Positions 1-64,000 of a stretch of DNA of 64,000 nt are shown here, one piece after another (position 1 is the first letter of the stretch; the number at the start of each line of letters is the position of its first letter). This DNA comes from Chromatiales bacterium (GTDB lineage Bacteria; Pseudomonadota; Gammaproteobacteria; JAHELT01): the NCBI GenBank assembly GCA_024644045.1, contig JAHELT010000001.1, forward strand, positions 48,209 to 112,208, given 5' to 3'. A program made the translations under genes and the position numbers. The notes beneath the pieces were generated by a model. It saw only the letters and a program-made list of their open reading frames with translations. It did not search any database and was not told the DNA's origin.

Positions 1-208
1 GCTCCCACTCGAACCAGGCGCCTGGATCGCTGCCAGCGTCCGGCTGGCTGCGGTCCATGAGGCGCATCGCCAGGCCCGGCGCTCCGGACTTTCCGATCTC
101 GGTGAGGGTCGACAGGGACTGCGCCCGGCTCGCGACGGCGGGCCACATGAGCATGGCCGCCACCAGCAGCGTACCCGAGAACCGGCGCAGCCGCGCGGCG
201 AGGATCAT
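1..208 (-). CDS. Partial CDS (5' end only; continues beyond window start): putative secreted protein
   Basis: Minus-strand ATG at 208..206 preceded by a GGAGG Shine-Dalgarno 7 nt upstream. Translates to MILAARLRRFSGTLLVAAMLMWPAVASRAQS... (signal-peptide-like) and the reading frame runs off position 1. It is absent from the ORF track because it has no stop. Confidence 0.35.
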   Translation of the reverse strand, partial: MILAARLRRFSGTLLVAAMLMWPAVASRAQSLSTLTEIGKSGAPGLAMRLMDRSQPDAGSDPGAWFEWE

Positions 209-280
209 TCACCGCCTCCGCACCACTGCACTGTGCCGCCCGACGGCAAAGGTCCGGGGTCGCTCTGATTCCGGGGTCGG

Positions 281-625
281 TTACAGCTTCTCGCGAATAC
301 GCGCCGACTTGCCGGTGCGCCCGCGCAGGTAGTAGAGCTTGGCGCGGCGCACCTTGCCACGGCGCTTGACCTGGATATCGGCGAGCAGCGGGCTGTAGGT
401 CTGGAACACGCGCTCGACGCCTTCGCCGTGCGACATCTTGCGCACCGTGAACGACGAGTTCAATCCGCGGTTGCGCTTTGCGATGCATACACCCTCGAAG
501 GCCTGCAGCCGCTCGCGAGTGCCCTCTTTCACTTTTACCTGCACGACGACGGTATCGCCCGGTGAGAAGGCGGGGACCTGCTTACCCATCTGTTCGGCTT
601 CGATTTCGTTTATCAGGTTACTCAT
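281..625 (-). CDS. rplS: 50S ribosomal protein L19
   Basis: 114-aa product [12 protein letters not shown]...[27 protein letters not shown] matches the L19 family. It is last in the rpsP-rimM-trmD-rplS cluster. Confidence 0.95.
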
Positions 626-1388
626 CGCTGTCTCCTGCGCCGGGATTGTCGTCCCCTGGCTGTCGTTTGTACTCTTCCAGCAACCGCACGTCCGCTTCGC
701 TCAACCGCATACCGGCCAGCAGCTCGGGCCGGCGGCGCCAGGTTCTGCCCAGCGCCTGCTGGCGCCGCCACCGCGCGATCGCGGCGTGATCGCCGCTCAG
801 CAGCACCGCCGGCACGCGTCGCGCGGCAAACACCTCGGGCCGCGTGTAGTGCGGATGGTCCAGCAGCGCCCCGCTGAACGAATCCTGTTCGGCGGACCCG
901 GCATCGCCCAGCGCGCCGGGCTGCAGCCGCGCCAGCGCGTCGATGACGACCATCGCCGCGAGCTCCCCACCGCTCAGCACGTAGTCGCCCAGCGACCACT
1001 CTTCGTCGACGCTGGTCTCGATGAACCGCTCGTCGACGCCCTCGTAACGCCCGCACACCAGTATCAGGCCCGCGGCGCGGCTCCGGGCACGCAGCAGGGA
1101 CTGCTCGATCGGCCGTCCCTGCGGGCTCAGGTAAACCACCCTGGCATCCGCCGGCGCACCGGCCCTGGCTGCCGCCACGGCCGCGCTCAGCGGGCCCGCC
1201 TTCAGCACCATGCCCGGACCACCCCCGTAGGCGCGGTCATCGACCGTGCGATGCGCATCGTGCGTGTAATCGCGCGGATTCCACGTGCGCACGTCGAGCA
1301 ATCCTCGGCGTACGGCCCGTCCTGTAACCCCGTGCTCGGTAACCGCCATAAGCAGCTCCGGGATCAGGGTTACCGCATGCACTTCCAC
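618..1388 (-). CDS. trmD: tRNA (guanine37-N1)-methyltransferase
   Basis: The product aligns to E. coli TrmD (GVTGRAV...[15 protein letters not shown]...CGRYEG..DER). I shortened the start from the ORF-track 1439 to the GTG at 1388, which has an AGGAAG RBS 6 nt upstream, lies 10 nt after the rimM stop and matches the TrmD N-terminus. Its end overlaps the rplS start by 8 nt. Confidence 0.9.
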
Positions 1389-1398
1389 CAGGCGCTTC

Positions 1399-1902
1399 CT
1401 AGAACTCCGGGTCCCAGTCAACCACCAGGCGCCGCGCATCCAGGTCGATGCTTTTGACCACCGGGCCGCGCAGCCACGGGATCAGCCGCTCGCGCCTGTC
1501 ATGTTTCACGACCAGCACATCGTTTGCGCCCGTCTCCAGGAGGTGATCCACGATCCCCAGGTCGTCTCCGCCGGTCGTGGTCACGCGCATCCCTTCCAGA
1601 TCCGCCCACAGCACTGAGTCGTCTGTCGCCGCCGGCAGGGCCTCGCGCGGCACCGCGATTTCGGCCCCGACGTAGCGCGCCGCCTCCAGCGGTTCGCTGC
1701 TGTCCGGCAACAACGCGATCACCGAGCGCCCGTGCTTGCGGCCATCAACGAGATCGACCGGCGCCTGCGTACCGTCAGCGATCAGGATCCACGGCTGGTA
1801 GTCGAGAATGACCTCACGCGGCTCGGTGTAGGAGTGTACCCGTACCCAGCCGCTGATGCCGAAGATGCCCGACACCCGGCCCACGGTGATCAACCTGCCC
1901 AT
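1399..1902 (-). CDS. rimM: Ribosome maturation factor RimM
   Basis: 167-aa product with the RimM N-terminal motif ([15 protein letters not shown]) and a PRC-barrel C-terminus. It sits in the conserved position between rpsP and trmD. Confidence 0.92.
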
Positions 1903-1929
1903 CAGTGCTACCGACAGGCGGCGATCGGG

Positions 1930-2211
1930 TCATTCGCCCGCAGGTTGCGCTTTCTCGCCCGCCGGTTGCGCTTTACGGTACTCCTTGACCAGCGACGCGA
2001 CCCGGTCGCTCAGGCGCGCGCCGTGTCCCGACCAGTAGTCCACCCGCTCCAGGTCGAGGCGCAGTCGCTCTTCCCGGCCGCTGGCAATCGGGTTGAAAAA
2101 TCCGATCTTCTCGAGGTAGCGCCCGTCGCGGCGATTGCGGTTGTCGGTGACCACCACCTGATAGAAGGGACGCTTTTTGGCCCCGCCCCGGGACAAACGA
2201 ATCGTAACCAT
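1930..2211 (-). CDS. rpsP: 30S ribosomal protein S16, with a short repeat-derived C-terminal extension
   Basis: Core sequence [41 protein letters not shown] is S16. I took the start at the internal ATG (2211) rather than the ORF-track 2361. The C-terminus is ...[14 protein letters not shown]. Confidence 0.92.
1933..1974. repeat. 2 x 21-nt direct tandem repeat inside the rpsP 3' end
   Basis: ttcgcccgcaggttgcgcttt / ctcgcccgccggttgcgcttt (2 mismatches). It encodes the duplicated AQPAGEK heptad at the S16 C-terminus. Confidence 0.7.
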
Positions 2212-2366
2212 TGTGCTTCCGTCCGCTGAGCCGGCGATTGCGTGACGCGCACAGCGTCCGCTACCCGGCTTGATCCACCGGGCGTGCCCGGCGCTAAACC
2301 GCGCAATTCTACGCGAATCGAGGTAAAAGAAAAGCCACGCGCCCCGGCCCCGGGGCGCCACGCCCG

Positions 2367-3719
2367 TCAGCCCAGCCCGGGGGGCAGCTGGCCGCCCATC
2401 CCGCGCATCATCTTCGCCATCTTGCCCTTGGACATCCGCTTCATCATCTTGCTCATCTGCAGGTGCTGCTTCAGCAGCCGGTTGACGTCCTGCACCTGCA
2501 CCCCGGAGCCGGCCGCGATGCGCCGCTTGCGCGAGCCGTTGATCACGGCCGGGTAGCGGCGCTCCTGCGGCGTCATGGAGTTGATGATCGCGATCATGCG
2601 CGTCGTCTGCCGTTCGTCGAGCTGCGCTTTGGCAGCCGCCGGCAGCGCCGCCCCGCCCGGCAGCTTGTCCAGCAGGCTGGCCATGCCGCCCATGCTCTGC
2701 ATCTGCACAAACTGCTCGCGCAGATCGCTGAGATCGAAACCCTTGCCCTTCTTGAGCTTCCTGGCGAGCTTCTGCGCCTTGTCCTGGTCGACCTTGTGCT
2801 GCACCTCCTCGACCAGGCTCAGCACGTCACCCATGCCCAGGATGCGGGACGCCAGCCGTTCCGGGTGAAACGGCTCAAGCGCCTCGAGCTTCTCACCCAC
2901 CCCGAGAAACTTGATCGGTTTACCGGTTATATGCCGCACGGACAGCGCCGCGCCGCCCCGCGCATCGCCGTCGGTCTTGGTCAGAATAACGCCGCTGAGC
3001 GCTAATGCGTCGTCGAACGCCTTGGCCGTGTTGGCCGCGTCCTGCCCGGTCATGCTGTCTACCACGAACAGGGTTTCCACCGGGTCGACCGCTTTGTCGA
3101 TTGCGGCGATCTCGTCCATCATCTGTGCATCGACGTGCAGCCGCCCGGCGGTGTCCAGAATCAGCACGTCGCAGTGGCGCTTACGTGCATGCGCCAGCGC
3201 TTCGCCGGCGATGCGCACCGGGTCGTTGCCGGCCGTTTCGAAGAACTGAGCATCCACCTGCCCGGCGAGGATGCGCAGCTGCTCGATGGCCGCCGGACGG
3301 TACACGTCACAACTTGCCAGCAACACGCTCTTCTTCTCGCGCTCCTGCAGCAGGCGCGCGAGCTTGGCGGCGGTGGTGGTCTTGCCGGCGCCCTGCAGCC
3401 CGGCCATCAGCACCACGGCAGGCGGCTGGGCGGCGAGGTTGAGGCGCTCGTTCTCCTGGCCCATTGCCTCGACCAGGGCGTCGTGGACGATCTTGATTAG
3501 CGCCTGGCCGGGCGACAGGCTCTTCAACACCTCCTGCCCGAGCGCCCGTTCGCGCACCTTGTCGATGAACGCCTTGACCACCGGGAGCGCGACGTCGGCC
3601 TCCAGCAGCGCCAGGCGCACTTCGCGCAGCGCCTCGCGGATGTTGTCCTCGGTGAGCCGCCCCTGCCCGCGCAGCCGTGCCAGCGTTCCGTCCAGGCGTT
3701 GTGTCAGGTTCTCGAACAT
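2367..3719 (-). CDS. ffh: Signal recognition particle protein Ffh
   Basis: 450-aa product with an SRP54 N domain, GTPase motifs ([25 protein letters not shown]) and a Met-rich M domain at the C-terminus. Confidence 0.97.
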
Positions 3720-3723
3720 GTAC

Positions 3724-4488
3724 CTATACCGTGTAAGTCTGATCAGCGCGCAGTGCGCGCAGCTTGCGCCCGGGCATCAGTGCCGCCAGCTCTGCGAACG
3801 TCTCCTGCTCGCTGCCGGGCTTGAAATGCGAGATGCCGATTACCGGATCGTGCTGCAATTTTTGCAGATCGCCGGCCAGCGTGCTCGGGCAGTAGTGCTT
3901 GGAGGCGCGCGCCAGCGGGCCCTCCCGGTCCGGAAAGGCACACTCCACGAACAGCAGGTCCAGGCGCGGCAGCCGGTTCAGGGCAGCCCATAGTGCGTCG
4001 GTGCTCGTGGTGTCGCCGGTGAAGCAGAAGTTGCCGCTGCGGGTTTCGATGATGTACGCCCAGCAAGGCACCACGTGGTTCACCTCGACCATACTGATGC
4101 GGTGATCACCGAGCTCGAAATGCCCCCCGGCAGGGCTGTCCACGAAACGCGTCACCGGACGCGCCGGGTCCGGAAGCTGCGAGAAATCGGGCCACACCCG
4201 CCAGTTGAATATGTGCTCGCGCAGGGTGCGCAGCACGGCCTCACTGGCACGCACTTCCAGCGGCGCTTCGCGGCTGCCGAACACGGTGTCCAGCAGCAGC
4301 GGCAGCGCGGCAATGTGATCCATGTGCGAGTGCGTCAGCAGCACGTGCTGCAGCGTGCGCATTTCCTCGAGCGTCAGGCGGGCCGCGCCGGTACCGGCAT
4401 CGAGCAGCAGCCAGTCGTCCAGCAGGAATGACGTCGTGTGCCGCTCGCCGCCGATTCCGCCGCTGCATCCCAGAACCCGCACCTGCAC
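3724..4488 (-). CDS. Class-II 3',5'-cyclic-nucleotide phosphodiesterase (MBL-fold, CpdP/PDE1 family)
   Basis: 254-aa product. N-terminus VLGCSGGIGG and an HSHMDH metal-binding motif followed by IAALPLL fit the PDEase_II signature. It has a GTG start with GGAG 9 nt upstream. No signal peptide. Its stop is 4 nt from the ffh ATG. Confidence 0.7.
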   Translation of the reverse strand: MQVRVLGCSGGIGGERHTTSFLLDDWLLLDAGTGAARLTLEEMRTLQHVLLTHSHMDHIAALPLLLDTVFGSREAPLEVRASEAVLRTLREHIFNWRVWPDFSQLPDPARPVTRFVDSPAGGHFELGDHRISMVEVNHVVPCWAYIIETRSGNFCFTGDTTSTDALWAALNRLPRLDLLFVECAFPDREGPLARASKHYCPSTLAGDLQKLQHDPVIGISHFKPGSEQETFAELAALMPGRKLRALRADQTYTV

Positions 4489-4671
4489 CGTCAGCGGCTC
4501 CGGAGCGGACGCTCAAAGCTCGAGGTGACGATCAGGAGTACCGGGTAGGTCATTTTGATGGCAGGCGAGGCGATCGACGAGATGGGGGGAAATGCTACCA
4601 CGCGAGCGCTGCTGCCCTCTACCAGGGGCGTCTTTCAAGCACGCCGCGGTGTGTGTCATGATGAATTGCCG

Positions 4672-5484
4672 ATGCTCGCTACCGCCGCCCAATTCGTTGT
4701 CGCCCTGCTGTACGCCGTCTCCGCCGTGCTTCTGGCCGGCGAGTTGTGGCGTGCAGCGGCGTACTCGCGGGCCGGTAAATGGCGGCGGCTGGCGCCTGCG
4801 GTGCTCGGCTCGGCGGTGCACGGCGCGCTGCTGATCGCGCTGACGACCGAGTCCGGCAGCTTCGACGTGAGCTTCTACAACGTGCTGTCGGCGGCCTCGT
4901 TCGCCATCGTGCTGCTGCTGCTGGTACTGGCCGCATTCAAGCCCGTCGAAATGCTCGGCATCGGTCTGCTGCCGATCGCCGCGCTGACCACCGTCGCGGG
5001 CGAATTGCTGGGCGGTACCAGCGCCAGCCTCCCGGTACGCGGCGAGCTGCAGTTTCACGTGATCAGCTCGCTGCTCGCCTACGGTGTGCTGAGCGTCGGC
5101 GCCATGCAGGCGATTCTGGTCGGCGTGCAGGCCCACCTCCTGCGCACCCACCAGCCCGGCGGTTTCGTGCGCGCGCTGCCGCCGCTGAACCGGATGGAGG
5201 CGCTGCTTTTCCAGCTGCTGGGGCTCGGCTTCGCGCTGCTCTCCATCGGACTGCTGAGCGGATTCGTGTACCTGCAAGACATGTTCGCTCAGCACCTCGT
5301 GCACAAGACCATACTGTCCCTCGCGGCCTGGGCGGTGTTCGGCGTTCTGCTGCTCGGGCGCTACGCGTGGGGCTGGCGCGGGCTGCGCGCGGTGCGCTGG
5401 ACGCTCGCCGGCCTGGCGTTTCTGTTGCTGGCGTTCTTCGGCAGCAAGTTCGTGCTCGAACTCCTGCTGCAGCGAAGTGGGTAG
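4672..5484 (+). CDS. ypjD: Inner membrane protein YpjD (CcsA/cytochrome-c-assembly-like family)
   Basis: Polytopic membrane protein divergent from ffh, as in E. coli. I took the start at the internal Met (MLATAAQFVV...) to give the typical ~270 aa. Confidence 0.8.
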   Translation: MLATAAQFVVALLYAVSAVLLAGELWRAAAYSRAGKWRRLAPAVLGSAVHGALLIALTTESGSFDVSFYNVLSAASFAIVLLLLVLAAFKPVEMLGIGLLPIAALTTVAGELLGGTSASLPVRGELQFHVISSLLAYGVLSVGAMQAILVGVQAHLLRTHQPGGFVRALPPLNRMEALLFQLLGLGFALLSIGLLSGFVYLQDMFAQHLVHKTILSLAAWAVFGVLLLGRYAWGWRGLRAVRWTLAGLAFLLLAFFGSKFVLELLLQRSG

Positions 5485-5678
5485 CCGCCGGCGCGTTGCA
5501 GCGCGCCGCCCGAAGGCCTCGTCGCGCTGCGCCGGAACAGCGGCCCACACTTGACACCGAATAACCCACGGGCTAGTTACTCATGATCGTGAAATCGGAC
5601 CGTTATCCCACGCTACACCGGGCGCCAGCCGGCGCCGCGACCCGACCAGCCTCGGCAACCCGGGCGGGCTGACCCCAT

Positions 5679-6992
5679 TTGAGCGAAATCCCGCTAAGCG
5701 CGCTGGGCGGCGTGCTGTTTGTCTTGATCTTGCTTTCGGCCTTTTTCTCCGGGTCGGAAACCGCGCTCATGGCGTTGAACCGCTACCGTCTGCGCCACCT
5801 CGCCAAGACCGGTCATCGGGGCGCAATCCTCTCCGCACGTTTGCTCGACCGCCCGGACCGGCTGATCGGGCTGATCCTGCTGGGCAACAACGCCGTCAAC
5901 CTGTCCGCTTCCGCGCTGGCCACGGTGATCGCGCTGCGCGTCTACGGAAACGCGGGCATCGCGATCGCCACCGCGTTGCTGGTGCTGGTAGTGCTGATCT
6001 TTGCCGAGGTTGCACCGAAAACGCTGGCCGCGCGCCACCCCGAGCGAATCGCGTTCCCGGCCGCATTCGTCTACACGCCGCTGCTCAAGGTGCTCTACCC
6101 GCTCGTCTGGGTAGTCAACGTGCTGGGGCATGTGGTGCTGCGGCTGCTCGGCCAGGGCGGCGTGCGCGGCCCCACCGACACCCTGGAGCCGGAGGAACTC
6201 CGTACCCTGGTCAACGAAACGGGGGTGCTGATCCCCAAGCGCCACCAACGCATGCTGGTCAACATCCTGGATCTCGAAAAGATCACGGTCAACGACATCA
6301 TGGTGCCGCGTAACGAAATCGACGGCATCGACCTGGACGACGACTGGGAGGATATCGTCGAGCAGATCGGCAGCAGTGCACATGGCCGCATTCCGGTTTT
6401 CCGCGACGATATCGGCAACGTCGTCGGCATGTTGCATCTGCGCCGCCTGGTCGCCACTGCCCTGCGCGGCGACTTGCGCCCGGAGACCCTGGAGGCGCAT
6501 ATCACCGAGCCGTACTTCATCCCCGAAGGCACCTCGTTGACGCGCCAGCTGCTCAATTTCCAGCAGCACAAGCAGCGCATCGGTCTGGTCGTTGACGAGT
6601 ACGGCGACATTCTCGGGCTGGCGGCACTCGAAGACATCCTGGAAGAGATCGTCGGCGAGTTCACGACCGTTCGCATCACCACCTCGCGCGACATCCGCCC
6701 GCAGGACGACGGGACCTACATCGTCGACGGCGGCACTCAGGTGCGCGAGCTGAACCGCGCTTTCACCTGGAACCTGCCGACCAGCGGACCGCGTACCCTG
6801 AACGGCCTGATTCTCGAGCACCTGGAGATCATTCCGGAATCCGGCACGACCTTCCTGCTGCAGAACCACCCGGTGGAAATCCTGCAGACCAAGGGCAACG
6901 TGGTGAAATCGGTGCGCATTCACCCGGCCGTTCGCCCGCGTCCCGGGCATACTGCGCAGGTGGCGGAAGACCGCTCGGAAAGCGCCGACTGA
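5679..6992 (+). CDS. HlyC/CorC (CNNM) family transporter, YfjD-like (DUF21 + CBS pair + CorC_HlyC)
   Basis: 437-aa product. The N-terminal DUF21 membrane domain (FFSGSETALMALNRYRL), CBS region and C-terminal transporter-associated domain match E. coli YfjD, which follows ypjD. Confidence 0.9.
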   Translation: MSEIPLSALGGVLFVLILLSAFFSGSETALMALNRYRLRHLAKTGHRGAILSARLLDRPDRLIGLILLGNNAVNLSASALATVIALRVYGNAGIAIATALLVLVVLIFAEVAPKTLAARHPERIAFPAAFVYTPLLKVLYPLVWVVNVLGHVVLRLLGQGGVRGPTDTLEPEELRTLVNETGVLIPKRHQRMLVNILDLEKITVNDIMVPRNEIDGIDLDDDWEDIVEQIGSSAHGRIPVFRDDIGNVVGMLHLRRLVATALRGDLRPETLEAHITEPYFIPEGTSLTRQLLNFQQHKQRIGLVVDEYGDILGLAALEDILEEIVGEFTTVRITTSRDIRPQDDGTYIVDGGTQVRELNRAFTWNLPTSGPRTLNGLILEHLEIIPESGTTFLLQNHPVEILQTKGNVVKSVRIHPAVRPRPGHTAQVAEDRSESAD

Positions 6993-6994
6993 AC

Positions 6995-8335
6995 GTGAAG
7001 CAGAAAACCGGCTACCAGTGCACCGAGTGCGGGGCGAGCGCCGCTAAATGGAGCGGTCAGTGCGCGGACTGCGGCGCCTGGAACACGTTGCAGGAAACGC
7101 TGCTGAGCAGGCGCGAGACGCGCGCAGCGAGACCGGCGCGCGCCGCCATCGAGGTGGCCGCCGACGTCGCGATGGCCAGCGAGCCGCGCACCGCCACGGG
7201 CATCTCCGAGCTCGACCGGGTGCTCGGCGGGGGCCTGGTGACCGGCTCGGTGGTGCTGCTGGGCGGCGACCCCGGCATCGGCAAATCGACCCTGCTGCTC
7301 CAGACGCTCGCCTCGCTCGCCGCCAGCCTGAAGACGCTGTACCTCACCGGCGAGGAGTCGTTACAGCAGGTCACGCTGCGCGCGGCCCGGCTGGAGCTCC
7401 CGGTCGAGCGACTGCGCCTGCTGAGCGAGACCTGCGTCGAGCAGATCCTCGAGACCTGCCGTGCCGACCGTCCTCAGGCGCTGGTCATCGATTCGATCCA
7501 GACGCTGTACTCGGAGAGTCTGCAGTCGGCGCCAGGTTCGGTGAGCCAGGTGCGCGAATGCGCCGCGCAGCTGGTACGCTTCGCCAAGCAAAGCCATACG
7601 GCGCTGTTTCTGGTTGGCCACGTGACCAAGGAAGGGACCCTCGCGGGCCCGCGGGTGCTGGAGCATATGGTCGACACGGTGCTGTACTTCGAGGGCGATC
7701 CGGGCAGCCGGTTTCGCGTCATCCGGGCCGTCAAGAACCGCTTCGGCACGGTCAACGAGCTCGGCGTGTTCGCCATGGGGGAGCGCGGGCTGCAGGAAGT
7801 CAGCAACCCCTCCGCGTTGTTTCTGTCGCAGCATTCGCAGCCGGTTTCAGGCAGCGCGATCATGGTGACCCGGCACGGCACCCGCCCGCTGCTGGTGGAG
7901 GCGCAGGCGCTGGTCGACGGGAGCCATCTGGGCAATCCGCGCCGCGTTACACTCGGGCTCGAGCAGAACCGACTGTCCATGCTGCTAGCCGTGCTGCACC
8001 GCCACGCGGGCATCGCGATGTATGACCAGGACGTGTTCGTCAACGTCGTCGGCGGCGTGCGCATCAGCGAAACGGCCGCCGATCTTGCGGTGCTCTGCGC
8101 CGTGTACTCGTCGTTCCGCGACCAGCCGCTGCGGGGGCAGACGGCGATATTCGGCGAAGTGGGCCTGGCCGGTGAAATCCGGCCGGTGCCGTTCGGCCGG
8201 GAGCGTCTGGCGGAAGCGCGCAAGCACGGCTTCACCCGGGCGATCCTGCCCATTGCAAACGCGCCGCGCAAAGCCCCGTCGGATGTCGAGATCCTCGCCG
8301 CCGAGCGCCTCGGCGACGTCATCGAAGCGCTGTAG
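6995..8335 (+). CDS. radA: DNA repair protein RadA (Sms)
   Basis: N-terminal C4 zinc finger (CTECGASAAKWSGQCADCGAW), RecA-like Walker A (GDPGIGKSTLLLQ) and a Lon-protease-like C-terminal domain. Confidence 0.96.
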   Translation: MKQKTGYQCTECGASAAKWSGQCADCGAWNTLQETLLSRRETRAARPARAAIEVAADVAMASEPRTATGISELDRVLGGGLVTGSVVLLGGDPGIGKSTLLLQTLASLAASLKTLYLTGEESLQQVTLRAARLELPVERLRLLSETCVEQILETCRADRPQALVIDSIQTLYSESLQSAPGSVSQVRECAAQLVRFAKQSHTALFLVGHVTKEGTLAGPRVLEHMVDTVLYFEGDPGSRFRVIRAVKNRFGTVNELGVFAMGERGLQEVSNPSALFLSQHSQPVSGSAIMVTRHGTRPLLVEAQALVDGSHLGNPRRVTLGLEQNRLSMLLAVLHRHAGIAMYDQDVFVNVVGGVRISETAADLAVLCAVYSSFRDQPLRGQTAIFGEVGLAGEIRPVPFGRERLAEARKHGFTRAILPIANAPRKAPSDVEILAAERLGDVIEAL

Positions 8336-8435
8336 GCGCGATTGCCGGCAGCGTTCGCAGTCGTTACCCTAGCGCTACGCCTGCACGGCGGCCCGCGCGA
8401 GGCGCGGACCGCTTCTGCAGATTCCCACTTACGGC

Positions 8436-8705
8436 ATGGCGATGACAAACAAAGATGACGGCAACGACAGCGCCCAACCTCCGGCGTTCGAAACGGCGCT
8501 GGCGGAACTGGAACGGCTGGTCGAGCAGATGGAACGCGGCGACGTGAGCCTCGAGGAATCGTTGCGTCTGTTCGAGCGCGGCGTCGAGCTCGCCCGCCAC
8601 TGCCAGACCGCGCTGCGCGACGCCGAAACCAAAATCCAGACGTTGATCGAGAAGAACGGCCAGCAGGTGCTGGAGGACTTCGCGGGCAACGACGAGCAGG
8701 GTTGA
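8436..8705 (+). CDS. xseB: Exodeoxyribonuclease VII small subunit
   Basis: 89-aa product containing FETALAELERLVEQMERGDVSLEESLRLFERGVELARHCQ. This is the first gene of the conserved xseB-ispA-dxs operon. Confidence 0.93.
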   Translation: MAMTNKDDGNDSAQPPAFETALAELERLVEQMERGDVSLEESLRLFERGVELARHCQTALRDAETKIQTLIEKNGQQVLEDFAGNDEQG

Positions 8706-8711
8706 ACGCCG

Positions 8712-9695
8712 GTGAGCGAGGGTAGCGGTATCCGGGCAGCCTTCCCCGGTGAGACGAACCGCACCGCGTTGAAACAATCCGGCCGCCTGTCGGCCTCCGA
8801 GAGCCTTGCGCTGCAGGAACGTCTGGCGCGTTACCGCGGGCGCGTGGACGCCGAGCTCGAGCGGTGGCTGCCGGGCGTCGACGAAGAGCCTGTGCGGCTG
8901 CATGAAGCAATGCACTACGCGGTGATGGGAGGCGGCAAGCGCATTCGCCCGGTGCTGATCTACGCGACCGGCGCAGCCCTCGACGTGGACTTGACGAGCC
9001 TCGACGGCCCGGCCGTCGCGGTCGAGTTGATGCACGCCTATTCCCTGGTGCACGACGATTTGCCGGCCATGGACGATGACGATCTGCGCCGCGGCAAGCC
9101 GACCTGCCACAAGCGCTTCGACGAGGCGACCGCGATCCTCGCGGGCGACGCGCTGCAGGCACTGGCCTATCAGGTACTGTCGCAGCACCCGGCGATCTCG
9201 GCGAACCACACCGTGTGTGCGCGCATGATCGCCACGCTGGCGCACGCCAGCGGCTCCGAGGGCATGGCCGGCGGTCAGGCGATAGACCTGGACGCAGTCG
9301 GCAAAGCGCTCGACCTCCAGGCGCTGGAGAACATGCACCGCCGCAAGACCGGTGCGCTGTTTCGCGCCTGCGTCGCATTTGCCGCCTACGCGGGTGGCAA
9401 CTCGAACGACGTCCTGCAGGACCGCCTCGACCGCTACGCCGCGGCCGTCGGCCTGGCGTTCCAGATTGCCGACGACATCCTGGACGTGGTCGGAGACACC
9501 GAGACGCTGGGAAAGGTCTCGGGCGCCGATCAGGTTCGCAACAAGCCCACGTACCCGTCGATCCTGGGCCTCGAGGGTGCCCGGCGCCACGCCCTCGAGA
9601 TGCACGGGCAGGCGCTTCAGGCGCTGCAGGGACTGGGCGCCGAATTCGATATTCTTCGTCAGCTTTCCGCCTACATCGTGCACCGGGAAAGTTAG
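8712..9695 (+). CDS. ispA: (2E,6E)-farnesyl diphosphate synthase / polyprenyl synthetase
   Basis: Both Asp-rich motifs are present (LVHDDLPAMDDDDLRRGKPT and FQIADDILD). It begins 7 nt after xseB. Confidence 0.93.
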   Translation: MSEGSGIRAAFPGETNRTALKQSGRLSASESLALQERLARYRGRVDAELERWLPGVDEEPVRLHEAMHYAVMGGGKRIRPVLIYATGAALDVDLTSLDGPAVAVELMHAYSLVHDDLPAMDDDDLRRGKPTCHKRFDEATAILAGDALQALAYQVLSQHPAISANHTVCARMIATLAHASGSEGMAGGQAIDLDAVGKALDLQALENMHRRKTGALFRACVAFAAYAGGNSNDVLQDRLDRYAAAVGLAFQIADDILDVVGDTETLGKVSGADQVRNKPTYPSILGLEGARRHALEMHGQALQALQGLGAEFDILRQLSAYIVHRES

Positions 9696-9826
9696 ATCCT
9701 CCGGGCAGACTCGGTGTCTGTTGCGTGCGTTGAGCCGCTTCGATACTCTGATAGCGCGTTCCGGCGTTGCCCGGAGTGCGAAGCAGTGCAGGAACAGGAC
9801 GCGGACGGTTGCCGACACCAGTAACG

Positions 9827-11734
<1,908 letters not shown>

Positions 11735-11768
11735 CGCCCCCGATCCAATCGACCTGCCGCGTCCGGCC

Positions 11769-11814
11769 TGCTAATATCCGAGTCCTTTAGTCGGATATTA
11801 GCACGCAGCTGCGT
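11769..11814. promoter_or_regulatory. Two adjacent perfect palindromes (13-bp inverted repeat with 9-nt spacer; 12-bp CAGCTG-centred palindrome) directly upstream of folE2
   Basis: tGCTAATATCCGA-gtcctttag-TCGGATATTAGCa spans 11769-11803. ACGCAGCTGCGT spans 11803-11814 and ends 1 nt before the folE2 ATG. No U-run follows, so these are more operator-like than terminator-like. Confidence 0.45.
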
Positions 11815-11815
11815 A

Positions 11816-12643
11816 ATGAAACTCGGGCATCCGGACCAACAAGCGGCGACCCTGGCGCCTGACCGCCACGACATTCCCGATGTGCAGGCGAGCGCCGATG
11901 TCCGCGAGATCGACATCCAGCGCGTCGGCATCAAGGATCTGCGCCATCCGCTGACCTTCGTGGACCGCGCCGGCACGCCGGTCAGTACCGTTGCCAGCGT
12001 CACCATGACCGTGCACCTGCCAAAGGAATACAAGGGCACGCACATGTCGCGCTTCGTCGAACTCCTGAACGAAAACCAGCAGCCGCTTTCGATCCGCGGG
12101 CTGCAGGCGCTGGTGGAGCAGATGAACCGGCGTCTGAACGCGCCGGCCGGCTACATCGCGCTCACCTTTCCGTATTTCGTGCGCAAGCAGGCGCCGGTAT
12201 CGGGCGTGCAGAGCCTGATGGACTACGTGGTGACCCTGGCCGGCTCGCTGGACGGGGAGCGCTCGGCGCTGAGCGTGAAAACCGTCATCCCGGTGACCAG
12301 CCTGTGCCCCTGCTCCAAGGAAATCAGCGACTACGGCGCCCACAATCAGCGCGCGCACGTTACGGTAAGTGCCAGCGTAGCGCCGGACATGTGGATCGAA
12401 GACCTGATCGATCTGGTAGAGGCGCAGGCGTCCAGTGAGCTGTACGCGCTGCTGAAGCGGCATGACGAGAAGTTCGTCACGGAACAGGCGTACGACAACC
12501 CCAAGTTCGTCGAGGACGTGATCCGCGACGTCGCCGCGCAGCTCAACGCAGAACCACGTATCCTCGACTACACGCTCGAAGTCGAGAACTTCGAAGCGAT
12601 TCACAATCACTCCGCCTACGCGATGATCCAGGGGCCGCGCTGA
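11816..12643 (+). CDS. folE2: GTP cyclohydrolase FolE2 (GTP cyclohydrolase IB / MptA family)
   Basis: 275-aa product; DUF198/FolE2 family features include the CPCS...H cluster (VTSLCPCSKEISDYGAHNQRAHV). Confidence 0.85.
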   Translation: MKLGHPDQQAATLAPDRHDIPDVQASADVREIDIQRVGIKDLRHPLTFVDRAGTPVSTVASVTMTVHLPKEYKGTHMSRFVELLNENQQPLSIRGLQALVEQMNRRLNAPAGYIALTFPYFVRKQAPVSGVQSLMDYVVTLAGSLDGERSALSVKTVIPVTSLCPCSKEISDYGAHNQRAHVTVSASVAPDMWIEDLIDLVEAQASSELYALLKRHDEKFVTEQAYDNPKFVEDVIRDVAAQLNAEPRILDYTLEVENFEAIHNHSAYAMIQGPR

Positions 12644-12683
12644 TCCTTTTCACGCCGCTCCCCGGACCGCTGAATGGGCACAT

Positions 12684-13451
12684 TCAAACGTCGAACCAGG
12701 CGGACTCGTGCTCCTGCGCCAGCACCTGCGGCCACTCGGGCGCGCAGCCTAGCGCGTCGCTCACACAGCGCAGCGCCGTTTGCGGCGTGTTGTTATTGCT
12801 GCTGATGTGCGCCAGCAGCAACGTCTGCAGCTGCTCGGTGCCGATACGTTGCAGCAATTCCGCAGCCTGACGGTTCTCCAGGTGGCCGTATGAGCTGGCG
12901 ACGCGCGCCTGCACGGCCGGCGGGTAGGGCCCTTCCCGCAACATGTCGGCGTCGTGATTGCACTCCAGGATCAGGCCGCGACACCCCTCCAGATGACTGA
13001 CGATATGCGGCGTGATCGAGCCGGTGTCGGTGAGCACACCCAGCCTCGCCTCGCGGTGCGCAAACACGAACTGGCAGGGTTCGGCCGCATCGTGCGGGAC
13101 CGGGAACGGATGGACCTCCAGCTCGTCGATGTGCAGCACGCCGTGCGCGTGAATCGGAATGGCGCGCGGTATATCGCCGTCGCGCAGCATGGCAAGGGTT
13201 CCGTAAGTGATCCATACGGGCAGGTCGTAACGCCGCGCCAGCGCCCCCACGCCGGCAGCGTGATCTGAATGCTCGTGCGTGACCAGCAGGCCGGTCAGCT
13301 GCGCGGGATCGAGGCCGAGGTTGGCGAGGCGCCGGACCGTCTCCTTGACGGTGAAGCCGCAGTCCAGCAGCAGACAGGTATCGCCCGCGCTTACCAGGGT
13401 GGCGTTGCCCGCGCTGCCGCTTCCCAGTGAGGCGAAGCGCAGGTGCGTCAA
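12684..13451 (-). CDS. MBL-fold metallo-hydrolase
   Basis: THEHSDH metal-binding motif with a downstream His/Asp pattern. I moved the start to the TTG at 13451 ([16 protein letters not shown]...), whose TTG overlaps the bamC TGA (TTGA), because the longer ORF-track N-terminus overlaps bamC. Confidence 0.75.
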   Translation of the reverse strand: MTHLRFASLGSGSAGNATLVSAGDTCLLLDCGFTVKETVRRLANLGLDPAQLTGLLVTHEHSDHAAGVGALARRYDLPVWITYGTLAMLRDGDIPRAIPIHAHGVLHIDELEVHPFPVPHDAAEPCQFVFAHREARLGVLTDTGSITPHIVSHLEGCRGLILECNHDADMLREGPYPPAVQARVASSYGHLENRQAAELLQRIGTEQLQTLLLAHISSNNNTPQTALRCVSDALGCAPEWPQVLAQEHESAWFDV

Positions 13452-14575
13452 CGAAATTCCTGGTACAGACGGCGCAGGATCTCCTGCTCCAGCGCGGGAA
13501 GCTTCGACGAGCCCGTGGTGTCGGCAATCGAAATACGCGTCTGTCCCGGCTCCTCCCGGACATACACCTGGTAGTACTGCTCTACCTCGTCGTCGCCGCC
13601 GAACAGCGTAGAGAAAAAACCGCTGTCCTCGTCCGCGGCAGCGGTTTGCGGCATCCTTGCCTGCACGTTCTCCGGCAGCGCGCCCGAGAACAGGACTTCG
13701 TAGCGGAATTCCGTTTTCAACGTCTGCTCGATCTCCAGCCCGATGTCCTCCAGCGCCTCGCCGGTTCTTATCCATACGCGCGGAAAGGTATCGGCGATCA
13801 CCAGGCTCGGGCGGCCGTCCACTTCATCCAGGTACGCGCGGGCCGCCAGTTGCTGAGCCTGTTGCAGCGTCAGCACGCCCCGGGCGATCTGCTCCTTCAC
13901 GCCCAGGTACACGAGCAGGCGCAGCATCATTTCCGTTTCCCGCTCCGCGTCGGGCGGGCGCCTGGCGTAGTAGAAGTCGCCGACCTGGCGGCTGCCGACT
14001 TCTTCGGCGAGCGTCTGCTCCATGCGCCGCTGGGTCAGAAACACGCGCACCCGGGTTTCGCTCCCGTCGATGCGCTCCAGGCGCAGGCGAAAGCGTTCCC
14101 TGGCATCGCTCGAGGCCGTTGAGAACAACTTGGCGACTCCCCCCTGGCTCGCACGCGAATCCGCCACGTCCCGCCATTGCGTCTCGATCAGACCCAGCAG
14201 CGGCTCATCACGCGCTATGGCGAAACCCGACTGGGTGAAGAAATCCTTGAGCGACGGCCAGAGTTCGCGCGCATTTGCGTCCGCTTCCAGCCAGCGCAGA
14301 CGCCCGTCGCGCACCAGGCGCACAGACTCCGGGTCGGGCAGCAGGGTGCTGTGCGTGATTGCGCTCTTGCCGCCCTCCGGCAGGCGCAGCAGCGACTGGC
14401 GCAGGCTGCCGGAAACGTCCGGGGGAACTTCGAGCAGCGCGCGCTCCTCGGCCGAGGGGTAGGCGACCATCGGGTCGTCCCCGCGCGGGCCGACGAGACT
14501 GCAGGCGGCAAGGGCGACGACGAGGCCGTACGCCGTCAGCGCGCGGCTCAAAGGAATCAACGGCGCTAGCCTCAA
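13448..14575 (-). CDS. bamC: Outer membrane protein assembly factor BamC (NlpB lipoprotein)
   Basis: Lipobox LVVALAAC-S and NlpB/DapX family similarity. It lies immediately downstream of dapA with a 4-nt overlap, the classical dapA-bamC operon. Confidence 0.85.
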
Positions 14576-15447
14576 AGCGCGCCCGCGGTACGCAACGCGG
14601 CACGCACGTTATCGTGCGCCGCATCTGAAAGCCAGGTCAGCGGCAGGCGGATGCCGGTTTCGATCAGCCCCATCTGCTCGAGCGCCCATTTGACCGGGAT
14701 TGGATTGGATTCGATGAACAGCTCGCGGTGTAACGGATCGAGTACGTCGTTTATTTCCGTCGCCGCCGCACGATCGCCGGCCAGCGCCGCATTGCACATC
14801 TCGTGCATCAGCCGGGGCGCCACGTTGGCCGTCACCGAGATCACACCGTGCCCGCCGGCCAGCATCACTTCCTTGCCGCTGTGATCTTCGCCTGAATAGA
14901 CCGCGAAATCGTCGTCGCAGCGCCCGATAATGTCGCTGGCGCGCTGCACGTTGCCGGTGGCCTCCTTGATACCGATGATGTTCGGCACCGCCGAAAGCCG
15001 CACGACCGTGTCCGGCAGCATGTCGCAGGCGGTGCGCCCGGGTACGTTGTAGAGAATCTGGTCTATGGCCACCGCTTCGGCTACCGCCTTGAAGTGCAGA
15101 TACAGGCCCTCCTGGGTCGGCTTGTTGTAGTACGGCGTAACCAGCAGGCAGGCATCGACCCCGGCGTCCTTGGCGTTCTGCGTCAGCTCGATGGCTTCGC
15201 TGGTCGAATTGGCCCCGGTGCCGCCGATGACCGGAATTCGACCGGCCACCAGATCGACGATGCGTTTGATGACGTAGCTGTGCTCCGGGATGTCCAGGGT
15301 CGCCGACTCTCCGGTGGTGCCGACCGCAACGATCGCGTCGGTTCCATTTTCGATGTGGAAGTCGACCAGCCGCGCCAGGGAATCCTCATCCAGTGCCCCG
15401 TCCGCGTACATGGGGGTTACCATTGCAACCATGCTACCTTTGAACAT
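14572..15447 (-). CDS. dapA: 4-hydroxy-tetrahydrodipicolinate synthase
   Basis: 291-aa product [13 protein letters not shown]...GTTGES.TL... with the DHDPS signature and a conserved Lys region. Confidence 0.96.
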
Positions 15448-15517
15448 TGGCCTTACTCATCGTGGGATGGCGGTAAGTGCGTAGTATAGGTTGCCGGGCA
15501 GTCGCCCGCCACGCGCA

Positions 15518-16009
15518 ATGGCGGCGCCCGACCCGTCCATCACCGACGTGCAACGCCTGGGAGCAACGACCGTGACCAGCGTTAAACCGGGCGCCAAGGT
15601 GCCCGACTTCACCGCGGCCGCCACCGGCGGGCGCAAGATTAAACTTTCGCAATTGAAGGGCAGCAATGTCGTGTTCTACTTCTACCCCAGGGACAACACG
15701 CCGGGTTGCGCGACCGAGGGGCAGGACTTCCGCGATCGTGCGGAAGTCTTGAGCGAAGCCAACACCGTCATCTTCGGCATTTCCCGCGTCAGCCTCAAAA
15801 GCTTCGACCTGGTGTCCGACCCGGACGAGGCGCTGTGCGAGTTGTTCGACGTGATCAAGATGAAAAACATGTACGCCACGAAGGTGCGCGGCATCGAACG
15901 CAGCACGTTTCTGATCGACGCCGGGGGCGTGTTGCGCAACGAATGGCGGAAAGTCAAAGTGAACGGCCACACCGACGAAGCGCTGGCCGCCGCGGCGAAG
16001 CTGCTGTAG
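15518..16009 (+). CDS. bcp: Thioredoxin-dependent peroxiredoxin Bcp
   Basis: Aligns to E. coli Bcp (KVPDFTAAATGG..VVFYFYPRDNTPGCATEGQDF). The exact start is uncertain; it is either the internal ATG at 15518 or a downstream GTG. Confidence 0.85.
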   Translation: MAAPDPSITDVQRLGATTVTSVKPGAKVPDFTAAATGGRKIKLSQLKGSNVVFYFYPRDNTPGCATEGQDFRDRAEVLSEANTVIFGISRVSLKSFDLVSDPDEALCELFDVIKMKNMYATKVRGIERSTFLIDAGGVLRNEWRKVKVNGHTDEALAAAAKLL

Positions 16010-16022
16010 CGCCCGCCCGCGT

Positions 16023-16478
16023 ATGGCTATCGAGCTCTCTGTGCGCCCTTACGCCGACGGCGATTACCAGGCACTCGTGGCGCTGTGGTCCGGGTGCGGG
16101 CTGCTGCGCCCGTGGAACGACCCCCGGCTCGACATCGAGCGCTGCCTCAGCACGCCGTCGAGCGAGATACTGGTCGCCGATCATCCCGCGCGCGAGGGGC
16201 TCGCCGCCAGCGTCATGCTGGGCAGTGACGGGCATCGCGGGTGGCTTTACTACCTGGCCGTGGCCCCCGATCTACGCCGCAGCGGGCATGGGCGGGAAAT
16301 CGTGCGCGCCGCAGAGCGGTGGCTGGAAAAGCACGGCGTCGGCAAGGTGATGCTCATGCTGCGCCCCGATAACGAGGCGATCATGGGTTTCTACCGTGCG
16401 GCCGGCTACGAGATAGAAGAGCGAGTCCTGATGGCCCACTGGCTGCAGCCGAAGGCGGAAGAGGTGCCACCCGACTAG
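16023..16478 (+). CDS. GNAT family N-acetyltransferase
   Basis: 151-aa product with acetyl-CoA binding motif region (LAVAPDLRRSGHGREIV). Confidence 0.8.
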   Translation: MAIELSVRPYADGDYQALVALWSGCGLLRPWNDPRLDIERCLSTPSSEILVADHPAREGLAASVMLGSDGHRGWLYYLAVAPDLRRSGHGREIVRAAERWLEKHGVGKVMLMLRPDNEAIMGFYRAAGYEIEERVLMAHWLQPKAEEVPPD

Positions 16479-16479
16479 G

Positions 16480-16800
16480 GAAGCTCTGAACAAGTCATCC
16501 ATGACTTGTCAGAGAAACGCAAAGCGAAAAGTGTGATTTTCGCTTGCGTTTCGAAATCAACAACTTGAAAAGTCGTCGATTTCGTCGGCACGTCCCTGTG
16601 CCGAAGGGAACCTCAGCTTTGCAGAGGTTCCCTAGGGCCTGTTAACGCAATGCGAGTACCCATCGTTGGCTCTCCAATGAGGCCAGGCAAGGCGCGCGGG
16701 GCAGTTTGGTCATCCAAACAAGGCCTGCTCAACGCCGCAGGGCCTCATTGGAGAGTCAACCCGCAGGGACGGGGCCGTTTTTTCCCCGCCGGACGCGCTG
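16480..16800. other. Low-GC (~47% vs ~67% flanks), hairpin-dense convergent intergenic region; candidate small RNA or remnant repetitive element
   Basis: At least five stem-loops are packed into ~320 bp. These include gaacaagtcat/atgacttgtcag, gaaacgcaaagcgaaaa-N6-ttttcgcttgcgtttc, cggcac-N6-gtgccg, gggaacctc-N9-gaggttccc, and a 15-17-bp inverted repeat ggctctccaatgaggcc (16667) / ggcctcattggagagtc (16741). The region ends in GGGGCCG-TTTTTT (16768-16785). Confidence 0.3.
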
Positions 16801-16802
16801 AC

Positions 16803-17879
<1,077 letters not shown>

Positions 17880-17986
17880 AGGTGCTACCTCCAGAGCATC
17901 GGCGGTCAGCCCTGCCCGGTTACCTGACCGTATGCCGTTACTTGATTTCGGAACCCGGTTTTCAATGACCCGACCGGCGGCCGCGC

Positions 17987-20900
17987 TCAGGCTGCCGTCG
18001 CCAGCGGTGGTTTGTCGTACGCTTCACGCAGCGCCCGCTCCTTCTGCTTAACGGCGGCAATGGCAGCCAGCTTGATGGGGCCGAACCCGCGGATCTCGCC
18101 GGGCAGCTCGGCCAGCGCGAGCGCGGCGGCGTGATTGTCACGGCTCAAGGTCGCGCAGACATGCTCGATCAATGCTTCGTAGTCGGCGATGAGTTGGCGC
18201 TCGAGCCGCCGCTCGGCCTGGTAGCCGAACGGGTCGAGGCGGGTACCGCGCAGCATCTTGCCACGCGCCAGCAGACCGAACAGACGCAGCATCCAGGGTC
18301 CGAAGGTGCGCTTGCGCGGCCGGCCTCGCGCATCGGGACGCGCGAGCAGCGGCGGGGCGAGGTGCACTTTCAGGCGGAAATCGCCGGCGAACTGCCGTTC
18401 CACGGCCCGGCGGAAACGTCCGTCGCTGTACAGGCGGGCGACCTCGTACTCGTCTTTATAGGCCAGCAGTTTTGCGTAATTGCGGGCCACCGCCGTCGCG
18501 AGGCCGGTGGCCTCGCCGGCAACCCGCTGCTCCAGCTCGCGTACCCGCTCGACGAGCTGACTGTAGCGACCGGCATACGCGGCATTCTGGTATGCCGCCA
18601 GGTGGGCGGCCCGGTGCTCGACAACCCCGGTCAGTGTCCCGGGCTCGGCGCCGTTCGACGTGTCACCGGCCGCGCGCTTGACCGCGTCCGGATCGTGAGC
18701 GCAGTATCGTCCCCAGGCGAAGGCGCGTTTGTTGCTCTCGACGGCCACGCCGTTCAGCTCGATAGCGCGTTGCAGCGCGGCATCCGAAAGCGGCAGCAGA
18801 CCTTTCTGGTAGGCGAAGCCGACCATGAAGAGATTGGTTGCGATGGCGTCACCGCACAGCGCGGTCGCCAGCTTTGTGGCATCGATGAAGTGCGCTTTGT
18901 CCTGGCCGACGGCTTCACCGATGGCGGCGGGCATGGCAGCACCGGAAAAATCCATATCGCGCGCGCGAATGAACTGAGCGGTCATCGCCTCGTGCGAGTT
19001 GATCACGGCGTGCGTGTAGCGGCTGTCGACTTTCGACAAGGCATCGAAGCCTGCAGCGACGACCAGATCGCACCCGAGCAGCAGGTGCGCTTCGCCGGCC
19101 GGAATGCGCACCGTGTTGATGGCGTCCGGACGCGCGGCGATGCGCGTGTGACTCACCACTGCACCGAACTTCTGAGCGAGGCCGGTCATATCGAGGACCG
19201 TGCAGCCTTTATTCTCCAGATGCGCGGCCATGCCCAGCAGCGCCCCTATGGTTACCACGCCGGTTCCCCCGACGCCGGTGATCACCACGTTGTAGGTCTC
19301 GTCCAGCGCGATTGCCGGCGGCGCCGGCAAGTCGCCCGGCGGATCCTGCGCGGCCGGTTTGCGCAGCTCGCCGCCGTGCACGGTGACGAAGCTCGGGCAG
19401 AATCCGTCCACACAGCTGAAGTCCTTGTTGCACGACGACTGATCGATCGCGCGCTTGACGCCGAACTCGGTTGCCAGGGGCACCACGGACAGGCAGTTGG
19501 ACTGCACGCTGCAATCGCCGCACGTTTCGCACACCAGGTGATTGATGAAGGCCCGCTTCGGCGGGTCGGCGAGCACACCGCGCTTGCGCCGCCGGCGCTT
19601 TTCGGCAGCGCAGGTCTGCACGTAGACCAGCACCGAGGTGCCCGCGTGCTCGCGCAGTTCGCGCTGCACCTGCTCGAACTCCTCGCGCACGTGCGTCGTC
19701 ACGCCCTGTGCCATCTCGGAACGGTCGAGCTCGGCATCCTCGTCACCGAGCACCACGGCGATGCGGCGTACCCCCTCGCCGTAGAGCTGGTGCGTGATCT
19801 GTGCAACGCTCAGGCTACCTTCCAGGGGCTGGCCGCCCGTCATCGCCACCGCATCGTTGTACAGGATCTTGAATGTGATGTTGACGCGCGCCGCGAGCGT
19901 CGCACGGATCGCCAGTATTCCGGAATGGAAGTAAGTGCCGTCGCCGAGGTTCGCGAACACGTGCTCCGTTTCGGTAAACGGCGCCTGCCCGATCCACGGC
20001 ACGCCCTCACCGCCCATCTGCGTGAACGTCTGCGTGCTGCGATCCATCCAGGTCGCCATGTAATGGCAGCCGATGCCCGCCATGGCGCGGCTGCCCTCGG
20101 GAACCCGCGTCGAGGTGTTGTGCGGACAGCCCGAACAGAAATGCGGCACGCGCTCCAGCAGGGCGCGCGGCCTTGCCAGCGCCTCTTCCTTGCGCTTGAG
20201 GAAATCCAGGCGCTCGTGAATCGCGTCACTGTCGAAGAAGCGCGTGATACGTGCCGCAATCACCCGCGCGATGCGTGCCGGCGTCAGCTCGCTGGTGGAG
20301 GGCAGGATCCACTCACCGCGCTCGTCGAACTTGCCGATCACGCGCGGGCGCACGTCCTCGCGCCAGTTGTACAGCTGCTCCTTGAGCTGATTCTCGATGA
20401 CCGCGCGCTTCTCCTCAACCACCAGCACTTCGTCGAGGCCGCGCGCGAAGTCGCGTACCGTTTCGCGCTCGAGCGGCCAGCTCATACCGACTTTCAGCAC
20501 CCGCAGACCGATGTCCGCGGCCATCTCCAGGTCGATACCCAGGTCCTCGAGCGCCTGGCACACGTCGAGGTAGGACTTGCCCGTGGTGACGATCCCGAGG
20601 CGCGGATGCGGGCTGTCGACCACCACCTGGTTCAGATTGTTGGCCCGCGCGAACGCCAGCGCCGCGTACAGCTTCTGGCGCTGCAGCCGCATCTCCTGCT
20701 GCAGCGGCGGATCGGGCCAGCGGATGTGCAGCCCCTCCTGCGGGTAGTCGAAATCCTCGGGCAGCACGATGCGCGGCTGCTCGACGTCGATCTCGATGGT
20801 CGCCGAGGAGTCGACGGTCTCGGCGATCGTCTTGAACCCCACCCAGCAGCCGCTGTAGCGCGACAGCGCGAACCCGAGCAGACCCATGGGCAGAATTTCG

Positions 20901-21433
20901 CGCACACCCGCCGGGTTCAGCACCGGGATCTCGGCGGCCATGAAAGCGTATTCGCTCTGGTGTGGAAGAGTCGAGGATTTGCACGCATGGTCGTCGCCGG
21001 CAATGACCAGCACCCCGCCGTGCTTCGAACTGCCCGCGGCGTTCCCGTGCTTGAGCACGTCGCCGCTGCGGTCCACGCCCGGCCCCTTGCCGTACCACAT
21101 GGCGAACACGCCGTCGTAGCGGGCGCCGGCGAACAGGTTGACCTGCTGGCTGCCCCACACTGCGGTCGCGCCCAGGTCCTCGTTGATCGCCGGCTGGAAA
21201 CGCACGTGATGCTCGTCGAGGTACCGCTGGGCGCGCCACAGGGCCAGGTCCAGTCCGCCCAGCGGCGAGCCGCGGTAGCCGGAGACGAACCCCGCCGTGT
21301 TCAGGCCGGCGGCCAGATCGCGCTGGCGCTGCAGCATCGGCAGACGCACCAGCGCCTGGATACCGTTCAGAAACACGCGTCCGCGGGCGCGTGTGTACTT
21401 GTCGTCAAGCGTTACTTCGGCGAGAGCAGCCAT
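17987..21433 (-). CDS. Indolepyruvate/2-oxoacid:ferredoxin oxidoreductase family protein (fused alpha-beta, ~1150 aa)
   Basis: 1148-aa product [14 protein letters not shown]...[15 protein letters not shown]... carries a ThDP-binding domain and a Cys cluster ([13 protein letters not shown]). This is the typical proteobacterial fused IOR. Confidence 0.85.
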
Positions 21434-21820
21434 GCGGTCTCCCGGAACAGACGCGGTGACGGCCTGGAGGTGGCCGCCGGCACGCTGCTCAGCAGAGCGT
21501 GGATGAGGTGCAGGACTGCCGCCGGGAGCCGGCGCAACATATCGCCGGCCGGGTGTAGGGCCAATCGGTCATCGGTTCCTCCATCACAGGATCGCTGCAC
21601 GGGGTCGTCTGAGCACGCGCTGTCGCCCTTTTGAGGCTGGCGCGGCGCTACTCTAGTTCGACCCGGGCAAGCGGTCAATTGTTCCAGCCGCTGGCGCCGG
21701 CGCGGCGCAAGCGGCGCGCGGCGCTACCCTCGTCAATGGGTCATACATATTGGGTGCCAGCCCGGTTCGAGCAAGGAGGTCGCCACCTCCACGCCGCCCC
21801 CGGCCGGGCGGGTGCGGCGC

Positions 21821-23215
21821 TCAGACGTTGACGACCTTCCCGGGATTCATGAGATTGTGGGGGTCCAGGGCCTGCTTGACGGTGCGCATCACGGCCACGG
21901 CCTCGCCGTGCTCCGCGTGCAGGAACTCCAGCTTGCCGTAGCCGATGCCGTGCTCCCCGGTGCAGGTGCCCTCCATCGCCAGCGCGCGCATTATCAGCCG
22001 CTCGTTCAGTGCCTTGGTGCGTGCCACTTCCTCCGCATCGTCGGGATCGACGACCAGGGCCAGGTGGAAATTCCCGTCGCCGACGTGGCCCACGATCGGC
22101 GCGAACAGCCTGCTCTCGTCCACGTCGCGGCGTGTCTCGAGGATGCACTCCGCGAGCCGCGAGATCGGCACGCACACGTCGGTGGCCCACAGCTGCCCGC
22201 CGGGCCGCGCCGCTTTAGCGGCGTAGGCCGCGTCGTGGCGCGCCTGCCAGAGCGTGGTGCGCTCTTCCACGTTGCTGGTCCAGGCAAATTCCCGACCGCC
22301 CTCGTCGGCGGCGAGCGCACCCACCGTTTGCGCCTGCTCCGCCACCGACGCCTCGCTGCCGTGGAACTCGAGGAACAGCGTCGGGGCAACGGTCAGCGAC
22401 AACCCCGAGTAGTGGTTGACGGCATCTATCTGTACCTCGTCGAGCAGCTCGATGCGGGCCACGGGCACGCCCGATTGTATGGTCATGATCACGGTGTTGA
22501 CGGCACCCTCCAGGGTGTCGAACGCGCACACGGCCGACGATATCGCTTCCGGGATGCCGTGCACCCGCAGCGTGATCTCGGTGATGATACCGAGCGTCCC
22601 TTCGGAACCCACGAACAGCCGCGTAAGGTCGTAGCCGGCCGCGGACTTGCGCGCGCGCCGGCCGGTCCTGATGACACGCCCGTCGGCAAGCACCACGGTC
22701 AGCGCCAGCACCGCTTCGCGCATCGTCCCGTAGCGCACCGCGTTGGTACCGGAGGCGCGCGTGGCCGTCATCCCGCCCAACGAGGCGTCGGCGCCGGGAT
22801 CGATCGGGAAGAACAGGCCGGTGTCGCGCAGGTGCGTATTCAGCTGCTTGCGCGTCACCCCCGGCTGCACGACCACGTCCAGATCCTCCGCGTTGACTTT
22901 GACGATCTCGTTCATCTGCATCATGTCGACGCATACACCGCCCGCCAGCGCCGCGACGTGCCCCTCGAGCGATGTGCCCGTGCCGTACGCAATCATTGGC
23001 ACCCGCGCCGCGGCGCAGATACTCGCGATGGTCGACACTTCCTCGGTGCTGCGCGGGTACACCACCGCCTGCGGCGGCGCGCCCGGGTGGTAAGACTCGT
23101 CCCGGCCGTGGCGCTCGCAGATCGCTTTCGACGTGGTCAACCGCTCGCCCAGCAGCTCACGCAGCTGTGTCAGCGTGGGATCGATGTCGACGACCTGGGT
23201 GAGGGGTGTGGCCAT
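21821..23215 (-). CDS. FAD-binding oxidoreductase (GlcD / D-lactate dehydrogenase family)
   Basis: 464-aa product with an FAD_binding_4 domain (VVYPRSTEEVSTIASICAAARVPMIAYGTGTSLEG) and an FAD-oxidase C-terminal domain. Confidence 0.85.
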   Translation of the reverse strand: MATPLTQVVDIDPTLTQLRELLGERLTTSKAICERHGRDESYHPGAPPQAVVYPRSTEEVSTIASICAAARVPMIAYGTGTSLEGHVAALAGGVCVDMMQMNEIVKVNAEDLDVVVQPGVTRKQLNTHLRDTGLFFPIDPGADASLGGMTATRASGTNAVRYGTMREAVLALTVVLADGRVIRTGRRARKSAAGYDLTRLFVGSEGTLGIITEITLRVHGIPEAISSAVCAFDTLEGAVNTVIMTIQSGVPVARIELLDEVQIDAVNHYSGLSLTVAPTLFLEFHGSEASVAEQAQTVGALAADEGGREFAWTSNVEERTTLWQARHDAAYAAKAARPGGQLWATDVCVPISRLAECILETRRDVDESRLFAPIVGHVGDGNFHLALVVDPDDAEEVARTKALNERLIMRALAMEGTCTGEHGIGYGKLEFLHAEHGEAVAVMRTVKQALDPHNLMNPGKVVNV

Positions 23216-23216
23216 G

Positions 23217-23766
23217 TCAGATGGTGCTGCCGCGGGTGTGGCGCTCGATCAGCTCTATGTTGCGCTTCGGACCGGGCAGGTGCGGATTGACCTCCAGCGC
23301 CTTGCGGAAGGCATTTATCGCGTCGTCCCATTGTTCGCTGTGGAGATAGATGAGCCCGAGGCCGGACAGCGCGCCGAAATGGCGCGGCTCCAGCACCAGC
23401 GTGTGCTTGATGTCGTCGATCGATGCGGCATGCTCGCCCATCAGGTAGAGCACGGTGGCGCGGCGGTTCCACGCCTCGGCGAAATCGGGTGAGAGACTCA
23501 CCACCTCGTCGAACACGGCCAGGGCCTGGTCGAATCGCGCAGCCTGCATGTGGCGCACGCCGCGCAGAAACAGCTCGCGCGCCTTGACGTCGTCAGTCTG
23601 GTACCAGATCTCCCAGATCTGCTGGGTGATGGCTTCGGCTTCCTGCTCGTCGAGGGTGGCGTGCAGCCGGGCAAACAGACCGTCCAGGCGCTCGTCGGTC
23701 TGGTCGGCACTCGGGGCGCCCACCCAACCGCACAGCAGGACGACAACAATCACGACAGCGCGCATA
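23217..23766 (-). CDS. Secreted tetratricopeptide-repeat protein
   Basis: I used only the C-terminal 182 aa of the ORF-track ORF (MRAVVIVVVLLCGWVGAPSA..., with signal peptide and TPR motifs). The upstream part is antisense to eamA. Its stop is 1 nt before the FAD-oxidase ATG. Confidence 0.65.
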
Positions 23767-23991
23767 GCTCGAGTATGGCCGCTCGGCTGCGGCTTGCCAA
23801 GCGCCCGCGGTGGGGCGGGTGCACACGCAGTCAAACGCCGGCGGCATGCAGTAACATGCGCCGTTTGCGGCGTCGGGAGCAGCGTGCGATGGCTTTGGAA
23901 CGAGCCTTGAAACAGCCTGTATGTACCGCGGTGCGTGCAAGGCGCTTTCGTTGTTCCCCGTTGCCTCGGCAGACCAAGGGTTGAGCGCGGG

Positions 23992-24879
23992 ATGAACGGG
24001 GTGCACCTCAAAGACCTTTCATTGCTGCTGTTGCTGGCGTGCATCTGGAGCTCATCGTTCGTGTTGATCAAGGTCGGTGTGCAGACGCTCCCGCCGCTCA
24101 CCCTGGCAAGCGGGCGCATGCTGCTGGCGGCGCTGCTGCTGCTGGCCTTCGCGTTCAGGCAGGGATTCGCCTGGCCGCGCGAGCTGGCCGTGTGGCGCGG
24201 CTTCCTGGTGATCGGCGTGGTCGGCAACGCCCTGCCCTTCACGCTGATCCACCGGGGCGAGCTGACCGTTGAGAGCGGCCTGACCGCCATACTCATGGGC
24301 GTAATGCCGATCGCCACTGCCGTGCTGGCGCATTTTTTTACCCGCGACGAGCCGTTGAACCGGCTGCGCTTCGCCGGGGTGGTGATGGGGCTGGTCGGGC
24401 TGCTGGTGCTGCTCGGCAGGGACGCGGTGGCCGGTCTCGGTGCACACCTGTCCGCGGAGGCCGCCATCCTGTGCGGCGCGCTCTGCTACGCGCTCACCGC
24501 GGTGTATGTCAGGCGGACTGCGCCGCCCTCGGGCACGCTGATGGCCGCGGGATCGCTGAGCGTGGGCGCACTGTGTCTGGTGCCGTTCGCGCTGTGGCTG
24601 GAGCAGCCCTGGCTGCTGCAGCCAAGCGCTGCCTCGCTCGCGGCGATGCTGGCGCTCGGCATTTTCTCCACCGGCCTCGCGGCGCTGCTGTTCTTCCATC
24701 TGATCAGGCAGGTCGGCGCCACGTATTTTTCCCAGGTAAACTATTTGATCCCGGTGCTCGGCGTGGGCTGGGGCTGGGCACTGCTCGCCGAGCAGCCGAC
24801 CTGGCAGGCATGGCTGGCACTCGGCTGTATCCTGACGGGCGTGGTGCTCGTCAACCGGGCACGCGTCCCGGGCCGCTGA
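23992..24879 (+). CDS. DMT-superfamily transporter (EamA-like, 10 TMS)
   Basis: Duplicated EamA domains and hydrophobic helices; the start was taken at the internal ATG (MNGVHLKDLSLLLL). Confidence 0.8.
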   Translation: MNGVHLKDLSLLLLLACIWSSSFVLIKVGVQTLPPLTLASGRMLLAALLLLAFAFRQGFAWPRELAVWRGFLVIGVVGNALPFTLIHRGELTVESGLTAILMGVMPIATAVLAHFFTRDEPLNRLRFAGVVMGLVGLLVLLGRDAVAGLGAHLSAEAAILCGALCYALTAVYVRRTAPPSGTLMAAGSLSVGALCLVPFALWLEQPWLLQPSAASLAAMLALGIFSTGLAALLFFHLIRQVGATYFSQVNYLIPVLGVGWGWALLAEQPTWQAWLALGCILTGVVLVNRARVPGR

Positions 24880-24913
24880 GCCCGGTGACTCACAGGAGGT
24901 CCAACCCATCGCT

Positions 24914-25975
24914 GTGCAATTGGAAAACGTCAATGTCGTCGCGCAGGAGCTGCTGCCGACGCCGCACAACGTGAAGCAGGACCTGCCGGTGTCGGCGGCG
25001 GCGGCCGAAACCGTCAGCGCCGGGCGCACCGCAGTGCAGAACATTCTCGAGCGCCGCGATCACCGGCTGTTCATCGTGGTCGGACCCTGCTCGATCCACG
25101 ACCCGCAGGCGGCACGCGAGTACGCGGGCCGGCTGAAAGCGCTGGCAGACGAGGTCAGCGATACGCTGCTGCTGATCATGCGCGTGTACTTCGAAAAGCC
25201 GCGCACCACGGTCGGCTGGAAAGGCCTGATCAACGACCCGTTCATGGACGACTCCTTTCATATCGAGAAAGGCCTGTACGTCGCGCGCGAGTTGCTGCTG
25301 GAGTTCGCCGAGCAGGGCCTGCCCACGGCCACCGAGGCGCTCGACCCGATCTCGCCACAGTACATTTCCGATCTGATCAGCTGGACGGCGATCGGCGCGC
25401 GCACGACCGAGTCGCAGACGCACCGCGAGATGGCCAGTGGGCTGTCCATGCCGGCCGGCTTCAAGAACGGCACTGACGGCTCGCTCGCGGTGGCGATCAA
25501 CGCACTGCAGTCGGTCGCGCAGCCGCATCATTTTCTGGGCATCGACCAGCAGGGCAAGATCAGCGTCGTGCGCACGCGCGGCAACGCCTACGGGCACGTG
25601 ATCCTGCGTGGCGGCGGCGGGCGCCCCAACTACGACTCGGTGAACATCGCGCTGTGCGAGCAGGCGTTGGAGAAAGCCGGGCTGGCGCGGAACATCGTCG
25701 TCGACTGCAGCCACGGCAACTCGAACAAGGAGTACGCGCTGCAACCGCTGGTCGGCGATGACTGCGTGGGCCAGGTGCTGGAGGGCAACGGCTCGATCGT
25801 GGGCCTGATGCTGGAAAGCAACCTGCAGGCGGGCAACCAACCCATCCCCGCCGATCTCGCCGAGCTTCGCTACGGCGTGTCGGTGACGGATGCCTGCATC
25901 GACTGGCCGACCACCGAGCATGCGATCCGCGAGTGGCGCAATCGCCTTGCCGGGGTGCTCGGCAGCCGCAAGTAG
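24914..25975 (+). CDS. 3-deoxy-7-phosphoheptulonate (DAHP) synthase, class I (AroG/F/H type)
   Basis: 353-aa product with the conserved LLIMRVYFEKPRTTVGWKGLINDP and GARTTESQTHREMASG regions. Confidence 0.93.
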   Translation: MQLENVNVVAQELLPTPHNVKQDLPVSAAAAETVSAGRTAVQNILERRDHRLFIVVGPCSIHDPQAAREYAGRLKALADEVSDTLLLIMRVYFEKPRTTVGWKGLINDPFMDDSFHIEKGLYVARELLLEFAEQGLPTATEALDPISPQYISDLISWTAIGARTTESQTHREMASGLSMPAGFKNGTDGSLAVAINALQSVAQPHHFLGIDQQGKISVVRTRGNAYGHVILRGGGGRPNYDSVNIALCEQALEKAGLARNIVVDCSHGNSNKEYALQPLVGDDCVGQVLEGNGSIVGLMLESNLQAGNQPIPADLAELRYGVSVTDACIDWPTTEHAIREWRNRLAGVLGSRK

Positions 25976-26277
25976 GCAACACCCTGCCTGCGAGCGTGCG
26001 CGAGGCGCGCCGCAGGCGCTGCGCCCGAAAGCGCTGTCCTCGCCTTCTGCTGCACAGCATGGCGTGGCCCCGTGACGGGCCCCGGGTCGGTGTGCGCAAA
26101 ATACCGGCAAACCGCGCTGCTATGCGCTCAAAACGACAATTGGCTTGAGCCTTTACAATACAGTGTGTTAGGGTCTCGGCACTTGTGGGGAGGGGTTGCC
26201 AGACGCGGTAGAAACTCTCCCAAGAAGAGCACGAAGTGCCTGCAGAATATCAACAGAAATTGGTAAGGAGGAGCCTG

Positions 26278-27297
26278 ATGAAGCTCAAATTCACAGTCGC
26301 GATATCGGCGGCGTTCGCCCTCTTGTCGCTGAGCGGCGGAACCCTGGCTGCCACGTTGCAAGATGTCAAAGCCAAAGGATTCGTCCAGTGCGGCGTCAGT
26401 CAGGGCGTACCCGGTTTTTCGAACCCTGACGAATCCGGCAACTGGTCGGGAATCGACGTCGACGTGTGCCGGGCCGTTGCCGCGGCCGTGTTCGGCGACG
26501 CCAACAAAGTCAAATTCAGCCCGCTGTCCGCCAAGGAACGCTTCACTGCGTTGCAGTCCGGCGAGATCGACATTCTGTCGCGCAACACCACGTGGACGCT
26601 GGTCCGCGACACGGCATTGGGCCTGAACTTTGCCGGCGTCAACTACTACGATGGTCAGGGATTTATGGTGCGCAAAGACCTCGGCATCAAAGATGCCAAG
26701 GAACTCGCCGGCGCGTCAGTATGCGTGAACATCGGCACCACGACCGAGCTGAACATGGCGGACTTTTTCCGCACCAACGGCATGGACTACAAGCCGGTGG
26801 TGTTCGAAAAAGCGGACGAAGTGGTCGCCGCCTATGACAGCGGCCGCTGCGACGTGTACACGACTGACCAGTCAGCGCTGGCCGCGCAACGCGTCAAGCT
26901 GAAAAATCCGGATGCGCACATGGTGCTGCCGAATGTTATCTCCAAAGAGCCGCTCGGTCCGGTGGTTCGCCACGGCGATGATCAGTGGCTGGATATCGTC
27001 AAGTGGTCCCTGTACGCGCAACTGGAAGCCGAAGAGTACGGCGTGAACTCCGGCAACGCGAAGAAGCTGAAAGACTCCAAAGATCCCGTCATACGTCGCC
27101 TGCTCGGCGCCGAAGGCGATCTGGGCAGCAACCTCGGACTGTCCAGCGATTGGGCGTACAACATCATCCGCCAGGTCGGAAACTACGCCGAAGTGTACGA
27201 CCGCCATGTGGGTCCGAACACGCCAGTCGGCCTGCCGCGCGGTGTCAACGAACTGTGGAAGAACGGCGGCATTCAATACGCAATGCCAGTACGCTGA
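26278..27297 (+). CDS. aapJ: General L-amino acid ABC transporter substrate-binding protein (AapJ/BztA-like)
   Basis: AGGAGG RBS then ATG. Signal peptide MKLKFTVAISAAFALLSLSGGTLAA; family 3 SBP. Confidence 0.88.
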   Translation: MKLKFTVAISAAFALLSLSGGTLAATLQDVKAKGFVQCGVSQGVPGFSNPDESGNWSGIDVDVCRAVAAAVFGDANKVKFSPLSAKERFTALQSGEIDILSRNTTWTLVRDTALGLNFAGVNYYDGQGFMVRKDLGIKDAKELAGASVCVNIGTTTELNMADFFRTNGMDYKPVVFEKADEVVAAYDSGRCDVYTTDQSALAAQRVKLKNPDAHMVLPNVISKEPLGPVVRHGDDQWLDIVKWSLYAQLEAEEYGVNSGNAKKLKDSKDPVIRRLLGAEGDLGSNLGLSSDWAYNIIRQVGNYAEVYDRHVGPNTPVGLPRGVNELWKNGGIQYAMPVR

Positions 27298-27343
27298 TCT
27301 GAATCCAGCGTAGGCGCGCCCGCTGGCACAGCGGGCGCGCCCT

Positions 27344-28585
27344 TTGTTCGACCGCAAGCCCGATGAGACTGGGGGGGGATTAATCGTGGCTGCTGGACCT
27401 AGCTCACACGTCACCGCCGCACCGCCGGCCCGGCCGCCGGTGTGGAACGACCCGCACTACCGTGCACTGTTCTTTCAGATCCTAGTCCTGGGCGCGGTAA
27501 TCCTCGCCGGCGTCTTCCTCGTCAACAACACGATCAGTAACCTCGAGAGGCAAGGCATCGCTTCGGGATTCAGCTTTCTCGACAAGACCGCTGGTTTCAG
27601 CATAGGCGAAAGCCTGATCGAGTACAGCGAGGAAGATACTTACGGGCGGACTTTTATGGTCGGCCTGCTGAACACCATGCTGGTGGCATTCATCGGCTGC
27701 ATCCTGGCAACAATTCTCGGCTTTATCGTTGGTATCGCACGGCTCTCTAGGAACTGGATGGTGTCCAGGATCGCCACCGTGTACATCGAGACTCTGCGCA
27801 ACATCCCGCTCCTGCTGCAGATCTTTTTCTGGTATTTCGCCGTACTGCGCGCGCTGCCGTCACCCCGCGAGAGTGCTACCTTCGGTGAGTCTTTTTTTCT
27901 GAACAACCGCGGCCTGTCCTATCCGCGGCCGCTTTACGAGGACGGATTCAGTCTCGTTGTGTGGGCGTTCATCGCCGCTATCGCGGCGATCGTTATCATT
28001 GCGCGCTGGGCGAGAAAGCGCCAGGACGCGACCGGCCAGCAGTTCCATACGTTTTATGTCGGCCTCGGTCTCATCATCGGTCTGCCGTTACTGGCAGCCA
28101 TCGTGACCGGCTTTCCGTTGAGCTGGGAATACCCGGTGCTCAAAGGCTTCAACTTCCAGGGCGGCAAGGTGATGTCGCCGGAATTCGTATCGCTGGTGCT
28201 AGCACTGTCCACCTATACGGCCTCGTTCATTGCCGAGATCGTACGCGCCGGTATCATGGCGGTGAGCCACGGGCAAACCGAGGCGGCGTTTTCGCTGGGA
28301 TTGCAGCGCGGGCCGACCTTGCGTTTGGTCATTATCCCGCAGGCCCTGCGCGTGATCATTCCGCCGCTCACCAGCCAGTATCTGAACCTGACCAAGAACT
28401 CATCGCTGGCCGCAGCCATCGCTTATCCGGATCTGGTGCTGGTGTTTGCCGGCACCGCGCTCATGCAGACGGGACAGGCGGTTGAGATCCTGTCGATGAC
28501 GATGGCGATCTACCTGCTGCTGAGTCTGCTCATTTCGGCGTTCATGAACTGGTACAACAAGAAAATGGCTCTGGTGGAGCGATAG
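27344..28585 (+). CDS. aapQ: Amino acid ABC transporter permease (AapQ/BztB-like)
   Basis: ~400-aa permease with the EAA-like motif region. An alternative GTG start at 27386 is possible. Confidence 0.88.
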   Translation: MFDRKPDETGGGLIVAAGPSSHVTAAPPARPPVWNDPHYRALFFQILVLGAVILAGVFLVNNTISNLERQGIASGFSFLDKTAGFSIGESLIEYSEEDTYGRTFMVGLLNTMLVAFIGCILATILGFIVGIARLSRNWMVSRIATVYIETLRNIPLLLQIFFWYFAVLRALPSPRESATFGESFFLNNRGLSYPRPLYEDGFSLVVWAFIAAIAAIVIIARWARKRQDATGQQFHTFYVGLGLIIGLPLLAAIVTGFPLSWEYPVLKGFNFQGGKVMSPEFVSLVLALSTYTASFIAEIVRAGIMAVSHGQTEAAFSLGLQRGPTLRLVIIPQALRVIIPPLTSQYLNLTKNSSLAAAIAYPDLVLVFAGTALMQTGQAVEILSMTMAIYLLLSLLISAFMNWYNKKMALVER

Positions 28586-28587
28586 TC

Positions 28588-29697
28588 ATGGCAGAACAAA
28601 CGCAAAATTACGCACCCGGGGCACACCCGGACCTGCCGCCGCCCCGCTCAGAAGTTGGCGTGATCGGCTGGTTGTACAAGAACCTGTTTTCCACGCCGTT
28701 GAATACGGTGCTCACGCTGGCGTCGCTGTATATTGTTTACCTGCTGGTACCGCCGGTGATCAATTGGGCCATCCTGGATGCCGACTGGATCGGCGACACA
28801 CGCGAAGCGTGCAGCCGCGAGGGCGCCTGCTGGGTGTTCATCAAAGTCTGGTTTAAACAGCTGATGTACGGGCGCTATCCGGTCGAGGAATTGTGGCGCA
28901 TCAACCTGGCGTACATCATCGGGGTGGCGGGTATCGCCGCCTTGCTGATTCCCAGCGTGCCCTACAAAAGCTACATCGGCGCGTTCATGCTGTTCATCTT
29001 TCCAATCGTTGCCTACTTCCTGTTTGTCGGCGATTCATTCGGCCTGATGTGGGTGGAAACGCCGCTGTGGGGCGGGTTGTTCCTGACCTTGGTAATCGCC
29101 ATAACCGGCATTGTGGCATCGCTGCCGATAGGCATAGTTCTGGCGCTTGGCCGCCGCTCGCAAATGCCGGTTGTGAAAGCCTTGTGCATCGCGTTCATCG
29201 AACTCTGGCGCGGCGTGCCGTTGATAACGGTGCTGTTCATGGCCTCGGTGATGTTCCCGTTGTTCATGCCGGAAGGCATGACTTTCGACAAGCTGCTGCG
29301 CGCCCTGATCGGCGTGATGCTGTTCTCCGCTGCCTATATGGCGGAGGTCATCCGCGGCGGCCTGCAGGCGATTCCCAAGGGGCAATACGAGGCAGCCGAG
29401 GCGCTGGGCTTGAGTTTCTGGAAAATGATGGGCCTGATAATTCTGCCGCAGGCCCTGAAGCTGGTCATACCCGGCATCGTGAATACGTTCATCGGTCTGT
29501 TCAAAGACACCACACTGGTGTTGATCATCGGCCTGTTTGACTTTCTAGGCATGTCACAGCTTGCTTCTACGAATCCGAACTGGCTGGGATTTTCGGTGGA
29601 AGGTTATGCGTTCTGCGCGTTTGTATTCTGGTGCTTCTGCTTCGGCATGTCGCGCTACAGCATGCACCTCGAGAAAGAGCTCCATACGGGGCATTGA
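28588..29697 (+). CDS. aapM: Amino acid ABC transporter permease (AapM/BztC-like)
   Basis: 369-aa polytopic permease starting 3 nt after aapQ. Confidence 0.88.
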   Translation: MAEQTQNYAPGAHPDLPPPRSEVGVIGWLYKNLFSTPLNTVLTLASLYIVYLLVPPVINWAILDADWIGDTREACSREGACWVFIKVWFKQLMYGRYPVEELWRINLAYIIGVAGIAALLIPSVPYKSYIGAFMLFIFPIVAYFLFVGDSFGLMWVETPLWGGLFLTLVIAITGIVASLPIGIVLALGRRSQMPVVKALCIAFIELWRGVPLITVLFMASVMFPLFMPEGMTFDKLLRALIGVMLFSAAYMAEVIRGGLQAIPKGQYEAAEALGLSFWKMMGLIILPQALKLVIPGIVNTFIGLFKDTTLVLIIGLFDFLGMSQLASTNPNWLGFSVEGYAFCAFVFWCFCFGMSRYSMHLEKELHTGH

Positions 29698-29727
29698 GTC
29701 GGTAGCGTTTTAACGGAGGTGAGTACC

Positions 29728-30516
29728 GTGGAGGAAGTTGAAGTTTCCCGACACAGCGATAAGGAGATGGTCGTCTCCGAAGACGTGATGATCGAATTGA
29801 AAGCCATGCACAAATGGTATGGCGAGTTTCACGTTCTCAAGAACATCGACCTGACCGTTCACAAAGGCGAGCGCATCGTTATCTGCGGCCCGTCCGGTTC
29901 AGGTAAGTCGACGCTGATCCGGTGCATCAATCGCCTGGAGGAACATCAACAGGGACAGATAATCGTCGAAGGGACCGAGCTGACCGGCGATCTCAAACAT
30001 ATCGAAATCATACGCCGCGACGTTGGTATGCTGTTCCAACACTTCAATCTGTTTCCGCACTTGACCGTGCTGGAGAATTGCGCGCTGGCACCGATCTGGG
30101 TGCGTAAAATGCCGCGTGGCGAGGCCGAAAAGATCGGCATGAAATACCTCGAGCGCGTGCGCATCCCGGAGCAGGCACATAAGTACCCCGGCCAGCTATC
30201 GGGCGGCCAGCAACAGCGCGTGGCGATCGCACGCTCGCTGTGCATGAGCCCCAAGGTCATGTTGTTCGACGAACCGACCTCGGCGCTGGATCCGGAAATG
30301 ATCAAAGAAGTGCTGGACGTGATGGTCGAACTGGCTGAAGAAGGCATGACCATGCTGTGCGTCACGCACGAAATGGGATTCGCGAAAACGGTCGCCAACC
30401 GGGTCATCTTCATGGATGACGGCGAGATCATCGAAGAAAATGAACCACAAGAGTTCTTCAACAACCCGCAGAATGACCGCACGAAACTGTTCTTGAGTCA
30501 GATTCTGCAGCACTGA
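29728..30516 (+). CDS. aapP: Amino acid ABC transporter ATP-binding protein (AapP/BztD-like)
   Basis: Walker [23 protein letters not shown] signature and Walker [15 protein letters not shown] start with a GGAGG RBS. Confidence 0.9.
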
Positions 30517-30592
30517 TCGCAGTGATCGCGCGCGCCTGCGCGATCGCTGCGGGGCGGACCTCTCAAGCGCTCTGCATAGCAGCCTGACACCT

Positions 30593-31609
30593 ATGTCCGC
30601 GAACCCAGTACTGGTCGACATAATGCGCGGCGAAATGGTCGAAAGCCGCCATCGCGGCGCCGTGGCGTTGGTAAACAACGCCGGTGAAACCTTGCTTGCA
30701 CTGGGCGATATCGACGAGGCGATCTACCCGCGTTCGGCGATCAAACCGCTGCAGACTATCTCTTTACTGGAAAGCGGCGCCGCCAAGCATTTCGGGCTGA
30801 GCGATGCGGAGATTTCACTCGCCTGCGCCTCGCACGGCGGCGAACCGGTACACGTTCAGGGTGTCGAACAATGGTTACACACCCTGTCCCTGGATAACCG
30901 TGATTTGGCGTGCGGTGTACATGCCCCGTTGCATGCCCCGGCCGCAGCGACGCTGATCGCGCAGGGACAATCGCCGTCGGCGGCACATAACAACTGTTCC
31001 GGAAAACACGCGGGGTTTCTTACGCTAGCCCGCCATTGGGATGCTGACACGCGTAGCTACACCACGCGAGATCACCCCACGCAGGTTGCATGGCGCGACG
31101 TACTTTGCGAACTCAGCGACGACGACCTGAGCGTGCGCCCGCACGGTATAGACGGCTGCGGAATACCGGTAGTCGGGTTACCGTTGCGCAACGTCGCTTT
31201 GGCCATGGCGCGCTTTGCTGATCCACGCCAGCTGGGGAAAGTGCGTCGCACTGCGATCGCGCGCATTCAACAGGCTCTAACCACCCAGCCCCTGATGATG
31301 GCGGGCACCGGGCGACTGTGCACCGAGACCATTCGCCTGACGCAGGGACGCGCATTGATCAAGACGGGCGCGGAAGGGGTGTACACCGGGGCGGTGCCTG
31401 CGGCCGGCATCGGTATCGCCCTGAAGATCGATGACGGGCATACGCGCGCCGCCGAGTGCGCCATCGCCACGGTGCTGCGCCGGATAAATGCCCTGGACGA
31501 TGGCGAGTGGCGGCAACTGCAGGCGCTCGCCTGCCCGCCGGTCTTCAACGTTACCGGAAAGCCGGTAGGACGCACGCAGGCTGCCGAGGCGCTGGAGTTC
31601 ACCTGGTAG
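30593..31609 (+). CDS. Asparaginase, Rhizobium-etli-type (Asparaginase_II / class-3 family)
   Basis: 338-aa product; family hallmarks include RSAIKPLQ, CSGKHAGFL and GIDGCGIP. It follows the amino-acid ABC operon. Confidence 0.75.
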   Translation: MSANPVLVDIMRGEMVESRHRGAVALVNNAGETLLALGDIDEAIYPRSAIKPLQTISLLESGAAKHFGLSDAEISLACASHGGEPVHVQGVEQWLHTLSLDNRDLACGVHAPLHAPAAATLIAQGQSPSAAHNNCSGKHAGFLTLARHWDADTRSYTTRDHPTQVAWRDVLCELSDDDLSVRPHGIDGCGIPVVGLPLRNVALAMARFADPRQLGKVRRTAIARIQQALTTQPLMMAGTGRLCTETIRLTQGRALIKTGAEGVYTGAVPAAGIGIALKIDDGHTRAAECAIATVLRRINALDDGEWRQLQALACPPVFNVTGKPVGRTQAAEALEFTW

Positions 31610-31661
31610 CCGGGTAAGCCGGGCACTACTGTGCTGTACACGTTATTTACGGGACAGCGCA

Positions 31662-32807
31662 CTACGTCGACGCCCCGGGCAACTCCTCGCCCGGCCCAGC
31701 GCTCGGCCACGCGTTGATCACGGCCTGCACCAGCGTGGCCAGCGGTATCGCGAAAAACACTCCCCACACGCCCCACAGGCCGCCGAAAAACAGCACCGCA
31801 ACGATGATCGCCACCGGATGCAGGTTGACTACCTCGGAGAACAGCACCGGCACCAGCACGTTGCCGTCCAGAAGCTGGATGATCTGATAAGCCAGCAGCA
31901 GGTACCAGAACTGCGCGGCCAGCCCCCACTGAAAATACGCGATCAGCGCGACCGGAATGGTCACCGCAATCGCCCCCACGAACGGAATGATCACCGAGAT
32001 GCCAACCAGAAACCCGAGCAGCAACGAAAAATTCAGCCCCATCAAGGCGAAGGTCACGTAGGTCACGGCCCACACGATCGCGATCTCGATGAACTTGCCG
32101 CGGATGTAGTTGGCGATCTTCTGATCTACCTCGACCCACACCTGAAACGACAGCTCGCGCTCACTCTCGTGCGGCAGGAACTGCGTTGTCCACTCGACGA
32201 TACGCTTCTTGTCCTTGAGCGAGAAGAACACCAGGATCGGAATCAGGATCACATAGATGGCGATAGTGAAGATGTTCACCGCGTGGGTCAGCGAGAACGA
32301 TACGATCGCCTGCCCCATGGATGTAATGCGTATGCGTATCTGCGCGAATATCTCCTGGATCTGCGGCTCGGTGATCATCGCCGGATACAGCTCGGGCAGC
32401 TTCAGCAGCATTTCCTGAAACCGCGCGGCCATCGTCGGAATCTCGAAAAACAACTGTGTTACCTGGCGCGAGAGGATCGGCACCAGACCCAGAAACAGAA
32501 ACAGGCACAGCAAAACAAACAGCAGCACCACCACGCTGGTCGCCAGCGTGCGCGGGATACGCCATTTCTCGAGCACCGTCACCACGCCGTCGAGCAGATA
32601 AGCAAACAACACGGCGATGAGTACCGGGGCGAGTATGTCCCCGAGCAACAGCACGATCGCCAGCGCGCTGACCAAAAAGATCACCAGGATCACCGCCTGC
32701 GGATCGGAGAAGTTGCGGCGATACCAGGATTTGATGAACTCGATCACGCCCTGACTCCAGCGCTCAAGAACCGACGCGCTCGCGCGCCCGGCAGTAGTCG
32801 CGGGCAA
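31662..32807 (-). CDS. AI-2E family transporter (PerM/YhhT-like)
   Basis: 381-aa, 8-TMS protein with lower GC than its neighbours. Its 5' end overlaps the LysR 3' end by 44 nt, so the true start may be downstream. Confidence 0.8.
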   Translation of the reverse strand: MPATTAGRASASVLERWSQGVIEFIKSWYRRNFSDPQAVILVIFLVSALAIVLLLGDILAPVLIAVLFAYLLDGVVTVLEKWRIPRTLATSVVVLLFVLLCLFLFLGLVPILSRQVTQLFFEIPTMAARFQEMLLKLPELYPAMITEPQIQEIFAQIRIRITSMGQAIVSFSLTHAVNIFTIAIYVILIPILVFFSLKDKKRIVEWTTQFLPHESERELSFQVWVEVDQKIANYIRGKFIEIAIVWAVTYVTFALMGLNFSLLLGFLVGISVIIPFVGAIAVTIPVALIAYFQWGLAAQFWYLLLAYQIIQLLDGNVLVPVLFSEVVNLHPVAIIVAVLFFGGLWGVWGVFFAIPLATLVQAVINAWPSAGPGEELPGAST

Positions 32808-33675
32808 ACTCGAGCAGCTCCTCCATCACGCCGTGGCGGAACTTCTGGCGCTGGCGCACGAACGAGAACGGCCGGGTCAGCGGCGGATCAAGGCTGCGCG
32901 CAATCAGGGTGCCGAGCTTCAGCTCCTTGCCGATGATGGCGCGCGAGACGATGGACACGCCGAGGCCGGCTTCCACCGCTCCTTTGATGGCTTCCGGACT
33001 GCCCAGCTCGAGTGACTTGTTGAGATCGCGTTCGCCGAGCCCATGCGTGATTAGAAAGTTCGAGATCACCTCACGGGTTCCCGAGCCGGCCTCGCGGAAC
33101 ACGAACGGCACGCCGACCAGCTGCTGAACGGCAACCGAGTTGCCGGCGGCCAGCTCCTGTGCCGGATGCGCGATCACCACCAGCTCGTCCATCAGGCAGG
33201 TCTCCACCAGCAGCAGCTTGTTGCTGACGCCACCCTCGACTACACCGAGGTCGATCTCGTTCTCCTCCACCAGATGCACGACGCTTTCGGTATTCGCCAC
33301 GGTGAGGCTGATGCTCATCTCCGGATAGCGTTCCTTGAAGCGGCCGAGCAGGCTCGGCAGCAGGTACTCGGCAATCGTGGTGCTGGCGCCGACCGTCAGT
33401 GCACCGCTCACCTCACCCGTCAACTGACGAACCGACGCCTCCATTTCCTCATAAAGCGCAATTATCCGGTCGGAGTACTCGAAGACGCGTGCACCGGCCT
33501 CGGTCAGGCTGATCTTGTTGTGCCCGCGATCGAACAGGCGCGTATTGAAGTCTTCCTCCAGCTGCCTGATCTGGAAGGTCACGGCCGGCTGCGTCATATT
33601 CAGGGCCTCCGCCGCCTTGGTGAAGCTGAGCAGCCGCGCTACCGCGTGAAATACCTGAATGCGTCGATCGGACAT
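32764..33675 (-). CDS. LysR-family transcriptional regulator
   Basis: N-terminal HTH (MSDRRIQVFHAVARLLSFTKAAEALNMTQPAVTFQIRQLEEDF) and a LysR substrate-binding domain. I took the start at the internal ATG, 33675. Confidence 0.88.
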   Translation of the reverse strand: MSDRRIQVFHAVARLLSFTKAAEALNMTQPAVTFQIRQLEEDFNTRLFDRGHNKISLTEAGARVFEYSDRIIALYEEMEASVRQLTGEVSGALTVGASTTIAEYLLPSLLGRFKERYPEMSISLTVANTESVVHLVEENEIDLGVVEGGVSNKLLLVETCLMDELVVIAHPAQELAAGNSVAVQQLVGVPFVFREAGSGTREVISNFLITHGLGERDLNKSLELGSPEAIKGAVEAGLGVSIVSRAIIGKELKLGTLIARSLDPPLTRPFSFVRQRQKFRHGVMEELLEFARDYCRARERVGS

Positions 33676-33767
33676 AGGTTTACCGGCAAACGAGTGGAGA
33701 TAGTAGCAGGTCGCCGGTATCACATAAACAAACCTTATAGCCCGCCGCAGCCGGCGACCGGTTAAAG

Positions 33768-35027
33768 ATGTGCGTCCGCGGGCCGATTGAACCGACAACC
33801 CGTGGCGACTGCTGGAGGCTCGTGGTGGTTGATTGTTTTATCGGACGACAGCCCATCTTTGATCGCCGCGACAAGGTGTATGCCTACGAGCTGCTGTACC
33901 GCGGCAGCCTGGACGACCGCGCCGGCGACGTGGATCTCGACGCGGCGACCTCGCGGGTGATAATGAACGCGTTCGTGGAGATCGGGCTGGACAACGTGGT
34001 CGGGCACCGCCTGGCGTTCATCAACATGACGCGTCAGTTCCTGCTCACGCCGGAGCTCATGTGCTTTCCCCCTGAACAGGTGGTGCTGGAGATCCGCGAT
34101 GACGTTGGCGTTGACGACGAGATTCGCAGCGCCGTCAACCGGCTCAAGGTGCAGGGTTACACGATCGCGCTGGACGGTTACCGCAGCGACGCGGCACACG
34201 CGCCGCTGTTCCCGTTCAGCGACATCGTCAAGCTGGATGCCCGGGCCCTGGATGAGCACGCCCGCGACACGGAGCTGCGCAAGCTGGCCGGCCAGGACGT
34301 GATGATCATGGCCAAGCGCGTCGAGACGCAGCGGGAGCGTGAACGCCTGGCCGGGCTGGGTTGCGACTACTTCCAGGGTCACTGCCTCCGGCGCGCCGAC
34401 GTGGTGAGCACGAAACGTCTGCCGGCCAACAAGCTGGCCGTGCTGGAGCTGCTGGCCAGGCTCAACGACAAGGACACCGGCATCGAGGAACTGGAGCGTC
34501 TGATCAGCCTGGATCCCTCGCTCAGCTTGCGGGTGCTGCGTTTCGTCAACTCGCCGCTCAGCGGTCTGGTCAGAACGGTCGACTCGATCCACCAGGCGGT
34601 TGTCTACCTCGGGCGCAACATCATCCGTAACTGGGTCATGCTGCTGGCCATCGCCAACCTCGACGACGTGGTTCCGGAGCTGGTCACCACGGCAATGGTG
34701 CGCGCCAGACTGTGCGAGAGTCTGGCGCGGGAATGCGCGCTGGAAAGCGCGGACTCGTACTTCACCGTCGGCATGTTCTCGCTGGTCGATGCCATCATAG
34801 GCGTGTCGCTCGAGTCGCTGCTCGAGTCGCTGCCGTTTTCGGAGGAGGTGCAGGCGGCTCTGCTGGAACAAGCCGGTCAACGCGGTGCGGCACTGGAGTG
34901 CTCCAAAGCGCTGGAAATTGGCGCGCCCGCCGGCGCGCGGTACGCCGACGTGTCCTCCGAGCGCCTCGCGGAGCTCTACCTGGAAGCGCTGCAGTGGGCC
35001 GACCTGACCACCGACACCATACACTAG
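33768..35027 (+). CDS. EAL + HDOD domain signalling protein (COG3434 type)
   Basis: The EAL-like region has ELL in place of the canonical EAL motif (YELLYRG). The HDOD domain is C-terminal (LVRTVDSIHQAVVYLGRNIIRNWVMLLA). The gene is divergent from the LysR regulator. Confidence 0.75.
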   Translation: MCVRGPIEPTTRGDCWRLVVVDCFIGRQPIFDRRDKVYAYELLYRGSLDDRAGDVDLDAATSRVIMNAFVEIGLDNVVGHRLAFINMTRQFLLTPELMCFPPEQVVLEIRDDVGVDDEIRSAVNRLKVQGYTIALDGYRSDAAHAPLFPFSDIVKLDARALDEHARDTELRKLAGQDVMIMAKRVETQRERERLAGLGCDYFQGHCLRRADVVSTKRLPANKLAVLELLARLNDKDTGIEELERLISLDPSLSLRVLRFVNSPLSGLVRTVDSIHQAVVYLGRNIIRNWVMLLAIANLDDVVPELVTTAMVRARLCESLARECALESADSYFTVGMFSLVDAIIGVSLESLLESLPFSEEVQAALLEQAGQRGAALECSKALEIGAPAGARYADVSSERLAELYLEALQWADLTTDTIH

Positions 35028-35084
35028 GCGCAAAGCCCTACCTCGATTGCGGCCCACAATGCCGGTGCTGATAGCGAGCACGAC

Positions 35085-35138
35085 CGCCCTGCAGCGCCGC
35101 CCGTTGCGCAGGGCGCCTCTTTCATATCTGTCGTTTTT
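35085..35138 (+). terminator. Intrinsic terminator after the EAL/HDOD gene
   Basis: An 8-bp GC stem (cgccctgc...gcagggcg) with a 13-nt loop, followed by cctctttcatatctgtcgttttt. Confidence 0.5.
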
Positions 35139-35190
35139 GCTATACGGTTCGCGATTGCGAGCCAGCGTGTAGCCTAACATCGGCGGTATT

Positions 35191-35655
35191 ATGCGTACTC
35201 ACGTGACTACGGCGGTCGTTACCGCCGCGCTTCTGGTGCTCGGTACCGGCGTGGCCCAGGCGAAAGTCTACAAATGGGTGGACGAGAACGGGGTTACCCA
35301 GTACACCCAGTATCCGCCGCCCAAGGGCAGCGCCAGGGAAATCACCGTACCTTCGGCGCCGAGCGCGGATCCGGCCACCCAGCTCAAAGATCTGCAGCAG
35401 CGTGTGGAAGCCCTTGACAAGCAGCGCAAGGAGCGCGCCCTCGCCGACGAGGAGACCGCGGAGCAACGCGCCGACCGCGAGAGGCTGGTCGCGGACTGCA
35501 AACGCATCCGTAGCGAGCTGGAGGTGATCAGCAACAACCCGCGGTTGCTGGAGGAAGGCCAGGACGGCACGCGCGTGCGCATGACCGAAGAACGTCGGCA
35601 GGAACGCATCGCAACTTACAAGCAGCAGATACGCGACTATTGCTCGGACGGGTAG
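35191..35655 (+). CDS. DUF4124 domain secreted protein
   Basis: Signal peptide followed by KVYKWVDENGVTQYTQYPP (DUF4124) and a coiled-coil, charged C-terminus. Confidence 0.75.
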   Translation: MRTHVTTAVVTAALLVLGTGVAQAKVYKWVDENGVTQYTQYPPPKGSAREITVPSAPSADPATQLKDLQQRVEALDKQRKERALADEETAEQRADRERLVADCKRIRSELEVISNNPRLLEEGQDGTRVRMTEERRQERIATYKQQIRDYCSDG

Positions 35656-35739
35656 GCACTCGACCGTGCGGTTCGCGCGGCGCCATCACCTCCAACCTGG
35701 TGTACCATCGCACCCCAGCTTCGCTGATAATGAAATGGC

Positions 35740-37446
35740 ATGCGTGCTCAAGCCTTCCATCTGATCACTCTCAAGGAAACACCGGCCGACGCTGAGATCG
35801 TCAGTCATCAGCTGATGATTCGCGCCGGCATGATCCACCGTCTCGCGTCCGGTCTGTACACGTGGCTGCCGCTCGGCCAGCGCGTGCTGCGCAAGGTGGA
35901 ACAGGTGGTACGCGAGGAAATGGACCGCGCCGGCGCACTCGAGATGAGCATGCCCGCGGTACAGCCCGCAGAGCTGTGGCAGGAGTCGGGGCGCTGGAAC
36001 GACTTCGGGCCGGAACTGCTGCGCTTCCGGGACCGGCACGAGCGCGACTTCTGCTTCGGCCCCACGCACGAGGAAGTGATTACCGACATCGCGCGGCGGG
36101 ACTTGAAAAGCTACCGCCAGCTGCCGGTCAACTACTACCAGATCCAGACGAAGTTCCGCGACGAGATCCGTCCGCGTTTCGGCGTGATGCGGGCGCGCGA
36201 ATTCATCATGAAAGACGCTTACTCGTTTCATGCAAGCCCAGCCTCGCTGCAGCGGACCTACGATGTAATGTACACCGCCTACCGGCGGATATTCACACGC
36301 CTCGGGTTGCACTACCGCGCGGTGGAAGCGGACTCCGGCGCAATCGGCGGCAAGACCTCGCACGAGTTTCACGTGCTGGCGGACAGCGGCGAGGACGCAA
36401 TCGCCTTCTCCGACGAAAGCGACTACGCGGCCAACGTCGAGCGCGCCCCCGGCATGCCCGCAGGCAAACGACCGGCAGCCCGCGAACAGCTTCGCGAAGT
36501 CGCCACCCCCGAAACGCACACGATCAAAGCGCTGACTGAGTTCCTCGACGTTGACGCCGAACGCTGCCTGAAGACGCTGCTCGTCGCGGGCAGCGAGGCA
36601 CCGGTGGTGGCGCTCGTGCTGCGTGGCGACCATGAGCTGAATGCGATCAAGGCGTCCCGGCAGGAGGGCGTCGCCAATCCGCTGCGCATGGCGGACGAGG
36701 CGGCGATCCGGGAGGCCACGGGCGCCGGTGCCGGCTCCGTGGGCCCCGTGGGGCTGTCGGTTCCGCTGATCGCCGACCACGCCGCAGCCGCAGTGGCGGA
36801 TGCCGTTTGCGGCGCCAACCGGGACGGCTACCACTACACGGGCGTCAACTGGGGGCGCGACCTGGAGGAGCCGCAGGTTGCCGATCTGCGTAACGTGGTC
36901 GGCGGCGACCCGAGTCCGGACGGGCGCGGCGCGCTGCGTATCGCCCGCGGCATCGAAGTGGGACACATATTTCAGCTCGGCGACAAGTACAGCCAGAGCA
37001 TGCAGGCCAGTGTGCTCGATGAGGAGGGTAAACCGGTGATGATGCAGATGGGCTGTTACGGTATCGGCGTCACCCGGGTGGTGGCCGCGGCGATCGAACA
37101 GAATCACGATGAGCACGGCGTCATGTGGCCCGATCCGATCGCGCCGTTTCAGATAGCCCTGCTGCCCATCAATGCAGCGAAATCGGAGCGCGTCCGCGCG
37201 GCCGCCGACGAGCTTTATGAAAAGCTGCTGGCCGACGGATACGAAGTGTTGCTCGACGACCGGGGACTGCGTCCCGGCGTGATGTTCGCCGACATCGACC
37301 TGATCGGGATTCCCCATCGCCTGGTGCTCGGCGAGAAAGGGCTCGATGCGGGCACCATCGAGTACAAGGCGCGTCGCGCGGCCGGCACCGAGCACGTCGA
37401 TCTGGCGGCGCTGGAGACGTTTCTCGCCGAGCGCGTACAATCGTGA
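35740..37446 (+). CDS. proS: Proline--tRNA ligase
   Basis: 568-aa bacterial-type ProRS with an editing domain insertion. The N-terminus is [24 protein letters not shown]. Confidence 0.96.
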
Positions 37447-38051
37447 CACTGCGAGCGTTGCCGCTGGTACTGTCACTGGCAGTACTCGCCGGGTGTGCCG
37501 GATTACGCGGCGCCGGCACCGCGCCCGCTGCCGGGCAGGCCGCCGGTGAGGCGCAGAGGATAGCGCAGCTGAGCGCCGTAATCGTCGCGCTCGGCACCGA
37601 AGTGGATGCCGATGAGGCACGGCGTGCCGCTGAGGTCGCCGTGCGCTACCCGTTGCAGCTGGCCGCACAGTACCAGCTCACCACGCCACCCCTGTGGCAC
37701 AACACGCTGGTCAACCTCGGTGTCAAACCGCGCGGTCTGTGCGTGCACTGGACGCGCGATATGCTGATCCGGCTGAGAGAGCTGCGCTTGAGCACGCTCA
37801 CCACGCATTGGGGTGTGGCCAACGCCGAGGCCGTGTTTCGTATAGAACACAGCACCGCGATCATCGGCATCCGTGGCGAACCGATGGAATCCGGCGTCGT
37901 GCTGGACCCGTGGCGCGACTCGGGCCGGCTGTTCTGGTCGAAGGTCGGCGACGACACCCGCTACCGCTGGCGACCGCTTGCTGAGGTGCAGGCGGAGCGC
38001 CGGCGCAAACAGACCGAAGTGGCCGAGTCCCGCGCGTATCCGACTCGCTAG
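37443..38051 (+). CDS. Lipoprotein of unknown function
   Basis: Lipobox LAVLAGC-A. Its GTG start overlaps the proS TGA (GTGA). Confidence 0.6.
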
Positions 38052-38063
38052 CCCGTCGCCACG

Positions 38064-39848
38064 TCAGGCGCCGGTGGGCGGCGGCGTCACGCGCAGCACT
38101 TCATCGACGCTGGTCACACCGGCAGCCACTTTCTGCGCACCGCTCAGGCGCAGCGGTTTCATCCCCTCCTGGACCGCGGCGCGCCGGATATCGGCGATGT
38201 CGGACTGGTCCTTGACCAGGCTGCGAATCAGCGGCGAGAACTTGAAAATCTCGTAGATGCCGGTGCGGCCCATGTACCCGGTGTTGCGGCACTCCAGACA
38301 GCCCACCGGGACGTTCGCCTGCGACGGCGCCTTGGAAGACCAGGGACGCACCAGATCCCGCCACATCCCCGGCTCCAGCGCGGTAGGTGCGCGGCAGTGC
38401 GGGCACAGCGTACGGGCGAGCCGCTGCGCGACCACCCCGAGCAGCGTGGCATTGATCAGATAAGAAGGGACCCCCAGCTCCAGCAGGCGGGTGATCGCCG
38501 AGGGCGCATCGTTGGTGTGCAGGGTCGACAGCACCAAGTGCCCCGTCAGCGCTGCCTGCGTCGCCATCTCCGCGGTCTCTATATCGCGGATCTCGCCGAC
38601 CATGATGATGTCCGGATCCTGACGCAGCAGCGTGCGAATGCCGGAGGCGAAGTCCAGACCGATGTTGGGCTGCACCTGCATCTGGTTGAACTCGTTCATC
38701 ACCAGCTCGATCGGGTCCTCGATCGTGGAAACGTTGACCTCCGGGACCGCCACCTGTTTCAACGTCGAGTAGAGCGTGGTGGTCTTGCCCGATCCCGTCG
38801 GGCCGGTCACCAGGACGATGCCGTGAGGATGGTCGACCAGTTCCTGCCAGACGTCGTTCTCGGCGCGGCTGAAACCGAGCTGGGTCGCCGTCTTGACCAG
38901 CACATCGGGATTGAAAATGCGCATCACCAGCTTTTCGCCGAACGCGGTCGGCATGGTGGACAGGCGCAGCTCGACCTCGCGCCCGTTCTGATCGCGCGTT
39001 TTCAGTCGCCCGTCCTGGGGCCGGCGTTTTTCGGCAACGTCCATACGCCCGACGATCTTGATGCGGCTGGTCACCGCAGCCATTACCGCCGCCGGGATCT
39101 CATAAACGTTGTGCAGCACGCCATCGATGCGGAACCGCACCGAGCCGTGCTCGCGCCTGGGCTCGAGGTGGATGTCACTGGCGCGCTGATCGAACGCGTA
39201 CTGCAGCAGCCAGTCGACGATGTTCACCACGTGCTGGTCGTTGGCGTCCAGACCGCCGGCACGGCCCAGCTCCACCAGCTGCTCTAGATTCTGGACCCCC
39301 GACGGGACGGCATGGGCACCGTCTTCCGATGCGCTGCGCACCGAGCGCGACAGCGAATAGAACTCCGTGAGATAGCGCTGAATCTGATCGGGGCTGGAGA
39401 AGACCCGGACGATCTGCTTGCGCAGGATATTCTCGAGCTCCTGTTCCCACTCTCGCACGAAGGGTTCGGCGACCGCGAACGTGACGCTCGTCTCGGTGAC
39501 CTTGATCGGCAGGATGCAGAAGCGGGCGGCGTAGGCGTAAGACACCACGCTGGTCACCGACGGCACGTCGACCTTCAGGGGATCGATACGGTGGTACGGT
39601 AAATCGACGCGGTCGGCCAGCCACTGGGTGAGAAAATCGACCGTCAGCTTCTGCCCGGACTCCGCGGCGATATTGCGTTCCGCGATGAAGATCAGCGCGT
39701 GTTTGGCGCGGTGTTCACCGCCTTTCGCAACGGCTTTCGCCAGACGCGCTTCGTCCGGCAGCGCGAGACCTTCCTGAACGAGGTCGTCGACGATCTGATC
39801 GATCGGCAAGCGGCCCTCGAACTTGGTGTCTGCCAGAACCTGATTCAT
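38064..39848 (-). CDS. GspE/PilB-family secretion ATPase (orphan; no gsp/pil partners nearby)
   Basis: Walker A VLVTGPTGSGKTTTLYS, Asp/His boxes (DPDIIMVGEIRD; LVLSTLHTNDAPS) and a C-terminal tetracysteine CPHC...CLECR. The ATG at 39848 overlaps the acyP TGA (ATGA). Its N-terminal domain does not fit the MshE c-di-GMP motif. Confidence 0.85.
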   Translation of the reverse strand: MNQVLADTKFEGRLPIDQIVDDLVQEGLALPDEARLAKAVAKGGEHRAKHALIFIAERNIAAESGQKLTVDFLTQWLADRVDLPYHRIDPLKVDVPSVTSVVSYAYAARFCILPIKVTETSVTFAVAEPFVREWEQELENILRKQIVRVFSSPDQIQRYLTEFYSLSRSVRSASEDGAHAVPSGVQNLEQLVELGRAGGLDANDQHVVNIVDWLLQYAFDQRASDIHLEPRREHGSVRFRIDGVLHNVYEIPAAVMAAVTSRIKIVGRMDVAEKRRPQDGRLKTRDQNGREVELRLSTMPTAFGEKLVMRIFNPDVLVKTATQLGFSRAENDVWQELVDHPHGIVLVTGPTGSGKTTTLYSTLKQVAVPEVNVSTIEDPIELVMNEFNQMQVQPNIGLDFASGIRTLLRQDPDIIMVGEIRDIETAEMATQAALTGHLVLSTLHTNDAPSAITRLLELGVPSYLINATLLGVVAQRLARTLCPHCRAPTALEPGMWRDLVRPWSSKAPSQANVPVGCLECRNTGYMGRTGIYEIFKFSPLIRSLVKDQSDIADIRRAAVQEGMKPLRLSGAQKVAAGVTSVDEVLRVTPPPTGA

Positions 39849-40168
39849 CGTCTGATCCGGAACTCCGAGAAGTCTTCCCACGGCTGCGGCGCGCAGCTCA
39901 CGTCGCTCACGATGGCGTACGCTGGGCCCTTATGCAACCACGCCCGAAACGTCCGCAGCGCCGATTCCTCGCCGCAGGCCAGGGCCTCTACCGCACCGTC
40001 CCGGCGGTTTCTGACCCAGCCGGTTACGTGCAACCCCTGTGCCATCGCGAGCGCCGCCGCGCGAAAAGCCACGCCCTGCACCCGCCCCCGCACGATACAG
40101 CGCACGCACCGCACTAGGGTTGGCTCACCGATCAGCTCCAGGTGCCGTGCAAGCCGGTGGATTGTCAC
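39845..40168 (-). CDS. acyP: Acylphosphatase
   Basis: Both acylphosphatase signatures are present: VRGRVQGVAFR and GWVRN. Confidence 0.85.
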   Translation of the reverse strand: MTIHRLARHLELIGEPTLVRCVRCIVRGRVQGVAFRAAALAMAQGLHVTGWVRNRRDGAVEALACGEESALRTFRAWLHKGPAYAIVSDVSCAPQPWEDFSEFRIRR

Positions 40169-40198
40169 CGCTCGGTGCCGACAATGCTGGGATCGACA

Positions 40199-40969
40199 TC
40201 ACGGTAGCTCAACACCCACGGCGGTGCCCGGGAAGAAACGTTCTTGCGGGGGATGCACAAAGCGCAGCACGAACGCCGCGCCGGGCTGCTCTGCGCTCGG
40301 CAACGTCAGTGCCACTACCTCGGCAGCGTACTCCTGCTTGTCGATCGATACCCTGGCCGGATCGCCCAGGCGCACGGCGAGAAACGTGGTCACCGACACG
40401 GGGACGTACACCTCCATCTGCCCAGCCATTGCGATGGTGACGTGCGGCTGCGCGCGAAAACGGCTCACCACCAGCTCTCCCGGCTGCACGCTGACGGTCA
40501 GCACGATCGCAGGCCGCGGCGCCCGCAGCTCGCTCTGCGCGAGCGCCAGCGCGGCCAGCTCCAACTCCGCAAGGTTGCGGCGGTGGGTGGCATCGGCCGC
40601 CTCGAAGGCCAGCTCCGCATCGCGCAGCTCGTAGTCGGAAATCACCGTCCTCGCATGCAGGTCGGCGGCCGTTTCCAGCTCACGCCGGGCCTCGGCCAGG
40701 ACCGGCGCACCTATGTCCAGCAGGGCCTGCGCGCGCTGGCGGCGCGTCTCGAACGTCCGCGCGTCCAGGCGTGCCAGGACCTCGCCGGCCGCAACCTGCA
40801 TGCCCGGCTTCGCCGGCACTTCGCTGACCACGCCCGAGACGGGGAAGCTGAGGCGCGTCTGACCCGCCCAGCGCAGCTCGCCGCTGAGCGATTCGGCAGC
40901 CTGCACCGGGGCGCTCACCAGCAGCGTCGCCAGTGCGGCACGGATCACGTTACTCATGGTACAGGACAC
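40199..40969 (-). CDS. HlyD-family periplasmic adaptor (short; cleavable signal peptide, no membrane anchor)
   Basis: Biotin-lipoyl-like and beta-barrel segments (VSGVVSEVPAKPGMQVAAGEVLARLD; coiled-coil). Its start overlaps the tolC stop. Confidence 0.75.
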   Translation of the reverse strand: MSCTMSNVIRAALATLLVSAPVQAAESLSGELRWAGQTRLSFPVSGVVSEVPAKPGMQVAAGEVLARLDARTFETRRQRAQALLDIGAPVLAEARRELETAADLHARTVISDYELRDAELAFEAADATHRRNLAELELAALALAQSELRAPRPAIVLTVSVQPGELVVSRFRAQPHVTIAMAGQMEVYVPVSVTTFLAVRLGDPARVSIDKQEYAAEVVALTLPSAEQPGAAFVLRFVHPPQERFFPGTAVGVELP

Positions 40970-42282
40970 TAGTCGTCTCCATCGGGGTCGCGTGACACGA
41001 CCTGCCGGATGACTTCGTTGTGCGTACCCAGGAGGGCATGCAACCGCTCCCAGGCCAGCGTATGCGAGTAGGCGACGCGCGCGGTCTCGACGTGCGCCGC
41101 GGAGAACTCGGCCATCGCATCGCCCAGGTCCGAACGCACGGAACGCTCGTACAGCGCCCGGCTGCGATCCAGGTACAGATCGCGGTAGTCCTCGTTCACC
41201 AGGGTCTCGCGCCGGCGCACACGCAGCAACGTTATCCGCTGCCAGACACCCAGCAGCGCATGGCGCAGCTGGGCTTCGAAGCGGTGCAGCTCGGCACGCG
41301 CCAGGCGGCGCCCGGCGAGCGCCTCGGCGATGCTCGCCTCGCCGCGCTCACCGGTATACAGCGGCACATTGAGGTTCACGCCCAGGCGCCATTCGTCGTT
41401 GCCGGACTCGTCGCGCGAGTAGGCGGCAACCTCGGCGCCGGCATGCAGGGTGGGTCGCACGCTGGCGCGCGCCGACGACAGCGCCTGCGCGCTGGCGCTC
41501 AACCGCTCGCGCAATGACAGCAGCCGCGGGTTACTGGCAGTGGCGGTCTCCAGCAGCTGCTCGTAGGCCGGGAGGTCCCTGTCCCAGTCGACCAGTTCGG
41601 GTTCGGCGAGATTGGCCGACAGCTCACCCGGTCGGTTCATGGTCTGCGCCAGCGCTTCACGCGCCAGGCGCTGGCGCTGCTCCGCCGCCGTGCGCTTGGC
41701 CAGAAACCGCTCATACTCCGCTTCGGCCTCCAGCAGCTCGATGTCCGAGACCTGGCCGAACGCGCTGCGCTCGCGCAACCGATCAAAACGCAGAAACGTC
41801 ATGGTCATCGCCTCGTTGCGCGCAATGAATTCCAGGTCCGCAATCAGTGCATCGAAAAAGCTCTGCATTACCCGCAGACGCTGCTCGCTGACCCGGTCGA
41901 CGAGCTCCCATTGGAACTGCTGCACCTCGGCGCTCGCGGCAGCGTCGCGTGCACTGCTTCGCCCGAAGTCATACAGCAGCGTATCGGCGTTGAGACTGAC
42001 CTTGTGATCGTCATGGTCCCGGTCAAAGGCCCGCTCGCTGGGGCCGATCCAGCGTGCGCGCGTGTTCAGTGACACGGTCCAGTCATCGGCAGCCGTACCG
42101 GCACGCCGCACCGCGTTGGCACGCTCGACCGCCGCCTGGGCGCGCTCGACCTCAGGGTGCCCGGTGCCGACCTGTTCCAGCGCATAGTCCAGCGTCAGCG
42201 GATCGGGCAGCGACTGGGGAGAGGCGCGGAGCCCCGCGCTCAGGAACAACGCCAGCAGCGAAAGCACGAACGCGCGCGTCAC
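40969..42282 (-). CDS. TolC-family outer membrane efflux protein (OEP)
   Basis: 437-aa product with a signal peptide and two OEP repeats. Confidence 0.85.
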   Translation of the reverse strand: MTRAFVLSLLALFLSAGLRASPQSLPDPLTLDYALEQVGTGHPEVERAQAAVERANAVRRAGTAADDWTVSLNTRARWIGPSERAFDRDHDDHKVSLNADTLLYDFGRSSARDAAASAEVQQFQWELVDRVSEQRLRVMQSFFDALIADLEFIARNEAMTMTFLRFDRLRERSAFGQVSDIELLEAEAEYERFLAKRTAAEQRQRLAREALAQTMNRPGELSANLAEPELVDWDRDLPAYEQLLETATASNPRLLSLRERLSASAQALSSARASVRPTLHAGAEVAAYSRDESGNDEWRLGVNLNVPLYTGERGEASIAEALAGRRLARAELHRFEAQLRHALLGVWQRITLLRVRRRETLVNEDYRDLYLDRSRALYERSVRSDLGDAMAEFSAAHVETARVAYSHTLAWERLHALLGTHNEVIRQVVSRDPDGDD

Positions 42283-42359
42283 GACTCAGGCCCTGGAGGC
42301 GCGTCGCGCGTGTGCGCAAACCCGCGCGTGTCCGCTTACGCGGCCGATCGGCCCGGCGA

Positions 42360-42899
42360 TCATTGCCCGGCGGAACGCTTGCGCGCACGTTTGTAACGCG
42401 TGAAGTTGGTTTCTGCGTACAAGCCCTGGGCAACGAATTCGCCCAGCCACATGAACTCGTCGATGCCCGATGCGGCCCCGGTGTAGCGCTGCACCAGCTG
42501 GCCCTGCAGATCGTAAAAAGCAAACACCGGCGTGGCCCGCACGCGATTCTGCACCGTGGCGAACTCGTGCTCGAGCAGGGTGCGGCCCTGAAAGTCGACG
42601 ACCTCGACCTGCCCCTCGATATCCACTGTGAAGCACAGGAAATGCTCGCGGTAGAAATCCTGTACGCGGGGTTGGTTCAGCACCGTGGACTTCATGCGGT
42701 GACAGAACGGGCAGTCATCCATTTCGAAGAACAGCAGCACGCCTTTCTTGTTCTCCGCGCTGGCCCGCTGCAGCTCCTCGGCGAAATCGCCGAAGCCGGT
42801 TTCGAAGAAAAACTGATACGGATCGCGCGGGGCGCCCGCGCGCGCCGCGAAGGTCGCCAGTATCAGCACTAGGGGAAGGCACTTCAGGCAGCTGCGCAC
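42360..42899 (-). CDS. Periplasmic thioredoxin-fold protein (CPFC active site)
   Basis: Signal peptide, then LLFFEMDDCPFCHRM, a thioredoxin-like CxxC motif. Confidence 0.7.
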   Translation of the reverse strand: MRSCLKCLPLVLILATFAARAGAPRDPYQFFFETGFGDFAEELQRASAENKKGVLLFFEMDDCPFCHRMKSTVLNQPRVQDFYREHFLCFTVDIEGQVEVVDFQGRTLLEHEFATVQNRVRATPVFAFYDLQGQLVQRYTGAASGIDEFMWLGEFVAQGLYAETNFTRYKRARKRSAGQ

Positions 42900-43026
42900 C
42901 TCGCGCTCCTTGACCTGGTTACTATTGGCCGTAAAGCATACGAGAAATGCAACATTTTATCCCGCACGCGCCCTGCCGGCATTGATTTGCGACAACCGGA
43001 AGGCGCAACGCGCTCCTGAGAAATGC

Positions 43027-43051
43027 GAAGAGGCCCTCGTGGGGCCTCTTC
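43027..43051 (-). terminator. Terminator hairpin downstream of the LysM gene; a second palindrome lies at 43059-43078
   Basis: gaagaggccc-tcgtg-gggcctcttc is a 10-bp stem followed on the minus strand by a T-rich tract. The adjacent ctgcgcgcc-gg-ggcgcgcag is a 9-bp palindrome. Confidence 0.5.
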
Positions 43052-43084
43052 GGGGGAACTGCGCGCCGGGGCGCGCAGCAACCA

Positions 43085-43756
43085 TCAGTTGTTGCTGAGG
43101 TACTCCAGGTCGCTGGCCTCAACCGCGCCGAGCGCCCAGGCACCGCGATTGCGTGCATGCCTGACGGCCGCCTCGACTTCCGTCTGATACGGCTGCTGGC
43201 GGAACTCCAGCCACTGGCCCGGGTAGATCAGGTCAGCGTCCTCGATGATCCCGGTGTTGTTGCGATAGATCAGCGGCCACTGGTAGGGATCGCCGTAGAC
43301 GAAGTTCAGCCCGGAGATGGCCCAGAGCGAATCGCCCGTCTCGACCTCGTAGCGACCCATGGTGTTGGCGGGGGGCGGCTCCATGGTGGAGGTCGTCATG
43401 GTCGGCGTGGACGGTTCGAACTTGGCGTTCTCCGCCTGGTACTGGCGCAACGCATTCTCCGCCTGGCGCTTGGCCTGGTTGGCAAGCTTGATCGCCTTGT
43501 CGTTGTCGCACTCGGGGTCCCGGGCAGCGGCTTCGGCCTGCTTGATCAGCTTTTCGGTATCCCGCCACGCGTAGGCGACCGCCTGGGCTTCCTGGGCCGC
43601 CGCTTTAGCGGCATCGATGGCATTCCGCGCCGCGGCACTCATCTCGCACGGCGGCGGCGCCTCGGTCATCGTCGTTTGCTGTTGGGCACAGCCTGCTCCC
43701 AATCCCAGCACCAGCGCTGCTACACCAAACTGTCTGCAATACGCACGGATATTCAT
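43085..43756 (-). CDS. LysM peptidoglycan-binding lipoprotein
   Basis: Lipobox LGAGC-A and a C-terminal LysM domain (YEVETGDSLWAISG...DLIYPGQWL). It has a GGAGG RBS and a long AT-rich 5' UTR. Confidence 0.8.
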   Translation of the reverse strand: MNIRAYCRQFGVAALVLGLGAGCAQQQTTMTEAPPPCEMSAAARNAIDAAKAAAQEAQAVAYAWRDTEKLIKQAEAAARDPECDNDKAIKLANQAKRQAENALRQYQAENAKFEPSTPTMTTSTMEPPPANTMGRYEVETGDSLWAISGLNFVYGDPYQWPLIYRNNTGIIEDADLIYPGQWLEFRQQPYQTEVEAAVRHARNRGAWALGAVEASDLEYLSNN

Positions 43757-43936
43757 CGTGTGGCCTCCAGGCGCAACAATTTATTTAGGAATTCCGAGAA
43801 GTTATTGTTTTTCGTGTTGTAGTTTTGCAACCGGGCCGGAAATTACCATCCGCACCCGTTGGGGGTCAAGCCGCAAACTTTATCTCACCGCGCGCTCAAG
43901 CGCTACTGAGACGGAGTTCACACTAACCCCGCCGGC

Positions 43937-44236
43937 TCAGTTGGCAACGTCGCCGGCAGCGCGCTCGCGGGCTTCGATCGCGAGCATTTTTGCTTCGCGT
44001 GCGTGCTCGCGCGCCTTGCTGTAGTCGCCGCGGCGCAGATCGGATTCGGCCGCTTCGAGCAGCGCGCTGGCGCGGGTGACCCCGTGCTGCGAGGCGTCGG
44101 GCGCGCTCGCATCGACCACCTGCCGCGCGGCCTGCAGGGCCTGGCGGGCATCGCTCATTTCCTGAATGGGCGCCGAGGCGCAGCCCCAGAGCAATCCGGC
44201 CCCGAGGAGGTATACGACGGACTTCCGCATGGACAT
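43937..44236 (-). CDS. DUF4398-like small lipoprotein
   Basis: 99-aa product with lipobox LLWGC-A and a helical, Ala/Arg-rich body. Confidence 0.6.
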   Translation of the reverse strand: MSMRKSVVYLLGAGLLWGCASAPIQEMSDARQALQAARQVVDASAPDASQHGVTRASALLEAAESDLRRGDYSKAREHAREAKMLAIEARERAAGDVAN

Positions 44237-44362
44237 AGCTTACAGTATGCTCACGCCCGCTTCTTTGGCCGCCGCACGCTAACACCGAGCAGACGGAAGC
44301 GTCAAGGCGCCCCGGCAAGCCCCGCGCCGAGGCCCTTCGGACCCGTCGGAAGAGGTTTCCTG

Positions 44363-45672
<1,310 letters not shown>

Positions 45673-45697
<25 letters not shown>

Positions 45698-46416
45698 CTG
45701 CCGCGCGCGAGCAGCTTGCGAATGAACGGTACCGTCAACGCACGCTGCTCGGCCAGCGACGCCGCGTCGAGTTCCCCCAGAAACCGGAACAGCTCGCCGG
45801 CAAGCCGCGGGCCGCGGGTGCCGATGTAGGCCACACCGGCATCGCTCAGCGTCAGGCCCAGCGCCGCCGCGCGGTGGCGCAGCGCGCGTTCCAGCCGCGC
45901 GTCGCGAAGCAGCTGCAGCTGCAGCACCGGCCCCCAGCCAAAGCGCGAAGCCAGGTCCGGTAAAGCAGTACGCTCGTACACAGGGTTGCAGCGCGCCGCA
46001 AGAACCAGCCGTGTGTGCTGCTCGCGCAGACGGTTGATCATGGCGAACAGTTCCTGCTCCCAGCGTGCCTGTCCCAGCACGGCGTCGAGCGCGTCAATGC
46101 ACACGCCGGACAGGGCTTCGAGACCGGACAGCACCCGCTCGGGGTCGAGGGCGCGCAGTTCGCTCAAGCACAGGTAAGCAACGCGACCTCCCGTCTCTGC
46201 CTGCGCCTGGCAGTAAGCGTGCATCAGATGCGTCTTGCCGCTGCCGCCAGCGCCGTGCAGCAGAACCTGCTGTTCGCCCTGGGCCGCCGCCATCGCCTGC
46301 AGCAGGCGCGGCGCCAGCTCGTTGCCTTCGGCGTAGAAACTCGCGAACGTGGCCCCCCGGTCGAGCGTGAGCGCCAGGTGCAGCTGGCCGCTTTCGGCGA
46401 TACCCGGGGACACGAC
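45673..46416 (-). CDS. hda: DnaA regulatory inactivator Hda
   Basis: Aligns to E. coli Hda (ATFASFYAEGN...LLHGAGGSGKTHLMHA...). I moved the start to the GTG at ~46416 to match the Hda N-terminus; the boundary is uncertain. Confidence 0.8.
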
Positions 46417-46510
46417 TAACCCGCCGGCCGCCGGCCGCCGCAGGCACGCCGCGCCGGGCACCGGCACTGCCCTGCTCCAGCCGGTCCCGGACCTTGCTGC
46501 AACATGCGGC

Positions 46511-47698
46511 TCAACGCAGGTAGGCGTACTGCAACACCCGGTGCGGGTTCTCGCCGTCGACCGTTTCGCGCAGCGCAACCAGCGTATTGCCCAGCGCGAT
46601 GCTGCGCCGCAGATCCTCGGGATCGCCGCGCAGCTGCACGGCTACCGTCAGGCGGCCGTCGTTAACGCGTTCCACCATTACCTCCTCGACCAGCGACAGG
46701 CCGCGCAGGTAACGGACCACCTGCGTGTAGTCGGCGACGCCGTCTACGTCGTGAATCGTCAGCCGGGTACTGCCGGCATCGCGGCTGAAGTAGGCAACCG
46801 CCAGCTCCCGGGACAGCACACTGCCCACCCCCTCGACGCCGGACAGCAGAACCGGCGTCATTTCCCCGTTCTGTACGCGCCAGCTCGAGGTTCTGCCCCG
46901 CCGGTGCAGGGTCCACTGCGCCTGCCAGTTCCCGTTGACGGTGCGCGTCAGGTTGCCGGCGAGTATGGAGTCGACGCCGTAGCGGCGCGAGGCGCTCCAC
47001 ACCGGTTGCACGAAGTTCCCGCGCAGGTCGGCGAACCGCACGTTCCGGCGGTCGGCTACATCCATTACCGGCAGGATCAGGGGGACGCCGCGCTGCACCG
47101 CCGCCGTCATCAGCACAGCACGCGCTTCAGTGTTGCTGTTGGCAGCCAGCAGGTAGCGCTGCCTGCCATCCTCGACCGCGAGCCAGACCAGCGTCTCCGG
47201 GCGCTCCTTGCTCCACAGTGCGATGCCGAGGCGGCTCAACTGCTTCTTCAGCGTTTCCGGCGCAAATTGGATCCACAGCAGGTGGGTAGGCGCGCCGGGG
47301 TCGGTGCCCGTGTCCACGTTCAGCCCGTCGGCGCCGTCTAGGTCGAAGGTATCGACCTGCCCTGCGCCCGGCGCTGCCTCGCCCGCAGGCCGGGTCTCGA
47401 TCGCCTGGTACCGGTACTGCTGCACGAGCTTGCCGGCCTTACGGAACAGGCCCTGTACCTCCGGGCGGGCGGGCACGGTGCGGTCGCCGGTGACCTTGAC
47501 CAGCACGTCCCATAACGCGGTGGCAAAGGCTTTGCGGCGCTCATCGTCGCTCTGCCCGGCTACCTCGACCTCGGCCTCGAACAGCCGCTGCACCGTGTAG
47601 GCGTGCACCGGCGGGGCGAGCAAAGTGAGCAGCACGGCACAAACGGCGAGCACGGCCATTCGAGCGGGTGCAGTACAGGCGGCGAAGTGGAAGCGCAT
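46511..47698 (-). CDS. DUF2066 secreted protein (PA0946-like)
   Basis: Signal peptide, then YTVQRLFEAEVEVAGQSDDERRKAFATALWDVLVKVTG. It sits in the conserved slot between hda and purM. Confidence 0.75.
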   Translation of the reverse strand: MRFHFAACTAPARMAVLAVCAVLLTLLAPPVHAYTVQRLFEAEVEVAGQSDDERRKAFATALWDVLVKVTGDRTVPARPEVQGLFRKAGKLVQQYRYQAIETRPAGEAAPGAGQVDTFDLDGADGLNVDTGTDPGAPTHLLWIQFAPETLKKQLSRLGIALWSKERPETLVWLAVEDGRQRYLLAANSNTEARAVLMTAAVQRGVPLILPVMDVADRRNVRFADLRGNFVQPVWSASRRYGVDSILAGNLTRTVNGNWQAQWTLHRRGRTSSWRVQNGEMTPVLLSGVEGVGSVLSRELAVAYFSRDAGSTRLTIHDVDGVADYTQVVRYLRGLSLVEEVMVERVNDGRLTVAVQLRGDPEDLRRSIALGNTLVALRETVDGENPHRVLQYAYLR

Positions 47699-47749
47699 GA
47701 TGCGTGTAAAATACCAACTTTACCACCGCGCCTGAAGTGACATCGCCGT

Positions 47750-48799
47750 ATGGATTCCCAGAATCCGCCCCGCCGCCCGCTCACCTATCGCGACGCCGGT
47801 GTCGACATCGATGCTGGCAACGCTTTCGTCGAGCGGATCAAACCGGCCGTGCGCAGCACGCTCACGCCCCATGTGCTCGGCGAGCTCGGGGGATTCGGCG
47901 GCCTGTGCAGGCTGCCCGAAGGGCTGCATGCGCCCGTGTTGGTGGCCGGCACCGACGGCGTAGGCACCAAGTTGATGCTCGCTCAGCGTTTTCAGCGCCA
48001 CACCGGCATCGGCATCGATCTGGTGGCGATGTGCGTTAACGACGTGGTCGTCCAGGGCGCCGCACCGTTGCTGTTTCTCGACTATTACGCCACCAGCCGA
48101 CTGAACGCGGCCGTCGCCGCGGAAGTCGTCGAGGGCATTGCGCAAGGCTGTCGCGAGGCCGGCGCGGCCCTGATTGGTGGGGAAACCGCCGAGATGCCCG
48201 GACTCTATGCTGCCGATGACTACGATCTGGCAGGATTCTGTGTAGGCGTGGTGGAACAGGACAGGCTGATCACCGGCGCGCGCGTGGTGCCAGGCGACCG
48301 CCTCATCGGCCTCGCCTCCAGCGGCGCGCACGCCAACGGCTACTCGCTGGCCCGTGCGGTGCTGGAGCAGGCTTCCCAGGCACCTGAAACGCCGCTCGGC
48401 GATACGACGCTGGCCGACGCGTTGATGATGCCGACGTGCATCTACGTGCGTCCGATGCTGGCGCTGTTCGAGCAGGTCGACGTGCACGCGGTTGCGCATA
48501 TCACCGGCGGCGGTATCGTGGAGAACCTGCCTCGCGTGCTGCCCGAGGGTTGTGCCGCGCGCATCGAGACGGGCAGCTGGCAGCGACCCGCCCTGTTCGA
48601 CTGGCTGCAGACCCACGGCGCGATCACGGACGAAGAGATGTGGCGCACGTTCAACTGCGGCGTGGGCATGATCATCGCGGTCGGGACGCAGGATCTGGAC
48701 ACCGCCCTGGAGGTGCTGCGCGAGCAGCAGCAGCCAGCCTGGGAGATCGGGACAGTCGCTGCGCAGCCGGGCGCGCCCGCCGTCACGCTTCTGCCATGA
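47750..48799 (+). CDS. purM: Phosphoribosylformylglycinamidine cyclo-ligase
   Basis: 349-aa AIR synthase-related protein (GVDIDAGNAFVERIK...VAGTDGVGTKL). Confidence 0.96.
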   Translation: MDSQNPPRRPLTYRDAGVDIDAGNAFVERIKPAVRSTLTPHVLGELGGFGGLCRLPEGLHAPVLVAGTDGVGTKLMLAQRFQRHTGIGIDLVAMCVNDVVVQGAAPLLFLDYYATSRLNAAVAAEVVEGIAQGCREAGAALIGGETAEMPGLYAADDYDLAGFCVGVVEQDRLITGARVVPGDRLIGLASSGAHANGYSLARAVLEQASQAPETPLGDTTLADALMMPTCIYVRPMLALFEQVDVHAVAHITGGGIVENLPRVLPEGCAARIETGSWQRPALFDWLQTHGAITDEEMWRTFNCGVGMIIAVGTQDLDTALEVLREQQQPAWEIGTVAAQPGAPAVTLLP

Positions 48800-49434
48800 C
48801 ACCGCTCCGCGTTGCGGTGCTGATATCCGGCAACGGCAGCAATCTGCAGGCGCTCATCGACGCCGCCGCCGACGGTACCCTGGGCGGCGATATCTGCGTG
48901 GTGGTGAGCAACCGCGCAGAGGCGTTCGGTCTCGAGCGCGCGCGCCAGGCCGGTATTCCGGCGCATGTCATCGAGCACCGTGCGTTTGCCGACCGCGTCG
49001 CGTTCGACCGTGCGCTGCTCGACCTGCTCCAGGGCTATGCGCCCGAGCTGGTCGCGCTGGCAGGGTTCATGCGCGTGCTGGGCAGTGAGTTCGTCGCGCG
49101 CTACGCCGGGCGCATCCTGAACGTGCATCCCTCGCTGCTGCCGGCGTTCCCCGGCCTGGACACGCATGAACGCGCGCTGCACGCGCGTGTCGAAGAGCAT
49201 GGTGCCAGTATCCATTTCGTGACCGAGGCGCTCGACGCCGGTCCGGTGATCGTCCAGGGCAAGGTGACGGTAAGCGATGGCGACACGGCCGAGACGCTCG
49301 CCGAACGCGTGCACGGCGTCGAGCACCGCATTTACCCGGCGGCCGTCGCCTGGTACGCGCAGCAGCGGCTTGTCTGCCGCGACGGCCGCGCCTGGTTTGA
49401 CGGATCGCCGCTCGAGGAGCCGAAAATACTATGA
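48796..49434 (+). CDS. purN: Phosphoribosylglycinamide formyltransferase
   Basis: MTPLRVAVLISGNGSNLQALIDA...SLLPAFPG... The ATG overlaps the purM TGA (ATGA). Confidence 0.95.
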   Translation: MTPLRVAVLISGNGSNLQALIDAAADGTLGGDICVVVSNRAEAFGLERARQAGIPAHVIEHRAFADRVAFDRALLDLLQGYAPELVALAGFMRVLGSEFVARYAGRILNVHPSLLPAFPGLDTHERALHARVEEHGASIHFVTEALDAGPVIVQGKVTVSDGDTAETLAERVHGVEHRIYPAAVAWYAQQRLVCRDGRAWFDGSPLEEPKIL

Positions 49435-50159
49435 ACAAGCTGCCACTGACTGCCGCCGTCGCGCTGTGTGCGTGCCTTGGACTCGCCGGCGTCCCGGCCG
49501 ATGCCGCACCGCCGCCGGAGTTCACCGCCACCTACCGGATCGAGAAAGGCTCGCTGGGCGGACGCATGATCATGACGCTGCGCCGCGACGGGAGACTGTG
49601 GCGGCTGGAGTCGCGGAGCGAGCCAAGCGGCATCCTCAGCATGTTCGACCGCGCCTACATCACCGAGTCCAGCGTGCTCGAAGAGCGCGCCGAGGGCCTG
49701 CGGCCGATCGCCTACCGGTACACCGGCGGCAAGAAACCCAGCAAGCGCGACGTGTCCAGCTACTTCGACTGGAACGACGGCGAGCTCAAGAGCACGCGTG
49801 GTGGCGACACGCTGACGGTCGAATTGCACAACGGCACGTTCGACAACCTGTCGGTGATTCTCGAGGTAGCGGCGAAGCTGCGCAGTGGACCAGTGGATGT
49901 CGAGATACCGATCGCGGCCAAGGGCGAGATCCGCGCGAGCCGGTTCGTGCAAGAAGATGAGGAGACGGTCGAGGTCGAGGCGGGCAGCTTCAAGGCGCTG
50001 CGTGTGCAGGAGTTCCGCGGCGAGCGCAAGCGCACGATCAGCTGGTTTGCACCCGGGCAACACTACCTGCCCGTGCGTATCGACCGGTACCGCAACGGCG
50101 AGCGGGAGGGCGGCATGGAGCTGCTTGCCGTGGAGTGGCTGCCCGCTCCGCAGAATTGA
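49431..50159 (+). CDS. DUF3108 secreted protein (PA0943-like)
   Basis: Signal peptide; conserved position after purN; ATGA overlap with purN. Confidence 0.75.
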   Translation: MNKLPLTAAVALCACLGLAGVPADAAPPPEFTATYRIEKGSLGGRMIMTLRRDGRLWRLESRSEPSGILSMFDRAYITESSVLEERAEGLRPIAYRYTGGKKPSKRDVSSYFDWNDGELKSTRGGDTLTVELHNGTFDNLSVILEVAAKLRSGPVDVEIPIAAKGEIRASRFVQEDEETVEVEAGSFKALRVQEFRGERKRTISWFAPGQHYLPVRIDRYRNGEREGGMELLAVEWLPAPQN

Positions 50160-50193
50160 TCCACCGCATCGTGCCGGTGCGCCCTCCCGGGGG

Positions 50194-50970
50194 TCAGCGC
50201 GGCGCGCCGAACCCGTAGCCTACCTGCAGCTGCAGCCGGTGCTCCGCACCCGGCTGTCCGGGCGGCAGAGAATCGTCCACCGCTACCTGGAGAGCGGCTG
50301 CAAAACGCCAGCGCAGGTGCCTGACCTCCAGGTCCGCGCCCAGCAAGCGCAGGTGTCCGTCGTCCGTCTCGAGGCCGCCGGCATCCTGGTTCGGCCGGTA
50401 GTACTCGGCCTCCAGCGATCCGCCGGCGAACCAGTAGCCGTTGTGCGACGGCAGGTAGCGCCCGGCCGCCAGGCGCAGGCTCCAGATGTCACCGGGCCAG
50501 GTGCCGTCGCGATGCGGCTCGAACTGCTGCAGCGCGATGCCCAGCGTGCCCTGCCACGGCGTTGCCGCGTAGCGCGTATGCAGTGACAGCACCGATCCGG
50601 TGAAGAAGTGTGCATTGCGCTCGAGGTCACCGCTGTTGATCCACGCGCCGGCCGCCGCCGTGCCGCGCAGCCGCGGCGCAATGTCGAAGTAGCGCAGCGC
50701 CAGCAGCTCACCGTGGCGGCGCGCTTCGCTCCAGCGGGTCTCCTGTGCGCTGCCCTCCAGCGGCACGCGAATCCCGGCCCGCCAGGCGTCGCTCACGTCG
50801 GCCTGCAGGCCGACGCCCGGAAAGGCGCGCTGCGAATCGGCGGTTTCCAGCGCCATCGACGCGGCCAGCCAGTCGCCGCCGGGCTGGAGCGCCGCCGCGG
50901 ACAGCGGCAGTGCCGCCGCGCACGGGGAAAAAACTAAACCCAGCGCCGCCAACCACCGATATGCTGACAT
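50194..50970 (-). CDS. Secreted hypothetical protein, possibly an outer-membrane beta-barrel
   Basis: Signal peptide MSAYRWLAALGLVFSPCAAA. It has alternating hydrophobic patterns and an aromatic-rich C-terminus (LQLQVGYGF...). No family assignment is possible. Confidence 0.5.
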   Translation of the reverse strand: MSAYRWLAALGLVFSPCAAALPLSAAALQPGGDWLAASMALETADSQRAFPGVGLQADVSDAWRAGIRVPLEGSAQETRWSEARRHGELLALRYFDIAPRLRGTAAAGAWINSGDLERNAHFFTGSVLSLHTRYAATPWQGTLGIALQQFEPHRDGTWPGDIWSLRLAAGRYLPSHNGYWFAGGSLEAEYYRPNQDAGGLETDDGHLRLLGADLEVRHLRWRFAAALQVAVDDSLPPGQPGAEHRLQLQVGYGFGAPR

Positions 50971-51179
50971 TGAAGCCCCTCGTTGCTGACACGGTTGTTA
51001 ACGGCCACCATGCGCACCCCTTTGAATTCCGCGGACCCGGAAAACGCTTCGCGGCTGCACCGGCGACCCGCCGGGCAGCGGCAGGCACACGCGGGATCGC
51101 CGGGCAGTCGGCAAAATCCCAGGCCAGTTCACAGAACCGGCACCCCCGAGCGGCCCGCAACGATGTATCCTCGCACCCC

Positions 51180-53819
51180 ATGAATGCACGCCTCGCCAGG
51201 CTGGTCTTTTCCGGCATGCTGCTGATCGCGCCGGCGCTGACCGACGCCGCCAGCGCGCCACGCTGGGCAGCGACCGACGGTCCTTACGGCGGAACCGTTC
51301 AGGCGCTGCACACCTTGCCGGACGGCAGCGTGATCGCGGGCACGCTGAATGCAGGTGTGTTCTACCGCCGCTCCCTGGACGGAACCTGGCGGCACGCCGA
51401 CTGGCCGCTGGCCGTGGCCGACGTGCGTGGCTTCGCGCGGTATGAAGAGGCGCTGTACGCGGTCTCCAACGGCGGCGGTATCGCCGTCTCGAGGGACGCG
51501 GGCGCCAGCTGGACACCACTGAATACCCGCCGCTACGAAACCGAGCTCGCGGCGGTCGCGAGCGAAGGCGACTTCATCCTGGTCGGCGCCCGGCGCGGTG
51601 TGCTGCTGCGCAGCTACGATGGCGGTATCAGCTGGCAGCGCGTGCGCATCCGTCAAACGCGCACCGCGATCAGCGCGATCCGCATCATCGGCGATACCGT
51701 CTGGGTAGCCACCAACGGCGGCGGCGTGTTCGTCAGCCACGACCGCGCCCTGAGCTTCCAGCCGCGTCTCGCGGGCTTGCGCAACCGCAATGCCCTGAGC
51801 CTGGCCGAACTGGGCGAAGCTATGATCGTGGGGACGCGCGCCGGCGTGTACCGCTTCTCGGGCGACAGCTGGCAGCAGATCGGCCGGTTTCCGCGGCGTC
51901 TCGCCGTGGTCAGCCTGCTGGTGAGCGGCAAGGACATTTTCGCCGGCACGATAGGCGGCGGCGTGCTGCGCTACGACGATCAGAACGAGGTCTGGCGGGA
52001 GGTTCCCGGGCTCGTCGAAGCCTCGGTCACGGCGTTGGCTCAGCAGCAGGAAACGCTGCTCGCGGGAACCTTCGGCAACGGCATCGTCGCCCTCACAAGC
52101 GAAGGCTGGCGAGTCGACAACCGCGGCCTGACCGGCACCGACGTGCGGGCTGTCGCCACCGATGCACAGTTCATCTACGCCGCGACCGATGCGGGCATGT
52201 TCAAGAGCCCCGACCTGGGCGCGAGTTGGATCGCGCACAACAAGGGCCTGACCGACGCCAGCTTGACGGCGGTTGCTGTTTCCGGCCTGGACCTGTATTC
52301 GGCGACCAGCGGCGGCGGGCTGTTCAAGAGCGTCGACGGCGGCGAACGCTGGGTGGCGCTGGCGCCGCTGCCTGATCAGGTGACGGTGCGTGCACTGGTG
52401 GTGCTCGACCGCTCGGTCTACGCGGCGACCGAACGCGGCGTTTTCGTCAGCGACGACGGCGGCGACGACTGGGAACTGCGTCCGGACTCGCCCAAGCGCA
52501 GCCGCCAGCTGGCCGTGCACGGCAATGTGCTGATCGCGGCGGACGCGGACAGGGCGCTGTTCATCAGCGGCGATCGGGGCGGCAGCTGGCAGCGCATACC
52601 CTGGGATGAGCGCGTTCCGCCGCTGTCGTTCACCGGCGACGGCAAACGTATGTACGCAGTGACCGCCGCAGGTCTGGTACGCAGCATCGACAACGGCGAG
52701 GTCTGGGAGACCCTTACCGGTGCGCCCGCGAACAGCGAAGTCCGCAGCCTTGCGTTCAATCACCCGCACCTGATCGCCGGCACCCGCGGCGGTGGCGTGC
52801 TGATGGCCCAGGACGGCGGCCTCAACTGGCACCGGCATTCACCGCCGCTGGCGGTCAACGACGTTCTGGTCAGCGGAGACGAGCAGTACCTGGCGACCAG
52901 CGCGGGCATCTACAAAAGTATCGACGGCGGTGAGAACTGGGCGCCGGTGAACAACGGATTCAGCGAGCCGGCCGAGACCAACAGGCTGCTGCAGGCCGGC
53001 GAACGCCTGTACGCGGCCACGGCTTCGGGCCTGTTCGCCAGCGTCGATGGCGGCACGCAGTGGTCGCGGCATCCCGAGGTGGACCAGGCCGTGCATACCC
53101 TGGCGCTGGCCGGCAGCGACATCATCGTCGCAGAGCAGCGTGGTGCGCGGCGCAGCAGCGGCGCTCAACCGACCGGCTGGATAACCGCCGAGGGACTGGA
53201 GCAAGCCAGCCTGCTGGCCCTGCAATCAGGCAGTCCGATGCTGGCCGGGACCGTGCAGGGGTTGTTTCAGAGCAATGACGGCGGCCGCCGCTGGACGCAG
53301 GTCGCGCCGCAGACGCTCGCCGGCGTTGCGCACGGCATTGCGCGTAACGACAGCCACACCTTCGTGTTGCTGGATGGCGCGCTGTATGTGGGCGACAACG
53401 ACCTCGGCACCTGGATTGCGGCGGCGATCAGCGACGCGGGGTTCGTGCACGGCGTGGCCACCCGCGCCAACGACGTTTTCGCGGCGGCCGACGGCGGGGT
53501 CTACGAGTCGTCTGACAATGGCCGTACCTGGATCGCGCTGCAGCAGCCCGGCGACCGGCCGATCCACGCCCTGTACTTCAGCGACGAGTATATACTCGCC
53601 GCCGGCGGCGACGGCGTATGGAGCGCCTCGCTGGAGTACGAAAAAGAAGCTCGCGCCGGCACCAGCGCACCGGCGGGCGGATCGTCCGCGCTCTCGGTGT
53701 GGCTGGTGCTCGCCCTCAGCGCTTGTTTGCCAGCGCGCAGACGAACCGGCGGTGACCGATCACGGGGAAGTTCTGACGCGTGCGACGCAGCCGGTCCCGG
53801 TCAAGCTCCGCTACGGTAA
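51180..53819 (+). CDS. Secreted BNR/Asp-box repeat protein (~880 aa, ~13 S-x-D-x-G-x-[ST]-W repeats; probable double beta-propeller)
   Basis: I took the start at the internal ATG (MNARLARLVFSGMLLIAPALTDAASA, signal peptide). Repeats include SRDAGASWT, SYDGGISWQ, SPDLGASWI, SVDGGERWV, SDDGGDDWE, SGDRGGSWQ, SIDNGEVWE, AQDGGLNWH, SIDGGENWA, SVDGGTQWS, SNDGGRRWT and SSDNGRTWI. The C-terminus is PAGGSSALSVWLVLALSACLPARRR plus 24 aa. Confidence 0.75.
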   Translation: MNARLARLVFSGMLLIAPALTDAASAPRWAATDGPYGGTVQALHTLPDGSVIAGTLNAGVFYRRSLDGTWRHADWPLAVADVRGFARYEEALYAVSNGGGIAVSRDAGASWTPLNTRRYETELAAVASEGDFILVGARRGVLLRSYDGGISWQRVRIRQTRTAISAIRIIGDTVWVATNGGGVFVSHDRALSFQPRLAGLRNRNALSLAELGEAMIVGTRAGVYRFSGDSWQQIGRFPRRLAVVSLLVSGKDIFAGTIGGGVLRYDDQNEVWREVPGLVEASVTALAQQQETLLAGTFGNGIVALTSEGWRVDNRGLTGTDVRAVATDAQFIYAATDAGMFKSPDLGASWIAHNKGLTDASLTAVAVSGLDLYSATSGGGLFKSVDGGERWVALAPLPDQVTVRALVVLDRSVYAATERGVFVSDDGGDDWELRPDSPKRSRQLAVHGNVLIAADADRALFISGDRGGSWQRIPWDERVPPLSFTGDGKRMYAVTAAGLVRSIDNGEVWETLTGAPANSEVRSLAFNHPHLIAGTRGGGVLMAQDGGLNWHRHSPPLAVNDVLVSGDEQYLATSAGIYKSIDGGENWAPVNNGFSEPAETNRLLQAGERLYAATASGLFASVDGGTQWSRHPEVDQAVHTLALAGSDIIVAEQRGARRSSGAQPTGWITAEGLEQASLLALQSGSPMLAGTVQGLFQSNDGGRRWTQVAPQTLAGVAHGIARNDSHTFVLLDGALYVGDNDLGTWIAAAISDAGFVHGVATRANDVFAAADGGVYESSDNGRTWIALQQPGDRPIHALYFSDEYILAAGGDGVWSASLEYEKEARAGTSAPAGGSSALSVWLVLALSACLPARRRTGGDRSRGSSDACDAAGPGQAPLR

Positions 53820-54549
53820 CGCCGATGCCGCTCGGCACGCTGCCGATCTGCACCCCCCACGGATCCACTATCATGCTGTGCCCCCAGGTCTCGCGGCCGT
53901 TGATGTGGTAACCACCCTGGGCGGCGGCCACGATGAAGCACAGGTTCTCGATGGCGCGCGCGCGCACCAGCGGCTCCCAGTGCGCCTGCCCGGTGATGCG
54001 CGTGAAGGTGCTCGGCACCACCGCGATTTCCATGCCCTCGGACACCATGTGACGAAACAGCTCGGGAAAGCGCAGATCGTAACCCACCGCCACCCCGACC
54101 CGGCCGAGCGGCGTATCCAGAATCAGCGGCGTGGCGCCCGCTTCGATGATTGCTGATTCGTTGTAACTCTCGCCGGCATCCTCGATGTACACGTCGAACA
54201 GGTGAATCTTGGCGTAGCTGCCGACGCACGTGCCGCTGGAATCGTACACCAGGCAGGTTTCGCGGACGCGCTCCGGTGCCTCCGCCTCCAGTGGCAGCGT
54301 ACCGCCAACCAGCCACACGTCGCGCCGCGCTGCCGCGCTGGAGAGAAACGTCTGAATCGGGCCGTCGCCCGGGGCTTCCCGGGCGTGCAGCTGGTCCCGG
54401 TCGCGCATGCCCATCAGCGCAAAGTTCTCGGGCAGCACGACCAGCTCAGCGCCCTGCCCGACCGCACGCGCAATCAGCCGATCGGCTTCCAGCAGGTTGG
54501 CCTGCACGTTCGGGCCTGAGGCCATCTGCACTGCGGCCACGCGGCTCAT
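53716..54549 (-). CDS. Carbon-nitrogen hydrolase family protein (Nit2/omega-amidase-like)
   Basis: CN-hydrolase catalytic triad context: E in VVLPENF, K in SYAKIHLFD, C in NLCFIVAAAQGG. I took the start at the internal ATG, 54549, which overlaps the upstream stop (ATGA). It lies in the conserved position after yhdP, as with Pseudomonas PA4475. Confidence 0.85.
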   Translation of the reverse strand: MSRVAAVQMASGPNVQANLLEADRLIARAVGQGAELVVLPENFALMGMRDRDQLHAREAPGDGPIQTFLSSAAARRDVWLVGGTLPLEAEAPERVRETCLVYDSSGTCVGSYAKIHLFDVYIEDAGESYNESAIIEAGATPLILDTPLGRVGVAVGYDLRFPELFRHMVSEGMEIAVVPSTFTRITGQAHWEPLVRARAIENLCFIVAAAQGGYHINGRETWGHSMIVDPWGVQIGSVPSGIGVTVAELDRDRLRRTRQNFPVIGHRRFVCALANKR

Positions 54550-54893
54550 GGCTGCCCGCCGCGCTTGTCCAGCAGCAAGCGGATACTGTCCTGGACGCCG
54601 CTGCCGACCACGGTCTCTATGCGCGCCGCGGGTACGCCGAGCGCAACCAGCCAGTCCTGCAGCTCCTGCGCCCACAGCACGCCTTCTTCACCCCCGGGGT
54701 AGCGGATCTCGATCGTTGCATCCTGGTGCTCGTCGAACTCATGCAACAGGTCGCGCAACCCCGGTAGCGCCAGCAACGTCTCGCCGCTGCGCGGGCGCGC
54801 CCAGACTTCGGCGTGAATACGGTACTCGGCCGCGTGCACCCCCGTGGCGAACACGCTCGCGACCAACATCGCCAATCGCACACCACACTTCAT
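54546..54893 (-). CDS. Small secreted protein of unknown function (116 aa)
   Basis: Signal peptide MKCGVRLAMLVASVFATGVHA-AE. ATGA overlaps with the yhdP stop upstream and the CN-hydrolase start downstream. Confidence 0.55.
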   Translation of the reverse strand: MKCGVRLAMLVASVFATGVHAAEYRIHAEVWARPRSGETLLALPGLRDLLHEFDEHQDATIEIRYPGGEEGVLWAQELQDWLVALGVPAARIETVVGSGVQDSIRLLLDKRGGQP

Positions 54894-57800
54894 CGTCTGT
54901 CTATCTCTTCGGAGGATTCGCTTTCCTGGACCTGTGCGACGACTTTTTCGAACACCGGGTCGCTCCACGGGCCGGTCAGAGTGTATTTCAACTGCCCCAG
55001 CCTTTCGACGTCGAAGCCGATACCTTTGAGCAACGCACCGAGCAGCAGTACCGTGACGCCGCTGCCCGGCACCACGATCTCGCCTGCCAGCGGCAGGCTC
55101 GCCGACAGGTTCGGGATCACCAGCACCTCCTGCGCGTACGTCTGCTCGAGCAGATTGCTGCGCCCCGTGATCTGCACCTTGCCTACCGTGCCGCGCATCT
55201 GCATCTCACGCGTGTAGGCCAAACCGTCGGCCAGCTCCACCGTGCCGCGAATACGATCGAAATCGAAGCCGTCGGCGAGGAAGTCCTTGAAATCAAGCGC
55301 CAGACGCCGCGGCAGCGCCTGCAGGCTGAACAGTCCGACGATGCGGCCAAGGCCGGGGTCGGCGCCGATCAAGGTGCCCTTGTTGATGTGGACCCGGACG
55401 GTGCCGCGCAGGCTGTCCAGCGCCGGCCCGTACACCGGGCCCCGCCAGCTCAGCTCGCCGGAGAGGTGGCCTTCGCCTTGACGCAGGGTCTGCGCGTAAC
55501 CGAGACGGGTCAGCCCCTCGCCCCAGTCGTTGCTCTCGATCCGGAACTCGACGCGGCTGTATTGCGCGCCGTCATCGGCTTCGCGCCAGTCTCCCTTGCC
55601 GGTGAGCTGGAGCGCTCCGTTGTCGAAGCTCAGCTCGTCGATGGACAGGTAACTGGCGTGCGGCGTCGTGGACACACGCACGTCATCGATGCGCATATCC
55701 TGCCAATGCAGCGCATTGATCGCGATGCGCAGCGGCGGAAGCCTGGTCGGGCGCAGGCGAACCGGCGGCGTCTCGACCGCCGCGCCATCGGCGCTGCGAA
55801 ACAACCCCAGATCGAGCTTCTGCAGGGTGATTTGCAGCGGGCGCCGCGACCGCGCATTCAGCGGCCAGTCCAGCGACCCGCTGAGCGAAGGATTCCGCAG
55901 CCCTACCACCCAGCTCCCCGGCCTGCGGTAGACCGTCGCCGTCAACGGTCCGGCAGGACGCCGGTTGAACAGGACCTGCTGCGCGCGCAGCTCGAAGTTC
56001 TGCAGCACCTCCAGCGCATCGCCCTCGCCGGGAAGCGCCTGCGCGAATGCCAGCCAGCCGTCCAGATCCACGGCCGTGGCCTCGATGCTGACCCGCAATC
56101 CCTGCTGCTGCTCCTCCAGCCGCGCCGGCTGCTCGCCGGATTTCGCCACCCCCCGCTCGAGCACGAAATCGCCTTGACGGTTGCGCTCGAGCGCGAGATC
56201 GGCAGTCAGCAACCGCGCGTAACGGAAAGCCACCCGCAACGCCTCGCCGCCGCGCAGAAACGTCACCCGGGTCTCGAAGGAGGCGGCGCGCCCCACGGGC
56301 TTCAGCAACGGCGCAGGCAGATTGACGGCCACACCGCGCAGCGACGATTTCGCGTTCAACGTAACGTCGCCGCCCACCGCGGCCGGCAGGTCGACCTGCA
56401 GACGCCACCCGGTGCGCCCGTCCAGCATCGTCGTCAGCTGCGGCAGCTGGTCGCCGAGCAGCTCGGTCGCGGAGAACTCGCCGTCCACGACGAACCGGGT
56501 GCCGTCGTTGCGCGGGCGGGCGCGTATCTGGACCGGTCGCCCACGCAGCCGCCCATTGAGGTCGTCGATGGTGAGGCTCTCCCCGGTGAACGCCACCACG
56601 CCTTTCAGGCCCTCCAGATCGACCTGCCACGCATCGATCCGCAAACCGGCATCCTGCAGGGCCACGGTGCCAGCCACCTGGAACGCCGGCAGATCGAGGA
56701 TCGGCAGGTTCAGCTCGACTGAAACCGCGTTCTGGCCTGTGCCCGTGGCCCCTTCGAAAAACGGGCCGAGCCGTTCCTGCAGAGGGCTCGCACGGATGAA
56801 GCTGAGGCTGCGCGCCATGTCGCCGGCCGCCCGGCCGCGCACTTCCAGCACCCCGGTCTCCAGATCGACGAAGCGCCCCCAACCCTGCTGCAGCGCTGCG
56901 CCATGGATCGACCCGGCGCTCGCGTTGACTTCCAGGCCCGCCTGCGCGAAACGCACGTTTCCGGTCAGGCCTTCCAGCGCGGGCCAGTCCGGCTGGTACT
57001 GAAGCACCCCGTCGCGAACCCCGAAATCGACCTGGAACACCCCGTCCCCGGCGCGAAACGGGAAGCGCATGGCCGGGCCGTACACGAGCGCGCTGCCGCG
57101 GGTAACCCGCCCGTCGACGATGCTTGCGCTCAGCCAGTCGGTCAACGCCTGCGGCATGATGCCGACCGGCAGATAGCGCGCAGCGGCGCTGCCGTTGCCG
57201 TCGTGGAAATCCGCCTGCAAATCCAGGAACAACGGCTGCTCCTCGCGCCACTGCACGTGCATGCGGGTCACTGAGGCGAGGTCCTGGTTGACGACCTCGA
57301 TGTGCGGCGACCAGAACTCCACACCGTCGACGACGTTGAATCCGATGTCCCCGACCAGCCGCTGCAACTCGAGCGGGTAGCGGAACACCCGGGGATAGTC
57401 GAGCGAAAAGGCGTCGCTGCGCAGTTCCAGCCGTCCGGTGCCGGCGGCGAATTGCAGGTTTCCGCTGAGCCCGGCGACGCCGGGGAATTCGCCGTTCGCG
57501 GCGACCTGCAGGCGCTCCAGACGGGCGCGCAGTGCCGGCGAGCCGCCGCCGGTCAGGGGCAGCAGGAAACGTACGTCATGCACCTCACCCCGCGGCCGCA
57601 GCGCGGCAGCTCGCTGCACGCCGGCCTCGTCGAGGCCGGCAGCCTGTGCCAGCGGCAACCAGCCGGCGACATCGTCGAGCTTGAGATAGCTCCATTCGCC
57701 CTGCAGGCTGGTCTGCGCGGCGCCGGCCCGGAACTCGACGTGTCCGCGGGTGGCCGGCCACAACCGGCCGTTCTCCTCGCGCAGCCTGAGCCCCTCGACG

Positions 57801-58771
57801 TCGGCCACCCAGCCGTCGGTGTCACGCCGGTAGCGCCAGTCGCCGCTGAGCTCGACAGCGCGCCAGCGCTGCAAGCTGCCTTCGGCGCTCCGCGCCTGCA
57901 GCGTTAGATTGCGCACGGCAGTGCGCGCGTGGGCGCCGCGCAGGGAAGATCCGGTCCACTCCATCCACAGCTCGCCGTCAACCGTCCCGGCCGCCAGCTG
58001 CAGCGGCGTGTCATGCCACAGTGCCGTCCAGTTGTGCAGCTGCACACCCTGCAGCATGGCGTAGAGTCTTACCGCCCACGACTGCGGAGCACCGGGCTCA
58101 CCCACCACGTCCAGGTTCGCCGTCACGCGCTCGCCGAGCGCAATCGGCAGCGGCACGTCCAGGTGCAGTCGGTGGCGCGAATCGATGTTCTCCAGCTGCA
58201 CGCTGATGTTGTCCAGGCGGTGCGTGATTCTGCGCCGCTCGTCAAACACACGTATCGAAACGTCGGACAGCGAGATGCGCCGCGGCACGGCGAACACCGC
58301 CATCACGTCCCCGGGTATTTCCCCGGCCCCGGGTTGCCCGGGGCGCCAGAGCTCGGTGTCCTGTAAAGCGATGCTGCCGTCGCGGCGAACGTCGAGCTGC
58401 AGCGCAAAACCGGCCAGCTCTATGTCGCGTACCACGCCCTGACGCCCGAGCAGCAGGTTCCACAGGTCAGTGTCGACATAGGCCTGGTTAACACCGAACA
58501 TGACGGAGCCGCTGGCCGCATCGGCGACCTGCAGCCCGCGCAGGGTCAGTTGCGGGCCGAAGCCCCGCCAGCGCAGATCCAGACTTTCGACCTCGACGCG
58601 CTGCTCAAGGTAGTCGCTGAGCCAGCCCTCGACATTGCTGCGGTAGTCGGCAACGCTCGGCAGGATCAGACGCGCCACGCCGAGCAGCAGCGCCACGCTG
58701 ATCACACACACGGCGATCAGCCACCACAACGACACGGCCAGGTGTTTGAGGAACCGGTTCATTACGCCCAC
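54890..58771 (-). CDS. yhdP: YhdP-family (AsmA-like) inner-membrane-anchored envelope protein
   Basis: 1293-aa product with an N-terminal TM anchor (WWLIAVCVISVALLLGVARLIL) and TIGR02099/DUF3971 architecture. It is immediately downstream of rng, as in E. coli. Confidence 0.9.
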   Translation of the reverse strand: MGVMNRFLKHLAVSLWWLIAVCVISVALLLGVARLILPSVADYRSNVEGWLSDYLEQRVEVESLDLRWRGFGPQLTLRGLQVADAASGSVMFGVNQAYVDTDLWNLLLGRQGVVRDIELAGFALQLDVRRDGSIALQDTELWRPGQPGAGEIPGDVMAVFAVPRRISLSDVSIRVFDERRRITHRLDNISVQLENIDSRHRLHLDVPLPIALGERVTANLDVVGEPGAPQSWAVRLYAMLQGVQLHNWTALWHDTPLQLAAGTVDGELWMEWTGSSLRGAHARTAVRNLTLQARSAEGSLQRWRAVELSGDWRYRRDTDGWVADVEGLRLREENGRLWPATRGHVEFRAGAAQTSLQGEWSYLKLDDVAGWLPLAQAAGLDEAGVQRAAALRPRGEVHDVRFLLPLTGGGSPALRARLERLQVAANGEFPGVAGLSGNLQFAAGTGRLELRSDAFSLDYPRVFRYPLELQRLVGDIGFNVVDGVEFWSPHIEVVNQDLASVTRMHVQWREEQPLFLDLQADFHDGNGSAAARYLPVGIMPQALTDWLSASIVDGRVTRGSALVYGPAMRFPFRAGDGVFQVDFGVRDGVLQYQPDWPALEGLTGNVRFAQAGLEVNASAGSIHGAALQQGWGRFVDLETGVLEVRGRAAGDMARSLSFIRASPLQERLGPFFEGATGTGQNAVSVELNLPILDLPAFQVAGTVALQDAGLRIDAWQVDLEGLKGVVAFTGESLTIDDLNGRLRGRPVQIRARPRNDGTRFVVDGEFSATELLGDQLPQLTTMLDGRTGWRLQVDLPAAVGGDVTLNAKSSLRGVAVNLPAPLLKPVGRAASFETRVTFLRGGEALRVAFRYARLLTADLALERNRQGDFVLERGVAKSGEQPARLEEQQQGLRVSIEATAVDLDGWLAFAQALPGEGDALEVLQNFELRAQQVLFNRRPAGPLTATVYRRPGSWVVGLRNPSLSGSLDWPLNARSRRPLQITLQKLDLGLFRSADGAAVETPPVRLRPTRLPPLRIAINALHWQDMRIDDVRVSTTPHASYLSIDELSFDNGALQLTGKGDWREADDGAQYSRVEFRIESNDWGEGLTRLGYAQTLRQGEGHLSGELSWRGPVYGPALDSLRGTVRVHINKGTLIGADPGLGRIVGLFSLQALPRRLALDFKDFLADGFDFDRIRGTVELADGLAYTREMQMRGTVGKVQITGRSNLLEQTYAQEVLVIPNLSASLPLAGEIVVPGSGVTVLLLGALLKGIGFDVERLGQLKYTLTGPWSDPVFEKVVAQVQESESSEEIDRR

Positions 58772-58945
58772 GTGCCAGTGTGCATGCCCCGACCGGGCGG
58801 CGCGGCGCGATCGAGCAGCGATCGCCGCACCCTGACCCCGTAGCGTGATTTACCGATCGGGAACAACCTCCTCCAAGGCGTCCGAGGTACAAGCTTACAC
58901 ACTAGTGCGAGACAGAAAACGTGACAGGCCGTACATACATGACGA

Positions 58946-60466
58946 TCACACGATCACGACGTCATACTGTTCCTGGCCATACATGGATTCCAACTGCAGG
59001 CGGATCGGGATACCGATGAACTCCTCGAGCTCCGCCAGGCTGGTCGATTCCTCGTCGATCAGGATGTCCACCACCGCCTGCGCAGCGAAAACGCGCAGCT
59101 CGCGGGCGTCGAACTGGCGCGCTTCGCGGAGGATTTCGCGGAATATCTCGTAGCAAACGGTCTCCGGCGTTTTCACCGAGCCGCGCCCGTCGCAGACCGG
59201 GCAGCTCTCGCACAGTGTATGCTCGAGGCTTTCGCGCGTGCGCTTGCGGGTCATTTCCACCAGGCCCAGGGACGACACGTCGCAGACCTGAGACTTTGCG
59301 TGATCGCGGTCGAGTGCCTTCTCCAGCGCACGCAGCACCTGGCGCTTGTGCTCGTCCTGCAGCATATCGATGAAGTCGATGATGATGATGCCGCCCAGGT
59401 TGCGCAGCCGCAGCTGTCTGGCAATCGCCTGAGCGGCCTCGAGGTTGGTCTTGAAAATGGTTTCCTCGAGCGTGCGGTGCCCGACGAAGGCCCCGGTGTT
59501 CACATCTATGGTGGTCATCGCCTCCGTCTGGTCGATAATCAGGTAACCGCCGGATTTGAGCTGCACCTTGCGCTGCAGCGCCTTGAGAATCTCGTCCTCG
59601 ACGCCGTAGATATCGAAAATCGGCCGCTCGCCGGGATAGTGCTCGATACGCGCCAGAATCTCCGGAGTGAACTCGCGCGCGAACTCGCACATGCGCTGAT
59701 AGGTCGTGCGCGAATCGACGCGAATCTTTTCCACGCCGCCGCCAACCAGGTCACGCAGCGTGCGCAGCACCAGTGGCAGGTCTTCGTGGATCAGGTCCCC
59801 GGCCTGGGCACCGCGTGCCCTGGTCTGTACCGCGTGCCAGAGCTTGGTGAGAAAGGCCATGTCGCTGAGCAGCGCCGACTCGTCGACGCGTTCGGCGGCG
59901 GTACGAACGATGTAGCCCCAGCTGTCGGCCTCCTGCAGCTGCGATTCGAGCACGCCGCGCAGGCGGTTGCGTTCCTCCTCGTTGTCGATCTTGCTGGACA
60001 CCCCCAGATTGACGTCGTTCGGCATCACCACGAGGTAGCGCGAGGCCGTGGTCAGGTGCGTGGTCAGCCGCGCGCCCTTGCTGCCGAGCGGATCCTTGAT
60101 GACCTGGACCAGAAGCTCCTGGCCCTCGCGCAGCAGGTCCTGCACAGCCGGCGCCGACCGCTCTTCGCCTGCGTCGTTGCCGGCCGGCCGGTTGTCCGCC
60201 AGCGTGTGATTCGGGTTCTTGCCGTTTTCGCGCGGCGGCGCGACGGCGATATCGGAAACGTGCAGAAACGCCGCTCGCTCCAGTCCGATGTCGACGAAAG
60301 CGGCCTCCATGCCGGGCAACACACGCACCACACGTCCCTTGTACACGTTACCCACGATGCCGAGATTTCGGCTGCGCTCGATGCTTATCTCCTGCAACAC
60401 CCCGTTCTCGACCAGCGCCACGCGGGTCTCCTGCGGCGTTACGTTGATCAGCAGTTCTTCACTCAT
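58946..60466 (-). CDS. rng: Ribonuclease G
   Basis: S1 domain N-terminus (GNVYKGRVVRVLPGMEAAFVDIG) and an RNase E/G catalytic domain. Confidence 0.95.
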   Translation of the reverse strand: MSEELLINVTPQETRVALVENGVLQEISIERSRNLGIVGNVYKGRVVRVLPGMEAAFVDIGLERAAFLHVSDIAVAPPRENGKNPNHTLADNRPAGNDAGEERSAPAVQDLLREGQELLVQVIKDPLGSKGARLTTHLTTASRYLVVMPNDVNLGVSSKIDNEEERNRLRGVLESQLQEADSWGYIVRTAAERVDESALLSDMAFLTKLWHAVQTRARGAQAGDLIHEDLPLVLRTLRDLVGGGVEKIRVDSRTTYQRMCEFAREFTPEILARIEHYPGERPIFDIYGVEDEILKALQRKVQLKSGGYLIIDQTEAMTTIDVNTGAFVGHRTLEETIFKTNLEAAQAIARQLRLRNLGGIIIIDFIDMLQDEHKRQVLRALEKALDRDHAKSQVCDVSSLGLVEMTRKRTRESLEHTLCESCPVCDGRGSVKTPETVCYEIFREILREARQFDARELRVFAAQAVVDILIDEESTSLAELEEFIGIPIRLQLESMYGQEQYDVVIV

Positions 60467-61046
60467 GCAACAGCTCTATACCAAAGCGCCCGAGCAGCTG
60501 TACTGCGTCGCACAGCGGCAATCCCACCACCCCCGAGTAACTGCCGTGGATGGTTTCCACAAACACCGCCCCGAGCCCCTGCACCGCGTACCCACCCGCC
60601 TTGCCGCGGGGTTCGCCGGTGTTCCAGTAAGCAAGGCGTTCGGCGGCGCTGCTGCTGCGCATAGTGACACGCGTGCGGTTGACCGTCGATTCGCAGCGCC
60701 GTCCGGCACACACCGCGACACCGGTGTGGACCCAGTGGGAGTGCCCGGCGAGGCGGGCGAGCATCTCGAGGGCGGCCTCGCGGTCCCGCGGCTTGCCGAA
60801 CACCTCGTCCTCGAACTCGATCAGCGTATCCGCAGCCAGCACCGGCAGCTCGCGCGTGCGCGCGGCGGCGCGCCACCCCGCCTGCGCCTTGTCCACGGCC
60901 AGCTGCTCGGCCCGGGCCGGTGGCGCCAGCTCACCGTGCGCCGACTCGTCGACGTCGATCTCGATGACCTCGTGACCCAGTCCGACCTGGTCCAGCAGCG
61001 CGCGCCGGCGCAGCGACCGGGAGGCGAGGTAGATTTTCGTGCTCAC
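60459..61046 (-). CDS. maf: Maf-like nucleoside triphosphate pyrophosphatase (YhdE)
   Basis: 195-aa product (LASRSLRRRALLDQ...GKP). Confidence 0.92.
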   Translation of the reverse strand: MSTKIYLASRSLRRRALLDQVGLGHEVIEIDVDESAHGELAPPARAEQLAVDKAQAGWRAAARTRELPVLAADTLIEFEDEVFGKPRDREAALEMLARLAGHSHWVHTGVAVCAGRRCESTVNRTRVTMRSSSAAERLAYWNTGEPRGKAGGYAVQGLGAVFVETIHGSYSGVVGLPLCDAVQLLGRFGIELLHE

Positions 61047-61052
61047 CGGCAG

Positions 61053-61517
61053 TCAGTGATGATAGGGGTGGCCGTGCACCAGACTCCATGCACGGTACAG
61101 CTGCTCGACCGCAACCACGCGGGCCAGCGCGTGCGGCAGCGTCAACGCGGACAGCGACCAGCAGTGGCACGCCGCATCGCGGCATTGCTGCGCAAGCCCG
61201 TCGGCACCGCCGATCAAAAACGCGACGTCGCGCCGGCTCCCGCGCCACTGGTCGAACCGGCGCGCCAGACCTTCGGTGCTCCAGCCCTCGCCGCTGACGT
61301 CCAGCGCCACGACCAGCGCGGCGCCGGGCACTGCACTCAACAACGCTTGCCCCTCCTCGCGAACGCGCCCCGCGGTGTCCCTGGCTGACCGGCGCGAGGC
61401 GGCAACCGGACGGATCTGCAGCGAGCAATCGCCGCGGATCCGCCGGGCATACTCGGTGCACGCCTGCTCGGCCCAGGGCGGCAGTCGTTTGCCAACCGCG
61501 ATCACATGCAGGCGCAT
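61053..61517 (-). CDS. rlmH: 23S rRNA (pseudouridine1915-N3)-methyltransferase RlmH
   Basis: 154-aa SPOUT protein (MRLHVIAVGKRLPPWAEQ...). Confidence 0.92.
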   Translation of the reverse strand: MRLHVIAVGKRLPPWAEQACTEYARRIRGDCSLQIRPVAASRRSARDTAGRVREEGQALLSAVPGAALVVALDVSGEGWSTEGLARRFDQWRGSRRDVAFLIGGADGLAQQCRDAACHCWSLSALTLPHALARVVAVEQLYRAWSLVHGHPYHH

Positions 61518-61578
61518 GCCCGGGCCGCATCGCAGGCCGAACGCCGCGGCGCGAGCCGCACGAGGCGCAACACCGGCG

Positions 61579-61962
61579 CTATCCCAGCTGTCCGCGGCGC
61601 GGCAGGCCGTTCAGCGGTGGCGCCGGCTCAGCGCCCTCGTGTTCCACCGACCACAGCTTCTCGAGCTGATAGAACTCGCGCACGGCAGGCAGCATCACGT
61701 GCACGATCACATCGCCGAGGTCGACCAGCACCCACTCGCCGCCGCGTTCGCCCTCCACCCCCAGGGGTGTCACTCCGGCACGTTTCGCCTGCTGCACAAC
61801 GTTGCCGGCCAGCGAGCGCACGTGCCGTTCCGAGTTGCCGCTGGCGATCAGCATGTAGTCGGTCACCGAGGTGCGGTCGGCGACGTCCAGCTGCACCAGA
61901 TTCAGCGCCTTTATCTCCTCCAGGGCCTCGGTGGCGATACTCAAAATGGGGTTGTCATGCAT
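61579..61962 (-). CDS. rsfS: Ribosomal silencing factor RsfS
   Basis: 127-aa product with [21 protein letters not shown], the Iojap family motif. Confidence 0.92.
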
Positions 61963-61968
61963 GGCACA

Positions 61969-62586
61969 TCAGTCCGACGGGTAAATGCGTTGTTCGGTAA
62001 TGTAGTCGCGCACGCTGTGCGGAACGAGATACGCGATATCGCGCCGCTCGCTCAGGCGTCGGCGAATGTCGCTGGCGCAGATATCCAGCGCCGTCACTTC
62101 GCAGTGCAGGATCTTACCGGCACCCGCACCCCGCAGTTCGGCGCGGTCCCCGGCCAGCGAAAACTCCCCGGCCTGCAGCCGGAACCCGGGGCGCGAGGTG
62201 ACCACCAGGTGCGCGAGCTCCAGGATGCGTTCCCAGCGGTGCCAGCGCTTGAAGGCCGCGAAAGCGTCGTCTCCCATGACGAACGCGAGGTTGGCTTCGG
62301 GCTGCTCCGCTTTGAGGGATTCGAGCGTATCGACCGTGTAGGACGGCGGCGGACGGTTGAGCTCACGCGGATCCACGCGCAGGACGGGCTGACCGGCAGT
62401 AGCCAGGGTCAGCATCTGCAGCCGCTGCTGCGGTGTAGCCAGCGGCTGGGCGCGGTGCGGGGACACATGGCAGGGGACCAGGCGCAGCTCGCTCAGCTCC
62501 AGGCATTCCGCGACCTCCAGTGCCGGACGCAGGTGTCCGAAGTGAACAGGGTCGAAGGTACCGCCCAGCAATCCGATCAACTGCAT
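61969..62586 (-). CDS. nadD: Nicotinate-nucleotide adenylyltransferase
   Basis: LGGTFDPVHFGHL (H/T-x-G-H motif). Confidence 0.94.
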   Translation of the reverse strand: MQLIGLLGGTFDPVHFGHLRPALEVAECLELSELRLVPCHVSPHRAQPLATPQQRLQMLTLATAGQPVLRVDPRELNRPPPSYTVDTLESLKAEQPEANLAFVMGDDAFAAFKRWHRWERILELAHLVVTSRPGFRLQAGEFSLAGDRAELRGAGAGKILHCEVTALDICASDIRRRLSERRDIAYLVPHSVRDYITEQRIYPSD

Positions 62587-62611
62587 GCAGGGGCGACGTC
62601 AGAGGGAACGA

Positions 62612-63895
62612 TCACGAACGCACGTGCCCGGCGCCGAACACCACGTATTTCTCGGTGGTCAGTCCAATCACGCCCACCGGCCCGCGGGCGTGCAGCTTGT
62701 CGGTGCTGATCCCGATCTCCGCACCCAGGCCGTACTCGTAGCCGTCGGCGAACGCGGTCGAGGCGTTGACCATGACCGAGCTGGAATCCACCTCGCGCAG
62801 GAAACGCTGCGCGCGATCGATATCCTCGGTGACGATGGCGTCGGTGTGGTGCGAGCCGTACTTCTCCACGTGCGCAATGGCGGTATCCAGACCTTCGACC
62901 ACCCGCACCGCCAGCACGGGCGCCAGGTACTCCGTGTACCAGTCCTGCTCGTCGGCGGCGAGCGCCTGCGGAACCAGCTCGCGGGTGCGCTCGCAGCCGC
63001 GCAGCTCCACGCCATGTTCGAACAGCCTGGACGCGATCTCGGGTAGCAGCGCCGCGGCGACGGATTCGGCGATCAGCAGCGTTTCCATCGCATTGCACAC
63101 GCCGTAGCGGCGCGTCTTGGCATTGACCGCGATCTCGACGGCCTTGCGGCGATCGGCGCGAGCGTCGATGTAGACATGGCAGTTGCCGTCGAAGTGCTTG
63201 ATCACCGGCACCCGGGATTCCTCCGCGACCCGCTCGATCAGGCCGCGCCCACCGCGCGGCACGATCACGTCCACGTACTCACGCATGCGCAGCAGGGCGC
63301 CCACCGCGGCGCGGTCGGTGCTGGCGATCAGCTGCACTGCGCTGGCCGGCAGGCCGGCCTCGGTAAGTCCCCGCGTGATACAGCGGCCGATCGCGCAGTT
63401 CGATGTGAAAGCCTCCGAGCCGCCGCGCAGAATGGTAGCGTTGCCTGCCTTCAGACACAGGCCTGCAGCATCCGCAGTCACGTTCGGCCGCGACTCGTAG
63501 ATGATGCCGATTACGCCGAGCGGCACGCGCATCCTGCCGACCTGGATGCCCGAAGGCCGATACGCAAGGTCGCTGATGGCGCCGATCGGATCCGGCAGCG
63601 CCGCGATGTCACGCAGCCCCTGAGCCATCGCTTCGATGCGCGCCGGCGTCAACTCAAGCCGATCGAGCAGCGCCGGCGCCAGCTGGTTCTCTCGCCCCGC
63701 CGCCAGATCCTTTTCGTTGGCCGCCAGCAGCTCGGGCGCGGCGGCGGACAACGCCTCGGCGATGCCCAGAAGGGCGCGGTTCTTCTGCGCCGTTTCGGCG
63801 CGCACGAGCGCCGCGGCGGCGGCACGCGCGGCGACACCGAGCCCGGCCATGTAGGTATCGGCGTCGAAGGCCACTGTTTCGGCGTTTGCGTTCAT
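62612..63895 (-). CDS. proA: Gamma-glutamyl phosphate reductase
   Basis: 427-aa aldehyde-dehydrogenase-fold ProA ([14 protein letters not shown]...CNAMETLL). Confidence 0.95.
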
Positions 63896-64000
63896 CCCGG
63901 TCCCGTTCGATCTGCGATCAGCTTAACAGTTTGCCGGCAAGTTCTCGACGCAGCGATCAGCGCTACAGCGCCAGCCGGCTGCCGGCGGCGCGTAATGCCA

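Follow-up and report, generated by a model that had tools for sequence, protein, structure and literature searches.

In the window analysed here (the whole stretch of 64,000 nucleotides), a GNAT acetyltransferase gene and a gene of the Glu/Leu/Phe/Val-dehydrogenase family ('leucine dehydrogenase', Ldh) converge on a 324-bp gap (16479-16802) that is saturated with hairpins. The question raised by this gap is whether it encodes a structured RNA of its host or is DNA that came from elsewhere. A sequence-only reading had correctly placed it between these two genes and had proposed a novel structured small RNA (sRNA) specific to the locus, with a foreign insertion remnant, MITE or REP-like, as the alternative. 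The two genes are as follows.

16023-16478, + strand: GNAT acetyltransferase gene (ORF, translation, and Pfam PF00583 at E 1.2e-13)
16803-17879, - strand: Glu/Leu/Phe/Val-dehydrogenase-family gene, Ldh (ORF, translation and domain search)

Both genes that flank the gap are housekeeping genes. Exact-protein look-ups of the Ldh, GNAT and P0001 proteins of the window returned no record.

The GC content of the whole gap is 56%, against 66% for the window. The value of about 47%, given earlier for the whole gap, describes the left 155-160 bp (48%), while the right half is at 64%. Folding is very strong on both strands, with an MFE of -167.9 kcal/mol (+) and -170.5 kcal/mol (-) compared with about -110 for dinucleotide shuffles (z = -11.1 and -12.5, respectively). 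The sequence-only reading had counted at least five stem-loops, which were recovered as five abutting hairpins. Its nested inverted repeat around a core of about 55 nt was also recovered, as a repeat of 20 nt, 95% complementary, around 56 nt (16665-16684 and 16741-16760); this is the outer stem, P1, of a hairpin module common to a whole family of elements. Likewise, its failure to match 6S, tmRNA, RNase P, SRP RNA or a riboswitch agrees with our Rfam results: the full 64-kb window gave no match to these or other families at gathering score, and the region 16380-16900, searched at E values up to 10, gave chance-level matches only. It was also right in seeing no convincing peptide ORF. The only ORFs wholly inside the gap are of 20-39 aa, with weak start codons, and overlap the hairpin stems.

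The terminator-like string GGGGCCG followed by TTTTTT is present as described (16771-16783), but no terminator is called on the + strand. In the MFE structure the T-run (16778-16783) lies in a loop, and nowhere in the gap is a GC-rich stem followed by a U-tract, as in an intrinsic terminator. A promoter and terminator scan of the gap identified no sigma-70-like promoter and nothing above chance; the terminator consensus occurs at no site on the + strand and at one weak site on the - strand, with 0.8 expected. In full-length relatives of the right half of the gap this T-run forms a long stem, as its 5' arm, with a downstream A-run. The T-run of the gap is therefore a relic of that stem and not an evolved terminator.

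Relatives were identified using an Ldh protein query of genomes and metagenomes, in whose matches there was no close strain of the source organism. The Ldh/GNAT(/DapA) arrangement is kept in three relatives: a gammaproteobacterial MAG (L001; Ldh 82% identical, 16 nt between the stop codons), L081 (82% identical, 5 nt) and L082 (73% identical, 10 nt). Since the same gene pair has a spacer of 5-16 nt in all three, the ~324 bp are specific to the lineage of the window and represent an insertion into a formerly short spacer. Although the Ldh proteins of these relatives are only 73-82% identical, the opposite event, loss in their lineages, is unlikely given three independent tight junctions. The empty orthologous junctions also argue against a conserved sRNA gene at this locus. 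GNAT orthologues in the relatives terminate at or near ...MAHWL*, and the Ldh C-terminus of the window (...LRKSA*) is native (compare ...LRKIA* in L082). One alignment (A3) had suggested that the 3' end of ldh is derived from an element; this was dropped because the ...LRKxA* tail is native in L082.

The gap is probably a pile-up of two non-autonomous DNA transposons (MITEs), here called unit A (left) and unit B (right), between genes that abut in relatives. Its features are given below.

16476-16477: left TA, putative target-site duplication of unit A (cccgaC-TA-GGGAAGCTCTG ... CAGAGGTTCCC-TA-GGGCCTG, read from the sequence)
16478-16632: unit A, an orphan MITE-like element of 155 bp, GC about 48% (terminal inverted repeats, hairpins, folds and GC)
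16478-16488 and 16622-16632: terminal inverted repeats of unit A, 11 bp, GGGAAGCTCTG and CAGAGGTTCCC, 10/11 matching (inverted repeat I3)
16484-16514, 16514-16552, 16552-16584, 16585-16604 and 16605-16633: five abutting hairpins of unit A (inverted-repeat search)
16633-16634: TA at which unit A (right end) and unit B (left end) meet, right copy of the unit A duplication
16635 to about 16790, + strand: unit B, the left ~155 bp of a MITE of ~270 bp, GC 64% (homology to full-length elements)
16635-16664, + strand: left terminal repeat of unit B, GGGCCTGTTAACG (16635-16647), plus subterminal region (alignments)
16665-16760, + strand: hairpin module of unit B, ~90 nt (inverted repeat I1, covariance-model match)
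16760-16768, + strand: mini-hairpin CCC-GCA-GGG after the module (family alignments)
16770-16795, + strand: stump of a second, inverted module, CGGGGCCG-TTTTTT-CCCCGCCGGAC (alignment A3; homology fades here)

Unit B is identified by homology. A blastn search of the gap against plasmids gave weak matches between window positions 16632-16780 and unannotated spots on Azotobacter chroococcum plasmids. These spots are elements of ~270 bp with terminal inverted repeats GGGYCTGTTGACGTTT and a TA on both sides. Further full-length, TA-flanked copies were found in P. aeruginosa (on a plasmid), on a Halomonas replicon and on an IMG/VR contig; another Azotobacter plasmid has a degenerate remnant. The phage collection gave no match to the gap, and type-2 and window-type full elements used against the plasmids gave almost nothing. 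Positions 16633-16647 are an exact match to the family pattern TAGGGYCTGTTRACG (TA-GGGCCTGTTAACG). The left region of unit B aligns to the Azotobacter, Pseudomonas and Halomonas copies and to five metagenome elements of ~270 bp (L163, L267, L236, L237 and L264), and the alignment of the window copy continues through the long hairpin to ...AACCCGCAGGGACGGGGCC (alignment A1). These five are the closest full-length relatives among the matches listed; in L163, L267 and others, as in the window copy, P1 has the stem sequence GTTGGCTCTCCAATGAGG.

Within the module of the window, P1 closes off a region with the boxes CCAGGCAAGGCG and CAACGCCGCAGGG as well as an apical hairpin (GTTTGG/CCAAAC). The covariance model built for this module (R1) matches 16669-16756 on the + strand with 63.8 bits (E 3.6e-14), the only significant match in the window, and finds two inverted modules in full-length elements against one here. 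The loop of the mini-hairpin that follows varies among copies (GAA, GCA, TTC, TGC or TCC). Homology to the full-length elements extends from the left end to ~16790 (GGGGCCGTTTTTTCCCC...). The remaining ~110 bp, including the right terminal repeat, are missing from unit B, where only the left TA is visible, and a search of the whole window gave no right terminal repeat. We infer that unit B has been truncated, with loss of its right half and right terminal repeat.

The family is not a coding one. We discounted a reverse-strand ORF that crosses the B-type element: its frame is not conserved (in the Halomonas copy a stop occurs after 4 codons), and the indels and compensatory changes in the family alignments rule out coding. 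Rfam searches with full-length family copies (L084, L130 and L034) gave no match on the elements themselves. The sole match, to IMPDH in L034 (E 0.56), lies outside the element.

The terminal repeat of the B family, GGGYCTGTTRACG, is the same as that of IS5-family insertion sequences of ~860-865 bp. For example, L131 (7982-8845) has this repeat around a 249-aa ORF with DUF4096 and DDE_Tnp_1 domains, which is matched by NCBIfam NF033580 'IS5 family transposase' with 277 bits. In L268, on plasmid pAcX50f, the repeats GGGGCTGTTGACGTTT and GGGCCTGTTGACGATT enclose an annotated IS5-family transposase that is 77% identical to that of L131. The same plasmid also carries a full-length MITE copy (L084). 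L131 and L268 are IS5-family ISs with the GGGKCTGTTGACG repeats of the B-type elements, that is, autonomous partners, and from these matching ends unit B can be assigned, by sequence, to a MITE family with an identified partner transposase class. No IS5-family transposase is encoded in the 64-kb window itself.

Unit A is a MITE with less certainty. It has terminal repeats at both ends and a TA on either side (16476-77 and 16633-34). The left TA forms part of the CTAG (16475-16478) that holds the GNAT stop codon TAG (16476-16478) at the border of unit A, and the right TA borders unit B. Its end is similar to the TAGGGAAACACTGATC-type ('type-4') terminal repeats of a subfamily that includes L155, L166 and L176. 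Homologues of unit A were found neither in the plasmid collection (nothing significant) and the phage collection nor in the window and ~1.3 Mb of fetched loci. Unit A therefore has no known family or partner IS, its identification is anatomical, and the empty sites in relatives are its only presence/absence support; on anatomy alone, a 10/11 repeat and two TA dinucleotides could be fortuitous.

The order of events in such a pile-up can be proposed. Unit B would have inserted at a TA beside the GNAT stop codon. Unit A would then have inserted into CTAG at the left edge of unit B, with duplication of TA; the TA flanks of unit A and the CTAG at the junction with unit B are as expected if a second TA/CTAG-targeting element had inserted there. 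A deletion would later have taken away the right part of unit B. IS5-family DDE transposases from genes elsewhere in the genome may have mobilised both units in trans; unit B would now be immobile, while unit A may still be mobilisable. The hairpin saturation of the gap is accounted for by the palindromic build of MITEs and is not evidence for an sRNA gene. Both convergent mRNAs are predicted to have gained long, highly structured 3' regions.

The hairpin module of unit B has a distribution far beyond this locus. A metagenome scan with the interior pattern CCAGGCWAGGC-N30-55-AACGMCGCAKGG identified at least 120 loci, in addition to the plasmid and GTDB-genome copies. The copies are dispersed over unrelated loci in differing contexts, and the junction orthologous to that of the window is empty in L001, L081 and L082. 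We aligned 111 distinct copies among the matches listed. They form a long irregular hairpin composed of the variable outer stem P1, conserved boxes, a second stem P2 and an apical hairpin; P2 comes in two forms, Watson-Crick or rich in tandem G·A. The covariation score of the 111 copies is 0.519, against 0.144 for shuffles (none of 500 reached the observed value), and slid registers stay at or below 0.159. The paired fraction of P1 is 92.6%. The pairs in P1 are biased: G·T occurs 158 times and A·C 22 times. When the second (inverted) modules are each read in the sense direction, the corresponding numbers are 26 and 11. Such an excess of G·T over A·C cannot be produced by symmetric mutation of duplex DNA, and indicates that one specific strand folds, as RNA or single-stranded DNA. 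The boxes CCAGGCAAGGCG and CAACGCCGCATGG are conserved and unpaired, and two of their positions are coupled (A/C in 84 copies, T/A in 25, discordant in 2). Judged from these alignments, the module is more than a passive palindrome. The sequence-only reading had treated repeat status and covariation as mutually exclusive; in fact the right-hand hairpin is repetitive and mobile and yet strongly covarying, in more than 100 copies.

Elements with this module are TA-flanked, have lengths of ~165, ~240 or ~270 bp and are bounded by at least 10 terminal repeats that are unrelated to one another. Interiors have also been exchanged between subfamilies: L241, L192, L209 and L210 have the flanks of one subfamily and the apical part of another. 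In elements with two modules, each is in 'sense' when read inward from the nearer end. This fits either a structure in transcripts that enter from either flank or a structure on the strand with the 5' end at each transposon terminus. We also counted orientations relative to neighbouring genes, using crude home-made gene calls. Copies in 3' contexts are sense in 41 cases and antisense in 53; the lack of a sense (read-through) excess does not favour a simple role as a 3'-UTR RNA. Single-module elements may have an antisense bias (35 versus 18), a difference too uncertain for interpretation with such gene calls.

From these patterns, our best guess is a role in cis: the structure of the module would aid persistence or spread of the element, and the module would not be a trans-acting regulator. 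Transcripts that run into the element, from whichever side, might meet it as a structured barrier or be processed there; alternatively, one DNA strand might form the structure for use during transposition. A broader proposal is that the module (variable P1, boxes CCAGGCAAGGCG/CAACGCCGCAUGG with the coupled A/C-U/A position, tandem-G·A-rich P2 and apical hairpin) could be an undescribed, widespread structured motif that has its own function: many unrelated IS5-type MITE lineages would have kept it, or acquired it repeatedly, because it promotes their transposition or retention. We put this forward tentatively, as a possibility that we think somewhat doubtful. Two candidate mechanisms would be a structure formed by one specific strand, as single-stranded DNA, at both ends of the transposon, and an RNA element with an effect on transcripts that come in from either flank.

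Three other explanations of the gap were weighed against a pile-up of MITEs. According to one, it is ordinary intergenic DNA, either two convergent intrinsic terminators with a spacer or a REP/BIME cluster. Both are usual between convergent genes and would account for many hairpins and one T-run, but the terminator sites called on the + (none) and - (one, weak) strands are no more than in shuffles, no hairpin is followed by a U-tract, and relatives manage with 5-16 nt between the stops. The hairpins, moreover, have sequences unrelated to each other and, unlike REP/BIME repeats, no further copies in the other 63.7 kb of the window: self-BLAST of the gap against the window gave no further copies, and a search with the terminal repeats and core motif at 3 mismatches returned the known sites plus chance matches only. 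In addition, homology to a transposable element bounded by terminal inverted repeats (TIRs) is demonstrable for half of the gap. The terminator scan, self-BLAST, family alignment and covariance-model match thus largely refute this explanation, to which we attach almost no credence. Of the insertion remnant suggested in the sequence-only reading, the MITE form is supported, and the REP-like form is given up. According to another explanation, the - strand of unit A is a Csr/Rsm-type protein-sponge RNA or a 3' UTR of the ldh mRNA that binds RsmA/CsrA. This was raised by a weak Rfam alignment of RsmV to the - strand (14.9 bits, E 0.05 in a 521-nt search) that is anchored on two GGA loops, GUC-AUGGAU-GAC (16493-16506) and GCAC-AGGGAC-GUGC (16588-16601). 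The binding consensus of RsmA/CsrA is A/U-CA-NGGA-NG-U/A, which both loops fit, and the two A·C mismatches of the hairpin at 16552-16584 become G·U on the - strand. Known Rsm/Csr RNAs, however, carry from five to more than 20 GGA motifs, against only two in loops here, and GGA triplets are equally many on the + strand. The score is far under the RsmV gathering score of 100, with nothing at gathering threshold in the full window; near the gap there is no GacA-box-like TGTAAG-N6-CTTACA within 3 mismatches and no promoter or terminator, and no homologue was found in any collection searched. The RsmV lead was rejected after the loop-GGA and GacA-box checks, and we consider this explanation very improbable.

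The third explanation, closest to the original proposal, is that the gap or its right-hand module is an expressed structured non-coding RNA that serves the host here, as a trans-acting sRNA or a protein-binding RNA, for which the mobile elements are a mere vehicle. The very strong folding, the family-wide covariation, the 7:1 ratio of G·T over A·C with one strand folding and the conserved unpaired boxes CCAGGCAAGGCG/CAACGCCGCATGG with their coupled position pair would all be expected of such an RNA, which, with no Rfam family matched, would be new. Against this, the orthologous site in relatives is empty, the window copy is a truncated half-element, and there is no sigma-70-like promoter or canonical terminator; copies elsewhere occupy unrelated loci, are found in both orientations and show no sense bias to the upstream gene. 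Covarying long hairpins in selfish repeats, furthermore, are a recognised class and may act as DNA (PMC11109978). We therefore consider a host RNA unlikely. A locus-specific sRNA in particular is disfavoured by the empty junction in three relatives, the lack of promoter and terminator and the dispersed, TIR-bounded family; what survives of the original proposal, at the family level, is a structured and selected sequence, and not an sRNA gene of this locus. The checks suggested with it that were carried out gave a negative result with Rfam, no copies by BLASTN within the window, covariation in the family (0.519 against 0.144) and an empty site in relatives.

As a pile-up of two MITEs, the gap is an object of a known kind, a MITE stack. 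Its anomalous composition is explained by this, the insertion event can be dated, a CTAG hotspot is marked at a gene end, and a false sRNA candidate is removed from the genome annotation. The point of interest is the module common to many transposon ends. MITEs are normally defined by conserved ends with a free interior. In the B superfamily this is reversed: the interior hairpin is conserved, with stems that tolerate wobble pairs on one strand, and the ends are interchangeable. If the module proves active in transposition or in the handling of read-through transcripts, this would add a new cis-acting element to IS5-type transposons, and the covariance model of the module would then be a useful marker for such MITEs in metagenomes.

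Like IS5-derived MITEs, the elements are of 155-270 bp (unit A 155 bp; unit B ~155 bp as preserved), contain no ORF, and have TIRs and TA flanks (in unit B only the left ones) in YTAR/CTAG-like targets. Full-length B-type elements end in exactly the terminal repeat of an autonomous IS5-family IS, and the two occur together on one plasmid. They also share a palindromic interior, an intergenic location and the placing of one element against another, in keeping with the stable stem-loop transcripts, clustering and insertion into one another described for MITEs (PMC10969869). Some differences exist. Unit A, with repeats at both ends, lacks a family and a partner IS, whereas unit B is a half-element with its left repeat only, its full-length relatives having both. 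The B superfamily, unlike usual MITEs, keeps one interior hairpin under many unrelated terminal repeats.

Correia elements are known to duplicate TA. Together with ERIC, RUP and SPRITE-type repeats they resemble the present elements in being TIR-bounded, palindromic and intergenic, and such repeats are co-transcribed with their neighbours into stable hairpins and can be terminators, RNase targets or promoters (PMC10969869). They have no sequence similarity to the module and are genus-restricted, whereas the module is found in Pseudomonas, Azotobacter, Halomonas and many unassigned metagenome contigs. The GC-IGR surveys of the Breaker laboratory have defined 'mobile/repeat sequence candidate' motifs (PMC11109978). 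One of these, MRSC-65-2, shares with the module a long single hairpin, abundant covariation, many copies, inconsistent gene orientation, an occasional nearby transposase and uncertainty as to whether it folds as RNA or DNA (PMC11109978), but is characterised by UYCCGG repeats and not by the boxes CCAGGCAAGGCG/CAACGCCGCATGG. No description of the module family was found in the searchable literature; it may be among the 250 unpublished or unnamed candidates of PMC11109978. RsmV (RF04320), among the Rsm/Csr sponge RNAs, is similar only in the canonical context of the two GGA loops on the unit A - strand, and differs in bit score (14.9 versus 100), in the number of GGA motifs (too few) and in GacA box, terminator and homologues, which are missing here.

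Integron attC sites offer another parallel. They are hairpins for recombination or transposition that work as one folded DNA strand, with conservation confined to short boxes with extra-helical bases and a variable apical region (PMC5737381). They differ from the module in the order of their boxes (RYYYAAC...GTTRRRY in attC, GTTGC...GCAAC in the module) and in their context of cassette array and integrase, which the module does not have; the B elements, for their part, have the terminal repeats and TA duplication typical of DDE transposition. The base of the module stem, GTTGS...SCAAC as a family motif, is not that of attC: it reads GTTGG...TCAAC in the window copy and GTTGC...GCAAC in most relatives.

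The route by which MITEs of the unit B type (TA-flanked, with terminal repeats shared with IS5-family ISs) arise from an IS is shown by an element of about 300 bp on an IMG/VR contig (L132, 5501 to ~5795). This derivative was produced by internal deletion: its left end is the same GGGTCTGTTGACG, the first ~60 codons of an IS5-type transposase are kept, and the right end after them is degenerate. In another locus (L131), the IS5-family IS is directly followed, at 8800-9339, by an ORF whose product has a staphylococcal-nuclease domain (SNase, PF00565). Since its predicted start overlaps the right end of the IS, the true start is probably further downstream.

On a plasmid of Azotobacter chroococcum HR1 (L083), an IS630-family transposase gene (324-1503) abuts a B-type MITE copy at its left TA. 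Reading from the IS630-family gene into the MITE, the junction is ...gtgtcataacac-TA-GGGCCTGTTGACG. The position of the gene directly at this TA implies that a second TA-targeting element has inserted at the edge of the MITE. This is the same stacking as that proposed for units A (the MITE-like element) and B in the window.

The interior of these elements also varies. Two groups of metagenome loci (L241, L192, L209 and L210 versus L152, L156, L174 and L184) have identical flanks and an identical outer P1 stem (CCGTGATCGGCGTG) of the hairpin module, the ~90-nt interior hairpin of unit B. Their apical parts are of two kinds, and one kind otherwise characterises another terminal-repeat subfamily. 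Either the conserved boxes are sites of recombination between interiors, or the apical part is mobile on its own. Within these boxes, columns 21 and 74 of the alignment of 111 distinct module copies (window positions 16689 and 16736) vary jointly: among the matches listed, A occurs with C in 84 and T with A in 25, and 2 are discordant. Both states are found in several terminal-repeat subfamilies and the pair is not isosteric. A base pair, a triple and a protein contact are candidate meanings.

For the single-module copies among the matches listed in the metagenome loci (L148-L267), the right-hand neighbouring gene runs on the opposite strand in 35 cases versus 13; the left-hand neighbour has no strand bias (18 versus 21). 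These strands were taken from crude home-made gene calls, and the skew on the right may mean that orientation is constrained, or it may be an artefact that stems from the gene calls and from contigs that are related to each other.

Copies of the module family occur within ~0.7 kb of ldh in two of 80 genome loci, which were fetched for the Ldh gene only:

L054, 4772-5038, Pseudomonas peli: the module as a nearly symmetrical inverted dimer
L034, 1602-1868, contig labelled Verrucomicrobia: same interior, quite different 31-bp terminal repeats (GGAGCCTACAATAGATTGAATCGCCTCTGCG)

Because the family is abundant, this proximity is probably coincidence.

In the window itself, the region next to the GNAT gene is bounded by:

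14572-15447, minus strand: dapA

The longest ORF between dapA and GNAT (15434-15970, minus strand, 178 aa; interval 15434-16009) gave no Pfam match. A likelier candidate for the real gene is the plus-strand ORF at 15491-16009 (172 aa), since a relative (L082) has an AhpC/redoxin gene at this position on the GNAT strand. Two short sequences in 16477-16527 have direct matches in 16605-16655 (AGGGAAGCTC/AGGGAACCTC; AACGCAAAGCGA/AACGCAATGCGA), each spaced by exactly 128 nt. The former reflects the hairpin at 16605-16633, in which a left-end-like repeat is folded onto the right terminal repeat of unit A; the latter may be chance. A weak partial match to the hairpin-module model at 21036-21090 (minus strand; 13 bits, E 0.46), within a long coding region, is almost certainly due to chance.

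Follow-up and report, generated by a model that had tools for sequence, protein, structure and literature searches.

The genes at this locus are likely to be independent units, namely tfpB, a three-gene cassette and a backbone acylphosphatase, that stand next to one another and do not form one machine. A conserved block of housekeeping genes (purM ... hda ... ArsC ... proS) surrounds all of them. An earlier sequence-only reading had offered two possibilities: two unrelated orphan pairs that happen to be adjacent, or an uncharacterised four-gene module spanning the envelope. The first is nearer the truth, but its partition was wrong. The TolC-family and adaptor genes belong to a trio and not a pair, and the acylphosphatase is not, as a rule, tied to the ATPase.

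Layout of the locus

The minus strand of the window (the whole 64-kb stretch of DNA that was analysed) carries all four ORFs in the order first reported, as confirmed by Pfam matches: TolC-family protein, adaptor, acylphosphatase and PilB/GspE-type ATPase. A fifth gene on the same strand, beyond the segment covered by the sequence-only reading, encodes a thioredoxin-like protein (42899..42360) and ends 77 bp upstream of the TolC gene. At the next junction, the TAG stop of the TolC gene and the GTG start of the adaptor gene have a G in common, so the claimed overlap with a 256-aa adaptor holds for that start. The NCBI protein for the window's adaptor is 252 aa long and begins at an ATG 12 nt later (40957). 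The reported 30-bp gap between the adaptor and acylphosphatase genes is correct for a GTG start at 40168 and widens to 84 bp for the in-frame GTG at 40114. The ATGA overlap of the acylphosphatase stop and the ATPase start is present in the sequence as described. From the thioredoxin-like gene to tfpB, no terminator was predicted between any of the five genes, and no terminator-like site stood above chance. Together with the two overlapping junctions, this makes a shared transcript of the five genes probable here, so that a functional link peculiar to this lineage is conceivable.

The flanking genes serve as synteny markers. Upstream is a gene for a SAXB-like protein with a LysM match (43085..43756, minus strand; 65 bits against NF052674 SAXB, below its cut-off of 95); it is conserved in loci with and without the trio and belongs to the backbone, outside the cassette. 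Downstream, proS and a gene for a 202-aa lipoprotein (35740..38051, plus strand; Pfam class-II tRNA synthetase, editing and anticodon-binding domains) are convergent with tfpB and adjoin the locus in L001, L002, L087, L097, L100, L103 and L121. About 55 further ORFs in the window were scanned with Pfam and proved to be housekeeping genes only, plus one amino-acid ABC importer, an AI-2E transporter and an EamA transporter. Throughout the 64 kb, the scans detected no pump of the ABC-exporter, RND or MFS type, nor any gene for pilC/gspF, a pilin or a secretin. Earlier remarks that the channel and adaptor lack a nearby pump, and the ATPase a nearby GspF/PilC platform, pilin or secretin, are thus borne out for the whole window.

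The thioredoxin-TolC-adaptor cassette

By sequence comparison, the conserved unit is a trio comprising a CPFC thioredoxin-like protein, a divergent TolC-family protein and an adaptor of about 255 aa with a signal peptide. Of the adaptor loci, 24 extend at least 2 kb upstream; all 24 contain the thioredoxin-like gene, and in 23 of them a TolC gene immediately precedes that of the adaptor. Stop and start codons overlap between the trio genes in L120 and L122. The hosts are sulfur-oxidising Gammaproteobacteria (Ca. Endoriftia, Thiohalophilus) and one Thermodesulfovibrionales genome, in which the trio stands in an unrelated gene context; most comparison loci come from short metagenomic contigs. 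We found no description of the trio in the literature searched, and regard it as a widespread, uncharacterised cassette that has been dispersed both vertically and horizontally.

The first gene (42360..42899, minus strand) is predicted to encode a periplasmic thioredoxin-fold protein of 179 aa with a signal peptide and a CPFC-H motif (Pfam Thioredoxin_2, 64.3 bits; Thioredoxin_7, 42.1 bits). Homologues recovered beside adaptor genes comprise 24 non-redundant sequences, 22 of which keep CPFC. Its nearest solved relative, at a weak E = 6e-8, is 4fyb ('thiol:disulfide interchange protein DsbC'; motif CSYC), which we take to be the CcmG-like reductase HP0377 of Helicobacter pylori. The two share the thioredoxin fold, a CxxC motif, an aligned Thr-Pro and a signal peptide. 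The window's protein differs in its CPFC-His motif and, unlike oxidoreductases of the 4fyb type, has its genetic link to an outer-membrane channel and not to cytochrome c maturation. That channel (40969..42282, minus strand) is a divergent TolC-family outer-membrane factor of 437 aa, with a signal peptide, two OEP repeats (PF02321, 92.5 bits) and no lipobox Cys. It scored only 98.4 against TIGR01844 (cut-off 225), and a sequence search matched it to no PDB chain at E<=1e-5.

The third gene (40199..40969, minus strand) encodes a short soluble periplasmic adaptor of 256 aa (GTG start) or 252 aa (ATG at 40957) with HlyD_3, HlyD_D23 and Biotin_lipoyl_2 matches. AlphaFold2 modelled it with high confidence (pLDDT 94.3) as a signal peptide, lipoyl domain, alpha-hairpin and beta-barrel; both an anchor and a membrane-proximal domain are missing. 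Its N-terminus reads MSNVIRAALATLLVSAPVQA followed by AESL; the hydrophobic stretch is short, and the region was modelled as a single short helix (residues 3-14). There is no Cys and hence no lipobox. The earlier description of a cleavable signal peptide in place of an anchor or lipobox therefore stands as to what is absent, and cleavage itself we infer from the sequence. Top Foldseek matches were MacA, AcrA, MexA and TMexC (TM-score on query 0.67-0.77), and the best PDB sequence matches were TriA (6vej, 1.2e-45) and MacA (1e-30). Against TIGR01730 the adaptor scored 92.2 (cut-off 94.9), matching model positions 8-243 of 322. The short adaptors form a discrete family, whose members score at least 203 bits versus at most 145 for ordinary adaptors, and 521 clusters at 50% identity reach E<=1e-30. 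The RLS-type TolC-binding motif at the hairpin tip (RxxxLxxxxxxS, as defined in PMC3391258) is kept in 42-44 of 46 family members; in the window's own adaptor, Thr replaces the Arg.

A rival explanation is that TolC-like protein and adaptor alike are standard tripartite efflux components of the MacB, RND or MFS type, with their inner-membrane transporter encoded elsewhere and the thioredoxin gene an unrelated neighbour. The solved relatives closest to the adaptor are indeed pump adaptors by both sequence and fold, the TIGR01730 score falls just short, and the TolC-binding motif is conserved across the family. As in MacAB-TolC, TriABC-OpmH and AcrAB-TolC, the lipoyl, hairpin and barrel core is present, and the adaptor gene directly follows that of the outer-membrane factor. 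We nevertheless consider this explanation somewhat unlikely, though nearly as probable as the pump-independent reading below. Unlike MacA, TriA and AcrA, which span about 340-400 aa, the short adaptor forms a separate cluster by score and has no membrane-proximal domain and no lipid or transmembrane anchor; in characterised adaptors, the anchor and the membrane-proximal domain contact or hold the pump (PMC8277102). Across 39 adaptor loci in many contexts, we saw no conserved inner-membrane partner or pump gene beside the adaptor. The thioredoxin-like gene, always paired with the adaptor and often joined by overlapping stop and start codons, is not a chance neighbour.

It is possible instead, and we suggest this tentatively from the missing domain and the gene neighbourhood, that the trio works independently of a pump. 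Using its alpha-hairpin, the adaptor would assemble into a funnel that caps the TolC-like trimer at the periplasmic end. Since the adaptor has neither membrane-proximal domain nor anchor and no pump gene accompanies it, we propose that the resulting duct would be fed from the periplasm, where the redox-active thioredoxin may act on the cargo or hand it over. CusCBA with its periplasmic chaperone CusF offers a conceptual parallel, in that a small periplasmic protein encoded with an adaptor and a channel could pass a periplasmic substrate to the duct. The two differ in that the Cus system has an RND pump, CusA, and CusF is not a thioredoxin; moreover, a conserved metal site of Met, His or Cys is absent from the invariant-column lists of the short adaptor family.

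The TfpB ATPase

The sequence-only reading treated the ATPase as an orphan of the GspE family. Model scores place it instead in the described TfpB family: the 594-aa product of this gene (38064..39848, minus strand) passes the NCBIfam TfpB equivalog NF053534 (883.9 bits, cut-off 850) and fails both the PilB model (509 versus 675) and the GspE model TIGR02533 (499 versus 630). The Pfam T2SSE match reaches 421 bits. Walker A (349), the Asp box/Walker B (414) and the His box (435) are all intact, and zinc-site motifs occur at 482 (CPHC) and 517 (CLEC). Relatives occur in Moraxella, Psychrobacter, Pseudomonas and many Beta- and Gammaproteobacteria. TfpB was described in Acinetobacter baylyi as a second type IVa pilus extension motor, and the family is defined as pilB homologues without pilC synteny that are required for pilus extension (Ellison et al. 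2021, PMC8213720). Because the family normally stands apart from pilC, the orphan state of the window's ATPase is ordinary. Like the A. baylyi protein, it has a PilB-like architecture with ATPase and zinc-site motifs and is not encoded beside pilC/pilD. It differs in that its gene overlaps an acylphosphatase gene and its host, a relative of sulfur oxidisers, is an uncultured gammaproteobacterium of high GC content; its role in piliation is predicted. By extrapolation from A. baylyi, it would act as a cytoplasmic hexamer that helps to initiate pilus polymerisation once docked on PilC/PilM, the platform of a pilus machine presumably encoded elsewhere.

We think it improbable that the protein is a type II secretion GspE, or a c-di-GMP-gated ATPase of the MshE type, with partners elsewhere. 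Names and neighbours point that way: Pfam calls the N-domain 'MshEN' (54 bits) alongside T2SSE, and related proteins carry the database name 'general secretion pathway protein E'. The window has an EAL-HDOD gene at a distance of 3 kb, and in about six other genomes tfpB is followed by GGDEF-EAL genes. However, besides the model scores, PilB proteins are the best matches among solved chains, with GspE ranking behind them. The MshEN receptors (Wang et al. 2016, PMC5013675) belong to the same ATPase superfamily, but neither of their 24-residue c-di-GMP-binding motifs, strict or relaxed, occurs in the window's ATPase or its 120 closest homologues. The earlier idea that the N-domain binds c-di-GMP is therefore unsupported at the motif level.

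Gene neighbourhoods of tfpB, the cassette and the acylphosphatase

Searches with tblastn and with HMMs built from the trio detected no trio-type thioredoxin, TolC or adaptor in any of 83 tfpB loci from other genomes (71 with at least 3 kb upstream). Conversely, 21 adaptor loci have at least 1.5 kb of sequence downstream, and tfpB occurs in none of them. The only co-occurrence among the other loci examined was L085, a close relative (74% DNA identity) that repeats the order trio-acylphosphatase-tfpB. The neighbours of tfpB vary by lineage and include TctAB, GlnE, an M20 peptidase, UDG, GlyS and GGDEF-EAL proteins. In the nearest relative with context, TfpB is 89% identical and the genes to either side run in the same order as in the window; what this relative lacks is window 43019..40093, exactly the thioredoxin, TolC and adaptor genes, and the acylphosphatase-tfpB pair is kept. 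These co-occurrence data largely refute a single new envelope-spanning apparatus of four or five genes, in which the ATPase energises export through adaptor and TolC with the acylphosphatase as accessory: despite the shared strand, the tight packing with overlaps at TolC/adaptor and acylphosphatase/ATPase, the lack of terminator-like sites above chance and the order recurring in L085, this arrangement is highly improbable for an ATPase that is soluble, passes the TfpB model and has no inner-membrane component in the window to link it to the periplasm.

The acylphosphatase (39845..40168, minus strand; PF00708, 74.5 bits) scored 91.4 against NF011022 (cut-off 91). It is 107 aa long from GTG 40168 or 89 aa from GTG 40114, the latter being the length of its homologues. 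It had been described as welded to a secretion ATPase. That pairing is confined to the window's narrow clade. In 10 of 32 loci the acylphosphatase gene comes after that of the adaptor, and the stop codon of one often overlaps the start codon of the next, so the pairing with the ATPase is not a rule. The gene would thus be a resident of the synteny backbone, often co-translated with the adaptor and joined to tfpB in this clade only. In relatives without the trio, it is kept between the SAXB-LysM gene and tfpB.

Gene content of the locus

Pfam searches and direct reading of the sequence agree with the sequence-only reading on the identity, order and junctions of the four genes that it described, which were a TolC-family channel gene, an adaptor gene, an acylphosphatase gene and a secretion-type ATPase gene. 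That gene set was one gene short, as a thioredoxin-like gene directly upstream had been left out. All five genes are on the minus strand: a thioredoxin-like protein (Trx, 42899..42360), a TolC-family protein of 437 aa (42282..40969), an adaptor of 256 aa (40969..40199), an acylphosphatase (acyP, 40168..39845) and a PilB/GspE-type ATPase of 594 aa (39848..38064). The window is a stretch of high-GC bacterial chromosome (about 64–70%), and all five ORFs show coding-type GC3. The TAG stop codon of the TolC-family gene and the GTG start codon of the adaptor gene have one base in common, with NCBI's own model of the adaptor beginning at an ATG 12 nt downstream of that GTG. The gap between adaptor and acyP is 30 bp if acyP begins with the GTG at 40168 and 84 bp if it begins with the GTG at 40114; the latter start gives a protein of 89 aa, the length of its homologues. 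The TGA of acyP overlaps the ATG of the ATPase gene as ATGA. The acylphosphatase itself is a clear family member, scoring 74.5 bits against PF00708 (gathering threshold 22.5; positions 2–85 of the 85-position model) and 91.4 against NF011022 (cut-off 91).

A promoter and terminator scan of the locus gave counts at chance level and was uninformative on operon structure. In this organism all five genes could well share one transcript, given the small gaps, the two overlapping junctions and terminator signals not above chance. The absence of their co-occurrence elsewhere weighs more than co-transcription here.

The earlier claim that no pump, platform, pilin or secretin lies nearby holds for the full 64 kb. 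Pfam scans of the window's ORFs found no efflux pump, pilus gene or type II secretion gene, and pilC, pilD, pilin and secretin genes are absent across the whole window. The other sizeable ORFs are ffh, radA, ispA, dxs, dapA, proS, hda, purM, yhdP, rng and further housekeeping genes, and the transporters among them are one amino-acid ABC importer, one AI-2E and one EamA protein. From 26000 to 34000, the GC fraction is 0.57–0.62, versus about 0.66–0.70 elsewhere. This segment, which holds the amino-acid ABC importer, an asparaginase II, the AI-2E transporter and a LysR regulator, may be horizontally acquired; its gene order is the same in a relative whose ATPase is 89% identical.

Two further ORFs lie just beyond the thioredoxin-like gene. 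At 43085-43756 (minus strand) is a 223-aa protein with an N-terminal region resembling the SoxAX-binding protein (SAXB; 65 bits, under the cut-off of 95) and a C-terminal LysM domain, which is kept in place in relatives with and without the thioredoxin, channel and adaptor genes. At 44003-44728 (plus strand) is an ArsC/Spx-type ORF listed as 241 aa, of which the ArsC domain occupies residues 125–237 only. Homologues of this ORF are 115–121 aa, and its true start is probably about 120 codons past the first GTG.

A thioredoxin, channel and adaptor cassette independent of the ATPase

The thioredoxin-like, TolC-family and short adaptor genes form a conserved cassette (the trio), which comprises hundreds of sequence clusters and includes the Riftia tubeworm symbiont among its carriers. 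We seeded an adaptor family with four proteins of about 255 aa and searched its profile against 1.84 billion representatives, which yielded 521 clusters at E ≤ 1e-30, with lengths of 243–306 aa throughout the best 150. A broader profile splits cleanly into short adaptors at 203 bits or more and ordinary adaptors at 145 bits or less. We retrieved 39 adaptor loci, 35 of them via a metagenome scan. The Trx gene is present in all 24 loci whose upstream sequence reaches 2 kb or more, and a TolC-like gene in 23 of those 24. An acylphosphatase gene lies 3' of the adaptor in 10 of the 32 loci with room for one. Stop/start overlaps are frequent in the cassette, occurring at Trx/TolC, TolC/adaptor and adaptor/acyP in L120, at the first two of these junctions in L122 and at adaptor/acyP in L121 and in L004 (ATGA).

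Several Gammaproteobacteria carry the cassette in the same purM-ArsC...proS block of housekeeping genes as the window does (L087, L098, L120, L121). It is found in other contexts too, a wholly different one being that of a Thermodesulfovibrionales genome (L122). Named carriers are Candidatus Endoriftia persephone and related tubeworm symbionts, Thiohalophilus thiocyanatoxydans and the Thermodesulfovibrionales MAG. Nothing suggests a plasmid location for the cassette: neither the adaptor nor the Trx gene had a match in a tblastn search of 72,556 plasmids. Our literature searches (TolC with thioredoxin, acylphosphatase and membrane fusion protein; anchorless or orphan adaptors lacking a membrane-proximal domain; Endoriftia TolC) found no description of the trio. 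A proteomics paper on Endoriftia mentions an abundant "TolC", gene not specified, and the short adaptors bear the generic database name "efflux RND transporter periplasmic adaptor subunit".

We compared these loci with 83 loci of the ATPase gene (tfpB, see below), 80 from species-representative genomes and three from metagenomes. They come from Gamma- and Betaproteobacteria, among them Pseudomonas, Moraxella and Psychrobacter, and in 71 of the 83 the sequence upstream of tfpB extends for 3 kb or more. With tblastn and HMMs built from the cassette proteins, homologues of the window's Trx, TolC-like protein and short adaptor were found in 0 of the 83. In the opposite direction, 21 adaptor loci offer 1.5 kb or more of downstream sequence, and tfpB follows the adaptor in none of them. 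L085, closely related at 74% DNA identity, is the only locus to repeat the window's gene order. The cassette and tfpB are thus independent across genomes, and the four-gene envelope module that had been proposed does not exist as a functional unit. The channel and adaptor genes do recur together, with Trx. Only five tfpB loci have an acylphosphatase gene upstream, and all of these belong to the window's own clade.

Contigs encoding an ATPase 89% identical to the window's are collinear with the window to either side, minus 43019..40093, which is exactly Trx-TolC-adaptor; they retain the SAXB-LysM, acyP, tfpB, lipoprotein and proS genes. It is therefore the trio that is inherited as a unit, as indicated by these collinear relatives, by the co-presence of its members and by the lack of linkage to tfpB. 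In turn, acyP is a backbone gene, part of the surrounding housekeeping block, and is often co-translated with the preceding or following gene. The value of the locus is in the cassette and not in the juxtaposition that first drew attention to it. One tfpB locus, L011, has an adaptor gene nearby, which we rejected as a trio member since its product is an ordinary adaptor (80.9 bits, far under the family's minimum of 203).

Neighbours of the trio include genes for an AhpC/TSA-type redoxin, BrkB, UPF0114, fumarase, hemA/prfA, DUF599, a TonB receptor and a P-type ATPase. The redoxin, a second periplasmic one (TlpA-like, 150–175 aa), is often directly upstream of Trx, as in L096, L098, L104, L107 and L120; an AhpC/TSA-type redoxin gene also directly precedes tfpB in L003 (7463-7969), where the trio is absent. 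The Thermodesulfovibrionales contig (L122) encodes a DUF302 protein a short way upstream of the trio (4895-5356), and three gammaproteobacterial MAGs (L005–L007) encode one 3' of tfpB. The sole functional hints from the trio's neighbourhood are sulfur-transport genes. In three metagenomic loci (L118, L109, L115), the gene right before the trio encodes a YeeE/YedE-type "Sulf_transp" membrane protein. In L118 (3064-10605), a SoxB-like 5'-nucleotidase-family protein precedes the Sulf_transp gene and a SulP/STAS transporter follows the trio. A SulP gene is downstream of the trio in five loci, L118 included.

Structure and possible role of the trio

The TolC-like protein has two OEP repeats (PF02321, 92.5 bits over two stretches). 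Against TIGR01844, the type-I-secretion TolC subfamily, residues 29–420 align with positions 3–399 of the 414-position model at a score of 98.4, below the cut-off of 225.15, and against TIGR01845, the NodT lipoprotein subfamily, the score is 22.1 (cut-off 210.05). No closer subfamily could be named, since a sequence search of the PDB found no solved chain matching at E ≤ 1e-5. The thioredoxin-like protein has a signal peptide and scores 64.3 bits against the Pfam family Thioredoxin_2. Its motif FE-x-(D/E)(D/E)-CPFC-H-R-M-K is strongly conserved, with CPFC present in 22 of 24 cassette-linked homologues. The closest solved relative is 4fyb, a periplasmic CxxC oxidoreductase with which the CxxC and the Thr-Pro pair align. 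Trx must act on something other than its two partners, because the channel has zero cysteines and the mature adaptor has none either.

The AlphaFold2 model of the adaptor (pLDDT 94.3) comprises a short N-terminal helix, a lipoyl domain, an alpha-hairpin and a beta-barrel. The hairpin is predicted to consist of helices 66–102 and 108–140 (37 and 33 residues) flanked by the beta domains. Foldseek matched this three-domain core to MacA, AcrA and MexA (E around 1e-17) and to TMexC, and by sequence the solved structures nearest to the adaptor are TriA of TriABC (1.2e-45) and MacA. The lipoyl, alpha-hairpin and beta-barrel core is thus shared with pump adaptors of the MacA/AcrA type, from which the window adaptor differs in three defining respects: a membrane-proximal domain, an anchor and a cognate transporter are all missing. 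The membrane-proximal domain of pump adaptors contacts the inner-membrane transporter. In the model, the chain stops with the beta-barrel at residue 252 and includes no such domain; the Foldseek targets are at least 340 aa, and the adaptor narrowly misses the cut-off of RND_mfp TIGR01730 (92.2 versus 94.9), matching it only at positions 8–243 of 322.

The earlier observation that the adaptor has no membrane anchor or lipobox stands. Its hydrophobic stretch is short (about 12–14 residues) and ends VQA-AE, with no Cys after it; it would be part of a cleavable signal peptide, and almost every family member has Ala at position 21. Neither a lipobox Cys nor a transmembrane helix that could attach the protein to the inner membrane was found in the sequence. 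An ABC, RND or MFS transporter that might be cognate is absent from the window, and none is conserved beside the trio in the 39 homologous loci. The protein is therefore an adaptor without the parts that couple adaptors to pumps. We also considered a CusB-like metal-binding adaptor and ruled it out, since no Cys, His or Met is conserved in the family.

The hairpin tip carries RxxxLxxxxxxS in most of the adaptor family (R96 in 44/46, L100 in 42/46, S107 in 44/46), while the window adaptor and that of its closest relative (P0122) read T-L-S, with Thr for Arg at residue 96. The RxxxLxxxxxxS (RLS) motif binds the TolC tip in MacA, AcrA and HlyD (PMC3391258).

The cassette joins an outer-membrane channel and an adaptor without any known pump-coupling feature to a constant redox-active periplasmic thioredoxin, the last being an obligate addition relative to tripartite pumps. 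It is possible, and our tentative preference, that the trio is a pump-independent duct. The adaptor would cap the TolC-like trimer via its hairpin, the duct would be fed from the periplasm, and Trx would process or deliver cargo. Only slightly less likely is that the trio uses a pump encoded in trans. The core shared with MacA and AcrA fits such a partnership, and the missing membrane-proximal domain and anchor argue against it; a borrowed pump would show that adaptors are able to work without a membrane-proximal domain. If, on the other hand, the cassette is a pump-independent duct, it represents a different use of TolC-type ducts and a candidate for unexplained periplasm-to-outside export in sulfur oxidisers.

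A more specific version of the pump-independent duct, which we consider unlikely, is a self-contained device moving a periplasmic thiol-reactive product over the outer membrane, with Trx loading or processing the cargo. Candidate cargo would be sulfane sulfur or polysulfide in sulfur-oxidising bacteria, for which we know of no route across the outer membrane. Given the sulfur-oxidiser bias of the carriers and the sulfur-transport neighbours, a sulfur or thiol-reactive cargo is only a reasonable guess.

The ATPase as a member of the TfpB family

Judged by its sequence, the ATPase belongs to the TfpB family. It scores 883.9 bits against the NCBIfam equivalog model for the type IV pilus assembly ATPase TfpB (NF053534, cut-off 850), with residues 12–589 matching positions 5–583 of the 584-position model. 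It falls below the cut-offs of the GspE model TIGR02533 (499.1 versus 630.25) and the canonical PilB model TIGR02538 (509.1 versus 675.65). The Pfam T2SSE domain scores 421 bits, and among solved chains the nearest are PilB proteins, ahead of GspE. The catalytic motifs are intact, with GPTGSGKT (Walker A) at 349, IIMVGEIRD (Asp box/Walker B) at 414 and TGH (His box) at 435, as is the tetracysteine site (CPHC at 482, CLEC at 517).

In Acinetobacter baylyi, TfpB is a PilB homologue that is phylogenetically distinct and, along with PilB, is needed for type IVa pili to extend (PMC8213720). Its naming rests on the missing pilB-pilC synteny, as the gene is not syntenic with pilC or pilD, and PilB is also present in 15 of 16 species having a TfpB homologue (PMC8213720). 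The window ATPase is likewise without pilC or pilD neighbours, and pilC, pilD, pilin and secretin genes are absent from the 83 homologous tfpB loci too. Neighbouring genes at those loci vary by lineage (a spermidine-synthase-like methyltransferase with UDG, TctAB, GlnE, an M20 peptidase, GlyS), so tfpB is a true orphan. The TfpB of the window would serve a type IVa pilus machine encoded elsewhere.

This part of the locus is already known, the ATPase being a new member of TfpB, and the result is a clarification: members of this family, annotated in many genomes as "GspE/PulE family" orphans, are TfpB-type second pilus motors. Such genes are very frequent in Beta- and Gammaproteobacteria, with more than 8000 matches at E ≤ 1e-50, the top 120 of which are all at least 63% identical.

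The suggestion that the N-domain of the ATPase binds c-di-GMP finds no support in its motifs. The MshEN receptor has two tandem 24-residue motifs, RLGxx(L/V/I)(L/V/I)xxG(L/V/I)(L/V/I)xxxxLxxxLxxQ (PMC5013675). Both the strict form and the relaxed one, as published, are absent from the first 220 residues of the window ATPase and of its 120 closest homologues, and the Pfam "MshEN" match reflects only the generic N-domain. The window encodes an EAL-HDOD protein (33768-35027, plus strand) some 3 kb away from tfpB. In about six unrelated genomes (L011, L016, L019, L022, L057, L059), large PAS-GGDEF-EAL proteins adjoin tfpB, directly downstream in most. Though the MshEN binding motif is missing, these neighbours hint at c-di-GMP control of TfpB.

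In the window, just 12 bp lie between the ends of tfpB and of the lipoprotein gene convergent with it (38028-38068). In L002, one of the loci with an 89% identical TfpB, about 875 bp of extra sequence (3037-3913) separates the two genes and holds a 101-aa minus-strand ORF.
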